Source of the DNA: Hydrolagus affinis
Taxonomy: Eukaryota
Direction of reading: 5' to 3'
Length of the DNA stretch: 64,000 bases
Assembly (NCBI GenBank): GCA_012026655.1
Contig: JAAILG010000462.1
Location: forward strand, 1 to 64,000
The notes beneath the pieces are model-generated. The model made no database searches. It saw nothing but the letters and a program-made list of their open reading frames with translations, and had not been told where the DNA came from. How positions within the stretch are numbered: the stretch's first letter is position 1; each line of letters opens with the position of its first letter. The position numbers were made by a program, and so were the translations under genes. Positions 1-64,000 of this stretch are shown piece after piece.

Positions 1-130
1 GGAAGAAGAGAGAGGGGATGGGGGGAGGAGGGAGTGGGGGAAGAAGGCAGAGGAGGGAGGGGGAGAAGAGAGAGGGGAGGGGGGAGAGGGGGAAGAAGGG
101 AGAGTAACAACAAGTATGGCGGGGAGGGAC
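1..130 (+). repeat. GA-rich polypurine low-complexity tract
   Basis: Almost only G/A, with repeated ggggaagaag-like units. Confidence 0.9.
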
Positions 131-658
131 AGAGACTGGGTATACTAATATCGATAATAAATCTTGCACTTGTTATGGTGCCTGTCAGGTCAGCAGGACA
201 TCTCAAAGCACAGGATTTTCTGTGAGCTGAAGTGACTGTGTCTTCATAGGCGAACGTGACAACAATGGAGCACAGCAATGTCCCCCATAAACAGCCATGA
301 AACCAGTGACTGTTTAGATTTGGGTGATTGTTGGCCAGGAAAGTGGCACCTTTATGTTGCAGATTTTGATTTATTTAGTGTGACGTAAACTTAGAATATG
401 CCAGAGGCAACATTTAATATGGTTCTGTGATGCCAAGGACATGCCATTTGTTATTAAGTAATATGAAGTCAGATAACATGAAGGGATTTGAAGATCTTGG
501 AAGTTGATATACCAGAGTAGTGAACTTCTCCATTCTCTTGGTTACAGGGACAGGCTTCTATTTGAACTTTGAGACGTCGATAAGACGTGGAAAGCGCGAT
601 GTAGAATTATTATTATTATTTCTGATTGCGATTAAACCTCGCTTGTTTTGTTTTTCAG

Positions 659-778
659 ACCTTGTTTACTGTGGACGGAAGCTGAAGGATGAGCAAACCT
701 TGGATTTTTACGGAATTCAGGGTGGATCCACGATACATGTGTTAAAGAAATCCTGGCCCGAACCTGATGAAAGGACCG
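659..778 (+). CDS. UBL7: UBL7 exon (ubiquitin-like domain, C-terminal half)
   Basis: tttttcag|ac...accg|gtatgg; DLVYCGRKLKDEQTLDFYGIQGGSTIHVLKKSWPEPDERT. Confidence 0.95.
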
Positions 779-3700
779 GTATGGAAAACTAAATCGCGGG
801 ATAAACTGAAAATGCTTGTGCATGGGAATGAAAGGAGGGAAGAGGGTCTCATTTCTGCTGACAGTTGAATCCTTTGATGCTGATTTTTGGATTACTGCGA
901 ATCTGGTTCTTTGCCAGGCAGATCTACTTAATGCTTTACAGTTCTCATTTGCACTTTTCCCTCCTCAACACCCCTCCAACTCCCTTCCTCCTTGTTAAAA
1001 AATGGCTGTTGCAGTCAGCAACATTGCTAATGGTGGGTCTTTATTTTGTAGTACAGTATTGAGAGGGAGCTTCGTTTCTCGTTTAATTCAGGAGAATTTT
1101 ATGTATTTCTTGTGCTGTAATTGACTTATTGTGTTTTATATGGGTGTGATGGGCAAATGTGTGCTTTTATCTACCTTGAAAAGTTGATATACAGACTTCA
1201 ACAAAACCTATGGCTTATTTGTTCAAGCTGGAAGTTTCATGCATTGTTGATATTTTACCCCTTTCCAGAGCCAGTGGACCGGGCTGCTGCAGCTCGGGAA
1301 TTCCGTGTGCTCCAGGCAGCCCTGCACGCCAGCCCAGGATACCGAGATGCAGTAAGTGTTTAATGCTTTCAGAGCCTTGAACCATTCTGTTCAGATCAAC
1401 CCGCCTACTCCAATCTGTATTGATTTACCCACCTTGACAACATTTCTTCAACGTTCTATAAGTTTCTTCACCAGCTTTACAGTAACCCTGTAAACTCTGC
1501 CTTACTCTTTGTGTAATGCCATATATACTATTGTTTATCAAAACTTATCCTTCACATCTCGTGTCCTGATGCTTCAGCATATCTTCAAGTATTGCTGCAA
1601 AGCTGAAAATATATTGTAGAGAAATCAAGCTATTTCAAATAGTACATGCAGGGTGTTGCAATGAATTCTATTAAACCAGGTTGTCTACTTTTACTGATTT
1701 AATTGTAGGTTTTCAAAATGCTGGGGAACAAGGAATCACTTGACCAGATTATTGTAGCTACGCCAGGTCTTTCCAGTGATCCCATCGCTTTGGGTGAGTT
1801 GTTTGGAAGTTGTTATTATTGGCACTGATGACAAATACTCCAAAAATACATTGTAGGTGTCCTTGTATTTTGCAATTCCCAATGTATTGGGCACGATGGA
1901 TTTAAGTGGCTGTAATTTCACTGACCCTGATATATATGACAACGTAGGCCAAGTCTCAGTCAATTCCTGGGAGCGCTACTTTGTCAGAGATGGTATCCCT
2001 TACGTCACTTCTACTTCAACCAGTCAGGCATTCTTTGTTAATGTCGGCAAGCGATTCAACTGTGTGGTGCATCACCACCAAGTCAGATCCTGCCCTGATC
2101 AGGCAGCTCTCTACTCACTGGATATGATCAGGAAGAGGAAACCTGACTGACTTTGACTTTTGCTTTGCTAAACTTGGAAGCACATATTGTGGTTCACTTT
2201 TACCTTCCTTTCATTATAGCCCTGATTGAGATGAACGAACACAGCACAAGCAAAAATCCTTTGAAGTAATAATAATAATCCTTGCATTTGACGTAATGCT
2301 TTTCACGTCTTCTAGATGTCTCGATGTACTTCACAGAACATGCTGTAAAGTGAATTGACTGTATATTTGTGGGTGAAACGCGGCAGCGTGGATTTAAATG
2401 GATTGAAATGACCAATTTTATTATTGTTTTTTTGAGGGATTATTGGCGTGTGGAGTAACCTTGCCCAAGGTTTCGCGCTGACCTGCATGGATTTAAACAC
2501 AGGTCTCATGCTTGTAAGGCGAGTGCTCTAACCATTGAGCTAAAGGACTCCAGGCATGTCACATTTGGTGACATTTAAAGCTCGCCACTTCAGTGTCGAT
2601 GGAGAAATCAAATGTGATATTGTCCAGATTATTTTCTTAGAATATTTTTATTCTCTTTGAACCAGGCGTACTTCAAGACAAAGATTTATTTGTTCTCTTC
2701 ACTGACCCAAGCCTGTTGGATACGTAAGTGCTGACCTCATCTTGCTTCAGCCCAGTTTAGTTACATCAATGATCATGTCTAATTCTCTTGCTGCATGTTT
2801 TTGCTTGTTATGGGTGATAAAATCACATCAACAGTGTTGTTGGGTATATTGAAGTCCTGTTTTACATTGAACAGAGGAGGTCTGCAGGCAGTTGCTTTGC
2901 GTGTACATACATCCTGCACTCCCTTGCCTGATAGATTGAGATCACTTTCCTTGCTATTGAATTCAGGGCTTTTATACTAGTAGGTCCCTATGAGGAGACT
3001 GAGTGACCAGCATCAGGAGAGATGTGTCAGTGTAAGTGGGGTGGGAGGTTCTCCTGGAAATAAACTTGATGATAGTAATAACAATCCTTGTATTTGATAT
3101 AGTGCCTTATTATGTCTTCGAGGCATCTCAAAGTACTTCACAGGATACACTATAAAGTGTAGTGACTGTGTATTTTGTAGGTGAAACGTGGCAGCTAATT
3201 GTGCACAGCAGAGACCCACAAACACCGATGTTCCTCCATCTATGCATCAGGTCACTGATAATTGGTTGAACCATTATCTAATATATATATATATAATATA
3301 TACTGTAGTTATACTGGATTTGTGTCTCTCCACAGTTTGATTTCCTCACACCCTGCACTGGTCAACGCGATGGTGTTAGTCTTACACTCTGTGACTGGAA
3401 CTGCACCACCTCTGTCTACTGCCAGTAACTCTCGTAATCTACCATCCAGCTCCTACAATGATATACCGGGTAAGGGGCGAGTCTGGGCTGTCAGCAACAG
3501 CTACACAATCAGGGAAATAAAGCTATAAACATAGTTGTATGATTTATCAGCTTTCCATCCATTTTGCAGACCTCAACCATGTACTCTGTATTGTTATCAG
3601 TCTTGTTTAACAATACAGCAGGATTATTTTAACGTTCACAATTTGATCACATTTCAGGTGGATTTCTCTTTGAGGGTCTCTCTGATGATGAAGAGGAGTT

Positions 3701-6233
3701 TCAGCAGGTAACGTTGGCTTTAATGAGACTGTGCAGCTGTTATTTTGCTGTAGGCTGCTTTCAGTCTTTACCCAATACTTAGAGTTGCAAAGGAAATTAC
3801 CTTCTCAAATCAAGGTCTTACTCTTATCCTAAAATTGCGATATAGACTTATAAAATATTAAAATACAATGAACTGTCTGTATTTCTATTTGTGATATTGA
3901 GATATTTGTCCCATTGGTCTCTGTCTTTCCTGTTGCTTGATTTTGTGTATCACATCAGTTTGTAAAGTTCACAGCAGTGATTGATGTGAGTAGTGTTTCT
4001 TTCCTCCACTTCTCTCCTCCCTTCCTGTAATGTCATTGTCTGGAAGGCTGAGGAGATGTTTGTTTGTATATTACACCACAAGGATTCCTGTAGCTCAGTG
4101 GTTAGAGCACCCGCCTTACAAGTGAGAGACCTGGGTTCGATTCTAGGCAAGGCGAAACCTTGAGCAAGTTTCCTAACTGCTCATGCCTAATAATAATCCC
4201 TCAAGAAAAGAGGGAGAAAAGAAAACAGTAATAAATTGGTCATTTCAATCCACAATTGTCAATTCACTTTACAGTATATTCTGTGAAGTGCTTTTGAGAC
4301 ATCTGGAAGACACGAAAAGCACTATATCAAATGGAAGGATTATTATTTATTCAGGGAAATAAAACTGCAGACTTCCTCATCCATTTGCTTTTGTAATGTC
4401 ACAGTATCTTATCTCTGGGTGAGAATTACTGCTTCCAAGTGCACTCTGAAAGGAGTGATCCTTCTCTTGTTATTTTATGTGGAGAGTACGTGCAGTCAGA
4501 GCACTCTCACAAAATACACCCAACACTTGGCTTTTAATAAAATATTCTTTATTTATTCAAACCCATTTAATTCAATATATAATCCTGCATTGGTAGCAAT
4601 CAACACAAAAATAAGTATAATTCTTATATAATAATTTGATCAGTATATTATAAACTTTTAACAAGGCATAATATCCCATCAGTCACAAGATGTCAAACCA
4701 CTAAGCCTCAACCTTTGGACCACCAGAGCCAAACAAAAAGTAACTGTACCCCAAATTCACATCTCTAAATTCATGAGGTTCAGAGGTTTTATAATTAGTG
4801 ATATTGAAGTTAAATGTTAGTTAAAACTCCCAAACTCGACAATTGTCCTATAACTGTCCTATATCCATTTTATACCTCAAATGTGCCCATTTTTTACCCA
4901 ATCAGTTCTCCGTACTTTGACCAACTCAACTCCGAATTGACTAAGAATGACCACCTTCAATTAATCCTTCCTACTTTGATAGTTCGAAAACCATAAACCC
5001 ATTAACTCAACTATGGTTCAGGCTAAAACACTATAACAGGACCATGAAACCCATTAATAATCCTTGCATTTTCATTGATATATATTAACTCATCAAATCT
5101 AACAAAAAACTCATAAACAAAGCACTTAACCAACCTTAAGAGAGATAAACAAATTGATATCTCAATCTGACAAATTCAACAGACTTATCTGGCTCTGAAC
5201 ACCTGTAACTGTTCTACATGAACCCAGATATTCACCTTATTTCGATTAACTCTTAACTACCTCATAGTACTTTGGGGGATAAACTTTGGCTGCTTTTATT
5301 CTATATAAGTTTGCTCCCTCTGAAGGCGCCGTTTGTTATTGTCACTATTGTGTACCTGAAACAACCTTTTGGTTGGCTTTACAGAACACAAGGTACGGCC
5401 CTTCCTCCGGCAACCCATCTGGCTCCCGTCCTGCCACCTTGGGCTACAGCGGCTCTGTTGGGCCTCGACCCATTACGCAAAGCGAGCTGGCTACCGCCCT
5501 GGCACTGGCCAGTACTCCTGAGAGCAGTGCTGCTACACCAACCCCTGGAACACAGGTACTGACACAGCTACTCAATGCCAATCGTGAGCTGCCCTACTTC
5601 TAAGTTATTAACTGCTGTGTCGTAAATTGTCTTGCCTGGCTCACTTTACAGGGTACGTCGTCCAGCTTGTCACCTGTACTGGGCTCCGGAATGCCCTCAG
5701 CCACTCCAATCAGTCATGACATCTTCAGCCAGGCTCTCCAACAGGCTCTCCAAGCATCCAGTATCTCAGCACTTCAGGTCAGTGCCTCAGCAACCAGTGA
5801 CCACAAGGTTCTCAGGAGTTTATATCCTCTGTTATTACCACCCTGCATGTGTGTAAAGGCTTTGTTTGCAAACATTCCTTTTATATTCATTAATAATCTT
5901 TTTACCCAAAAGGTTTATTAATTTTTTTTAAATTTCCTAATTGACTCAATGTTTACAGTAATGTTTTCTACATCTTTGTGCGGAAAACTTTCCTTCTAAT
6001 CTAGTACTAATCTTGGGAGTTTATGAAGCCTTTTTTGGGGGAGGTGATAGCGTATGCCTGCGGAGGAGACATTGTCTATGGCTCATCTCTTTCAGAATCA
6101 GTGGCAGCCGCAGCTTCAGCAACTGAGGGATATGGGCATCCAGGATGACGAGCTGAGCCTGAGGGCATTGCAGGCGACCGGAGGCGATATCCAGGCTGCG
6201 CTGGAGCTCATATTTGCTGGTGGAGCACAGTAA
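659..6233 (+). CDS. UBL7: Ubiquitin-like protein 7 (UBL-UBA protein), 5'-partial; nine coding exons, first coding exon lies upstream of the window
   Basis: Exons 659-778, 1269-1351, 1709-1793, 2666-2723, 3336-3469, 3658-3707, 5385-5555, 5652-5777, 6096-6233 have AG/GT ends and matching phases. Translation DLVYCGRKLKDEQTLDFYGIQ...QWQPQLQQLRDMGIQDDELSLRALQATGGDIQAALELIFAGGAQ* matches vertebrate UBL7 as recalled. Confidence 0.96.
1269..1351 (+). CDS. UBL7: UBL7 exon
   Basis: ttccag|ag...gca|gtaagt; EPVDRAAAAREFRVLQAALHASPGYRDA. Confidence 0.95.
1709..1793 (+). CDS. UBL7: UBL7 exon
   Basis: ttgtag|gtt...tgg|gtgagt; VFKMLGNKESLDQIIVATPGLSSDPIAL. Confidence 0.95.
2267..2551 (-). mobile_element. 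tRNA-derived SINE (DeuSINE/SacSINE1-related family), near full length
   Basis: Reverse complement of head ggagtcc..tagctca..ggttagagcactcgcc and tail tgtgaag..atcaaatgcaaggattattatt. Confidence 0.88.
2666..2723 (+). CDS. UBL7: UBL7 exon
   Basis: accag|gc...tac|gtaagt; GVLQDKDLFVLFTDPSLLDT. Confidence 0.94.
3074..3224 (-). mobile_element. SINE 3' half, same family
   Basis: Tail and tgtttgtggg..ctgctgtgcacaatt core. Confidence 0.8.
3336..3469 (+). CDS. UBL7: UBL7 exon
   Basis: cacag|t...ccgg|gtaagg; LISSHPALVNAMVLVLHSVTGTAPP...SSSYNDIP. Confidence 0.94.
3658..3707 (+). CDS. UBL7: UBL7 exon
   Basis: tttcag|gt...cag|gtaacg; GGFLFEGLSDDEEEFQQ. Confidence 0.93.
4082..4350 (+). mobile_element. 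tRNA-derived SINE with internal deletion
   Basis: Pol III A box TAGCTCAGTGG, B box GGTTCGATTC, family tail. Confidence 0.88.
5385..5555 (+). CDS. UBL7: UBL7 exon
   Basis: ttacag|aac...cag|gtactg; NTRYGPSSG...GPRPITQSELATALALASTPESSAATPTPGTQ. Confidence 0.94.
5652..5777 (+). CDS. UBL7: UBL7 exon
   Basis: ttacag|ggt...cag|gtcagt; GTSSSLSPVLGSGMPSATPISHDIFSQALQQALQASSISALQ. Confidence 0.93.
6096..6233 (+). CDS. UBL7: UBL7 terminal coding exon (UBA domain)
   Basis: tttcag|aat; NQWQPQLQQLRDMGIQDDELSLRALQATGGDIQAALELIFAGGAQ, TAA at 6231-6233. Confidence 0.95.
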   Translation, partial: NQWQPQLQQLRDMGIQDDELSLRALQATGGDIQAALELIFAGGAQ

Positions 6234-6944
6234 TCCTATCACACAAGGAAAAGCCTTCTTCAGCAAATGCTCACCCCACGGTTTCACATGATGCACAGTA
6301 GAGTGGTTTGATGTGGTGCTTTGTGCGAGCAATGTAATATGCTGTGTGCTTACCATAAGTATGATTCTTAAAAACAATTCAGCATTATAGGTAAATACCG
6401 TTTAATGGGCTTAGCAACAGGTAACAGACTTCCACCGACTTGGGTCCAGTGTATGAGCTGTTATAAACTGAGAAGATAGAGTTAACAGCCAACATCGTTA
6501 TATACAGCTCTGCAGAGGATCCTTGTAAATAGGGATATTTTAATATATTAAAACAAAACCGGTTCCTGAAATTCATCTGTGGATCAAGCACTTGACATTA
6601 GTATTTTGTGTTCTCCATTAAAATCTGCATGTGCCCAAGCAAATATTTAAACTACATGCCATTGATAGGAGGCAACAGTTTTTACTTAATATACAGTGTT
6701 ATGTTTATTAGAGACTTTAGGTGTTTCTGAAAATGTCAGTAAAAATTTAGCATAATTTACTATTAGTAAACTATTGAGTCGCTTGCCTGAGTAGCCAATG
6801 CTGTCATTAGAAAAAAAGGACGTCTTGAGCAGCCATCCACTGGCCGAGGTCAAGGAACCATGTGTCTGTTATTTCTATGAGGGTTAACAGCTGAAATCTT
6901 AAAATATTTGCCCGATTCTTTCAAGAACAATAGAAGTATTGTAC

Positions 6945-6950
6945 AATAAA
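6945..6950 (+). terminator. Probable UBL7 polyadenylation signal AATAAA
   Basis: First AATAAA I found downstream of the UBL7 stop; followed by T/GT-rich sequence. Confidence 0.55.
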
Positions 6951-7083
6951 GTTTTAAAAACTGGAATGTTGAACTCTATTTTGAGTTATGCAAACACTTT
7001 AAGAACAAATGACTTGTTCCCACTTTCTGAATATTGTACTTTGTGTGTAAATACAACATTTTTTGACATTCAAATTAGATATT

Positions 7084-7093
7084 TTTATTTATT
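7084..7093 (-). terminator. Probable CHRNA3 polyadenylation signals (overlapping AATAAA on minus strand)
   Basis: tttatttatt on plus strand, about 550 nt past the CHRNA3 stop. Confidence 0.5.
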
Positions 7094-7645
7094 AATTAAA
7101 ACGAACTCCACAACTCACAAAATCAGTAAACTCACAAAATCAGTAAATCAGACATAAAAGATTCTGAAGTCTTCCCTTTCAGCAAACGATTGCATTGCAG
7201 TACTAGAAAGATAAGGTAGACCCATGTATAATCCCAGGTCTTGCTATAAATATCTCAATCTAGTTCCCAGAGCGCAACAATGCATTATAATTCCCCCTGT
7301 CAGATCTACAGCATTTACAGCTGAACTAACCACTGTTTTGTTTTCCGTTGTAGCCCCGTCTCTCATCACCTTCCAACCGCAAGACATTACCTTCCTCATT
7401 CTCTCCCTTTTTGGATTGGCAGATAATTGCAATATATTGTTTACAACATATGTATGCATTCAACACGACCCAGCCACTGCAGAATGCTCCCAAGACATTA
7501 TCCTAAGTAAAGGGCACTATATAAATATATATAGAAGCACAATTTGTCACAGGTCTCTTAACCATTGAAACTACCTTTCCCCACCTACGTTAATTACTCC
7601 TGGTTATGTGTGTGCGCGCGTGGGGGGGAGGAACATGTGTTTATA

Positions 7646-7798
7646 TCAGTCTCCGCTGGTCCCAGGGATCACATTTTCAGCTCTTGTCATCAGTGGCTGC
7701 AGGAACAAACCTGCGGTGCCCAAAATACACACCAATATGAAGAGCCAGAGGAAAATCCTATCGATTACCATGGCAACGTACTTCCAATCATTCTCAAC
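7646..7798 (-). CDS. CHRNA3: CHRNA3 exon 6 (M4, stop)
   Basis: ttcag|[50 protein letters not shown]. Confidence 0.93.
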
Positions 7799-10700
7799 CT
7801 GAAACAAGCAGCATGATAGAAAGATTAGAGCAAGATCATTTTTAGTTTCAAGTCATTTTTAAAGTACCGTTTATACCAAATTATTTTACTGCTCTTTATT
7901 TACTCCTTTTACCAGACTGTGGAGTCCAGTAGCTCAGTGATTAGAGCACTCGCCTTGCAAGTGAGACACCTGGGTTTGATTCCTAGTAGGGTGAAACCTT
8001 GGGCAAAGTTTCCTTACTTCACACGCCTGATAATGATACCTCACCAAAAAGAAACAATAAAAATTGGTCACTTCAATCCACTGCTGTGCACAATTGGTTG
8101 CCACATTTTGCCCACAAATATATACAGTCAATTCACTTTACAGTATATTCTGTGAAGCGCTTTGGGACGTCGATAAGATGTGGAAAGCGCTATATCAAAT
8201 GCAAGGATTATTATTATAGTCAATTCACTTTATATTCTGTGAAGCCCTTTGAGACAACTAGAAGATGTGAAAAGCACTACATCAAATGCAAGGAGTATTA
8301 TTATACCCTGGAGGATTTAAAACGGCAACCCGCCACCAGACTTCTGTCTTGACATCTGCCCACCCCTTGCATTTGTTACAGCACCCCCATAACATCAAAT
8401 GTTTCAAGGTGCCTGATGTAGAATTGCATTACAGAACAGTTACTACACATTTATTGATACAGGCAGTGGTCAAATCGCAAATGGTAAATATCCCAAGAAC
8501 AGCCATGAAGTGAAGCATCAAAGTGACTTGGAGGATGCGTAGCTCAATCAGCAGTGAAAACTCCATTCTCAAATTGCGTCAAGGGATCTTAATGTCAAAC
8601 TGAACTGGAGGGTAGGATCTCGGTTAAGAATCTGACCCAAAGAGTTTGCCTCCAACAAGGGATGAGCTCAAATGTCCCAATGTCAGGCTTCACACCCACA
8701 ATCTTCTGACCATGGGGAATGAGTGCTACCAACTGAGTCACCAACGGCACCAACTCCATCTCACGATGCTAGTCAGGAACCTGGATGTCTTGTTTGACCC
8801 TGAACTCTTGCCCACATTCGTGCCATGACCAGCACTGCGTTCCACCACCTCGATAATATTGCCTGACTCTGCCACTACATCACTCCCTCAGGCTGCCGAA
8901 ACTCTCACCCTTGAATTTGTCACATCGAGGCTTGACTACAGAAACTCCCTCCTCGTCAACCTTCCCAGCTCTTCCCTTCACAAGCTGCAGATCATCCACA
9001 ACTCTGCAGCTCGTGTCCTCTCCCGCACCAGGCTCCACATCATTCCCACCCTTGCCCGGCTCTGTGAAACACTTTTGAGATGTTTCAACGATGTGATAAG
9101 CCGCTATATCAAATGCAAGGATTATTCTTATAATTTGCATTTTGCCTAAATATAGCCTAAATAGCCTAAATAACAAGGCAACAGTTTCCACCATCAAACC
9201 TAGATCTGAATGAAGCAAGTGATTCTGGCACCAGAGAGACAGATGGAGTTGGAATAGTAAGCTGACCAGTTGGTTTGCAGCCAAATTAAATTCCTCTTAA
9301 TACCTCACCCAATGGGGCTACTTTTTGGGAGGATATGCTAGAGCAAGATGTTGCTTCAAAATGTAAATTGCTTCAAAGAATTATACAACATTGCCTAAAC
9401 TTTTGAATACTAGAAAACCAATCATCCAAAATACAGTTTATGTTGCAAGTAAAGCAGATATGTCAGAAAATGTTAGAAGAAATTATCTATTTGACAAAGA
9501 ATTTATTTGAGACGTATCAGCAATAGAATAGAGTAGAATGAATCATTGAATGTCAAATTTGTGGAGTCCTGTAGTTCAGTGGTTAGAGCACTCGTCTTAC
9601 AAGCGAGAGACCTGGGTTCAATTCCAGACAGGTCAGGGTGAAACCTTAGCAAGTTTCCTTACTGCAAATGCCTGATAATAATACAGAAGCCTAAAAAAAA
9701 ATGGTCATTTGCAATCCTCGACCGTTTGTGGTGCACTGCTGTGCGCAATTGGCTGCCGCATCTCACCCACAAATATACAGTCAATTCAGTTTAATGTGCA
9801 TTCTGTGAAGCGCTTTGAGACGTCTAGAAGACGTGAAAGGCGCTGTATCAAATGCAAGGATTACAGTATTATTATTATCTTGAATAATAATAGTAATAAT
9901 AGTATCATCTGAAAGTTCACAATATTTATCCACCCACTAGAGGTCGCTTTAGCAAAGCATTTGAATTACTGGAACCAGAAAGCAACTACATTCCTAAGTA
10001 GGCAATGTAACACTGGGTGGGAAGTGACTAGCCTACAGGTGTACAACAACAACTTCGATTTATATAGGTATATCAGATACGGATCGTGGATATACTCGAT
10101 AGACAAATGTAGAAATGTGAAAACATGCAATACAAAGAATGGGATGCGACAGTAAAATAGAAGAAAGGTATATGACCTGTCAAATCTGTTAGTTTAATTA
10201 AGCTTTTACTCTTCACTGCCTGCATTAGCAGGAACAACACCGTTTTTTTTATTTAAGTTGAGTGTAAACTCGGCATGTCACTGAAGAACTCAGGGGGAGG
10301 AAGTTATAAGGAACCTTTTCACCCAGAGGGTTGTTGAAAGATTATTATTAGAATCTGGAACACTTTGCCACAAGGAAGTTTGACGAAAGGCAAGAAAAAA
10401 AATAGCAATTAATAAATATTTGAAGAGGATGAATATAAAAGGGTGGGAGGGAATTGGGATGAGAGTAAATAATTCCAGTGAGGTAGCAAACATCAGAATA
10501 CGTTTGATGGGCAGGATGTATACAAATCGAATCGCCTCTTTAATTATGGAAGCACTTGCCGTTGCACAATTCAAATAGATTACTGGGTTGAATTATTTGG
10601 AATCTGGTCTTTGAACGGTAAAAATCCATGAGGTCAATAACACGTTACTTTTTCTATTAGTCTAATGCATTACCTTGAACCGAGTTAACAGTGTACCAGC

Positions 10701-13700
10701 GGCTGTGGTGTTGCCTCCGCCTGGTCCTGAGCTAGAGTCACTTGATCAAATCACGATTGCACAAAACTTTAATGGGTTCACTCAGCATATGATAATAATG
10801 AGTGGAAGCGACAGAATGTGACGCCAGCTCTCCTCGAATTTCATAGTGGTTCCAAAGCATTTAGATAATGGAAACAATCTCAGCACAGTGAACATTGTGT
10901 GTGATTGCATAAGGTTTTTTTTGCTCACCCTTCATTCATTCTATTAGCAAACCTTCTCCTTGTTTGATTTCTTAACTTGCCAACAATGCAAAAAAAAAAG
11001 TAGTTTCCTCACCTCCTTGCATTGGTTGTGCCGCCTGATGTTCTCAGCCATGTACTTGACATTCTCGATGGTTTGCTGGATTTCTGGAAAGACCGAGATG
11101 ACGAGAAGTGCGTCCAAGAAATCTAGGCTGGAAGTGGAGGTCACACCGTCTCCCGCATCTGGGTTCCTCGCCAGGTGGCGCCTGTAATATCTGCACCGGG
11201 AATCCTGGCAAAGGGAACTGGCTTTGGTGCCCTTGGTTTCTGAGCTGGAGCTGAGGCTGTTGAGGTCCGAGAGTTCTGTGCTATCAGAGTGTCTGATCTG
11301 TTGAGGTTCCCCAGGCTCCTTGGTGGGTCTGGGTCTGACCATGAACATTACTCTCGGCAGCAAATCTATGAAGACTGTCCTTACCCAGGATGGCATGGTG
11401 TGGGTCTTGGGTGTCCTATAATGCACGTTGAGCACAAAGACGGTGATAACAATAGATAGGGTTATAAAGATCATAGTGAACAGAAGGTACTCGCCAATGA
11501 GAGGGATGACCAGTGAGGTGGAAGGTATAGTTTCCGTGATAACAAGAAGAAAGACAGTGAGAGACAGTAAGACCGAGATGCAAATAGTTACCTTCTCCCC
11601 GCTATCAGACGGGAGGTAAAAAACCAATACTGTCAGAAAGGAGATCAACATGCAAGGGACGATCATATTGACGGTGTAGAACAATGGCAACCGCCTGATG
11701 TAGAGCGAGTAGGTAATGTCCACGTAGATTTCTTCACAGCAGTTGTACTTAATGTCGTGCTTGAATCCCGAAGCGTCCATGATGGCCCATTCTCCGTTTT
11801 CCCACAGGTTATCCAGGTTAATGGTGGATCCGATCAGGGCGAGGTCGATTTTTGCTTTGTCATAGGTCCAGGAGCCGAATTTAATGCTGCAATTCTGATA
11901 GTCAAATGGGAAATAGGTGACGTCCATCCTGCAGGAGCTTTTGAATATGGCGGGAGGCGTCCAGGTCACTGTGCCGTTAAACTCGAGCAGAGCTCTGGTC
12001 TTGTCTCCCACCTGGAAATCACCAACTGCACTGGAAACACAACCCAAAGCAGACATCAACAGCAGAGACTCGGCATGTGGGCGGCTCAGCCATCAACCCG
12101 ACTGAGGAACAGTTACTCCCAACGCGGTCTCTCCCACTCGCCACCCACCCTCTCCGTGACATCTCAGCCTCCAAAATCACACCTATCCTCCTCGCCCTCT
12201 CCCACAATGCGACCTCTCACTTTCCTTCTGATATTGCTTTCCACCGGTAAAGGATGACGTCCCCTCCGGGCAGCCCCCACAACCCGCTTGGGTAGATATG
12301 TACCAACCAAGTATCTCCTCTCTTATCGCCTCTGACTTGTACACACCGCGACTCAACTGTGCATCGAGGCGCTTGCATCTCTTTAATTACCGTATATTCA
12401 TCATATTAAACTTCGATACTTCTTGCTACGAAATCCTAAACATATAAGAAAACAAAACATTGTGCAGAAACCACAGTTTTGTTCAACTCCGCGGCCCCCA
12501 GGGACGAAAATCAAATCAAATCGAAAGACGGGAGTATTTGTTTTGTGTTATGTAAACTGGTGCAGAATCAATCTGATTAAATGCGCCACATCCACTGAAA
12601 AATATATCGATTTTTATTTGAATTAATGCCGCCATAAATTTCACAATGTTTCAACCGCACTCTGCAAGAATTTCCTCGGCCCGTTTCCTGCAGCGTGTAA
12701 TAGATACACCGAGCAGCTAAACACACACACGATTCACCGCGAAGCGCTCTAACATGACGGAACCTTGCTGGACCCACTTAAATTACCGAAGAATAACTAA
12801 CTCATCCTCAAGTAGATACAGAACAGACTCCAAAACACCACATCATAATCCCCTTTAATAGTCACCCCCTCTCCCCCCCCATATCATTTATCTTTGCCCG
12901 GATTATACATCTCTAACTTGTACTGAGACCGTTTAACCGAATAATGGTGACATTCACATCTGGGTGAAATTCGACTTTTCCGACCTTATCAGTTTGTGGT
13001 TTTAATGAGATCAGAAATCGTGATTTCCCTCATGATACACAACCGTTAAGGACAGTGCCCTCTGACCCCCTCTTCCAATGTCCCCGGGGACTCCCGGCTC
13101 CTCGGAATCGATGTCCAATATTAGCTGCGCATTTGGACTTTCTATCACTCACTTGTTGTACAAGACGATGTCTGGTTTCCAGATGTTTCCAGAGGGCACC
13201 CTAATGAACTTGACGCCTCCGAATTCAGCCGGATCCCATCGCAGTTTGTAATCATTCCAGATCTGAGAGAAACGCGGAGATTGAAAAGGTGAAATTGTGC
13301 CGAGGCCTCCGCGAAACCCCAGAGCCAACAACACAAACCGCCAATCATCGATTCTCTCTCATCAGCGGTTTTTTCCCCCCTAAAAAAACACATGTGAATC
13401 AGACAGTGTATTACAGTAGCCTGTTTATATTGGGCGGTAACCTCATTGTGAAGGTGTGATCCGGAAATATTGGATGTACAGTATTAACTTGGCTTGTTCG
13501 ATTCAATCCACGGTCAACCAGTGGCGGCTGAGTTTTGATACTCCTGAACAAAGTCATCTATGGCCTTCAAACAGGTTCCCCGTCAGGTAAAGGTTAAGAT
13601 CTGCAACAACAACATGCAACCCTATAGGGGAGCATTCCCACAATGGGCACAGACACTGATTGGTTATATATTAATCCCAGTTTAAAAACATGAATCAATT

Positions 13701-15520
13701 TTCTACAGCCTCTCTCTGAACACAACGCAACACGGGTATTCACTGCAAATAGAGTATCACTCAACCTGGGTAACGAATTACACTGCCGACCTGTCCCTCG
13801 AGTTTACACTTATGAAATATGAAAGGATTTGCTACATTTTCATTCAGGCCAGACACTGTTTTCCCAGAACAATTAAGAGGATTTTGCAAATCGTCTTTGC
13901 ATATTTTTCGTGCCTTTTCTGGCGCATTGCTTTTGCATATTGCATTTCTGTCTTATTTTAATATAGTTTTCACGACGGGCATTTCAGTCGGTTGAGTCTC
14001 CCTCTCCCGATTACTGGAGCAAACAGTTCTGCAAACTGCCCTCTCCCCTCCTGCTGGTATTTAGGACGTGGCCTCCTCACTGGATGTTGGCTCCTTCAAA
14101 TGGACTAATCCCTGCTCACTTTTCTAATGATTGAAACTCACGTGTTTTAGCCACAGGTTGGTTTCCAAGAACTGATTGACTTCATCCTGGAAATCGAAGG
14201 AGCGAGAAGACAGTCAGTGCAGCACAGACAGAGAGTGGAGTGGGGACAGTACAGTGAGTAAAGGCGGATTGTGATAAAAAAAACTACTTTACCACTTTAA
14301 CCAGCTGAGACATGGACACCTCAAAATAAATGGTGATCGGGTCAGACACATTCTCCACCGGCCGGGTATACCGACTGTAGTTCTCGAAGAGTTTTGTGAA
14401 TAGTCTTTGCTCGGCCTCTGATGCCACAGCCCCTTTTTTTGGAAAGGAGAAAGCACACAACAAAGTGAATTCCCAAGCCATTGGGCTACAATGTTAAGCA
14501 ATTGCATTCATGTGCGGTAAACCTGTGTGCGACGAAAAAATCTGAACAAAAAAAATGAAGGCAATGATTCTGCAGGTCAGAAATTTACTAATGCCCCCGC
14601 AATGTTCTCAACGCCAGGCTGAGCTGTTAGCTGGTTAGACTCCAGAGGTTACTCCCAACGCACACTCTGGCCTCCCCAAGCCTTGGCTCTTGCCAACCTG
14701 CGCCTGTTACTTGCTGAACGAGGTAAGCAGGGAGAGAGTGTGAGTTCCATTCTATCAATCTATCAGCGCCTTGGGACGTCCCCCCGACGTGAAAGACGCT
14801 CTATAAATGTAATGTTGTCTGTAATAGGTGGGATGCCTGGAATTCTCAGCTGGATTTGGACGATGGGTTTCCGCACCTGTCAGTCACCTGGCTGATCAAA
14901 AATGTAAAGCAATTGGTGGTTAAATCCCAATTATACCCTCACTGCACATTCTGCCTCCCTCCTCCCCCCAATCCACACCCGCTAGAAACCCAAGGATTAT
15001 TACTATTATTTGTCTGGTGTAGAGTGTGAACTCTCTCAGAGGGAAACTCATATTTCTACTATATTTGATATATATATATATATTTCTATGTGATATTGCT
15101 TATCACATCTTCATCTTCAATGTCTCTTCCCAACACGAAAGGCGCTGTCTAACTAAATGTAAATTGTATTTTATCTAGAATGCCACTTGAGGAAAGTGAG
15201 ATCCGAGGAATACGTTGTCTGGCATATAAAAAAAACAAATAGTACAGCAAGATAGAGAGTTACGTCATATTGTTGGGTTGAATAATAACACAGGGTAAAA
15301 ATACAACTCAAATAGCAATGTATTCTAGGGTTAGGTTTGTACCTGATGGGATTTGAAGCAAACATACATAAGATGTGGATGTGTCTGAGGAATGGAGACG
15401 AGATCTGGCTGCTGTACTGTGCTGTACAACACACAGTGCTTTACTATAAAGTTTCTCACCTCCGATAAGCAACAAGAAAAGAGTAGAGGACAGAAGCAGA
15501 GGCTGGGATATGTTGTTCAT
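7646..15520 (-). CDS. CHRNA3: Neuronal nicotinic acetylcholine receptor alpha-3 subunit, 6 exons, 508 aa
   Basis: Exons 15460-15520, 14293-14432, 14142-14186, 13153-13262, 11013-12030, 7646-7798 total 1527 nt in frame, with the canonical 140/45/110-nt nAChR exons. Cys-loop [15 protein letters not shown], loop C YNCCEEIY with vicinal cysteines, four TM helices, an alpha3-type cytoplasmic loop (ELSDLN..CQD) and linkage to beta4. Confidence 0.9.
7921..8303 (+). mobile_element. tRNA-derived SINE with tandemly duplicated 3' tail
   Basis: Head at 7921; segment agtcaattcacttta..atcaaatgcaagga occurs twice (8126-8217, 8218-8303). Confidence 0.88.
8690..9131 (+). mobile_element. L2-clade LINE ORF2 3' fragment joined to a SINE-type tail
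   Basis: [46 protein letters not shown] is a typical L2 ORF2 C-terminus. Confidence 0.82.
9563..9879 (+). mobile_element. tRNA-derived SINE, full length
   Basis: Head, core and (TTA)n tail. Confidence 0.9.
10285..10520 (+). mobile_element. Decayed CR1 LINE 3' fragment
   Basis: aggaaccttttcacccagagggttg...tggaac resembles the CR1 RNFFTQRVV region. Confidence 0.6.
11013..12030 (-). CDS. CHRNA3: CHRNA3 exon 5 (Cys-loop, loops B and C, M1-M3, cytoplasmic loop)
   Basis: Within ORF 10944-12059; acceptor ttccag at 12031, donor gag|gtgagg at 11012. Confidence 0.95.
13153..13262 (-). CDS. CHRNA3: CHRNA3 exon 4
   Basis: 110 nt; [36 protein letters not shown]. Confidence 0.95.
14142..14186 (-). CDS. 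CHRNA3: CHRNA3 exon 3
   Basis: 45 nt; [15 protein letters not shown]; ccag|...|gtgagt. Confidence 0.94.
14293..14432 (-). CDS. CHRNA3: CHRNA3 exon 2
   Basis: 140 nt; [46 protein letters not shown]. Confidence 0.93.
15460..15520 (-). CDS. CHRNA3: CHRNA3 exon 1 coding part (signal peptide)
   Basis: [20 protein letters not shown] hydrophobic leader; phase-1 donor gag|gtgaga compatible with exon 2. Confidence 0.8.
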
Positions 15521-15644
15521 TGAGCTGTACGGTTACACTGCCAAAGGAGGGGAACGTGAACCGCAGGGCGGCGAGGCAGAGCTGAGCAGTGGGAATACTG
15601 TACAGACAAGAGCATTAAAACAGCAGCAACAAGGACCGAGCCCC

Positions 15645-15763
15645 TCCACACACTCAAATACAGTCATATACACACACTCATACACACACCCACATATACA
15701 CTAATACACACACTCGGACTCAAATACACACACACACACTCATACACATGTTCATTTTCACAC
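15645..15763. repeat. Imperfect (CA)n repeat running into an assembly gap
   Basis: Visible CA-rich array. Confidence 0.85.
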
Positions 15764-15910
15764 NNNNNNNNNNNNNNNNNNNNNNNNNNNNNNNNNNNNN
15801 NNNNNNNNNNNNNNNNNNNNNNNNNNNNNNNNNNNNNNNNNNNNNNNNNNNNNNNNNNNNNNNNNNNNNNNNNNNNNNNNNNNNNNNNNNNNNNNNNNNN
15901 NNNNNNNNNN
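15764..15910. other. Assembly gap (N)
   Basis: N run. Confidence 1.
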
Positions 15911-16050
15911 ACTACTGCTCATACAATTAGTACCTTAGAGACCGTAAAGATGGTCAAATTGTGCTGCTGTTTGCTGGTCTGTGGTGAGAGTGGCTAGAAT
16001 CCGCTGTGTTACAATTCGGGCTGGCGATGAATCAAAACCCAAGATCACTG

Positions 16051-16150
16051 NNNNNNNNNNNNNNNNNNNNNNNNNNNNNNNNNNNNNNNNNNNNNNNNNN
16101 NNNNNNNNNNNNNNNNNNNNNNNNNNNNNNNNNNNNNNNNNNNNNNNNNN
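16051..16150. other. Assembly gap (100 N)
   Basis: N run. Confidence 1.
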
Positions 16151-16320
16151 TAAAGGGGGTGAGCGCTCCTCTGTAAATATTACAACTGGAATGTATTTCT
16201 TTCACGGAAGTCCACTGTATCCATTTAATTCCGACCCTGTTCATAACTTGCTCTTAAATATACGCCTGAACGGGGATCCAGTTTAAAGCTACCCTCATTT
16301 TCCTTCTTTGACAGAAAGGT

Positions 16321-16347
16321 ATTCATTCATTCATTCATTCATTCATT
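16321..16347. repeat. (ATTC)n microsatellite
   Basis: attcattcattc... Confidence 0.9.
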
Positions 16348-17112
16348 GATACTGTATTTATATTTTTTATATCCTAGTACAGCGTCCACAGAATCTCAAG
16401 TAGCAAATGAGACTATTCTAACGTGTGTCTCAGCAAGACTAGTGTCACAGAACATGCCTATTGTAGTTTGTACAGCACTAAGATACGGTATTATTGTATA
16501 TCTATATTGCATATATTCTATATCTGTATTGTATATTGTATATCTATCAGTCTGATTAAACCAAGCACAGTTTACAGTATCCCTCAAACACACTCGAACG
16601 TGGCCTTATACTAAAATTAAATATAATATTGTAAACTGAAAACTCACGCCCGATGCCGCCTCCATTTGTACTGACCGCAATCCCTGACTAAATGGTCGTC
16701 AAATCTGCCATGGCTTGCTGTAACCTCAGGGTTTTATATATGTTTTCTGAGTGGGTTGAGTCCCTGCCCTCAGGGTCTGGTCTGTCCTTCTCGGTGTGTG
16801 ACTGAGCCAGCCTGACTGTGTCAGATATCATGTCAGACACACGGCTGACCCCCCAAAACAGTCTCATTCAGTCCATTGTCCCCTGCTCAACATTTTATAA
16901 ATCTCCATGAATCCCAATCTTGACTTCCCTGTAGTGTAATCTATCAATCACCAGCAGTGTCCACACCTGATCTGCTTTCCTGCTCCTGACCTATCCCATC
17001 CTGGTCTGTAATCAGGCATCGCGTTATTCATTGGGGTCAAATGGTAACAAGCATCACGGGACATAAAAACATGATCCACTATTTCACTGATTTAATGTTG
17101 CAAGTTTAGTTT

Positions 17113-17520
17113 TAGAGCGCAAGTCTGGTTAGAGCACTCGCCTCGCAAGTCAGAGACGTGGGTTTGATTCCCGGCAGGTCAGGGTGAGACCTTGGACAGG
17201 TTTCCTTACTCCATACGCTGGCTAATAATTTCTCAAGAAAAACCCCAATAATAAATCGGTCATTGAATCCACGACTGTTTGTGGGGACACTGCTGTGCAC
17301 AATTGGCGGCTGTGATTTCACCCACAAATACACAGTCAATTCACTTTACAGTATATTCTGTGAAGCGCTTTGAGACGTCTAGAAGACATGAAAAGTGCTA
17401 TCAATTTCAAGCATTATTATTAATATTATCATTATTAATAATAATAATTATTAATATTATTCTGTGAAGCGCTTTGAGGATGTCTGAACAATGTGATAAT
17501 CCAGAAATGCAAGGACTATG
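17113..17520 (+). mobile_element. tRNA-derived SINE with second tail copy
   Basis: Family head, core and tail; extra tctgtgaagcgctttgag..aaatgcaagga at about 17460-17517. Confidence 0.85.
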
Positions 17521-18990
17521 AATAACAACAACTTGGATTTATATATGCCAGATGGTTTCTCAGAGCGCTTCACAATAGCAGAGCCCAAGGCCAAGCCAGG
17601 GGGAGAGAGAAAAAGTTAACCATAGGCGTGGTTGAACAGAAAAGTCTTCAGGCTCGACCTGAAAATGGAAAAGGAGGGGGTGAGGTGGATGGATTGAGGA
17701 GGGAGTGACTGAAAGCACAGCTGCTGATGGTGGAGGGGAGGATTCAGGGGACAAGGAGGTGGCCAGATCCAGCAGAGTGGAAGCAGCAGGTACTGCTGTG
17801 AGGAGATAGGAGGTTAGAGAGGTTGGGGGGGTGCAGAGCAGTGGAGGGATTTAAACACAAAAGTAAGGATCTTGAAGTTGATCTGCTGTGTGACAGGGAG
17901 CCTGTGAAATGTGAGGACTGGGGTAATCTGGGAGCGAAGTTTGGTTCGGGTGAGAATGTGGGCAGCGGGGTTCTGTATGAGTTGGATTTTGTGAATGGTG
18001 GCAGAGGGGAGACCAGTGAGGAGGATGTTGGAGTAGTCCAGCCAAGAGGTGACAAAGGCATTGACCAGGGTTTCAGCAGCTTTCGGGATGAGATATTGGC
18101 AGAGATGGAAGAAAGCAGTGCTGGTGAGGGACTGGATGTGGGGGAGGAAGAATAATTGGGGGTCAAACCTGACGCCTGGTTGCATATGGGTTCGGAGCAT
18201 TTTAGGGGCAGGTTGGCTAGGTGGAGGAGGTGAGAGCCATGGGACTGAAGACATCGAAGAGAGGCAAAGAGTATGGCTTTCATCTTGTCAATGTTTAATT
18301 GTAGGAAGTTTGCGTTCATCCAGCTCTTGATGTCTGACAGATAGGCTGACAGAACATTAGGGGACTGGGGATCTCAATTTGAGGTGGAAAAGTAGAGGGA
18401 AGTACACCTCATGTCTGCAGATGACATCACCAAGAGGGAGCATGTAGATAAGGAAGAGAAGGGCACCAACGATGGATCGTTGGGGTACCCTGCAGGTCAC
18501 CAGGCCAAAGTGAGAGGAAAAGCTGTTTGCAGAGATGCAGTGCTGGTGGTTTGTAAGGTAGGACTTGAACCAGGCGAGTGTGTTCCCATTGAGGTGGATG
18601 ATGGAGGACAGACAGTGGAAGAGGATGGTGTGATCGACTGTATCGAAGGCAGCGGAGAGGTCAAGGAGGCAAAGGGAGCCCTGGTCACAGATAGAGCCCT
18701 GGTCATAGATAGAGAGGACATTGTTTGTGCCTTTCACAAGTGCAGTCTCTGTACTGTGGGCAGAGTGGAACCTGGACTGGAGGGGTTCAAATAGGGTTGG
18801 AGGGAGAGGTGTGCGCATAATTGGTTAGCAACAACATGTTCTGAAACTTTTGGAGTGAAGGGCAGATTTGAGATAGAGCAGTAATGGCTGGGGTTGGATC
18901 CTTTTAAGGATGTGGGTGATGATAGCGGTTTTGGAGGGGTGGGGGGGTGCGGGGAGGGACTGATTATTATTATTAGCACTATTTTGCTTT
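17521..18990 (-). mobile_element. L2-clade LINE, 5'-truncated and frameshifted (RT domain to 3' tail)
   Basis: ORFs give HSTETALVK, LLDLSAAFDTVDH, VPQRSIVGALLFLIYMLPLG, NFLQLNIDK, VTSWLDYSN; tail at 17521-17580. Confidence 0.92.
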
Positions 18991-19499
18991 GAATACATTT
19001 GTAAACAAGAGAAATTAGTCATTATTTAAAAGCCAATGCCATGGCGTAGTGTTTTCACCTATTAGAGGTTTTTTTTAATGTATGTAATGTATTTTGAACA
19101 AAATATATATTTTTATTTGATTTTAGTGAGGGAGAATCTAATAGTGTACACTGAATATAAGGATGCAGGAGCAGCTCCAACTATATACAGGCAGATTAGA
19201 CAGCTGCCAGAGCAAAAGACTTTGATAAATTAAAGCAATTTATTTTGAATGCTCGACTAATGAAATTGAGGTGGGTGGTGGTGCAGCAAGTGTCATGTGT
19301 TAGCACCGATGCTGCCTATAGGTATTTTAAAGTAAATGCATCTCTCTTAGGTTAAAGCTAAAGCGATTGAACTTCTAAATGTGTAGGAACGAATTGTCCT
19401 CATTGGCTTCTGCCCTTGGCCCCCTCCACCTCTTCATCTGCATGCTCCCTCTTCCCAAAGTCATCTGGAGATATAGGTTTAACACTCACACATATGCAC

Positions 19500-20110
19500 A
19501 TGGCACTCAAAACTATGCATAGTGCACAACCTTGGCATTCAGTTTGCTCCTCAGTTTCTTTCTCACCCACATCCAATCTCTGATCAATTGCTTTTCTTCA
19601 TTATCCGCTTCCACTTCCACCTCAGTTTCAATGCCGCTGAAACCCTATCCTCACCTACAAACCCATCATTCCCCACTTGAAAATGAAAGAATTGCAAGGC
19701 TGTGCGGGGGAATGGGATTAGTTGGTAGCTATTTCAAAGAAAAGGCACAGGCACAATGGGTCCAATGGCTTCCTTCTGCCTGACTCCACTGACTTGCCAT
19801 CATATGGATACAGTTCAAGATCCTCGTCCTCATTTTCATCCTCCATGAACTTGCTCGCAGCTACCTTTGCGACTTCCTAATCCTATACCAACCTATTCAC
19901 TCCCTACGCTCAGCGGGCTCTGACCTGCTTTACGTCCTCTGCCTTGCTTACCCTACCTTTGGCAGGTGGACCTATAGCCACTCTGGCCCACCCTCCCTGC
20001 CATCCACCATTCCCAAACCTGATTCCCAACTCAAAACAATGATTAACCAGCGCCTTGGGATGTCCTCCTGATGTGAAAGGTGCTATAGAAATATTATCTT
20101 ATTGTTGTTC
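19500..20110 (+). mobile_element. Decayed L2 3' fragment with tail; short CR1-like piece at about 19690-19780
   Basis: ttcaagatcctcgtcctc.., ends cagcgccttgggatgtcctcctgatgtgaaaggtgctat. Confidence 0.6.
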
Positions 20111-20497
20111 TATGCTGTAAGATTGTATGATTTTATGAAGGACAGCATTGTTTGGGTGAAAAAGTCACTGTATTGTTAGACTATATTGTCTGCAGGTGAG
20201 AAATAGCATTTGGGTGATGACATGGCATCACTAATTGATGATAACCGCACTTGTCCAGGTCCCTCTCGATCACTTTTGAGATGTTTCAGTGTAAGTATGA
20301 GGAGTATTTTATTTCTGTGTGTAGATTGAATTAGATGATTTCATAGTCACAGCTTCTCAAGTGTTAGATAAAGAATAGTCACTGAGGCTGGGGCATAAGG
20401 CAACAGAGAGCAACACACACAAGTAGAATTCTGCCCTACGATGAAGCAACACCTTCAGTAGAGAATTGAAAAGGGGGCGATTTCCTTTTGTAAAGTT

Positions 20498-21655
20498 CAC
20501 AGAATCATAGAATTTTACGGCACAAAAGGAGTCCATTTGGCCCATCTAGTCTGTGCCGGCTCTTTGAAAAGAGCAACTCAATCCCACTGCCCAGCTCTCT
20601 CCCCATTACCTAACAGACCTGTTCTCCCTAAATAAAGATCTAATTCTCTTTTAAAAGCTGTTACCGAATCGGCCTCCACCACCTTTTCAGGCAATGCATT
20701 CCAGATTCGAACAACCCGCTGAGTGAAAAAATTTCTCCTCAGCTCCCCTCTACTTCGCCTTGAAACTATTTTAAATCTATGACCACGAGTCACAGATTCG
20801 CCCACCAGTGGAAACAGTTTTTCCTTATTCACCCTGTCGAATCCCCTCATGATTTTATAAACCTCTATTAGGTCTCCTCTCAACCTTCTCTGTTCCAAAG
20901 AGAATAAACCTAGCCTATCGAGCCTTTCCCCATAACTGAAGTCCCTCAATCGTAGTACCATTCTAGTAAACCTTCTTTGCACCTTTCCAATGCCTTAACA
21001 TCCTTTCTATAGTGTGGTGACCAGAATTGGACACAGTACTCCAGCTGAGGCCCAATCAAAGTTTATAGAGGTTAGTCAGCACTTTCTGACTTTTGTACTC
21101 TATACCCCTATTTATAAAGCCTGGTATCCCATATGCTTTCCTAACAGCTTTGTCTACCTGTCCTGCCATATTCAAAGAGTTGCTAATATAAATCCCAGGT
21201 CTTTTTGTTCCATCACACCCCTTAAAATTATACTATCTAGCCTATATTGCCTCCCCTCATTTCTTCTCCCAAAATGTATCACCTCACACTCCTCTGCATT
21301 AAACTTCATCTGCCATGTGTCTGCCCACTTTACCATTTTATCTATATCTTCTTGCAGATGATTACTATACTCCTCACTATTTACTATTCTCTCTAACTTA
21401 GTATCATTTGCAAACTTGGAAACTGTGCTCCCTACACCCAAGTCCAGATCGTTAATATATATTGAAAAGACCAGTGGTCCCAATACCGATCCCTGGGGGA
21501 CTTCACTGCACACTTCCCTCCAGTCTGAAAAACAACCGCTCACCACAATTCTTTGCTTTCTGTCTCACAGCCAGTTGTGGATCCATGCTGCCACTGTCCC
21601 TTTAAAGCTCTGGGCCTCTACTTTCCTAATAAGCCTCTTGTGCCCCACTTTGTCA
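20498..21655 (-). mobile_element. CR1 LINE 3' fragment (RT C-terminus and 3' UTR), relatively young
   Basis: VPQGSVLGPLVFSIYINDL..KFANDTKL..WQMKFN; QRRFTRMV..LFSLEQRRLRGDLIEVYKIM..RNFFTQRVVRIWN. Confidence 0.95.
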
Positions 21656-21842
21656 AGTTCATGCTGCTTAAACAGCTAAGCACATTGTGCAATTGAAGAG
21701 AGCTTTCTGGGTCATTATTTTACATAACGTGCAGACTTTTTGACAGAAAACCTAATAAAAGTTTGTCATTTAACAGTTTATTTAGAACATTCCAACTGTC
21801 ACACAAATTGAAGAAAGTTGCTTCTTTTCTTTACACTGAAAC

Positions 21843-21852
21843 TTTATTTATT
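21843..21852 (-). terminator. Probable CHRNB4 polyadenylation signals
   Basis: tttatttatt on plus strand, about 200 nt after the stop; another tttatt near 21777. Confidence 0.5.
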
Positions 21853-22051
21853 AGCATAAGTCGATTATTAAGGCAAATTTATGTGTATGGTATATCTTAT
21901 ATAGTGGCTCTTGATATAGAGAAAGCGCTTTAAAGACTCTGAGAAACCATGCAGCAACCAGTTCGTGTTTCTTGTGCAGCAAAATGCTGTGTAAAAAGTT
22001 CCTCAACAAATGAAAGGCTGTGAAAGTTCTTGTTGCCAAGGCTGAGACATG

Positions 22052-22183
22052 TCAAGGGTAGGGGTGATTGTAAATGATTGGCTGCAGAAACAGTCCAATT
22101 GTCCCTACGATGCAAACGACCACAAAGATCCAGAGAAACAAGCGATCCACTACCATGGCTACGTACTTCCAATCTTCAGTTAC
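22052..22183 (-). CDS. CHRNB4: CHRNB4 exon 6
   Basis: [43 protein letters not shown]. Confidence 0.94.
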
Positions 22184-25100
22184 CTGAAAAACAAGATCAC
22201 AGTGTATTTTTAATGAAAAGCAGGATTCAGTATCAAACGTGCCCATTCATATGGAATTGTGAAGCTCAACCAGTAGTATGTGTGTGTGTGTGTGTGTGTT
22301 AGTGCTAGACTCCTCCGCTAGCCCCGCTGGTGTTAGTTTCTGTCAGCCCAATTATCAACCACAAATAGCCATGAAATAAAGTAACTTCCTTGGGGTTTGA
22401 CATCCGTGATACTATAGGTGCAGAGCACCAGACCTGAAACAACGGGTGATCTGAGCAGTTTGTCTAGCAAAGATTTGTCTAGCAACACTGGGCACATCTG
22501 CATTGATTCAAAGACATCTTTGATGCCGTCGGGCTCATTAGTAAGACCTGGCGTGTAGGTAAGGCATGGACTTTCTAAAAATCAGCCTTAAAAGAGACAC
22601 CTACAAGTGCATCTACAGGTAACAAGTGTGTGTGGGAGAGAGAAAGAGAGAGAGAGGCAGGTAACATATGAATTACTGAAAATAAACACCATCTGGAATC
22701 GTAGGTGAGAGAGATCACTGTGTCCAAGCCCACGCCATGTCGTTATTATGAACTGATGAACTCTCACTTACGCTTTCATTTTCATCCTCGTTCTTCATGT
22801 TGTCTGCTATGAATTTCACACTATCGATTGCCTGCTGCACCTCCAGTGAATGTTTCTTTGAGGTCCTCAGCCTCACGTCTCGGTGAGAGCCAAACCCGTC
22901 GGGCGAATCTAGAACGCTCAGGTCGCAGTTTCTGGTGGAAGTTGGGTTGATAAAGAGAGTGGCTGCATTGTATCTGTCTTCCGGGCTCACAGCCACACTG
23001 GAGTGGTTGGCTTTTTCACGCTGGCGCAACCTTTGCTCCAATGAACTTTTCTGGGGTCTCTTGATGAATAAGAGGGCGGGCAACTTCTCCAGGAATACGG
23101 TCTTCACCCACGGTGGCATATCGTGAGTACTGGGAGATCGATGATGAACGTTTAGCACACCAACACTGGTGACAATGGAAAATGTCACCAGGACCATAGT
23201 AAACATGAGATATTTGCCTATCAGGGGAACATCCAAAGAGGTAGGAGGGACGATCTTAGAGATCAGCAGCAGGAACACGGTCAGGGCGAGCAGGACAGAA
23301 ATACACAGAGTAATCTTCTCACCACAGTCAGATGGGAGGTAAAAGACTAGAACAGCCAATGATGTGATGAGCATGCAGGGGATCAGGAGGTTGATGGTGT
23401 AGAAGAGAGGTTTTCTATTAATGATAAAGTCGTACGTCACATCCACGTACGTTGCATCCAATGGATTCACGTTCCTTCGTCCTAGAAGTGAGATGATGTC
23501 CCACTCACCACTAGGAGTGAAATCGTCGATGCTTGCTGCCTCAGTCTTCAGCACCAGGTCAATTTCTGTGTGGTCATAAGTCCACGATCTAAACTTTAAA
23601 GTGCAGTTCTGCTGGTCAAACGGGAAGTGCTTGACCTCGATCTTGCAGGCGCTTTTGTAGATGGCCGGGGGCAGCCAGTAAATGCTCCCATTGTAGGTGA
23701 TGATGACATTGGTGTACACAGAGACCTCGTACGTCCCGTCTGCACTAGAGAGAGAAGGGGTCGTCATCAAAGAGAGAATTAAAAAGGAGCGACAGAAACG
23801 CAAAGGAAGAAGGAATGCATGCAAGTGACGGGAAGGAACATGTATGAGTGAGTTAAACCACGTAAACAGCTTGCGACCCTTACACAGGGGAGTGTCCCAG
23901 AGCGCTTGGCAATATGTATCAGAGGCGGAGCAGGACGCCAAACCAGGGAGAGGTTACTATAGGTATAGTTGAGGAGGAAGGTCTTCTGGCAAAACCCAAG
24001 GATGGGGAAGGAAAAGGCAAGGTGGAAGGAGAGAGGGAGAGTGTTCCAGAGTTTCGGGGCATACTGGATTGGATGCGATACGTATTTTATGTCCACTTAA
24101 GGATTTAGAAAGAGAGGTTATGCATCAATACAAAAATAAAGCAAACTAAAAGCCACTTCTCTGATGGTTTAGTGAGTTAGTGCAGTGAGTGAGTGTCTGC
24201 GCCATAGACACCAGAAAGCTCTGGCTTTTAATTCTGATTTGCGCCGAGTTCATTGAGTGGAGGCCGCAATTTGGAATAGAGTTGACAATATGCAGTAATA
24301 AATCAACTGGGATTGATTTCCTTCTGAAATTTATCAGCCTTAATATACATGTGCAAAACGTACTCGAGATTTCGGGGTATGTAGAAGTTTTTGCGAATGG
24401 GTGTCACTGAGTCTAATTTGTGCTATTACGCAATGAGGAATCCATTGCCCACCCCCCCGCGTAGGAACTCCGCTAACATTGAGTAAATAACTTTGGAGTG
24501 GAGTTATTATAATAATAAGAATGTTTGCGTTTGATTTGGTACCTTATGGCATTGATAATAATCCTTGCATTTGATCTCCACATTGTTGAGATGTCTCAAA
24601 GCGCTTCCCAGGATATACTGTAAACTGAATTGACTGTATATTTATGTTTGAAGAAATTTACCCGAATTGGACCCCTTGTGTTTTCAAAGCAAGAGTGAGT
24701 TTAGTTCTGAATTTGGGAATGGCAGTTGCTTTGAGGGTGGAGAATCTACATTATTTGGCATTTTTAATAAAGTAAAATATTGTACTGTACAATAAAACTC
24801 GCATCAATTTGATATGTATAATGGCCTAAATTGTACATTGGCCTAAATTACGGGAGTTTGACAGAACACATACTTTGCATGAGTCATATTAAATGTATGG
24901 AACCGAATAATATGACTTGTGCAAGGTTTACTACATAAGAGAAAGAGAGAGAGAGAGAGATTGTCAAATGGATATGGCCATCAAACTTACTTGTTATAAA
25001 GCACAATGTCAGGGAGCCAAATGAGTTTGGAATATACCCTAACTTTGCAAATTCCGTCATAGTCAGCTGGGTCCCAGGACAGCCGGTAATCGAACCATTC

Positions 25101-28100
25101 CTGGCATAAGATAGATACAAAGTAGAGACTATCCATTTTCAACATCCAGAGCAGACAATCTCAGGTGTTTTCCAAATTCTCAAACGCGGTAAGAGTCATG
25201 GAAATACTGACCTGCTTTAGCCAGATATTTGTTGTCATGATTTGTTCGCGCTCATTCTAAGAAAAGAACATGAACAGTTAAGAATGTGTGGGAGGAGAGA
25301 ACTCACTTGAAGCCTAATTTATTCTTTCCAAGATATCATTTAGTTATGGATACCATGAAGGGTGCAAGTTTTTTTTTTTTTGCTTTTCCAGGTCATAAAG
25401 TCTTGATTCCAAGGAAGCACCAAATGGTGCTTGGTATTTTAGCTAATGAAACCCATTCCTATCAAAGAAAGTATCAACCATACCATGGATGTATCTGACC
25501 AATTTCACCTTCAGGAGATCTTCACTGATTCTCAAAGGTTACTCGAAATATTCAACAACAACAAAATTCCATTTGCATAGTGCCTTTCACATCAGGGGGA
25601 AGTCCTAAATGCGCCAGTGTTTTGGACTCATCTACCTAATCCAAGATCACTATATAACACAAGTGTAATTGTTCCGCATTTCATCCACCCTCATTTCATT
25701 TCAATGTCCTTCAGATCTCGCACAACATATCTCTTACATATCCATTGAATGACATTTCATGGATAAATGCATCACTATATGCTAACAATAATTTGTGCTT
25801 CTGTCCCTTTTGGTACACCTTTTATCCATTCTTGTGTCCTGCATTATTTTCAAGTTTGATTCCTCCTATTGTTTATCTGGTGTTTTACTGAGTGTCCTCA
25901 ACGAATGAGAGGCATGTCTGGTTTGTAGGGGCAGAATACTCACCACACTGATGAGTTGTGCCAGTGAGACCTGAATCACTATTTTGACAACTTCTGAGCT
26001 ATTGGTGGCTGGTCGAATTAACCTATTGTATCTCTCTTCGCTTAGGAGATACTTCATGAGTTTTTCCTCGGTCTCTGCCCCACAGCCACCTGTAAAACAG
26101 GAAACCTACTTCAGACCAGAAAATTTGCTGTTAGTAGCATTTTTGCCCTGGGCAGGGCTTGATCTCACAGCATCTCGACTGACACTCCATTGTTGTAAGT
26201 ACCATCCTTTGGATTAGTTGCTAAAATTAAAACTCATTGTGAAATAGTTTCTTCCAGAGTCGAGGTCAACATCCCACCTGATTAATTGACGGTTGTTTTG
26301 TTGGACCTTATTGATACAAACAACTGCTCCTTTGCTGAGAAATATTATCAATATACTGGACAATAATTACTTGTGAAACTATTTCATGTAATAAGACACT
26401 ATAGCAGTGGAATATGTATTTATTTTGGCCTCTGACCCCCCAGAAGGAAAAATACTAGAAGCATCGTAGACCATCTCCTTGTCAGGCTGCTCACTAAACC
26501 AAATCCCTGAGAGAGAGATTGTGTGAGATTGTGTGAGATGGAGGGAGGAGCCACATCCATCACTTTTGAGGTGAAGAAAATAGTAAAACAGCCAGGAATC
26601 CTTTTGTGAACCCCACCCCCCCACAAACCCCCCTTCCAACCCCCTCCCCCCCCAGATTAAAATAGAAAATAATGAGTGTTAATGTATCCTATGCGTTTCA
26701 TACTAATGCTATGCGCAATTGGTGCCATGTTTTGCCCACAAAACATTACATTATAGAGCAGCTTTCACATCGAGAGGACGTCCCGACATGAAACACTAAC
26801 TGTAAAACTTCACTAAAGTCACTATTGTAAATGACTTTGGAAATGGTTGATTTGGTTCCCCATCGATTTTAATATATACAAACACAAAATACAGATGTCC
26901 TATGTTTACACGTGCTGGATTTTCTCAAATAAAAAGATCTATTTTAGAAGTCATCTCGGATGCAATCAATAAATAACACAGAGGCTGCAAAGTGACTGAG
27001 TCCTGCTATAGGTAATCGATTGTTTAGATACAATATCACATCTCTGGGGAGCCTATCAATCATTTGAAATCATTTGAATCGTTTAAAGTAATGCAAACAT
27101 TGGTATTTTTACACCCAAATCCCTATGTTGCTTGAGTCAGAATATGATACAATTCACCTTTGTTTTGGGACTATTTCACTTCCTACATTCCAATCCCTGT
27201 TGCCTGGTAGTGTTGAGAAGGTAGCGGTCGTTTCTACCCGGTCTCCTTTTAATACAAAATTTGTACAATTGTAAAAGTGTAATCGTTTGTTGGATTAACA
27301 AGGAGTGGATGAATGGGCGATGATATCTCTCTCTGGTCTAAAGTGTACTGAGGTCCTGAGTAATTTGTGACTCATCTAAAGACAGACATTTCATTGTATT
27401 TCTCCCTATCTGCCTGTGTACCTTGGAGTCAATCAACACAGTAGCCCCTTGGCTTCTAGTCTTACAATATCCCTTAAACCTGAAGGCAATGTGCAAGTTA
27501 TTTGGTTATTATTTTCCTTAAATACCTTCCCCCTCCCACCACCACTGTTCAGAGTTTAACCAGCAAGCAGCCGACATAATATACAGACATAATAAGTCTC
27601 GGGGGGCAGTGAGTTAGATTCTAACTACAAATCCGTTTGTTACCCTTTACTTTAGTGTGAGCGGGGTTAGTCTGTGAGCATGGCATTGGATCCGAATGAA
27701 ATGGAGTAGTTGGTATATTGAGGATTGAAATATCAGAGCAAGTCAGTTTCATTTTGGACTCCTCTAATCTGCCTCTAATTGTCTGTGTGTGTTTAGAAAC
27801 AGCCCCCAGACCGTTTTGAAATGAAGATGGTAAGGAATTATAAAGTCTTTCCTTTCTAAACTCGTGTTTTCTGTGTTGTTGCAAATCGCATCCCCTACTT
27901 TTTCCCCCTGGTCTTGTTTCTCTCTCTTTAGGCTTCGCCGCACGACCGATCAGAGAGTCGTGGAGGGGTGGGCGGTGGAGAGAGATAGAGAGAAAGAGAA
28001 AGAGAGAGAATCTCAATGAAATAATGTCGAGCAGCGTCCAGAGAGAAGTCTCCTGTTTGTTAAATAAACCCCATCGCAAGCCTTTGGGTGCCAGAGATTT

Positions 28101-28210
28101 GTTGTGAATACAGCGCAACAATAGACCCGACTTTAATAACAAGCACAAGGTAGAAAGAGGCACTTACTTCTAATAATTGTTAGAAAGCACAAGAACAGCA
28201 TGAAATCCAT
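22052..28210 (-). CDS. CHRNB4: Neuronal nicotinic acetylcholine receptor beta-4 subunit, 6 exons, 482 aa
   Basis: Exons 28168-28210, 25944-26089, 25212-25256, 24991-25100, 22772-23744, 22052-22183 total 1449 nt in frame. [42 protein letters not shown], no vicinal cysteines; lies tandem upstream of alpha3 as in other vertebrates. Confidence 0.9.
22279..22298. repeat. (TG)n microsatellite
   Basis: tgtgtg... Confidence 0.9.
22772..23744 (-). CDS. CHRNB4: CHRNB4 exon 5
   Basis: Within ORF 22715-23941; acceptor ctctag at 23745, donor agc|gtaagt. Confidence 0.95.
24553..24645 (-). mobile_element. SINE 3' tail fragment
   Basis: ataataatccttgcatttgat...gaattgactgtatattt. Confidence 0.75.
24991..25100 (-). 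CDS. CHRNB4: CHRNB4 exon 4
   Basis: 110 nt; [36 protein letters not shown]. Confidence 0.94.
25212..25256 (-). CDS. CHRNB4: CHRNB4 exon 3
   Basis: 45 nt; [15 protein letters not shown]. Confidence 0.94.
25944..26089 (-). CDS. CHRNB4: CHRNB4 exon 2
   Basis: [48 protein letters not shown]; ttacag|...|gtgagt. Confidence 0.94.
28168..28210 (-). CDS. CHRNB4: CHRNB4 exon 1 coding part (signal peptide)
   Basis: [14 protein letters not shown]; phase-1 donor gaa|gtaagt compatible with exon 2. Confidence 0.82.
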
Positions 28211-28263
28211 CTCGGTTGCGGATCTTATTCCGGAGTCGTTGTTGGTAGGGGTTTCACGAGGAT

Positions 28264-28282
28264 TTACGGGGGAGGGGAGGGG
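28264..28282 (-). promoter_or_regulatory. CT-box-like element in the CHRNB4 proximal promoter/5' UTR
   Basis: Minus strand CCCCTCCCCTCCCCCGTAA, 54 nt upstream of the ATG; CCAAT near 28312 and CCACCCC near 28408-28414. Confidence 0.5.
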
Positions 28283-28425
28283 ATAGGGAGAGAAGGAGGA
28301 GGAGGAGGGAGCCAATAAAGTCCTTAACGAGAGCGAAACGGATGGTCTAAAATGAGCTGGGGGTGTAAGTGAAAGGAATTGACAGGGGTTGAAAAGATGA
28401 TAGCGTTGGGGTGGGCTGTTCCAAG

Positions 28426-28446
28426 CTCGCTCTCCTTGGTGCTGAA
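28426..28446 (-). promoter_or_regulatory. RE1/NRSE (REST binding site) upstream of CHRNB4
   Basis: Minus strand TTCAGCACCAAGGAGAGCGAG versus consensus TTCAGCACCACGGACAGCGCC; both half sites present with canonical 2-nt spacer. Confidence 0.8.
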
Positions 28447-28861
28447 CAGAATGACCTCAGAAGAAAGTGGATTAGAAAGCGTCACTTGACTGATTTAGTT
28501 TCATTTATTGTCTAAACTCCCCCCACTACCCGTCAGTTAGTCGTTTATATCCAGGAAATGTATACACATCCACTCAGTGGAAAATAATAAAATTCCTAAT
28601 GGATCATCCTGGGCTGAACCATCACAAATTCCATCCTTTGGTCAAGATTATTAGGCAACTAACTGGCACATATCACAGATGCAACCAATATTAAAACTTC
28701 AACAAGACTTCTCACAGTCAAGAAAATAATTCAAGCCATTGCGACCAGTACTCGGTTTCAGTAAGATGTGTTTCTTTATGTTACCAAAGTGCAGGGGTTA
28801 AATATGCATATAAAAAAATACTGTGTGTGGTGGATGGGGCATCTATATGTATGTGTGGGCG

Positions 28862-29180
28862 ATAATAATAATAATCCTTGCATTTGATGTAGCGCTTTTC
28901 ATATCTTATCGATGTCCCAAAGCGCTTCACAGAATATACTGTAAAGTGAATTGACTGTATATTTGTGGGTGAATCGCGGCAGCCAATTGCGCACAGCAGT
29001 GTCCCACAAACAGTCATGGATTGAAATGACCAATTTTATTATTGTGGTTTTTTGGATGGATTATTATTAGGCATGTGGCATAAGAAAACTTGCCCAAGGT
29101 TTTGCCCTGACCTGCCTGGATTCGAACACAGGTCTCCCCAGCTTGCAAGAGAAGTGCTCTAACCACTAAGCCACAGGGCT
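28862..29180 (-). mobile_element. tRNA-derived SINE, full length
   Basis: Close match to the other copies, reverse orientation. Confidence 0.9.
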
Positions 29181-29522
29181 ACTTTAATTCTGTAGGAGAT
29201 ACTGTAATATATATTGTGGAAGCCAGTCTGCAAGCACAATAATGATCAACAATTATGAATATCAATTCATATTTAATATGAATTCATTTCCTAATTAAAA
29301 CTATAAGAAGTGTAAATGCATTCATGTAATTAAAATATTCTCAAAACTCTCAAATTGCAAAACATAATATACAAATCACTGTTCAAAATAATTGTTGTCC
29401 ACTGATTCAGTAGTAATTGGTGGCCAAGAGTTTCACAATTCTACTATCTTTGTGTAAATATTTTTTCTATCCTGCCTTGAATTCTTTTTGATTTGTATAA
29501 ATTTGTGCCTCTCATATTGATT

Positions 29523-29665
29523 ATAATAATCCTTGCATTTGATATAATACTTTTCATGTCTTCTAGATGTCTCAAAGCACTTCACTGAATATACCATATA
29601 GTGCATTGACCATATATTTGTGGGTGAAATACAGGAGCCAATTGCACACAGGAGTGGCCCACAAG
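29523..29665 (-). mobile_element. SINE 3' half
   Basis: Family tail and core. Confidence 0.8.
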
Positions 29666-31567
29666 TCCTAGATTGAGAAATAGTAAACTAATTCTTGAAG
29701 ATCTCATGGGAGAGAGGGAGACTGTATTCTGTTCTGTATGGACAGATCTCCATGAACCCTTGTATTCTGTTCAGTAGAATTAGAGTTGGCCCTGTGCATT
29801 TAGAAACAACTAATGCAATTTTGAATTGAAAATAACATTACATCATGAATACAAAATATATAATTGCATTAGACTAGTTTGTAAGGAGAAAAATAAATTG
29901 CAGCTATACAGCATGGTTCCTGTCCCACCAGGATCACCCTCAGTCAGGACTCTGGCCCACCTCCAAGTTTTATGTTGATCCACACAGGTTTTGGATTACT
30001 GTGGAGTAGCCATGCTATCCCAGGTGTCTTCTTTTGGAGCCAAATTTGTGAAACAAGCTGAATAGAGCAAAACAACAATAAGCCTAAATTCACACCCAGG
30101 GTGATCAGTGAATAATAAATGGGGTTACTCTCTATTTCTCTCTCTCTGCAAGGCATGTGTACTTGTATTACGATGGGCCAAGCACTTGTCAGCTCCGTTT
30201 GATTGATTTTGCAAATGTTTAAGCATGCAAGGTCAAATTTACAAAACTGGAGTACAATGACAAGGCCTACAGCAAGGAAATCATTGTATCAATTGTAAGG
30301 AGCAGAATAAACTCATTTGGGGTCTAATTTATGGTATTTCTCAATAAAGAGTCCAAGTAATGGGATCTAATATGTTATGCTGACCTGAAACAACACAATT
30401 ATTGACAATTATTTTTCTGGAAGTAGTATTCCTGTTGGAATACTGACTAGATTTTACAATAAGAATTTTGTTAAGAAAAAAAACTGAAAACTAGACCCAA
30501 TATAAATTATTTAATTGGATGAACCATTTCTTTCATTGGATAAGAAAACACAAACTGGAACGTAAAATGGGATAGACACTTGTTTCCACGAAAGATTAAT
30601 GCAAGTAGAAACATCTATTGCATAATGTCAAATACATTGATAAAAGTTTGTAGGACATTTGAGAATGGAGCAATATTTTGATAATCTTCAGAATTTTAAT
30701 TTGTTTTTCTATAAGCACATATGTGTGTGTATATGCACATTTTGTGTTGGCACTTTGCTGATAAATATATTTATTGGAAGACAACAATTGTACTTTTAAA
30801 ACTCTAAGGTTCCTGCATTTATCTTTCAACCCAAGCAGTGAGATTGGACCATCAGGTCCAAAAATGCTGTTGTGCAGAGAGCCCACATTATGTTTCCCTG
30901 TTTGCCTGATCAGTTGCCAACTTATTTTTACTGCTGTTTATGGTGATGCTGAAAATGTACTTTCTGTTTTGAGCTCTTTTTATGAAGACACTTATTAATG
31001 GTGTGAGGAGGAGCTGAAATGTATTGAAGCTCACTTCACTGGTAATTAGACAGGCTCCAGCCTGCAATATTCTCATGAGATTGTGCGCTTTGTTTCTTTG
31101 CAAATGATTGAATTCCTCCAGCATCTGTTCATTGTACAATTGTATCTTTGGCTCCTGGTCATGATAAACTGGTTTAGTCTTGTATGACTTAGTTGCCGAT
31201 TAATACATTTTCCTGCAATAGAATGAAGAAACTGTATAAACAAGCACAGCACATACAATTCATATTATTACTCAGATTACTCATGGAGCTATGCTACATA
31301 ATACTGTTTGTTTAGGAAAAGATTTCCCAATTGTGTAGTGTGTAAAGTGTAGTCTTAAGTACTGTGTACTGTAGTACACAGATCAGAGGATTGATTGAGC
31401 TCTTTCTACCCTTGAGACTAGAACAGTGTCTGCAGCCTTGGTTGAAGGGCCAAGATGAAAAAAGGTGGCCTAGACACATGGCCAGGTCAGGCCTAGGGGC
31501 AAACGGACGACATGCAGGTTATCGTTCCCATGTAACCATCTCCAACAGGCAGTATGAGTAGTGAGAA

Positions 31568-31870
31568 CAATAATAATTCTTGCATTTGATATGGGGCCTT
31601 TCACATTGTCAAGACTTCTTCAAAGCACTTCACAGAATACACTGTAAAGTTGATTGACTCTTTATTTTGTGGGTGAAACACTGCAGCCAGTTACACACAA
31701 CAAACAGCCCATTTTATTTGGTGGATTTATTGGCCAGGACACTGAGAGAAATGCCCTTCTCTTTTCAAATAGTGCCATGGGAACATTAACAATCTCCTCA
31801 ATAGGCAGACGGGACCTTGACTTTTAACATCTCATCTGAAGTTTGGCACTTCCAACAATGCAGCCATTCA
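31568..31870 (-). mobile_element. Older DeuSINE/SacSINE1-like element
   Basis: Family tail plus tggccaggacac..ttcaaatagtgccatggga..ttaacatctcatctgaa body. Confidence 0.7.
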
Positions 31871-32639
31871 CTATTTGTCTGACTCTTGTCAGTGCTGTAA
31901 CACCAATGGATGAAACCTGTGCCATTTCGTATTTATTATATGGAATCTGTTTTGATGTGTTGCATTTTCATGCTGTACTAACCTGTAATGTGGAATTGGT
32001 AAACAGCAAAATATAAACTGTGGGATTGTAATTTCAATCTCCTTATACAAGTGCAGATTTCATTGTGAATCATTGGAGTAATGAGCAGAAAACAAGCTTT
32101 CAAGCAAATCCATTACTACATTATAGATGATAAACTAATGAACAGAAAGGTTGTATCCAATGTGTTTGAGATAAAAAATAATCAACAAGAAGTTCAACAG
32201 AAGTTCTTCGTTTTGACATGGGGAAGTCTGCAGTTCCAATGTCTAGTGCCAAAGCTTTTGCCCAATATATGCATGGATGAGGGTGGATCACTGATTTAGC
32301 CAAAGTTCTATTGGCAGAAAGCCACACACCAAAAATAAAATACAATTTTCTACCACCTATCACATCAAAACACTTCAAAGCTCTCCACAAGTAGTGTCCA
32401 GTGCAATGACTAAATTTGCAGATACCATAACCTGGATGGGTTTCAACTGCATGAAGAATATAATAGATCACATCTTAGTTGTTCTGACTTTTAATAATTA
32501 TAAGACAATTTATTTTTGATAATCAATTAAACAGTACCAGCAAAAGTAGTGGAAGAGGAACTATAGAGAGTATAAAAACTAGACAAGTTGCTACATATAT
32601 AAAGGAATTTAGGGTTAATAGAATAATGAGGCTAAATTG

Positions 32640-33150
32640 AATAGAATCATAGAATTATACAGAAGGAGGCCATTCAGCCCATTGTGTCTGAGCCAGCTCT
32701 TTGAAAAGAGCTATCCAAATCAATCCCACTCCTCTTCCCATAGTCCCACAAATATGCTCCCCAAATCATTATCCACTTCTCTTTTAAAAGTTGTTATGGA
32801 ATCAGCTTCCATCTTAAAGGCAATGCATTCCAAATTTGGCCAACCCGCTGCGTGAAAACATTTCTCTTCAGCTCCCCTCTGTTTCTTTTAACAACTATTT
32901 TAGATTGGTGTCCTTGGGTGTCCTGTCTCCAGTGGAAATAGTTTCTCCTTGTTCACCCTATCGAATCCCCTGATAATTAAAAAAAAACTTCTATTAAGTC
33001 TTCTCTAGCCTCCCAATAACTGAAGGCCCTCATTCCTGGAACCATCCCGGTAAATCTCCTTTGCACCCTCTCCAATGCATTGACATCCTTCCTAAAGTGT
33101 GGTGCCCAGAACTGTACACAGCATTTTAAGTGAGGCTTAACCAGTGCTTT
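32640..33150 (-). mobile_element. CR1 LINE 3' fragment
   Basis: Colinear similarity to 20500-21070. Confidence 0.88.
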
Positions 33151-36100
33151 ATAGATGGATAGACCTTTGGTCTATTTGGTCTATTTGTGCCTAAATGCAT
33201 ACTAAGTATGTCAACTATAACCTTATCAAAATATGTTTTTTTAATCATGTTCACAAAATTAATTTCCTCCCCAAACCATTTCTATAACATACTATCAAAT
33301 GCATCATGCACTGACCTGATTATATATTATTTTCTGAATTTAATTAGACTAATTCTTTGCTATGTTTTACATGCCATATATGCATTTGCAGAAAATAATT
33401 ATACTTCATGTTCTGGAGCTCTATGAGCCCATTATTATTGCAATAATTACATTTGCAAGCTCCTGTCGAAAACAATATATAGCACCACTTCCAGGCATGT
33501 GGATGACAGACATGTTGACAATTTCTCTTTTCACAGCCTCTTTTACAGGAACTGCTATTAACTCTTTAACTTCATATCTTCAGCTATAGGCTAAAACTAA
33601 AGTCCTGTTGTCTGTTCTTGGGTGGATGTTAAAGATCCTATGACACTGGTGGAAAAGAGATGAGAGTTTCTCTGTGTTCCAGCCAATAATCTTCAAGATG
33701 TCTGTGGGTCTCTACTGAGCATGAAATGGCTTTGTCTAAAAAGCCCAGTCATTACACTTTAAAATAATTTGAGACATGTTAACATTTAGAAGCAACAAAA
33801 ATGCAAGTTAATGTTTTCCTTTTCTCTCCCTTTTGTGTTCTCTCTCTGTTTCCCTTGTTGAAAAGCGCTATACAAATGTAATTTGTTGTTGCCCTGTGTT
33901 TTTTTAAAATTAGTTTTCTCTCTGCCTTTTCAAATCACTGCAGCACTTGCACACCTGTCAATGAAAAACTTGTGGCATTAACAAGAGAAGCAATTGCATT
34001 TGGTAAGTGCTAATGGACTAGATTAGACTTTTAAATGGATGGTTGCACTTGGCTTCAGCAATAACAGTGAACTAATATACTCTAATGTACTGGCTAAATT
34101 TCCATTAAGGGTTACATGAAATTTATTTTGGGTTGAGTGAGATGTCCACAGTCAAGCCCTTAAAATGGTTAACTTCCTGCAGAAACTTCCCGAAACATGG
34201 TGCAGAAATCACACTTCTATACAGTCTTATAATCTGAGCATTTGGGATGATAGGTGCAAGTCAGTTTGAGCAATAATTTGTTAGTTATACATTTACCAGC
34301 ACAACATTTTTGTGAAAGGTTTCTAGCACTGGATTCATAATGTTGTGAATCCTTACTCAACTAGTCTATTAAAATTGCTGCTTTGAAAAACTACATTGAC
34401 CACGATGCAGTAAAACAGTTCTAGAAGGTAGATCATTGAACAAATGCCATGACCATGTTAGAGATTAAGTGGGATTGAAAACCTATACATGTTTTCAGCA
34501 GAAATTTGTGGATATAAATACCTTCATTGCATACATTGGAGTAACAAATGATCTGATTCTTCTTTGAACATTTCTTAAACAAAAGTCTTGTTAGGTGGGA
34601 GTATTAAAAAAAACAGAATTGAGAACCAAAGTGAGGGGTGAGAGTTCATAGTACATGTACTACTGATGATACTGTTTCCTATTAACTTTAACAACATAAG
34701 TGGTAATTAAGTATGGGACAGGTACATAAGGATTCTGGGAAATAATGGACAGAGAGAGAGCTGGAGAGAATTGGATAGAGAGAAAGAGGGTATTGGAAAG
34801 GAGCTGGATTGTAAAGTTGCAATAAAGATTGGATTAAATCAACATTGGATACTGTGGTTTAAAGAACATTACAGATGCAATGAATATCTAAGAAAATGAC
34901 AATATCTGTAAGTAGAAACCAGAAGTATGCCGCATGGACAGGTTGGGCGAGTGGCCTGTATCTGTGCTGTACATTCTTTGTAAAGTAATAGTTTGGCCAC
35001 ACCAAGTTTGAGATTTTACCGCTTGTAATGTGTTAGGAGGAAATGAAGACTGAAAGGAAGATGCTGATGACTTCTAGTCTTGAGGTCTTTGGAGAAAATT
35101 AATTAGAATACAGTACAAGATGCTGTGGTTGAGGCAGAGGTTACCAAAACAATTCAAGTCCACACATCAAACATATATAATGGGGGACAATCAAATGTGA
35201 CTGGATGCTGTACTCAATTAGATATGTGTACTTAAATCCGTGAAACTCAATCCTGCTCAGTTGCTATGTATTACATCAGCCTGTTGTCATGGACATTCTG
35301 CATTTAGTCAGTTCAAGAGATCCAAAGGTTGAATGAGGATCTAATTTTAATGGGGATTGTATTTTCTTGAATGCGAGTGCAGCTTTACCTTGAGATTGTC
35401 AGGCAGCAGGAATCTGGCCAGAAAGCTAAATAACACTTCAGTTTAATAAACCTCAGTCTATTAGTTTTATTGTCAGCCAATATCCTATTAGAAGGGCCAG
35501 AGTAATCCCTCAAATTTATAGCAAGCCCCTGTAAACCTTGGCATTAATTTTACCCCAAGGTTTTAAAATGATGGGGTTAGGAAAGAACAAGAAATCTATG
35601 ATGTTGTAAATTATAAATTGTAGTAGTTTTTCAGAGGTACAATAATTCAAAGCTAAAGGTGTATTTCAAAAACATAGCTGAATGTATCTTATCTCCTTCA
35701 TTTCTCAATGTTCTTTTTTATTCATTTAGTTGAGATTGAATTTGCATTGTTATTGATGGTTAACTTTACTATGGTGTTGGCTCTGCCTTTTCTTATTTCC
35801 AGAATAATATTTTATGAAAGGAACTGGGAAAACCTTTAATAATAATCCTGGGATTTTATATACAGTATACATATATATATCTTACATAACACTAGCGTGT
35901 TTTACAGATAATTTTTATTGAGTGTACTAACAAGTTATCGAGCCTTTAAACAAACAACCCCCCTAGTTTTGGCGATAGACAATGTCAGCCTGGGTACAAT
36001 TTCTAAATGAGTCTTCAGCCCACAACCTTATAGTTTATAATTATAATTATTGTGCAAGATGGTTGTGATTGTCCAAGTATTGGGTGAGAATACTGACAGC

Positions 36101-36741
36101 CAAGATAAGTTAAAATTATTATTTACATGAAAAGTAATGTTGTAAAAAAACTACCAAAAGAAAATACAAAGAGTGTAGAAAGATGTTCAACAATAAAATA
36201 ATTATAACAATTTGTGGTTAGCTAGCTAGCTGAGACATCCATAACATCCATATTACATTTATTGAAAACTAATGGTTTGAAAGTGGAGATTGACTTTTGT
36301 GGATATTGTAGGTTAGGCTTTCTGACAAGGGAATGGCGATGTAATAACTTAGCTTTGTATTGTAATAAAATTCTTCATTAGTATTATTGGCATTAGCTGT
36401 TCAAGAAAGCTGTGTTTACTTTCCTTGTTGAATCATAAAAAAGACAATCATTTTGTCTTGCTAATCTACAAATCTAAACTGATAGATGAGATTGCAATGA
36501 GTTGATCAATCATTGAGTAACTAATATTATACTGTGTGCGATGGATTATGTCTGTATTTATGTGGTTGGGCAGGCATTGTATTTGTATGTGTGTGTGTGT
36601 GGTTATCTGGTTCAGAGAATGGGTCCTGTTTAGTTCTGGGAGAATGTAAATTTTGTGGAGAGAAATGCTGAACTAGCTCGTCTAGGCAGGAAACAATTGG
36701 TGGGTGATTTTATTGCAAGAGTGATAATAATGAAAGTAATT

Positions 36742-37121
36742 TAATAATAATCATTCTTGCATTTGATATAACCCTTTTCACATCTTTCAGACATCTCAAA
36801 GCGCTTCACAGAAAATACTGTAAAGTGAATTGTCTGTATATTTGTGGTGGAAACGCGGCAGCCAATTGCGCACAGCATTGTTCCACAAACAATCTGGGAT
36901 TGAAATAACCAATTTATTATTGTTTTATTCATTGATTATAATCAATGAAAAATCACCTATCAATTGTTTCCTGCCTAGCGGAGCTAGTTCAGCATTTCTC
37001 TCCACAGAATACAATCAGGTGTGTGGAGTAAGGATACTTGCCCAAGGTTTTGCCCTGCCTGGAATTGAACCCAGGTCTCGCTTGCAAGGCAAGTGCTCTA
37101 ACCACTGAGCTACAGGACTCC
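36742..37121 (-). mobile_element. tRNA-derived SINE carrying an internal inverted copy of flanking DNA
   Basis: Tail at 36742, head at 37121; foreign insert at about 36928-37013. Confidence 0.88.
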
Positions 37122-38064
37122 ACAATTATTTGACTCTGAAAGCAAGGGAGAACTGGTAATCATGGGATTCAAACAAAGCTCAAGTGAGAATACAGTTTGA
37201 AATATTTTTTATAGATTGGAATTTCACTGAATTTGACAGCATGAGCTCACAGATGAAAACTATACAAATATTGGCAGTTCACAACTAGCAATAGTCTATA
37301 ACCTGGATCTTTATTGCTGTACAGTCCACTGGAGGAAAATAGCATTGAAGGAAATGAATGTTGCTGTCATTTACTGTATTTATTAGTTCCATTCACAAAC
37401 AACTGTAACAACCGAATCCTTTTTAATATGAGTTTTCAGTTTTAGTTTGTTTCATTGTGAAGGTCGACCATTTGTAAGCTTTTTCAGATCACTTACAGCT
37501 CATTTGTTCCCTTTCCGCTCAAACTGTACCATTGTAAAAGATTTGCAAACCTTCAGTGTTGCTGTGTCATGCTGCTCACCAGTGATTTCTATCTGATGTG
37601 CGACATCTTTCGATAATTTCATTCTGTAGCTGAATTCCTCTGGGGCTAAACATCTTTGCAGAACACTGAAAGTGAAATATGCTTGGGCCTCATTGTTCCA
37701 TGCTGAGAACACACAACATTTTTTGCTGCATAATATATTTTCTATTTCTAGTTATGGTAGAGTATTTAACATACTAATCTATCAAATCTGTCATAACAAA
37801 TCCTTCCAAGTCCCCACATTGCTTCATATGAATTTAACAATAAGTCAATAATGATTCATACAGTGGTTCCTATTTTGACACTTGGATCGTAACTCCTTTG
37901 TTTATTGAACCTAAGCAGAAAGGAAACCATACTGATAAGAACTTACTGCAGTCCCGAAAAAGATGAAATAAATGATTTCCTTTGCTCACCTATTTTCCGA
38001 GGGAATCGTGTCCACATTTGTCCACAGGAGGGAAGCTTTGAAAAATTCTGGTGTAAAACAGGGG

Positions 38065-38160
38065 TAATAATGATAATCCTTGCATTTGATATAGTACCTT
38101 CTCACGTAGTTGAGACGTCTCAAAGCACTTCACAGAATAAACTGTAAAGTGAATTAACTA
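38065..38160 (-). mobile_element. SINE 3' tail fragment
   Basis: taatccttgcatttgatatag..actgtaaagtgaatt. Confidence 0.78.
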
Positions 38161-40509
38161 TGTTTTGTGTAAAATAATTACGTACACACATACTGTATAT
38201 TTTAAAAAGAAGGGTGGTTGGATTTAGAATGATCACCACAGTAGCGGTTGGTTTTGGCATCTTCAACGGCAATTCTGGGAGAACACTGAAGAACTTTGCC
38301 GTCTTTACTTCTACAAGGACTCTTTTTAATTTAGTGTGTTCAATTATTTTTTTCTAATTTTCTGCAATCTGGCATTTTCCTCTCTGCTCCTGGATTGGTC
38401 TCTTGTTACTGGGGTGCAGTTCCATGGGTACCGGTTGCCTTCTGGTACCCCACCTAAGTGACATTACTCACACGTGAGCATGAGTTGATTGTTCTACAGC
38501 TGGTAGAAATCTTTTCCTTTTATAAAATTTCAATTAAAATATAGTTATTCCACAATCTTCAACAATCTCTTCTCCAAAGGTGGATGATCTTTAATTTTGA
38601 ATTTCTCAAATCATCTCAAAGTTCATCACAGGCAATTTACTGCCTATTGTAGTTACTGCGTTTTGCATTCCTTAAGTCCCACAAACAGCCATGAGATACA
38701 GAAGCAATTTGCTTGGAGGATTGCTGGCTGGTATACTGTACCCTCTTCTTTTTACAAATGCAGGTCTTTCACATAGACCTGAAAAACGTACAGATGGTAT
38801 TTTGGTTTAAAAAAAATATTTTGATGCTCCAGAGTGTTTTTTTCAGTAAGCTGTTTTTTTTTCAAAATCTGATCAATAAAATGCAGTGAAGATCCAGAAA
38901 TGAAATTCACAGTCAATTTAGTTCCTTTACTGTTGGAGCCACTGACTGTTTTGCTGATTAATACCAGGGGCTGGGATACAGCACAGTCCTTACGTTGGCT
39001 CAGATGGCCTCCAGCTTCTGCGATCAATGTGGTTAATTAAATTTTCAACAGGAACATTTTTTATGCTCTGTGGATAGACTTGCTTATCTGCAGTTTGTGG
39101 ATACAGGATGGAATCTCTAATTAATCTTGAAAGCTTTCTGTTATTAAGTCACGCAGTGCAATTATCACCTCAAAGCTTATCAAACATTTTCTGAATAATC
39201 TTAAATTTTTCACAAAGAACAAGCCTGCCCGCTGCTGCTTTTATTTTCAGGTACTGTATGTGCAAGCATATCAAAGGCACACATTTCCATTGACACTCTT
39301 ATACTAAGATTTACAGAACCACAGTGCACTCCATCCCCCAGGGTTCAGCCAGTATTAAAGTTGTAGAATTGCACGTTTACCAACCAATCGTGGATTTTCT
39401 CCTCCCTTCAATCATCCATTGCTCTGAAGCCAAGATATACACCTGAATAACAGAATTACATAATTCTACTATTTATGTGAAGAAGCTAAAATTATTTTGC
39501 TAAGGAGAAATCTTGCATAATTCCAAACTCAAATCTGATTTAATATACCGTTGAAAATATTCTCAAAAAGCCATCAACATCTCTTCAACAATATAAAAGA
39601 AATGCCTGCACTCCTAATGTTCTCGGAGAAATGGAGATGGTTGTTTGACCACTGGGCTGTTTTGCCCAATAAACAGAACCTATTTTGTGGGAACATAATG
39701 CAGGGAGGATGTTCTGAATTCTACTGCTATGTTACAGAATGAAGGGAAGACTGAATGAGATTCTGCAGTGGTGAGATTCTAGAAGAGGTTGATGCTTGTG
39801 AAGTTTGTTCATTTCATTCTCATTAAAGTTAAAGCAGAGATAATTGCATTTGCATTTGATGTAGCACCTTACCATATCAAGATATCTCAAAGCGCTTCGC
39901 AGAATATGCTGTAAAGTGGATTGACCCTGTGCTTGATGAGTGAATGCGGCTGCAATAATTCAAAAGAGCAAATCTATGGTGAGTGATGCCTATTGCAACA
40001 GAACAGCTCTGGTGTCCTCATGTAATATTTTCTCCTAAGGCTGCACTGTTCCCTTTAAATCTCTCTGGAAGAAAGCTCACTATTCAGCTATTCGAATCTT
40101 TCATTGGATTCCACTTTTTATCTGAACCAAATTTTTGCTAATGTTACAGCAACAGATTGTGCCTTTTGATGCGAACAAAATGTAATTCTTCCATTGAGAG
40201 AGTCTGTTCTATACAGAAATGTGTGATTGTGTCTGTCAGAAAAGTGCTCCTACCCCAACACCAGATGCTGGCACTTAGAGTCATTCACATTATCCAACAC
40301 CTTGGGATGTCCTCCTGAGGTGAAAGACTCTATACAAATGTAATTTATTGTTGCTTTGCTCTGTAGTTGTTATCAGTGTTATTATAAGCAGATGTGTTCG
40401 CTTGCCGATTAAGGCATTAGGTGTCCTGGAGTGAACTGACAAACAGAAATTTACAGATTCCAGTCCGACAACATTAGTTTTTTGGGACTGAAGGACAAGT
40501 TGACAAGTT

Positions 40510-40685
40510 ATGTAGAATTACATAGAATATACAGCACAGAAACAGGCCACTCGGCTCAACTAGTCTATGCTGGCGTTTATGTTCAATGTGAGCCTCCTTT
40601 TGCCCTTCCTCAGCTTAGCATATCCGAATAACCTTCTATTCCTTTCTCCTTCAAGTACTTATCTAGCTTCCCTTTAAATGCATTC
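40510..40685 (-). mobile_element. CR1-type 3' end fragment
   Basis: catagaatatacagcacagaaacaggcc..; related sequence on plus strand at 34925-34980. Confidence 0.6.
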
Positions 40686-41112
40686 CATTTAAAAGTTGAA
40701 TGAGTTGCTTGAGATTTAAGTACTGTAGTGTAATAGTTGCATGCCATTAGAGACATTAGCCCTGACACTTAGTTTTTGTCTTATAGTTCTTTCTTTCACA
40801 CTAAATGGGGTTTTTCTCAAGCTAACATGAGTTCACTTTGGTGTTTAAGATTATATTTTAAGTGGCTAGATGAAACATTTATTTTGCAGCCCTCTTCTCT
40901 CTCATTCCAGATTCTATACACAATCTTACTTCCAACATTGCCAGGTTCCACCAGCTCCCATTTCCCCAAATGCGTAAATTTCAGAATCATTGTCTTAAGC
41001 TTGAAATCCCTACGATTTCGTTATTTTGCAATCTCCTGAACCTTACCTCCTTACTTGTATCCACTCCTCTTCCAAATCTGGTCTAGAATATGTGAGAACA
41101 CAAGAATTTTTA

Positions 41113-41797
41113 GATAATAATAATAAACCTTGCATTTGATATAGCTCCTGATCATGACTTTGAGATGTCTCAAAGTGCATCACAGAACATACTGTAAAGT
41201 ATTTTTATTGTATATTTTTTGGCAAAATGCAGCAGCCAATTGCACACAAGTGTCACACAAACAGTTGTGGATTGAGTGACCAATTTATTATTTCTAAAGG
41301 AATTACTACCGGCAGAAAAGCGATCGGCTAGCAATTGGGTTCCCACTTACTACTACTAATAATAATCCTTGCATTTTTATATAGTCTTTTCCTGTCTTCT
41401 AGATGTCTCAAAGCGCTTCACAGAATATACTGTGAAGAGAATTGACTGTATAGTTGTGTGTGAAATGCGGAAGCCAATTGCACACAGCAGTGTCCCACAA
41501 ACAGTCATGGATTGAAATGACCAATTCATTATAGGGTGTTTTTTTGGACGGATTATTATAAGGCATGTGGAGTAAGGAAACTTGGCCAAGGTTTCACTCT
41601 GACCTGCCTGGATTCGAAACATGGGTATCATGTTAGTAAGGTGAATTCTCTAACTATTGAGCTACTACTAAAGGCTACTAGGTAAACAGAGGCACGTGGA
41701 GTAAGGAAACTTGCCCAACTTTTCTCCCTACTGGAAATCAAGCCCAAGTCTCTCATTTGCATGGAAAGTGCTCTAAGCACTGAGCTACAGGACTCCA
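41113..41797 (-). mobile_element. Nested SINEs: short-form copy (about 41356-41670) inside a long-form copy (41113-41355 plus 41676-41797)
   Basis: Order is tail-tail-head-head, and the outer halves rejoin into the linker seen at 59341-59415. Confidence 0.82.
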
Positions 41798-44639
41798 TGA
41801 AAAATATAAAGATGAAAGAAGACCATCCTGTTAGCCTTCCACCATCCTTGCAGTTGCATGCACATGTCATGTACCAAATTATATACTGAATCCTACATTA
41901 CTATGCCCACTGCGTTCCCTCCTTCCCCCGTCTTTGTTTTTTGAGATATTTCACTTATGTTAAAAGTGCTCATATGAGTCCAAGATATATGAAGATAAGA
42001 ACCCCGCCACACATTTACTCTAATTATCTAACTTTATTCTCTTTTGAATTTTGTGCTCAACAAGATACTTCCCCGTCTCAAATGCTCAATGAAATGATCA
42101 CGTGATGGACCATCAAGTATGGGACATTGGGATGCATAGTAAAGCTTCTTCTGTTCTGCTCTGCACAAACAATGCATTTCTGCCTCCAGCAACACCAGAT
42201 TATATCTTCCCTATTTCACCAGGACCTCATCATCAGTCTTGCGTCTATTACAATCCATGTTATGTCCAGTTTTCACTTCCCCTTCCTCCCACCCCAAACC
42301 AAACAGTCACCAGTTTAAAATTACAGTGGACACAGTGAAGAACTATTAGGGTGCAGACAATTATCACATTAAATCTGTCATAAAACACAGCTTTTGTCAC
42401 CCTACTGATTTAGACTTTGAACGATTACACAGCAAACATGTTGCATGATGAAGCTCAAATAAGATATTTTTTCCAGTAATATATCAACAGGATAATGGGT
42501 AACAAAATAAGAGACTACTATCAGACTGGCTGTCAGCACTGTAAATTCAGGAATATACTTCAAGGTATGGAGAGGTTAGCTGGAGGCTTATGCCCACTAA
42601 TAAGATTTAGGGAACAATCAGGGCTTACAAAAGGCCACACATACCTTGGGGCTATTCATCAGTCTTGCATGTAAATCCCATTACATTTCTGACAACAAAC
42701 CTGACCTCTCTGCGTATCGAAGGTAGCAAGCAGGAATTAGCAGGGTTACAGATATTGGATTGGGGCTCGTTATTTCATGGTAATGGACTTGTGACATTTT
42801 TCAACTCACTGTTCTAGGCTTTGAATGATTACACAGCAAACATGTTGCTCCTGATCTGCAGCACATCGGGAAGGCTAAAAATGATTCTGGTTAATCAGCA
42901 AAAGATTGAATCTACAATTCTTGCAGAGGTAGGAATGCTATCAAATGAGCTAAACTCATTCTGAAATACAGTATTTCACATGATGTCTTTATGCTGCTAA
43001 TGCTTGGATATGCAATTCCACCAAATTATGCTTATGCTAAAATAGCTTTAGATCATTATTTGCTAATGCACCATTAATGTGAAACTAAACACTATTCAAG
43101 TATAATTCACTAGTGGAAGACTTGTCTTCAGATCCATTATAGGAATAGTCTGAGAGAAGCAACACAAAGTAAATCCTTACACAATCAACCCGTGGTTAAT
43201 GGATTTATCAGAAACTTAATGAATTTAGACATTGTCAATAGTTATGGGAGACATTTTTAAATTGAAATTATGTGTTTTATGTCTCATTACATCACTCGCT
43301 AAATGCATGAATTCTTTCCAAATTTCTTTGATAACCAAGTATTATGAATCTGTATCTTGATTTTTTGGAATGATCACCTCAGTTTTGTTGCTTATGGTTG
43401 TATGAGTAATTTTTATTAAAGCCATTTACTTTCACATTCCATTCCATTTGCAAAATTCCTCTGGATGGACAGAACTCACTACGGTTTGTCAAAAAGGCCT
43501 AAAAGTGTTTTCCCAGTAACAGCAACTGATATATTGATCACTGTAAGAGGCCTTTTAACATGGAGTGCTGGAAAAATGGGAGCAAACTGTCTTGTTCCCC
43601 TTCAGTAGGGTTCTACTGGCCTAGTACCCTTTGCCATCTCACCATGATGAGAGTCGCAAGCTATTTAACCATGGGAGTGAATGCAGTGAGGGGACATCAT
43701 AGCTAATCCCAATCCTGTCATCATCCAACATCCACCTACCATCTTTCAGCAGGGTTGGGTTGGGATAAATTTCAAGTACAAATACCTCATAATATACTTG
43801 CTTTTGGGATTGTCCATCTTGTTTGAAATTCAATCTCGGTTATGTAATTTTTCTGCACAGATTCTAAATATTCATCTTTGGGGTACAATGTAGCTTGACT
43901 CAGAGCATTATCTCAGCTGTATACAGCCGTGGGACTGTACTGAAAGGCTCTCTGAAGTCTTGGAAACAGAACTAATGATCCACCTCTATCTAGTTAATAA
44001 TTAAAGGGATGAAGGGATCTTGAAGTATCCACCAGGGAATAACTATACTAATGGCACTATAGCTCACAGATTACTACAAATTGATAGTCTTAGGGGCAGA
44101 GTGCTCTGCCTACTGATTATATTTGATGGAATTCAATTATGCATTTGGTGCTAAAGAGGGCCATTTACAAGTCCAGTTTAGGTGCAATATTATTGAGCTA
44201 CCAAATACTAAATCAATGGTTGAGTTTGCACTGACTAACAAACAGATATGCACAGCTCACTGGCTGCTAGGTTTTTGAGAAAACTGCATTGAATTGGTTC
44301 ACCAGTGATAGAAATGAACTAGTGATGTGGTGACTTCTCCTCCAGGTTTTACCCAAGCCCACTCAAGGATTTCAGAAAGGGATTGACTTTATTAAATCGG
44401 CTAAGTGAAGTGGTGTGCAGCAGAATGTTTGGGTGAGGCCCATATAACAGTAAAGGGAGAGAGTAGGCAAGCGATCGTAGTTTGTGCTGAAAGTCTTTTT
44501 ATCATCATGTTAAAAAAGTTTTCATCTTCCTAATAAAAAAGCAGGCATTTTAGAAATCTATCAAGTATCTGCACAGATGGAGCTCATTCAGTGCATCATA
44601 TCTTCCTGTTTTTCTAAATTGCCTTTTTAAAAATTATTA

Positions 44640-45430
44640 CACCCATTTTCCATCTTTCCCCATATCCAGTAATGTTGTGATTTGTGCTTATACCCATTTA
44701 TCTTTTGAATGATTCTATTGATCTGGCCTCAACAGCCACTTGTGGTAATGAATTTCAAACTCTGACAACGCACAGAATGGATACAAATTCTAATCTCTCC
44801 CCAAATTTTTCTGCCAACAATCTTGAGGCTATATGCACTTGTCCTTGTTTTCTCAACTAAAGGAAGTGGTTTTTGGCCTCATTCCCTGTCACGTCTATTC
44901 AGGATGTTAAAACCCTTGATTCTTTCCCTTCTTAATGTCCTTTGTCACTATGAAACAAAGCCCTAATCTTCCATTTGTGGTGTATTTTGTCTGTTTAGAT
45001 CATACCATTGTTAAAGCCTAGGGCTATGATAGTTGTAGAAAAACAAGCCTTCTATGTAAAGACTTGGGGGGGAAATATCTATTCCACAGAATCAGCACTG
45101 AGGAGCCAATCAGAACATAGTCAGGTTCTAAACCACTTTCTTCCTGTAATTATTTATAATTCATTTACAGCAATCAGATGCTTGGAGCCTCGCTAAATTC
45201 TGGATATCTGCAATCTTTGTTTCAGACACTCCATTAATGATGCCATAATGCAGGCCTTCAATATTCTGAAACATCTTGAGAGAATAAATGGTGACCTATT
45301 GTTCTCACTGGTTGGTTAATCAGTAGAAAGGGCATAAGATCAGGATTTTAATGGAGAGAGTTAATGTAGCAGGTGGGGCAATTTTTCTGCAGAGGATTAT
45401 TAGAATTTGAAACTCTGCCACAAACGGCTA
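44640..45430. mobile_element. Decayed CR1 fragments in both orientations
   Basis: Residual similarity to the CR1 3' region (44650-44950 minus, 45180-45430 plus). Confidence 0.5.
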
Positions 45431-45523
45431 TTCAGGCCAAGATCTTGCATCTATAATTGTAATGTTGTTGTTGTTGTTATTGTTGGGACATCCTCCCAAC
45501 GTGAAAGGCGCTATATAAATGTA

Positions 45524-45535
45524 ATGATTGATTGG

Positions 45536-45576
<41 letters not shown>

Positions 45577-45592
45577 GTTGTTGTTGTTGTTG
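45524..45592. repeat. (TGAT)n followed by (TTG)n microsatellite after an L2 tail
   Basis: Direct reading. Confidence 0.9.
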
Positions 45593-47331
45593 CATGTTTA
45601 AAAAGGAATTGGATAAATATTCGAAGAGAAAATCAAAAGAGGATGTTAGAAACTGGGAGGGAAGGTGCAAGGGAAGGGAATGTGGGAGAGAGTTCCAGGG
45701 ATAGGGAGTTTTAATGGCTGAAAGCTGTGATATACAGTACTGACACTTTCGTGAATATTTCTGGGACTTTGATCAATTGATTGATTGATTTTTGCTTCCA
45801 TCAAATTTTAACATTTTCAAAACAGTTATGATTTGGCACATGTATTATCAAACTCTGTAATTCACTGCTCCCATGTAGATCATATGACTGATAATTGCTT
45901 CCCAGTGCTTGTGATTAAGTGCTCGTATGAAACCATATATTCAATGTTAATTTAAGATATCGACTTGCAGGCAGCTTAATAATTGTAGGCATTTCAGCAG
46001 GAATCAGATGGATGGCTGATGCACAAATCTTCAGAATACATTAGCATGTCTCTTTCCGGGAATAATCCTAAAACAGCTTTAATCCTTATCCATCTCCTTC
46101 ACCAATCATAAATTAAAACATAAATTGGAGCCGCATAAGTGCTCTTGTGTGTGGTTTTTTTTTCTCAGCCTTTCAATGTGAAGGTCAGTGTTGGTGCAAC
46201 TTTGTCTGCTTTGTGCTGATCGAACCACAATAGTTTGATGATTGGAGGAATTCCCAAAAGAGTTTGGTTGGTGTAACCAACTCTCAACAAAGCAAAACAC
46301 AAAATACTATCAAGGGTCATGGACCTGAAATGTTGGCTCACTTTACTGTCTCTATAGATTGCTGCCTGACATGTTGAGTGTGCCCAGGGATTTATGTTTT
46401 TGTCTCAACAAAGCAGTAGTTGCTAACCTTGTTACCTTTTTTAAACACAAACAGGGTGTAGAGTGGGTTGGTGTAGTCCATGATGGGGATTTGTGGAAGG
46501 ACAGTATGATCTATCAAATGGTTTCTTCATGTGGAATACTTTGTGTTCTCAGATGTGCACTGAACACGGACAGTTAGTAGGACCAATGAATGTTTTACAG
46601 CTTTTTAGGGGTACAAAGTCTTCAGTAATGCAACAAGATCTAACATGTACATTTCACCAGTGATCACCCCTGCCTACATCATATCAATCTTGACTGTTTC
46701 ATTTTATATCAATGCATGTAATAAATCTTGCATTCACTGTAGCTCAAAACATCTCAAAGCATCTCACAGGTATGAATATGTGCTTAAAATTACACAGAAT
46801 ATACATGGAAACAAGCTATTCAGCCCACCTAGTTTGTGTTTTTAATCCAGATTAACCTCCTACCTAGGGCAACCATACTTCCTCAATTCCCAGTCCCCAG
46901 ATGAGGTATTGTATCCCTGGTCAAATATTCCCTGTCTTGAACAAAGAGAGCAAGAACAATAAAATTTATAACTTCGTCAGAGAAATACAGCCATTAATTT
47001 AACAAGTTTCTCCAGTACTGCCAGCATCAGGAATTGTAGTGAGTGAAAAATGTTTTATCTCATGTTCAGCAAATTGGGACGTGAAAGGCACTCTATAAAT
47101 GTAATTTTGTTTTATATGTATCCTGGGATTTGGTTTGCAAAATATTGTCACACTGTTCCCCTCTCCTATACCTCTTCATTTTCTTCCTTTTCCCTCATCG
47201 AGTATGCAGCAAATTTCCTCGTAAGTACTTGGACGTTTTGTGCTTTAACGTCAGTTTCCAATAAGCAGTTTCACATCCTCACTACCCGCAGAAATTCTAT
47301 GCAATGAGAATAAGTTGAAATGTAACTGAGA

Positions 47332-47511
47332 TAATAATAATAATAATCCTTGCATTTACTATAGTGCTTTTCACATCTTCTAGAGGTCTCAAAGCACTTC
47401 ACAGAATAATTGGCAGCCAATTGCGCACAGCATTGTCCCACAAACAGTCGTGGATTTAATTGATGAATATTTTTTGAGGGATTATTATCAGGCATGTGGA
47501 GTAAGGAAACC
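47332..47511 (-). mobile_element. SINE, headless and internally deleted
   Basis: Family tail, core and linker. Confidence 0.8.
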
Positions 47512-50500
47512 GAAGAGGGGAGTAGAGGGAAAGGGCTCATGTGGGATGCCATGAAGTGCTTGGCATGTTCTGCTCCTTTATGGAGCAGAACAATTCCAAG
47601 TTCCACTGCTTATTGTGCCTTCCCATAGCAACAGCACAAACAAAAAGGCATTGCTTCAACTGTCTTTGAGATCATAGGATGCTAATGACATTCTGTCCTC
47701 AGTCCAGCAGTCATCTGATAACGTACAGAAAGTAGAAAGAGATTTGGTTTGTAGAGGGATTCAAAGGGGATTCTTACCATGTCATTAGTCAAATACAGTC
47801 TAAGTCTACTCACTTTATAGTATATTTTGTGAAGCGCTTTGGGACGCCTCAACGACATGATAAGGCACTATATATATCAAACGCAAGAATTATTATTATT
47901 ATCATTCGGATATTGACTTTATTGTGCATTTGGATAATTTTTCTCTTCTCTTCTCTTTTAACTTCTCGTTCTTTTTCTTTCCCCCTTTTGTCATTCACGT
48001 GTCATTCATTTGTCATTCTTTTTCTCTCGACCTCTTTTATTCCTCTCATGTTCTCTTTTTTTTCTGTTATATCATTGGTGGAGCAGGAAGATGTATTCTG
48101 TGTCTTTCCCAGCTGTGCCTGAGGGGACTCGGGGAGAGTGACTGACTCACTGTGTACAAACATCAGTGTCCAATAAATCCCATCAATTAACAGCGGACAG
48201 AACCAGAGGCGAGAACATGGTCTGATCTTGTCATTACAATGCAGAACAGCCGTGCATTATAGGATGGATTAATGAGCTGCTTTTAACCCGGGATACCAGC
48301 TGTGGTATTGCATAAGCTAGACAGCTCACACAATTAGTCGTTAGGTAAATAAAATCCTTCTCAATTTCATTAGACACTTGATAAATTTATGCGTCCAAAA
48401 ATTTTAAATGGTTTGATGCAGATTTCGGAAGGTTCAGAACCTTCCTGAGCTATCTCGGGCAGAGGAACAAATCCTTAGAATTGTTCTATCCTTAAAGTCT
48501 ACCCCCATTGCCTTGGGACATTCTCCTGATGTGAAAGGTGCTATACAAATATGGTTTTGTTGTTGTTGTAGTAGAGTCACTGAAGTTGAGTTGTAGAGTT
48601 GTTGAAGCTCACAATCCAGGGTGGTATTTTGGTGCGGTGCTGCCATGTGCAAGAGGCCAGCCAGAAAGCACTAGACATGTGGAGTACCTCCATACACTGT
48701 GGGTCCACAATGTGCCCACATTATAGCCCAAACTGCAGGATAAAAACGTTGTCCTGTACACCCCAACCCTTCCCCCATAGTCAAACTCTTTGCCCGAGAA
48801 GTATAGATTGGCCTGCTTCACATCTCCTGCTCTATCCGCTATATAAATGTAAATTATATTATCAGGAGAGATTGTAGCTATGGCGTTGTATTCACACTAA
48901 ATACACAGGTTTCATGTGCGGTCCAATTATTTATGCTGCACAGGTACCTACAGAGGTCCTTGAAGCAAATGACAAATTTATCCAGAGGGTTGGGGGAACC
49001 AGACCGCCAGAGAAACTCTCTTCTCTTTTCAACAAGTAACTCATGATCAGTAACACCCATATTGCGGCAAACATTACATCCCCACAGATGGCTCCGCAGT
49101 ATTATCCTGCTTGGAGTGGGAACGCAGATTGTGAAATGGGGCTTGAACCCATAAGCTCCTAACCCAGAGGCTGGCAAGCGAGACAAGCTGACTTTGGAGG
49201 TGAAACTGCTGTAACATTGAGTTGGCAAAGCCTCTTCGTAGTCTGATACTGTTGGCAGCAGAGATAATTAGTTCCTGCTCATTTCCACTAGTAATTTAGG
49301 GTACTGCTCTTCAGCAGAATATTAACACTTTTATTGCAGCATATTTGAGCTATTACCATCATCACAACCGAGTCTGAGGAGCAGGTGTTCATTGCCTGGA
49401 GCTGTGCACAATGCTAAAGACGCAAATTCAATTTTGTTTTGTAATGAAATGAACAAAGTAATATCTCCAATTTGTCCTTGCAGTTTTGCTCCCCATCAAA
49501 GTCACACGCATACATAATGAAATGACAATAATTATTATTATGGCGAAGGAATTATTTTAGTCCTGTTTTGGTGAAGTTTTCCATTGGAATATAAACAGAT
49601 AAAGGTTGATTTTTTAAAAAATCTTTGAGGGCATAAATTAGCCCAAGTTTGGGAAAATGACAGGAAATATCGTCAAGTCTATCAGGCCCCAGTTCAGCAA
49701 ATACTCTGCCATAAATGCCAAACTCTTCTGCTAGTGGGAACCACTAGCAGAAAATATGACACTCCCTGATAAAGAAAGAAAGAAGCAGTGCTCTAGCCTC
49801 CGCCTGCTCCTTTAAATTACAGCAAAGAGACAAGAAAACCTTTATACAATAATGAAATGGCTACACAAGGCAATGATTTGCTGCTCCTGCATCTCACACA
49901 GTACGGGCTGCAACGAAAGTGCTGCAGCTTGCGACTGAGCAAACACGTCCGCACATTTTGTGGAGGGAATCAATTCAAATGCCACAAAGGGCACTTTTTA
50001 TTTTGCTCGGGTGAAGCTTATGCTTGTTGGGCTGAAGGCTGTTAGTGTTGGGAAGTGCTTTCCTCTCGTCGAGGTGCCTGAAAATGACGGGACTATTTCT
50101 TTATATAGGACAAATTGCAGTTATTGCAACAATCACTGGCACTTTATATGAACCGAGGATTCGCAGTTGATTTGAGAGGCAAATAATATAGACTTTTTTT
50201 TATCGTTAGCATTTGATAACAGGAACCTGACTTCTGTAAAGATGGGGCAGAGAGTATCACCTGGTTAGGACTGGCAGCTGCCAAAGTAAAATCAAACCAA
50301 GATGTGCTGACCCTAGCATCTCCAGCAGTGGAAATGCTGTTTGGCCCAAAACTATGTGGGTCAACCCATCACCCTGGCTCATAAACCAGAGTTTGCCTCT
50401 ATTTTTCACCTTGTCACTGGCTCAGGCTCAGTCAGACATGCCTCACTGCCTCTGGCTGCCACATTTCATTTCCAATTTTCTATACGTGAAGGCTCAATTC

Positions 50501-51179
50501 ATCACATTCGTCCCCCATCATTTGTTTTGATGCAGCGGGATATAAATTATGATCCCGAGCAAACTCCACCCTTTACAGAATGGTTAGAATTAAATAACAT
50601 AGTCCGACGTTGATCCTGGCATGACACCACATTTGCAAACAGATTGTACACGTTGCAACGCGTTTCAAATGTGATAAACCACGTTACAAACCTGCCACAA
50701 ATTGATGAAGATGCAAGGTAATAATAATAATCCTTACGTTTGATATTTCACGTTGGGAGGATACACTGTAAATTGCAGTGGCTATGCGTTTTTTTTCTAC
50801 AAATGTTACAGCACATTTATGCAAAACAATGTCCCACAAAGAGCCACTGAGTCAATGACCGATTTTATTTGGGGAATTTCTGGCCGGTAGACTCAGAGAA
50901 ACTACCTTCTCCTAAATTGCAAAGCCTGATGTGTCTTGTAAAAATACGATTGAAAAGCGAGTTTGTGATTTGGTGCTGATGTTGTGTATGTATTGTACAT
51001 TATTCCGAGCTGTGAACTCTAGATTTTAGTGCCATCATGTGGAGACGACTGGCAAAAGCACATCAAATACAGGAACTATCACAGCTAGTATATGTCTGGG
51101 GAAAGCCACCAGGAGGCTCCAATCAGTTATTGATACTCTAAAATCCTTGCACAACAAAAAAATTACATTTGTATAGTGC

Positions 51180-51322
51180 CTGTGGACACTGGTGTTCGCA
51201 ATTGGTTGCCGCATTTCGCCCACATATGTAGTCAATTCACTTTATAGCATATTCTGTGAAGCGCTTTGAGACGACTACAAGACATAAAAAGCACTATATC
51301 AAATGCAAGTATTATTGTTATT
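51180..51322 (+). mobile_element. SINE 3' half
   Basis: Family core and tail. Confidence 0.8.
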
Positions 51323-53360
51323 ATCTCCAGATCATGCTGGTAGTGAATGCTGTTGGGATCTGCTTATTTTTCAATCCCAATGTATCAACCATTAGCAAGT
51401 TTCGTAAAGAAATGATTGGTCTGTCATGTTTCTCCCATCCACCGACCTCACACTTTACCCCTTGCATGTTGTCGGATGAATTTTCCAAGCTTTTATTTAA
51501 ATTGCCAGTAAGCAGGCCCTCGTCCCCTGCATCTCTCACTGTGACCACTGGGTGGGACTGCAGCCACAGCTCATCTCCAGTCCAATTCCAACCAGCTTTC
51601 TCTGTGAGAAGCAAACTGACAGATCACACTGAGCTGTGAGGCAACAAGAGCTGGAAGGGGGAAGTACAAAATAATATAGTCCACATTTTGTTTCGTATTC
51701 CTTTACCAGAAAACATTTGTTCTCTAGAGAAGACTGTGATTGTAGTAACCCCCCCACCACCACCATATACAATATACTGTAACAAACATCTCACTTAGCA
51801 CAATTTATTCCATTCTTAAAATTGGCGTGGTTTAGCATTTAAATTTTTAATTTTCTTTTTAACTTTTATCCAGGCAGTCTTTTTTAAAGCACTACAGAAA
51901 ATCAGATCCCAAATTAAGATTAGTATCAGAGGGTTTAAGAGGAAACTTGCTGCACACAGGGACATGGGACCATTCCCCAATGTCTATGGCTGAAATAACA
52001 CTTCAGAATATTTTCACTGTTGTGCTCATTATTTACTACATGCAGTGGCTGGCGTTTTGCCTAGGACTCTGCTGATAACACATTAGCCATCTGTGCAGAG
52101 ACTGGGACTGGTACCAAACATATGCAGCAGTGTGTGCGAAGAAGACGATTTGACGGTCAGATAATTTGGACAGAATATATTGACACAAGCTAGGAATTTA
52201 TGGATTGGGGATAAGGGGAGAGGCAAGAGAATGGGATTGGAGGGAGGGGAGGAAGGGAGATTTTATGCATTAACTAATTCATCTAAGCCACTCTGGTGCT
52301 AGATGCAACCTTTGGGACGTCCTCCCGACATGAAAGGCGCTCTATAAATGTAATTTTGTGGTTGTTGTTATTGTTGTAGTAGTAGTAAAAGACTACTACT
52401 TGCATTCGTATAGCACCATTCACATCAGGTAATGCCTCAGAGCACTGAAAGTGACTCAGTCCCTTGATGAAGTGCTTTACAGACACTCCAATGAAGTAGC
52501 AGAGGAGTGTAGCAATCTCAAAGTTGAAGTTGTCCTTCGGATGAGACTTTCCCATTTATATTTTTCTGTGGTTCAGATAGACATACAAGTAACTTGAAAG
52601 TAATTCACTCAGTGAAGTGTTTTGAAAAGCGACAGACAATTTTCTAAAAATACTGCATGCAGTAAATAGCTCACAATTAACCGTACCAGCTTGTTAATAT
52701 GTTGCGTGAAACATTTCAGCATCTGCATGGTGTCAGTGTACAGTTTGCGTTAGTTTCTTTCTATTTTGGTGCAATGTACATGAACAGGAGTGATTTTATA
52801 CAGATTTGCAGTCTGTACGCAGCATGCATACCTAAACAATCTAATCCATTTAGTTCCATCCTTTCTAAATCCTAACCTATCAATAGATCCACTAGAAAGA
52901 TCGGTTATCACAACCTTATTTCTCCTGGTCTATATTCCCTACTTTATTACCCCAAACCACCCCTAAATTTCCAATGAAAAGGAATCTCTTCTCATTGTAC
53001 ATTTGTGCAATATTATTGAAGCACATTAACTGTTATGTTTTGCCATCGTATCATTCATATCGTTTTATCGAGTCATTTTGTGAAACGCTTTGAATCATTT
53101 CTTTTATATGAAAGGCTATATATATAAATGTTTTCCTCAAGTACTTTGGGACGTTACTCTGTGTGAATGTCGCTTTATAAATGCAAGTTGTTGTTGTTAC
53201 GTGGCTGGTATTTAACTTGCGTCTTGAAATCCACAATCTTCTGACTCAGTGATCAGCCAACTGAGCCAAACTCACGCTAAGGAAAACAGGTACCATTGAT
53301 TGCAGTGTTGAACATTTGATCCAACAGGTTTGATACTTGTACATTAAGGTACTAGTGAGT

Positions 53361-53667
53361 GAAGTCCTGTAATTCAGTGGTTAGCACTTGCCCATTTGCC
53401 TTGCAAACAAGAGACGTGGTTACGGTTCCCGGCAGGGCGAAACATTGGGCAAGTTTCTGTACTCCACATGCCTGATAATAAACCCTCAAGAAAAGCAAAC
53501 AGTAATAAATTCGTTACTTCAATCCACGACTGTTTATGGGGCACTGCTGTGCGCAATTGGGTGCAGCATTTCGCCCGGAAATATACAGTCAATTCACTTT
53601 ACAGTATGTTCTGTGAAGTGCTTTGAGATGTCCAGAAGACATATAAAGTGCTATATTTATTATGATT
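53361..53667 (+). mobile_element. tRNA-derived SINE, full length
   Basis: Head gaagtcctgtaattcagtggttag, core, tail. Confidence 0.88.
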
Positions 53668-55889
53668 AATAATATAACTGGCTACACATGCTGGCTATTG
53701 TATCACTGAGGTTCCTTGCTCATACCTATGTAATGCTCAGTTGTGCAGTGGCTAATGGATCTAGCCGACTGTCGTAGTACTGTACAGTATAAGTATATAC
53801 TGTATTACACTGTACGACTCCTGAAATATCTCTACTTGTGAATGTAAAATACTATTGTTTAAAATAAATTGAGTTTGGGAGTAAAATATATTATATAGCT
53901 ACTTGTACTTGGACAATAACTCACTTCAGTTCATATTGGTAATTATGGCTCTTCTATAAAAGATTCTCTTTTGAGTTTCTCAATGTCTCAGATGATGCTT
54001 GATCTCTTTCCCCCTCCCATGAACAGAAGGAGAGGAATAAAGTGTGCACACATGTGTGGATGCTGTTTGAGAGACTCAGTTTTGCACAACAGTGTGTCCA
54101 TGTTCACCATTCGATGAATGACCATTCGGATGGAGTATCAGAGAGTACCCAGGATCTATGGAATTGTAGCCCAGTAACAAACTATTGCCTTTCGGGAGGA
54201 GGGGAAATACATTGTCTGTTAACTTTTTACTTTGCATTAATTATTGTTCTGCCGACGAATGTAAATTGCAGACTCCTTCCTGTCTTCAAGTTCATGCTGT
54301 GCATATACAATGTCGATGCAACCATGCAACTGAAATCCACATCTCATTATTCATCCCGGCAATCAATACGCTCGGAGTCTGAAATCAATTCCACTTTCCT
54401 CTCCATTTAATTTAAATCATTCCTGACCATTTTTCATTTTGAAGTTTTCTCCCCTAATTGGGGAGGCAAATATATCAGAAACAGACAAGAAACCATTGAA
54501 CTGAAACAATTCCATCCCTTTGCAGGTCTGTGACTGTAACAATTGCTTTCTATATTATTGCCGTTGGCTTGTTCCAAACCAGAACCTCTTCACAAATTGG
54601 GAATCTTAATAGTTTAGTCAGACTGTTCTATTCATGCTTTAAAATATGGAGAGTAAATAGGATTAAAGCATTGGCCACAATCCAATAAAATAACAAATAG
54701 GGAATCTGGAACACCACTCAGTGACTAATGTTCTGTCAGACCTCGAGCCTGTGATTTTGTGATTTTTCTGGGTGTCTGACATTTGTGGAAACCGATCACC
54801 ATTCTAAAGAGTATCCAAACCAAGCAGAGTTCCAGACAGCTCACCTACACATTGGGTAGAATGTGCACCCTCTTCCTTGAAAGACACATTCTGCTTACCT
54901 AGTTCTGGACAGTATTAGGTATAGGCACATGTTGGCTTGGGGAATCCAGTGTGCTCATTGGGGGCACTGCTGCTTGCAGGGTTAATGGGACCTGAGTCAG
55001 AAGAATCCTGCCCCGATGACTGGTCTAGCTTTCCAAGTCTTGCCAATAAACCAGGCTGGCTGGACTGTGATCAGGGCCCAAATGGCCTCTTTCTGTACTG
55101 TAACATTCTCTGACACATCATGTTATCTGCAACATTTCCTATTTCTAAATCCTGTGCCAATCTTGTAATTTAGACCTCAGTGTGACCTGAGGTCATTGGT
55201 GTAAACAGAGACCCAGTGAAGCTCCCCTGGCACAATACCAACACAATTCCACTAATGCAAGGTACATTAGGAAAAGCAATTGCCCAAATCATCTCATTCA
55301 TCCATCCCTGAATACCCCAAACATTTCAGCACGCTTGATACAACTGCATTGCCACATTGTGACCGTTCTTGCTCTTTTCTGCAATTTATTTCTTTCGGAC
55401 AAAAATACATTATATAGAAACTGCTTTCAGGCAGTATTAATGCAGCTGTAGAGGAAGCCAAACATAGATACATAGATTAGGATTGACTGGCAGCAACAAA
55501 CCATTGTACTCTGAGTGGTTGGAGCTGACTAATCCCACTGTTACATAAAACCTGTAGGACACTAGAGACTCAGCTTTGAAATGCATGTTCTTCTGAGGGG
55601 AAGTTCTAATACTTTTACTTACTCACTACTTTCAACCTTAGTTTGTGAACAAAACTGATAATGGTGAGGGGAAATTTAAAAATTGCCATTTTTAAGAAGT
55701 CAGCTTCAGGCACCCCCAGTTCAGTAACAGCATATGTTAGAAATAGATACATGCCAAAGCTACTCTATTCTGCCCAAACAGTGGGCATCAGCCTCAACTA
55801 CATAAGAAGTTCCCTACAGGCCAAATGTGGCACACTTTCCTGAGGTTGACGCTGACACCATTGTTCAGGCAATGGAGAGGGAGTGTTAC

Positions 55890-56271
55890 TAACAACAATT
55901 ATTCTTTAATTTGATATAGCGCTTTTCATACCTTCTAGATGTCTCAAAGCGCTTCACATAATACACTGTANNNNNNNNNNNNNNNNNNNNNNNNNNNNNN
56001 NNNNNNNNNNNNNNNNNNNNNNNNNNNNNNNNNNNNNNNNNNNNNNNNNNNNNNNNNNNNNNNNNNNNNNGAGTGGTTAAATAGGGCGGGGCAAGGCCGT
56101 GTAAGGCCTTGAAGGTGAGGACGATTTTATTATTGTGTTTATTTTGAGGGATTATTATTAAGCGTGTGGAGTAAGGAAACCTTGACCAAGGTTTTGCCTT
56201 GACCTGCCTGGATTCGAACACAGGGCTCATGCTTGTAAGGCGATTGCTTTAACCACTGAGCTACAGGACTC
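55890..56271 (-). mobile_element. SINE spanning a gap, with an L2 fragment at 56071-56122
   Basis: Tail 55890-55970, head 56150-56271; IVLTFKALHGLAPPYL is L2 ORF2-like. Confidence 0.8.
55971..56070. other. Assembly gap (100 N)
   Basis: N run. Confidence 1.
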
Positions 56272-56349
56272 TATTACTCTGCAATCACTGGTCTTGTCTC
56301 CAACACAATATGATCACATTTTGTGGTTGGCCTGGGATGCTGTAACTAA

Positions 56350-56865
56350 GTGCCTCTGAATCAAGGTTGAAGGTTTCAGCCCCACATCAGGATAGCAGCT
56401 CATATTCCAGACTTGCATTCTAGTGCAGTGCTGGGGAATGCTCTGTTGTTATCATTTGGATGATAAGATGCTGTCTGCGTGTTCAGATGGATATTAAAGA
56501 TCTCAAAGGATGGGAGTTTTTTCCAGTGCCCTGGTCAATTATCTTCTAGAAGATAAATGGTCATTCTCTTCATGGGGTGACAGCCACGTTTAGTTAGTAA
56601 CATGGTTTCCTCTGAGTGTGAAGGTTGCTGATTCACGCTTAGGAGTTTGAGCACACATTCTAGGCTGACACTCCAGTGCTGTGCTGGGGGAATGCTGACT
56701 TGTCTTAGGTGACAATCTTCAGATGAAAAATTAAACTGAGGACTTATTATTCAATCAAATGCAATGACTATTATTATTATGGATGTTTGTGTGACTTTGC
56801 TGTGTACAAAATAGCTGCTGTGTTTGGTTACACAAACCATTGCTACACTTGAAGCACTTTGAGGT
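56350..56865 (+). mobile_element. Two tandem ancient SacSINE1/AmnSINE-like remnants
   Basis: Repeated cagtgc(a/t)gtgctggg(g)gaatgct..cagatg; similar remnant at 58264-58550. Confidence 0.55.
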
Positions 56866-59239
56866 ATTTTGTTGTTCCATTTGTTCCATCTTCCCTCCCC
56901 TGGATGATATGAAAGCCAGTGACTAAGCCTTGTTTAAAACAAGATCACAATTGATACAGATTTGTTTATGCTTTGCCATGCTGGTCTCCTCTCCAACACA
57001 ATGTGGTCACTTTTTGTGATAAACAAATACTCTTTTCTGTGTCCAACATGAGAAATAATGAGTCGAATAAGAGCCTGACAGATCAGCGCAATTCTGGCAT
57101 TACTTTGGGGAACGTAAAAGTTATCTATTGCACAGAAACACATGTACTGTCAGACTGAATAGTATTCATCTGTCACAGTTTATGCATGGTATACAAATAC
57201 CCTGCCGCACTTCTTTATGCAGAGAACTTGCTCGCCAATTAATGACTGTCATTGAAAGAAAGAAACATTGTCTCTGTAAGTTTTCCTGCATTCATTCAAT
57301 TCCTATTCCTACAACAATTCTATAGCGAGCTGCCACACAGCTGCACCAGGCAGTGGTTTTCAGGGCTCTGATGGGAAAATAATTATTTTTTCCCCTTCTA
57401 CAAAATTACTTCTCCCCTGGATTTGACCCTTGATTTGTGTTGTTATAAATACAGGCCCTTTGAAATGGAAAACCGGTGAGGTTGCTTGTAGCTGCCGCCA
57501 TTTGAAATGATCTTTTTCCATTTCTTCCTGGACATAATTGGGACCAGATCTTGTTTTTAGGTTCTTGTGTTCCTTTGGAATGAAGTGGTGACCGACAGCA
57601 TTCTCAAGGTCAGAGTTGTCCCAGTGATTGCCAGGCAGTCTGGTTCTATGGCAGACTCGAATAATTTCATTGTTGTAACCAAAAATCTCAAAACTCTCAA
57701 AGAGGTAATAGATCCACACGCAACCCTCTTGGGTCAAATCTTTGACAATGTGGCAGGGGTTTGAAAAAGTCTCTGTAGAACTGATCAAAATGTGAGAACA
57801 GAAGACAAGGCACTCCCCTGATACAGCAATATGTTTACAAGGTGAGCAGCTAAGACATGCAGTCACCAGGGTGGGTCACAAGATTGGATTGGCTGAAGAA
57901 AGCCCTTCAATCTATCTGATTTCATTTCTTCAGAATACCCACCTTACCATCTTTCTACTACAGTAGCAAACTGATTTTTAATTGGCTTTAGTGTCCTGGC
58001 CTCAACCACCCCTCCTGACAACTTGTTGCAGTTATTAATTACCCTCCTGATTTAAAAAAAATCTTCTGGGTGTCGGTCTTGAAATTGCCGCTTTCAACTC
58101 TAAAACTATATCCTTTTCTATACACCTGTAATGTTCCCTCTGAGACCTCTTCTCTCAAGAACAAAGAGTCCCAGCTTGCTGACATTGGCCTCATGCCCCA
58201 CGTTAGAGAAAAATTGGGTAGGAGTCATGTCCCAAAAGCCTGTTTCAGCCTGACACAGCTTCACCTGAGTCAGAAGGTCGGGGGTTCATTCACCATGTCA
58301 GGACTTGAAATCACACAGATGACACCCCAACATAGTTATGGGGGGATGGGGGAATGCCTTGTTGGCAGTGCTATCCTTCAAATTAGATATTAAACCCGAG
58401 ATCCTGTCTGTCTATTCCGGTGGATGCTAGAGATCCCATGGCAATATTCAAACAGAAAAGGAAGATTTTCCTAGAGTCTTGGCAAACAATCCTCTTGTTA
58501 ATTCAGTCATTTATCTCCTGGCTGTTGGTGGACCATTGCTCTATGCCACCTGTGTCTATAGAACAAGGAATAGGTTAAGAAAAACTGCGTATTACTGTGT
58601 TGTTCCATAAGTGGGATTCGACGTGATTTGATTAAAATGGGAACAGGTTCAATTCCTATAAGTCAGAATGATGGAATGTTCAGTTGTGGGAGGAAAGGAC
58701 ACCATTTGTGCCACTCAGAAGTTCTGAATAATAAGGAATCCTCTTCAGGAATGCTGTAAACTTATCCCTCCCCCCCCACCCCCCCACCCCAAACCCCCCC
58801 AACCCAACCCCACCCCCATTCATCACTTGGTCAGTATTTTGGTTTTTGATTTATAATGCTGCTAATAACTTCCAGGAATTCTAAATAAAACCACATGCTT
58901 GGCTTCTAAAATCTAAAATGCAGTAAACAGCAGCATTAGTTCATGTTCTTCCTTTTGGGGTTGATATAACTTCAGCTGAGCACAATGCATTCAATTTAAT
59001 TTGCAATGTGATACCAGAACAAGGGTCCATATTTTCCATTGTATGCAACTAAACATTCTCTAGGAGGCACAGAGGGTTCGGGACTGACCTTTCACCTCTT
59101 TGATCTGAAATAAAGTGCAACTAACAATTTTTAGCTTGTAGGAAAGAAAACCCATGGATTTGTTCGAAAAAAGAAGGATGTTTCTCCTGATGTCCTCTTT
59201 ACTAAATTAGCAAACCCATTCAATGGGAGCCTTATAAAT

Positions 59240-59683
59240 GCTGTAGATCAGTGGTTAGACACTCGCCCCGCAAGTAAGAGGGCCTGGGCTTGATTCCCGG
59301 CAGGGTGAAATGTTGGGCAGGTTTCCTTACTCCACATGCTTCTGTTTGCACAGCAATAAGTAGGAACCTGGTTGTTAGTCGATTGGAGGAGAGCTTTTCT
59401 GGGAGTAATAATTCCTTCAATATAAATTTTTTTAAATTATTCGGTTACTCAATCCACGACTGTTTGAGGGACACAGCTGTGTGTAATTGGCTGCCACATT
59501 TTGCCCACAAAACCCATACTACCACCATAACCATGGTACTACCATGGTACTACCACCATTACCATGGTACTTTTTTACAGGGGAATATACAGTCAATTCA
59601 CTTTGCAATATATTCTGTGAAGCACTTTGAGATGTCTTGAAGATGTGATAACGCGCTATATCAAATGTAAGGATTATTATTAT
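59240..59683 (+). mobile_element. Long-form tRNA-derived SINE with quasi-palindromic insertion
   Basis: Head, extra linker of about 75 nt, core, insertion 59511-59583, tail. Confidence 0.85.
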
Positions 59684-62554
59684 TGTAAGACAGCTGAGGG
59701 TAGAGATTGCACCTTGGTCTGGGTTTAGCTATATTTTTTTAGCAGGTCCTAGTGTGCAGAATTTGTAAAATTCTTAAATACAATCTTAAATTTTGAGGTA
59801 GTTCTATAATTGGTGGCTATTATTTGCTGACTTCACAAACTTCTAGTCTGAGTACAGAGCAAACCCTCTCCTCTCTCATTTTGAATATTGTTTACATTTT
59901 GATATTGCATTTGGGAAATGAAAGATAAATAGCTTTTTTAAAAAAAAAACTGACTGCATTCTCCAAGCTGAGTTTTCATGCATATAATTGTCCTTAGTCA
60001 TGTGTGTTGGACCAAATTGAACCTTACGAGCTCCCCAAAGTCATATCTATCACTGGTTCCCGAGTCCTTGATGGAAGCGACTGTATTAAGTGATCTCGCT
60101 TGCTTCCTAAGTGATCAGCATATAGCCATTAAGGCATTATTTAATGGCTTGTTAGGTCTTTCCAACTCAAACGTCATGTATATTTTTCAGCCTCAATTCC
60201 TCGAAGTGGAAATTTAAATGCAACACAGATTAGCCAGTCAACAAAGCATCCATTTCACATGGTCTCAGCCTTAAGTTTTAAAATTAAGACATTTGCAAAT
60301 TTGGGGAAATTCCCTAGAAATTAGTTTTAATGTGGGTGCCAGAATTCTGCAATTCTTAACTGGATATGTAGGAAAATGGTTTCCAAAATAGGATGCGGGT
60401 TCAAGAATCCTTCCAATGTTAAATTTTCAGATATACAACAATCTTGAGCCTAAGAATGTGAAAATTTGAGATCGCATTGCTTCCTCCTTGCCTTCCTCTG
60501 CCCCTCCCACCCTCAGCTCCACTGCAGACTCTCCTTCCCTGATAAAGACCGTGAATTATATGCTGTCATAAAAATTCCATTTGGTTTAGACTCCTCCATT
60601 AGCATTCATTAGCTATGCTTGCCATTTTTTTTCAGTGCATTTAACAATAACCTATGCAAATGTGGTTCATCAATATTCACTTATTATTAGTGCTTTCCAC
60701 TACATTCAATTCAGATCAGCAGGAGTCTGCATTAGTGTGAGTGAAAGTGCACAGTTTTTATACCAAGTGGCTGGAGAGATTTCAGGGATAATTGGCGTGT
60801 AATCCTTGCGAATTTTGTACTTATTAAGGTGAGCGATTTTGGTGCTGGGAAATAGAAGAGTATTTTAGGTGTACTGTATGTGATCTGGGAGTGCTAAATG
60901 TCAATTAATCTAGCATTGGCATTTAGGACTCCCTCGACTCTGTATCATCCTGTGTTCCCAGATCAGATACCTAGCGGAGTAGATAGAGAATAAGGCTTTC
61001 TTCTAGTCTTTCCCAAATAGTACCAATCCCCATCCTTGGAACAACAGCTTAATATACCAATGTGACAATTTCCACTTCCTTCTACGCCAACTTCTCTCAC
61101 CACCAACTGCTCTCAATGTAACTGACTGACTCTTAATGTAACTACGTTTCTGAGATAAATAAGGTATATTTTGACTCTGGTGAAGTGAGATTCCAATCTA
61201 TCCTGACTGCTCTGCTTTGCCCAGGCCATCTCCACCAACAGGTGGGCCTGCTGTGGCATTGTGAAGCGGCCAAAGTTCATTGTTTTCCTATGACTTTACA
61301 AAGTGTCCGCAAGCCACAAAAATAAACAGCAAGTTACACTCTTTGCCATTTATAATTTGAATTTAAGTGCATCATTTTGTAGTCTATCCGCACAGCACAG
61401 CGTTAAGCATCAGATAAATAGCCTTATTTGACTTTAGCAGATACTAATCTGTTAATAGTTAATCTCCGCGGACAATTTCAACATCCCATAATTCACTAAG
61501 ATAGATGTTGGCCAGAGCACATACAGTGCTGCTGAAGTCTAACAGCATTTTTCTGAATAAATTACTTTTGCTGGCACATATTGCTTCCTGTCGTCCTCTT
61601 AAGTGTTTCCCATTGAAGTACAAAACAAATTGTGAAGAATCAGCCGCGCACACTAATAAGCTTTAGCCTCGGGGTGCTTGGGAGATGTTTGGGGATTCTT
61701 GGCTTGCAAACCAAAATGATTCATTTTCTCTCATTCATTCAATTCAATTTACAAATGTCTCCTTGGGAGCACTCTGTCCCTGTAAATTGGTGTGACTCTG
61801 ATCAGACCCCTTAATGCAAGCACCGAGTCTAATGATCATTTAAACTACCGGTAGCTGCAGTTACGCGACCACTATCAGGTGCTTTCCTCTGATCTTAATG
61901 CAGTCCCTTTAAACCCAAGCAATGTCATATCAGTAACTGTGTTGATATTAAATGCATGTAAATCAATGCCAGGGATATGCTTTATAGTGTATTAATGCAT
62001 TTGCAATTCTCTCAGAATTCCTATAAATATTAAGCATGAATTTGGAGAGCAAATTGAAGTGTAATGAAGTTGCATTTTAAAGTGCTTGTTGCTCCTGAAA
62101 TGATACTCCTTAGAAACACATAAAAGTGTAATTACGATGTTCTATCTTCACTGATAATTCATGTACATCCAAGGATTATTGATAGTTCATGGGAGAGCCC
62201 CTGTTTGAGGGAGGGAAGAGATTCTGAGCAGTAGAAAAAATATTTCAAATGTTAGGGACATTGTAGCCAAAGGCTCAGCCACCAATGGTGGGCTGGAGAT
62301 GGCAGGGACACACAGTTGGCCTCAGTTAGCTGTGCAGAGGAGGTGAACGGTAGAGGGAAGTAGATCACAGAGAAGAGTCTAGACTTTGATGCCGATCTAT
62401 TTAGAGACGGAGACAGTGGAGTCTCGCGATGACTGCATGAGGTGTGGGTGAAGACTTGTCTCAAGACTTCTCCTCCCGGGAAACTCACTCTTTCAAAAAC
62501 CTCAAGAATGCATTCTTCACTTTCTTCAATCTTCCCTTCCTCCTACACTCAACG

Positions 62555-62790
62555 ACAACAACAAAATTACATTTGCATGGAGACTGGCGCGCCGGGAGGA
62601 TGTCCCAAGGTGTTCAGCCCTGAGCTGGGGGTTGGGATTGGGGCAGGTGGAGGGCAGAGGGGAGACTGCAGGTGATTCGAAAGCACAGTTGAAGAAGTTG
62701 GACTTAAGATGGGTCTTGAAGAAGGAAAGGGAGGGGGCGAAGTGGAGGGACTGCTAGATGGAGTTCGAGAGTGTGGGGGCAGAGGCCACT
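62555..62790 (-). mobile_element. L2 3' end fragment
   Basis: caacaaaattacattt..gggaggatgtcccaaggtg tail followed by purine-rich L2-like sequence. Confidence 0.55.
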
Positions 62791-64000
62791 TTGACATTCA
62801 ACAGAGTTTGAATCCTTACCATGTGCATACCCCCACCACCCCCCTCCCCCCCCACCACCCTGCTTTTGCCTAAACATTACCTCTGAACATGGAAACGTAA
62901 AAGCTTATAATGGAAGCTGTGCAATGAAACTTCACTTCAGAGGAAAAAGGTTGCTTAGAACAACACAGAGGAAGCTTGGGGAGCACAAGGGAGGAAAGGT
63001 TAAAGAATCAACATGGTCCCAATAAAATTGGGAAAGATTGCAAAGAAAAAGATGTATTTTACTATTTACAGAAATAATGAGTTCCTAGACCCCTATATTC
63101 AAGTATGAACTTAAGTATGAACTTGGCTTTGTAATGTGTTAAGGTTCAGCACTATCACAATTTCCAGGCTTCAAACCTTTTATGTTTAGCCTGAGCACTG
63201 AACCCTTGAGAATTTAGAAAACACTCCAACTGAAATACGCTGCCATCTTTTATATCACTCAACTGTCTCTTTCCTTTAGATGCATCATAAAATATCTTTC
63301 TGCAGCCAAGGGGTGTGAGGCGGAGGGCTGAGTGTGGTGGGGTGGGAGGTGGAGAACGACGCTTCACCTGTGTCTAGACTTACATTATTTTCTTAGCATT
63401 TCAGATGGGAAAGGTTGGCAAATTCTTCAGTCCAGAATTTCACATTTGAAGCCGGTTCTCAATAGGTTCCTTTACGAGTCTGTGGAAAAAACAACTTCAA
63501 AATCAACATAGAATTTGAGAATTTGACGAATTCTGCAACCCTTTACGTTTTGAGTCTAAGGCTGGACCCAAGTGGAATTTCTTCCCCCTGCACTTAATGG
63601 CTTAAGGCCAATAGTTCATGTTTTTTTTAATTATTTCAGGGTTTTTTTAACAAAAGATTAATAAAACATTCGCTTACTGTTATTTTAATAATGGCAGGAA
63701 TCAAGCGCATATCCTCAGCTATGATACAGCCAGTTTTCTGATTTTTTCAGTTTGGGCACTTGAAATGGAAGGTTCCCAGGATAAAATATAAAGGTGATGG
63801 CTTTTCAATTATCAGCTTTATCCTTCTCTGTCCCGTGGCTGTCAATCATTGCCTCATTACTCTGCACATTAGGACATCACAACTGACCTCAATATTTACT
63901 GCTGTAACCCATATATTCTAGATGTCTCTCCATTTGTGTTGTATGTTGGCAGCAAACCAGTGAGGTATAAATCAGGATTAAGTCAATACAGATTTCACTG

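What the first reader, a model, noticed from the sequence alone, without database searches (positions are those of the whole stretch)
6233..7646. CHRNA5 is missing from its canonical position; UBL7 sits tail-to-tail with CHRNA3
Established: in mammals and birds the cluster is CHRNA5>< CHRNA3 < CHRNB4, with alpha5 convergent on the alpha3 3' end. Seen: the convergent gene here is UBL7, with only 1.4 kb of gap-free DNA between the two stop codons, and I see no alpha5-like exon anywhere in the 64 kb. Inference: either the three-gene cluster was broken or alpha5 lost in this lineage, or the alpha3-beta4 pair is the older unit, or this is a second paralogous alpha3/beta4 locus.
Basis: partly seen in the sequence, partly recalled or inferred. 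Interest (0 to 1): 0.7.

Follow-up and report, generated by a model that had tools for sequence, protein, structure and literature searches.

The report
Chimaera nicotine-receptor cluster split, alpha5 dead
In this chimaera-like fish the alpha5 nicotinic receptor gene is not beside its usual neighbours alpha3 and beta4 but lies elsewhere as a broken gene, so a cluster kept together in bony vertebrates was likely split early in cartilaginous fishes and alpha5 was likely lost later in one chimaera group.

Summary
Observation confirmed. UBL7 (+) and CHRNA3 (-) end 1,412 bases apart, and the 99-kb contig has no alpha5 exon. The junction is real: one contig of a related organism spans it, and contigs of two others tile it.

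CHRNA5 is not deleted. It lies on other contigs, is sister to Callorhinchus alpha5 (100/99), and is a pseudogene. Exon 5 has a premature TGA, a 1-base frameshift and a 6-base deletion. Stop and frameshift are shared with two related organisms, which add private deletions. Exon-5 differences look neutral (15 N: 5 S).

In Callorhinchus, UBL7, CHRNA3 and an open-frame CHRNA5 share one 10.7-Mb scaffold, and UBL7 and CHRNA3 have consecutive ids. Whale-shark accessions are near-consecutive too. Bony vertebrates keep alpha5 next to alpha3.

Best reading: an old intrachromosomal rearrangement in cartilaginous fishes split the cluster (inferred, indirect evidence), and alpha5 died much later in one chimaera clade. 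No elasmobranch alpha5 was among 120 listed hits. I found no earlier scan finding or paper on this.

The parts
659..6233 (+). UBL7, 9 coding exons (659-778, 1269-1351, 1709-1793, 2666-2723, 3336-3469, 3658-3707, 5385-5555, 5652-5777, 6096-6233); first coding exon on contig C71119
   Evidence: open spliced frame; match to Callorhinchus UBL7; ubiquitin and UBA domains; last two introns seen spliced in RNA of organism B
6234..6975 (+). UBL7 3' UTR, AATAAA at 6945-6950 (end place approximate)
   Evidence: RNA depth of organism B falls from 14.6 (bin 6863-6951) to 2.7 (6952-7040) to 0; signal
6951..7083 (.). 133-base interval between the two facing poly(A) signals, where CHRNA5 would be expected; a candidate zone for the old breakpoint (inferred)
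   Evidence: spanned by a single contig of organism A; no alpha5 remnant
7084..7645 (-). likely CHRNA3 3' UTR, AATAAA at 7084-7089
   Evidence: signal only; no CHRNA3 reads in the one RNA run laid
7646..14432 (-). CHRNA3 exons 2-6 (14293-14432, 14142-14186, 13153-13262, 11013-12030, 7646-7798), intact, with the loop-C cysteine pair
   Evidence: 85% identical to Callorhinchus alpha3; tree
15460..15520 (-). candidate CHRNA3 exon 1 (signal peptide)
   Evidence: only ATG..GT candidate of the right phase; weak match to a Callorhinchus model nearby, not confirmed
22050..28210 (-). CHRNB4 (exon 1 about 28168-28210; 25944-26089, 25212-25256, 24991-25100, 22772-23744, 22050-22183), exons 2-6 open
   Evidence: Pfam; named beta4 by its place beside CHRNA3 and its beta2/beta4-type sequence, not by a named beta4 reference in a tree

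Best explanation
CHRNA3 and CHRNB4 stand intact and tail-to-tail with UBL7, while CHRNA5 lies on other contigs as a broken gene; likely an old rearrangement within one chromosome, probably before chimaeras and sharks parted, cut the cluster between alpha5 and alpha3, and alpha5 likely became a pseudogene much later in one chimaera clade. Shown here: the junction, where alpha5's exons lie, its lesions, and their sharing with relatives. Inferred: an inversion-type event, its age, and that alpha5 lived on for a long time outside the cluster (open frame in Callorhinchus). Inferred from established pharmacology: these animals would assemble alpha3beta4 and alpha4/alpha2-beta2 receptors without alpha5, which is an accessory subunit that forms no agonist site. 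The broken gene could at most give a fragment that ends before the first membrane helix and so could not join a channel. That loss of the shared cluster regulation helped make alpha5 dispensable is a hypothesis only.
For: Junction: (A single contig; B and D tile). Alpha5 exons 2-5 on C26841, exon 6 on C86326/C89628. Orthology: best alpha5 hits are Callorhinchus alpha5 at 82% (rank 1 by E-value is a 619-aa catfish beta3a record at 66%); sister to it at 100/99, and the genome's beta3 is another contig, C4731. Lesions in L018: 6-base deletion near 7289, TGA 7493-7495, 1-base deletion near 7739 giving TAA; organism A (one contig over the whole exon, depth 30) shows no difference at any of the three places and adds an 11-base deletion; organism B covers the stop and the frameshift without difference and adds a 3-base deletion; organism C (depth 2) covers the 6-base deletion without a gap. 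One copy of exon 5 in the genome. Relaxation: 15 N: 5 S against 77% N expected under neutrality, omega about 0.9, p 0.002 against omega 0.2; branch 0.18 vs 0.064 for Callorhinchus alpha5, while alpha3 is 0.12 vs 0.12; changes at conserved columns 20 vs 8, alpha3 9 vs 13, Fisher p 0.044. Age and same chromosome: Callorhinchus UBL7, CHRNA3 and CHRNA5 all on a record of 10,676,269 bases; EukProt ids P002539/P002540 consecutive; whale-shark UBL7 XP_048472949/50 and CHRNA3 XP_048472952/55 on one 23.9-Mb record. Polarity: bowfin alpha5/alpha3 XP_066557743/744, gar XP_015198885-7/894; medaka and fugu likewise, and CHRNA6/CHRNB3 neighbours in all. Alpha5 accessory, knockout mice viable (PMC3712017 passages).
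Against: Gene order outside this genome and runs A, B, D rests on id numbers and record lengths, not on coordinates. RefSeq numbers run in interleaved series (Callorhinchus CHRNA8/CHRNA6 are consecutive although CHRNB3 lies between them), so the whale-shark numbers show closeness, not strict adjacency. In Heptranchias and Heterodontus the two genes share a chromosome but are 272 and 340 numbers apart. That neither supports nor refutes adjacency, and would speak against a shark-wide arrangement if numbering there is positional. Alpha5's own neighbours were not found: walks from its contigs ended in repeats, so 'inversion' is not shown. The neutrality test has only 20 sites. Its internal control is unclean: the listed A-vs-G000 differences in CHRNA3 exon 6 were 4 N: 1 S (UBL7 1 N: 3 S), from 40 of 251 rows shown. 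The assembly is in 245,464 contigs, so a second, intact alpha5 in a gap cannot be excluded. Organism B has double depth over 7540-7737, which may mean a partial second copy there. Alpha5 exon 1 was not found. The open frame of Callorhinchus alpha5 is an annotation and lacks its N-terminus. The orientation column of the PMC6354393 table lists alpha5 on the same strand as alpha3 in gar and coelacanth, so the ancestral orientation is unsure.
Confidence: 0.72

Rival explanations
1. The split and the pseudogene are real, but the split is confined to chimaeras (holocephalans); sharks and rays keep another order.
For: DNA-level evidence covers only organisms within about 10% divergence. Heptranchias and Heterodontus accessions are far apart.
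Against: Whale-shark UBL7 and CHRNA3 accessions are 2-6 apart on one record; all four sharks with both genes listed have them on one record. No elasmobranch alpha5 among the 120 best of 509 hits.
Confidence: 0.15
2. The alpha3-beta4 pair beside UBL7 is the ancestral state of jawed vertebrates; alpha5 joined it only in bony vertebrates.
For: With two sister lineages alone (cartilaginous and bony fishes) polarity is undecided; no lamprey data were seen.
Against: The ohnologous pair CHRNA6/CHRNB3 is neighbouring in bony vertebrates and in Callorhinchus (6.20 and 6.15 Mb). PMC6354393 (discussion) derives the three ancestors from local duplications before the genome doublings. So alpha3/6 beside alpha5/beta3 predates the split.
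Confidence: 0.05
3. The broken alpha5 is a dead duplicate, and a working CHRNA5 is hidden in an assembly gap.
For: Fragmented assembly. Two exon-6 contigs that differ at 9 of 1,405 bases and in their upstream 270-350 bases. Double depth over part of exon 5 in organism B.
Against: Only one exon 5 in three protein searches and one DNA search. The longest listed contig pieces of four other runs, laid at 80% likeness, showed no intact version of the lesion sites (154 shorter pieces not shown). The two exon-6 contigs converge on one downstream contig, as allelic bubbles do.
Confidence: 0.06
4. Assembly artefact: a misjoin at 6-8 kb and consensus errors in alpha5.
For: Short-read-type, fragmented assembly.
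Against: An independent contig spans the junction. The lesions recur in independent organisms and studies.
Confidence: 0.02

Closest known systems
CHRNA5-CHRNA3-CHRNB4 cluster of bony vertebrates (human 15q25; zebrafish chr18; PMC6354393, PMC11650009)
   Same: CHRNB4 and CHRNA3 in tandem on one strand, six-exon plan with a large exon 5, orthologous genes.
   Different: The convergent neighbour of CHRNA3 is UBL7; CHRNA5 is off the contig and broken.
Callorhinchus milii CHRNA5 (XP_042199081.1; XP_007883469.1 in PMC6354393)
   Same: Sister sequence, 87% identical over 370 aligned residues; both lack the loop-C cysteine pair; apparently the same UBL7-CHRNA3 neighbourhood.
   Different: Annotated with an open frame from exon 2 to the end, whereas this copy has a stop, a frameshift and an in-frame deletion.
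Unitary pseudogenes and lineage-specific nAChR losses (CHRNA8, CHRNA11 and CHRNB5 lost in mammals, PMC6354393)
   Same: Loss of one subunit gene in a lineage, with intact orthologues elsewhere.
   Different: Here the loss is young enough to read, is shared by a clade, and follows detachment from a cluster.

Membership tests
canonical CHRNA5-A3-B4 cluster | CHRNB4 directly upstream of CHRNA3, same strand | tested here: met
canonical CHRNA5-A3-B4 cluster | the alpha gene is the CHRNA3 orthologue, not CHRNA6 or a paralogue | tested here: met
   sister to Callorhinchus alpha3 100/100; top hits alpha3
canonical CHRNA5-A3-B4 cluster | CHRNA5 next to the 3' end of CHRNA3 | tested here: not met
   UBL7 there; no alpha5 exon in 99 kb; junction confirmed
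canonical CHRNA5-A3-B4 cluster | CHRNA5 on the same chromosome | tested here: inconclusive
   no scaffold information in G000; same 10.68-Mb record in Callorhinchus
CHRNA5 orthologues | groups with alpha5, distinct from the genome's beta3 | tested here: met
   (alpha5 as a whole forms an unresolved fork beside the beta3 clade; C4731 is beta3 at 97/97)
unitary (non-processed) pseudogene | disabling lesions in the coding frame | tested here: met
   TGA, 1-base deletion, 6-base deletion in exon 5
unitary (non-processed) pseudogene | lesions are not assembly errors | tested here: met
   shared with organisms A, B (stop, frameshift) and A, C (6-base deletion)
unitary (non-processed) pseudogene | introns kept | tested here: met
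   exons 2-5 with AG/GT sites on C26841
unitary (non-processed) pseudogene | no working copy elsewhere in the genome | tested here: met
   limited by a fragmented assembly
unitary (non-processed) pseudogene | relaxed selection | tested here: met
   small numbers, one unclean control
unitary (non-processed) pseudogene | no functional transcript or protein | not tested
   no RNA run was laid on the alpha5 contig

The most novel reading that the evidence does not exclude
Cartilaginous fishes are repeated natural alpha5 knockouts: one rearrangement in their common ancestor tore CHRNA5 away from the alpha3-beta4 regulatory neighbourhood, after which sharks and rays lost the gene outright and one chimaera clade lost it again independently and recently, leaving Callorhinchus as a last carrier. 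This would be a natural experiment on why the human nicotine-dependence cluster has stayed together.
Probability: 0.35. Interest if true: 0.68.

Novelty: new variant of a known kind. Interest (0 to 1): 0.5.

Why it matters
The CHRNA5-A3-B4 cluster is described as evolutionarily conserved, possibly for co-regulation, and is a main human risk locus for nicotine dependence (PMC11650009 passages). A vertebrate lineage that split it shows the linkage is dispensable for alpha3beta4. Comparing Callorhinchus (detached, open alpha5) with chimaeras that carry the dead gene makes two questions testable: does alpha5 expression depend on the cluster, and what do ganglia and the habenulo-interpeduncular pathway do without alpha5? 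It also corrects the subunit inventory for chimaeras. The kinds of event (cluster break, unitary pseudogene) are ordinary; the locus is what gives it interest.

Tried and rejected
Walking the assembly from alpha5 to find its neighbours: exon-6 contigs -> C147074 -> C43998/C105502 by exact 171-base end overlaps, then repeats; the 5' end of C26841 is a young SINE. Looking for the usual upstream neighbours (PSMA4, HYKK; recalled) by Pfam family: the contigs I opened were a proteasome beta subunit and an ACAD10/11-like gene by my reading, so no link was made. The semaphorin search (to test an alpha5-SEMA7A join; SEMA7A as UBL7's 3' neighbour is recalled) gave 60 exon hits that I did not sort. The search of 50%-identity representatives for shark alpha5 never ran. 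No RNA holder was listed for the junction. The one RNA run laid had no CHRNA3 reads, which says nothing about alpha3 or alpha5 in nerve tissue. Run X1 left most of exon 5 uncovered. Six unnamed fragments among the alpha5 hits fell with birds, mammals or beta3, none with the chimaera clade (quick tree). Literature: 10 searches listed no paper on UBL7-CHRNA3 adjacency or a chimaera or shark CHRNA5 pseudogene; subscription papers are mostly not covered; Xu, Scott and Deneris 2006 was not held. Three look-ups of earlier scan findings gave nothing relevant.
Full report
1. The observation. The window is the first 64,000 bases of contig C462 (99,013 bases) in a 1.11-Gb assembly of 245,464 contigs. 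Its proteins are closest to Callorhinchus milii (UBL7 exon 95%, CHRNA3 exon 5 86%), so the animal is inferred to be a chimaera. UBL7 ends at 6233 on +, CHRNA3 at 7646 on -, 1,412 bases apart with no N. CHRNB4 follows upstream of CHRNA3 on the same strand. All three have open spliced frames over the exons modelled. Fourteen alpha5 proteins searched against the whole contig hit only alpha3 and beta4 exons and one chance place.

2. The junction is real. I laid 4 of 19 listed runs on 5350-8000. Organism A (1.8% diverged) has a single 3,439-base contig covering 5350-7944, from UBL7 exons through the last CHRNA3 exon. Organism B (1.9%) tiles 6096-7818 with three overlapping contigs. Organism D (10%) covers it in six records with small holes, one record running from 6955 to 7524. 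RNA reads of organism B confirm the last two UBL7 introns and end near the AATAAA at 6945; a facing signal at 7084 leaves about 130 bases between the two likely transcript ends. That run had no CHRNA3 reads.

3. Where alpha5 is. A search of the genome with CHRNA3 exon 5 gave 17 matches. One, on the 9,677-base contig C26841 (L018), had stops inside. It carries exons 2-5 of an alpha5-type gene with normal splice sites. Exon 6 lies on two small contigs, C86326 and C89628, 99% alike and converging on one downstream contig, as alleles would. The first open part of exon 5 is 82% identical to Callorhinchus alpha5; most of the 120 listed hits are named alpha5, and the top E-value row is a 66% catfish beta3a record. 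In a maximum-likelihood tree of 19 rows it is sister to Callorhinchus alpha5 (100/99), and the genome's beta3 is a different contig, C4731 (97/97). Exon 1 was not found.

4. Alpha5 is a pseudogene. Against Callorhinchus alpha5, exon 5 has a 6-base in-frame deletion before the Cys-loop (about 7289), a TGA at 7493-7495 before the first membrane helix, and a 1-base deletion near 7739 that shifts the frame into a TAA. Laying four runs on L018:7100-8250: organism A covers the whole stretch in one contig at depth 30, differs at none of the three places and adds an 11-base deletion at 7751. Organism B covers 7341-8250, matches the stop and the frameshift and adds a 3-base deletion at 7700. Organism C (depth 2) covers the 6-base deletion without a gap. 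X1 covers little. The 20 distinct exon-5 substitutions to A and B are 15 non-synonymous and 5 synonymous, as neutrality predicts (77% N; p 0.002 against omega 0.2), and exon 5 diverges from A at 1.6%, like the junction region as a whole (1.8%). Its branch is 0.18 against 0.064 for Callorhinchus alpha5, whereas alpha3 gives 0.12 and 0.12. At columns invariant in four bony-vertebrate alpha5s it has 20 private changes to Callorhinchus's 8 of 283; alpha3 has 9 to 13 of 340 (Fisher p 0.044). Against this: the listed CHRNA3 exon-6 differences to A were 4 N: 1 S (UBL7 1 N: 3 S), from a table cut to 40 of 251 rows, so the control is not clean, and organism B shows double depth over 7540-7737. A DNA search finds one exon 5 in the genome. 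The excess of changes equals about 2% neutral divergence per site, about twice the G000-A split per lineage: a recent loss (rough inference).

5. How old is the split? Evidence here is indirect. In Callorhinchus, UBL7, CHRNA3 and CHRNA5 are all recorded on a contig of 10,676,269 bases, so the break was likely within one chromosome. UBL7 and CHRNA3 have consecutive EukProt ids (P002539, P002540) although their RefSeq numbers are 1,548 apart. In the older assembly used by Pedersen et al., CHRNA5 sat on a separate small scaffold (PMC6354393 supplement 2). In whale shark, UBL7 is XP_048472949/50 and CHRNA3 XP_048472952/55 on one record. In Heptranchias, Heterodontus and Stegostoma both share a record, but the numbers are 272 apart, 340 apart, or from different releases, which decides nothing. 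RefSeq numbers come in interleaved series, so none of this replaces coordinates. In bony vertebrates alpha5 and alpha3 are neighbours (bowfin consecutive, gar close; medaka, fugu, tetrapods), with UBL7 on the same chromosome in coelacanth and paddlefish. The ohnologous pair CHRNA6/CHRNB3 is neighbouring in Callorhinchus too, so the three-gene linkage is the older state and this arrangement is derived. No shark or ray alpha5 is among the 120 best of 509 hits, a list that already reaches teleost beta3 at 68-70%, while shark alpha3 and UBL7 do appear in the equivalent lists. This hints at loss in elasmobranchs but is not a test of genomes.

6. Mechanism. Shown: junction, intact alpha3 and beta4, detached and broken alpha5, lesions shared by a clade. 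Inferred: an intrachromosomal rearrangement, most simply an inversion with one break between the 3' ends of alpha5 and alpha3, early in cartilaginous fishes; long survival of alpha5 outside the cluster; later loss. Alpha5 is an accessory subunit that forms no agonist site, and knockout mice are viable (PMC3712017, passages), so loss is tolerable. Any product here would end before the membrane domain. Whether detachment from shared regulatory elements caused the relaxation is untested; the long delay argues against an immediate effect.

7. Known and new. Papers seen: PMC6354393 (abstract, passages, first parts of sections 7 and 9, supplement 2 parts 1-2; its .doc supplement could not be read and two PDF supplements were not opened; they may hold synteny detail). 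It lists ghostshark CHRNA5 as present and, in its main text, has no occurrence of 'UBL7' or 'pseudogene'. PMC11650009 (passages) calls the cluster evolutionarily conserved and has no occurrence of 'shark'. PMC3712017 (passages). Ten searches found no report of this arrangement or pseudogene. The scan's earlier findings held nothing on it. Verdict: a real, apparently unreported variant of a well-known cluster, made of ordinary kinds of event at a locus of high biomedical profile; interest 0.5.

Noticed in passing
L020:2630-3191 (contig C462 about 76.6-77.2 kb, + strand): First exon of an SH2-adapter gene (SHF/SHE-like; atlas scores 0.76, a lead only) about 48 kb upstream of CHRNB4. I recognised no gene between 28.3 and 76 kb but did not test this with references. 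UBE2Q2, recalled as the upstream neighbour of CHRNB4 in mouse, was not searched for.
   Followed up: partly
L003 (C38399) and L006 (C1872): Open-frame exon 5 of an alpha2/alpha4-type gene and of a beta2/beta5-type gene (my reading). PMC6354393 did not find CHRNA2, CHRNA4 or CHRNB2 in ghostshark, so C38399 may fill a gap in the chimaera inventory.
   Followed up: no
PMC6354393 supplement 2: CHRNA6 and CHRNB3 are listed on the same strand in fishes and ghostshark but convergent in human, mouse, opossum, chicken and lizard; CHRNA5 and CHRNA3 are listed on the same strand in gar and coelacanth. If right, the tail-to-tail layout is not ancestral; the table also has doubtful strand entries.
   Followed up: no
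window 7646-14432: Both alpha3 (stem 0.22) and alpha5 (stem 0.28) have long holocephalan stem branches; CHRNA3 exon 6 differs from organism A by 4 amino-acid-changing of 5 listed substitutions.
   Followed up: partly
L026/L027 (C86326, C89628): The two alpha5 exon-6 contigs differ in their upstream 270-350 bases (possible insertion polymorphism), and one has Trp to Ser in the last membrane helix.
   Followed up: partly
L018:7540-7737 in run X7: Depth about twice that of the flanking contigs in organism B, with a 3-base deletion: possibly a partial duplicate of the pseudogene.
   Followed up: no
window 28213-64000: 36 kb of AT-rich, CpG-poor DNA upstream of CHRNB4 with no recognised exon; a candidate region for the conserved enhancers of the alpha3/beta4 pair.
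   Followed up: no
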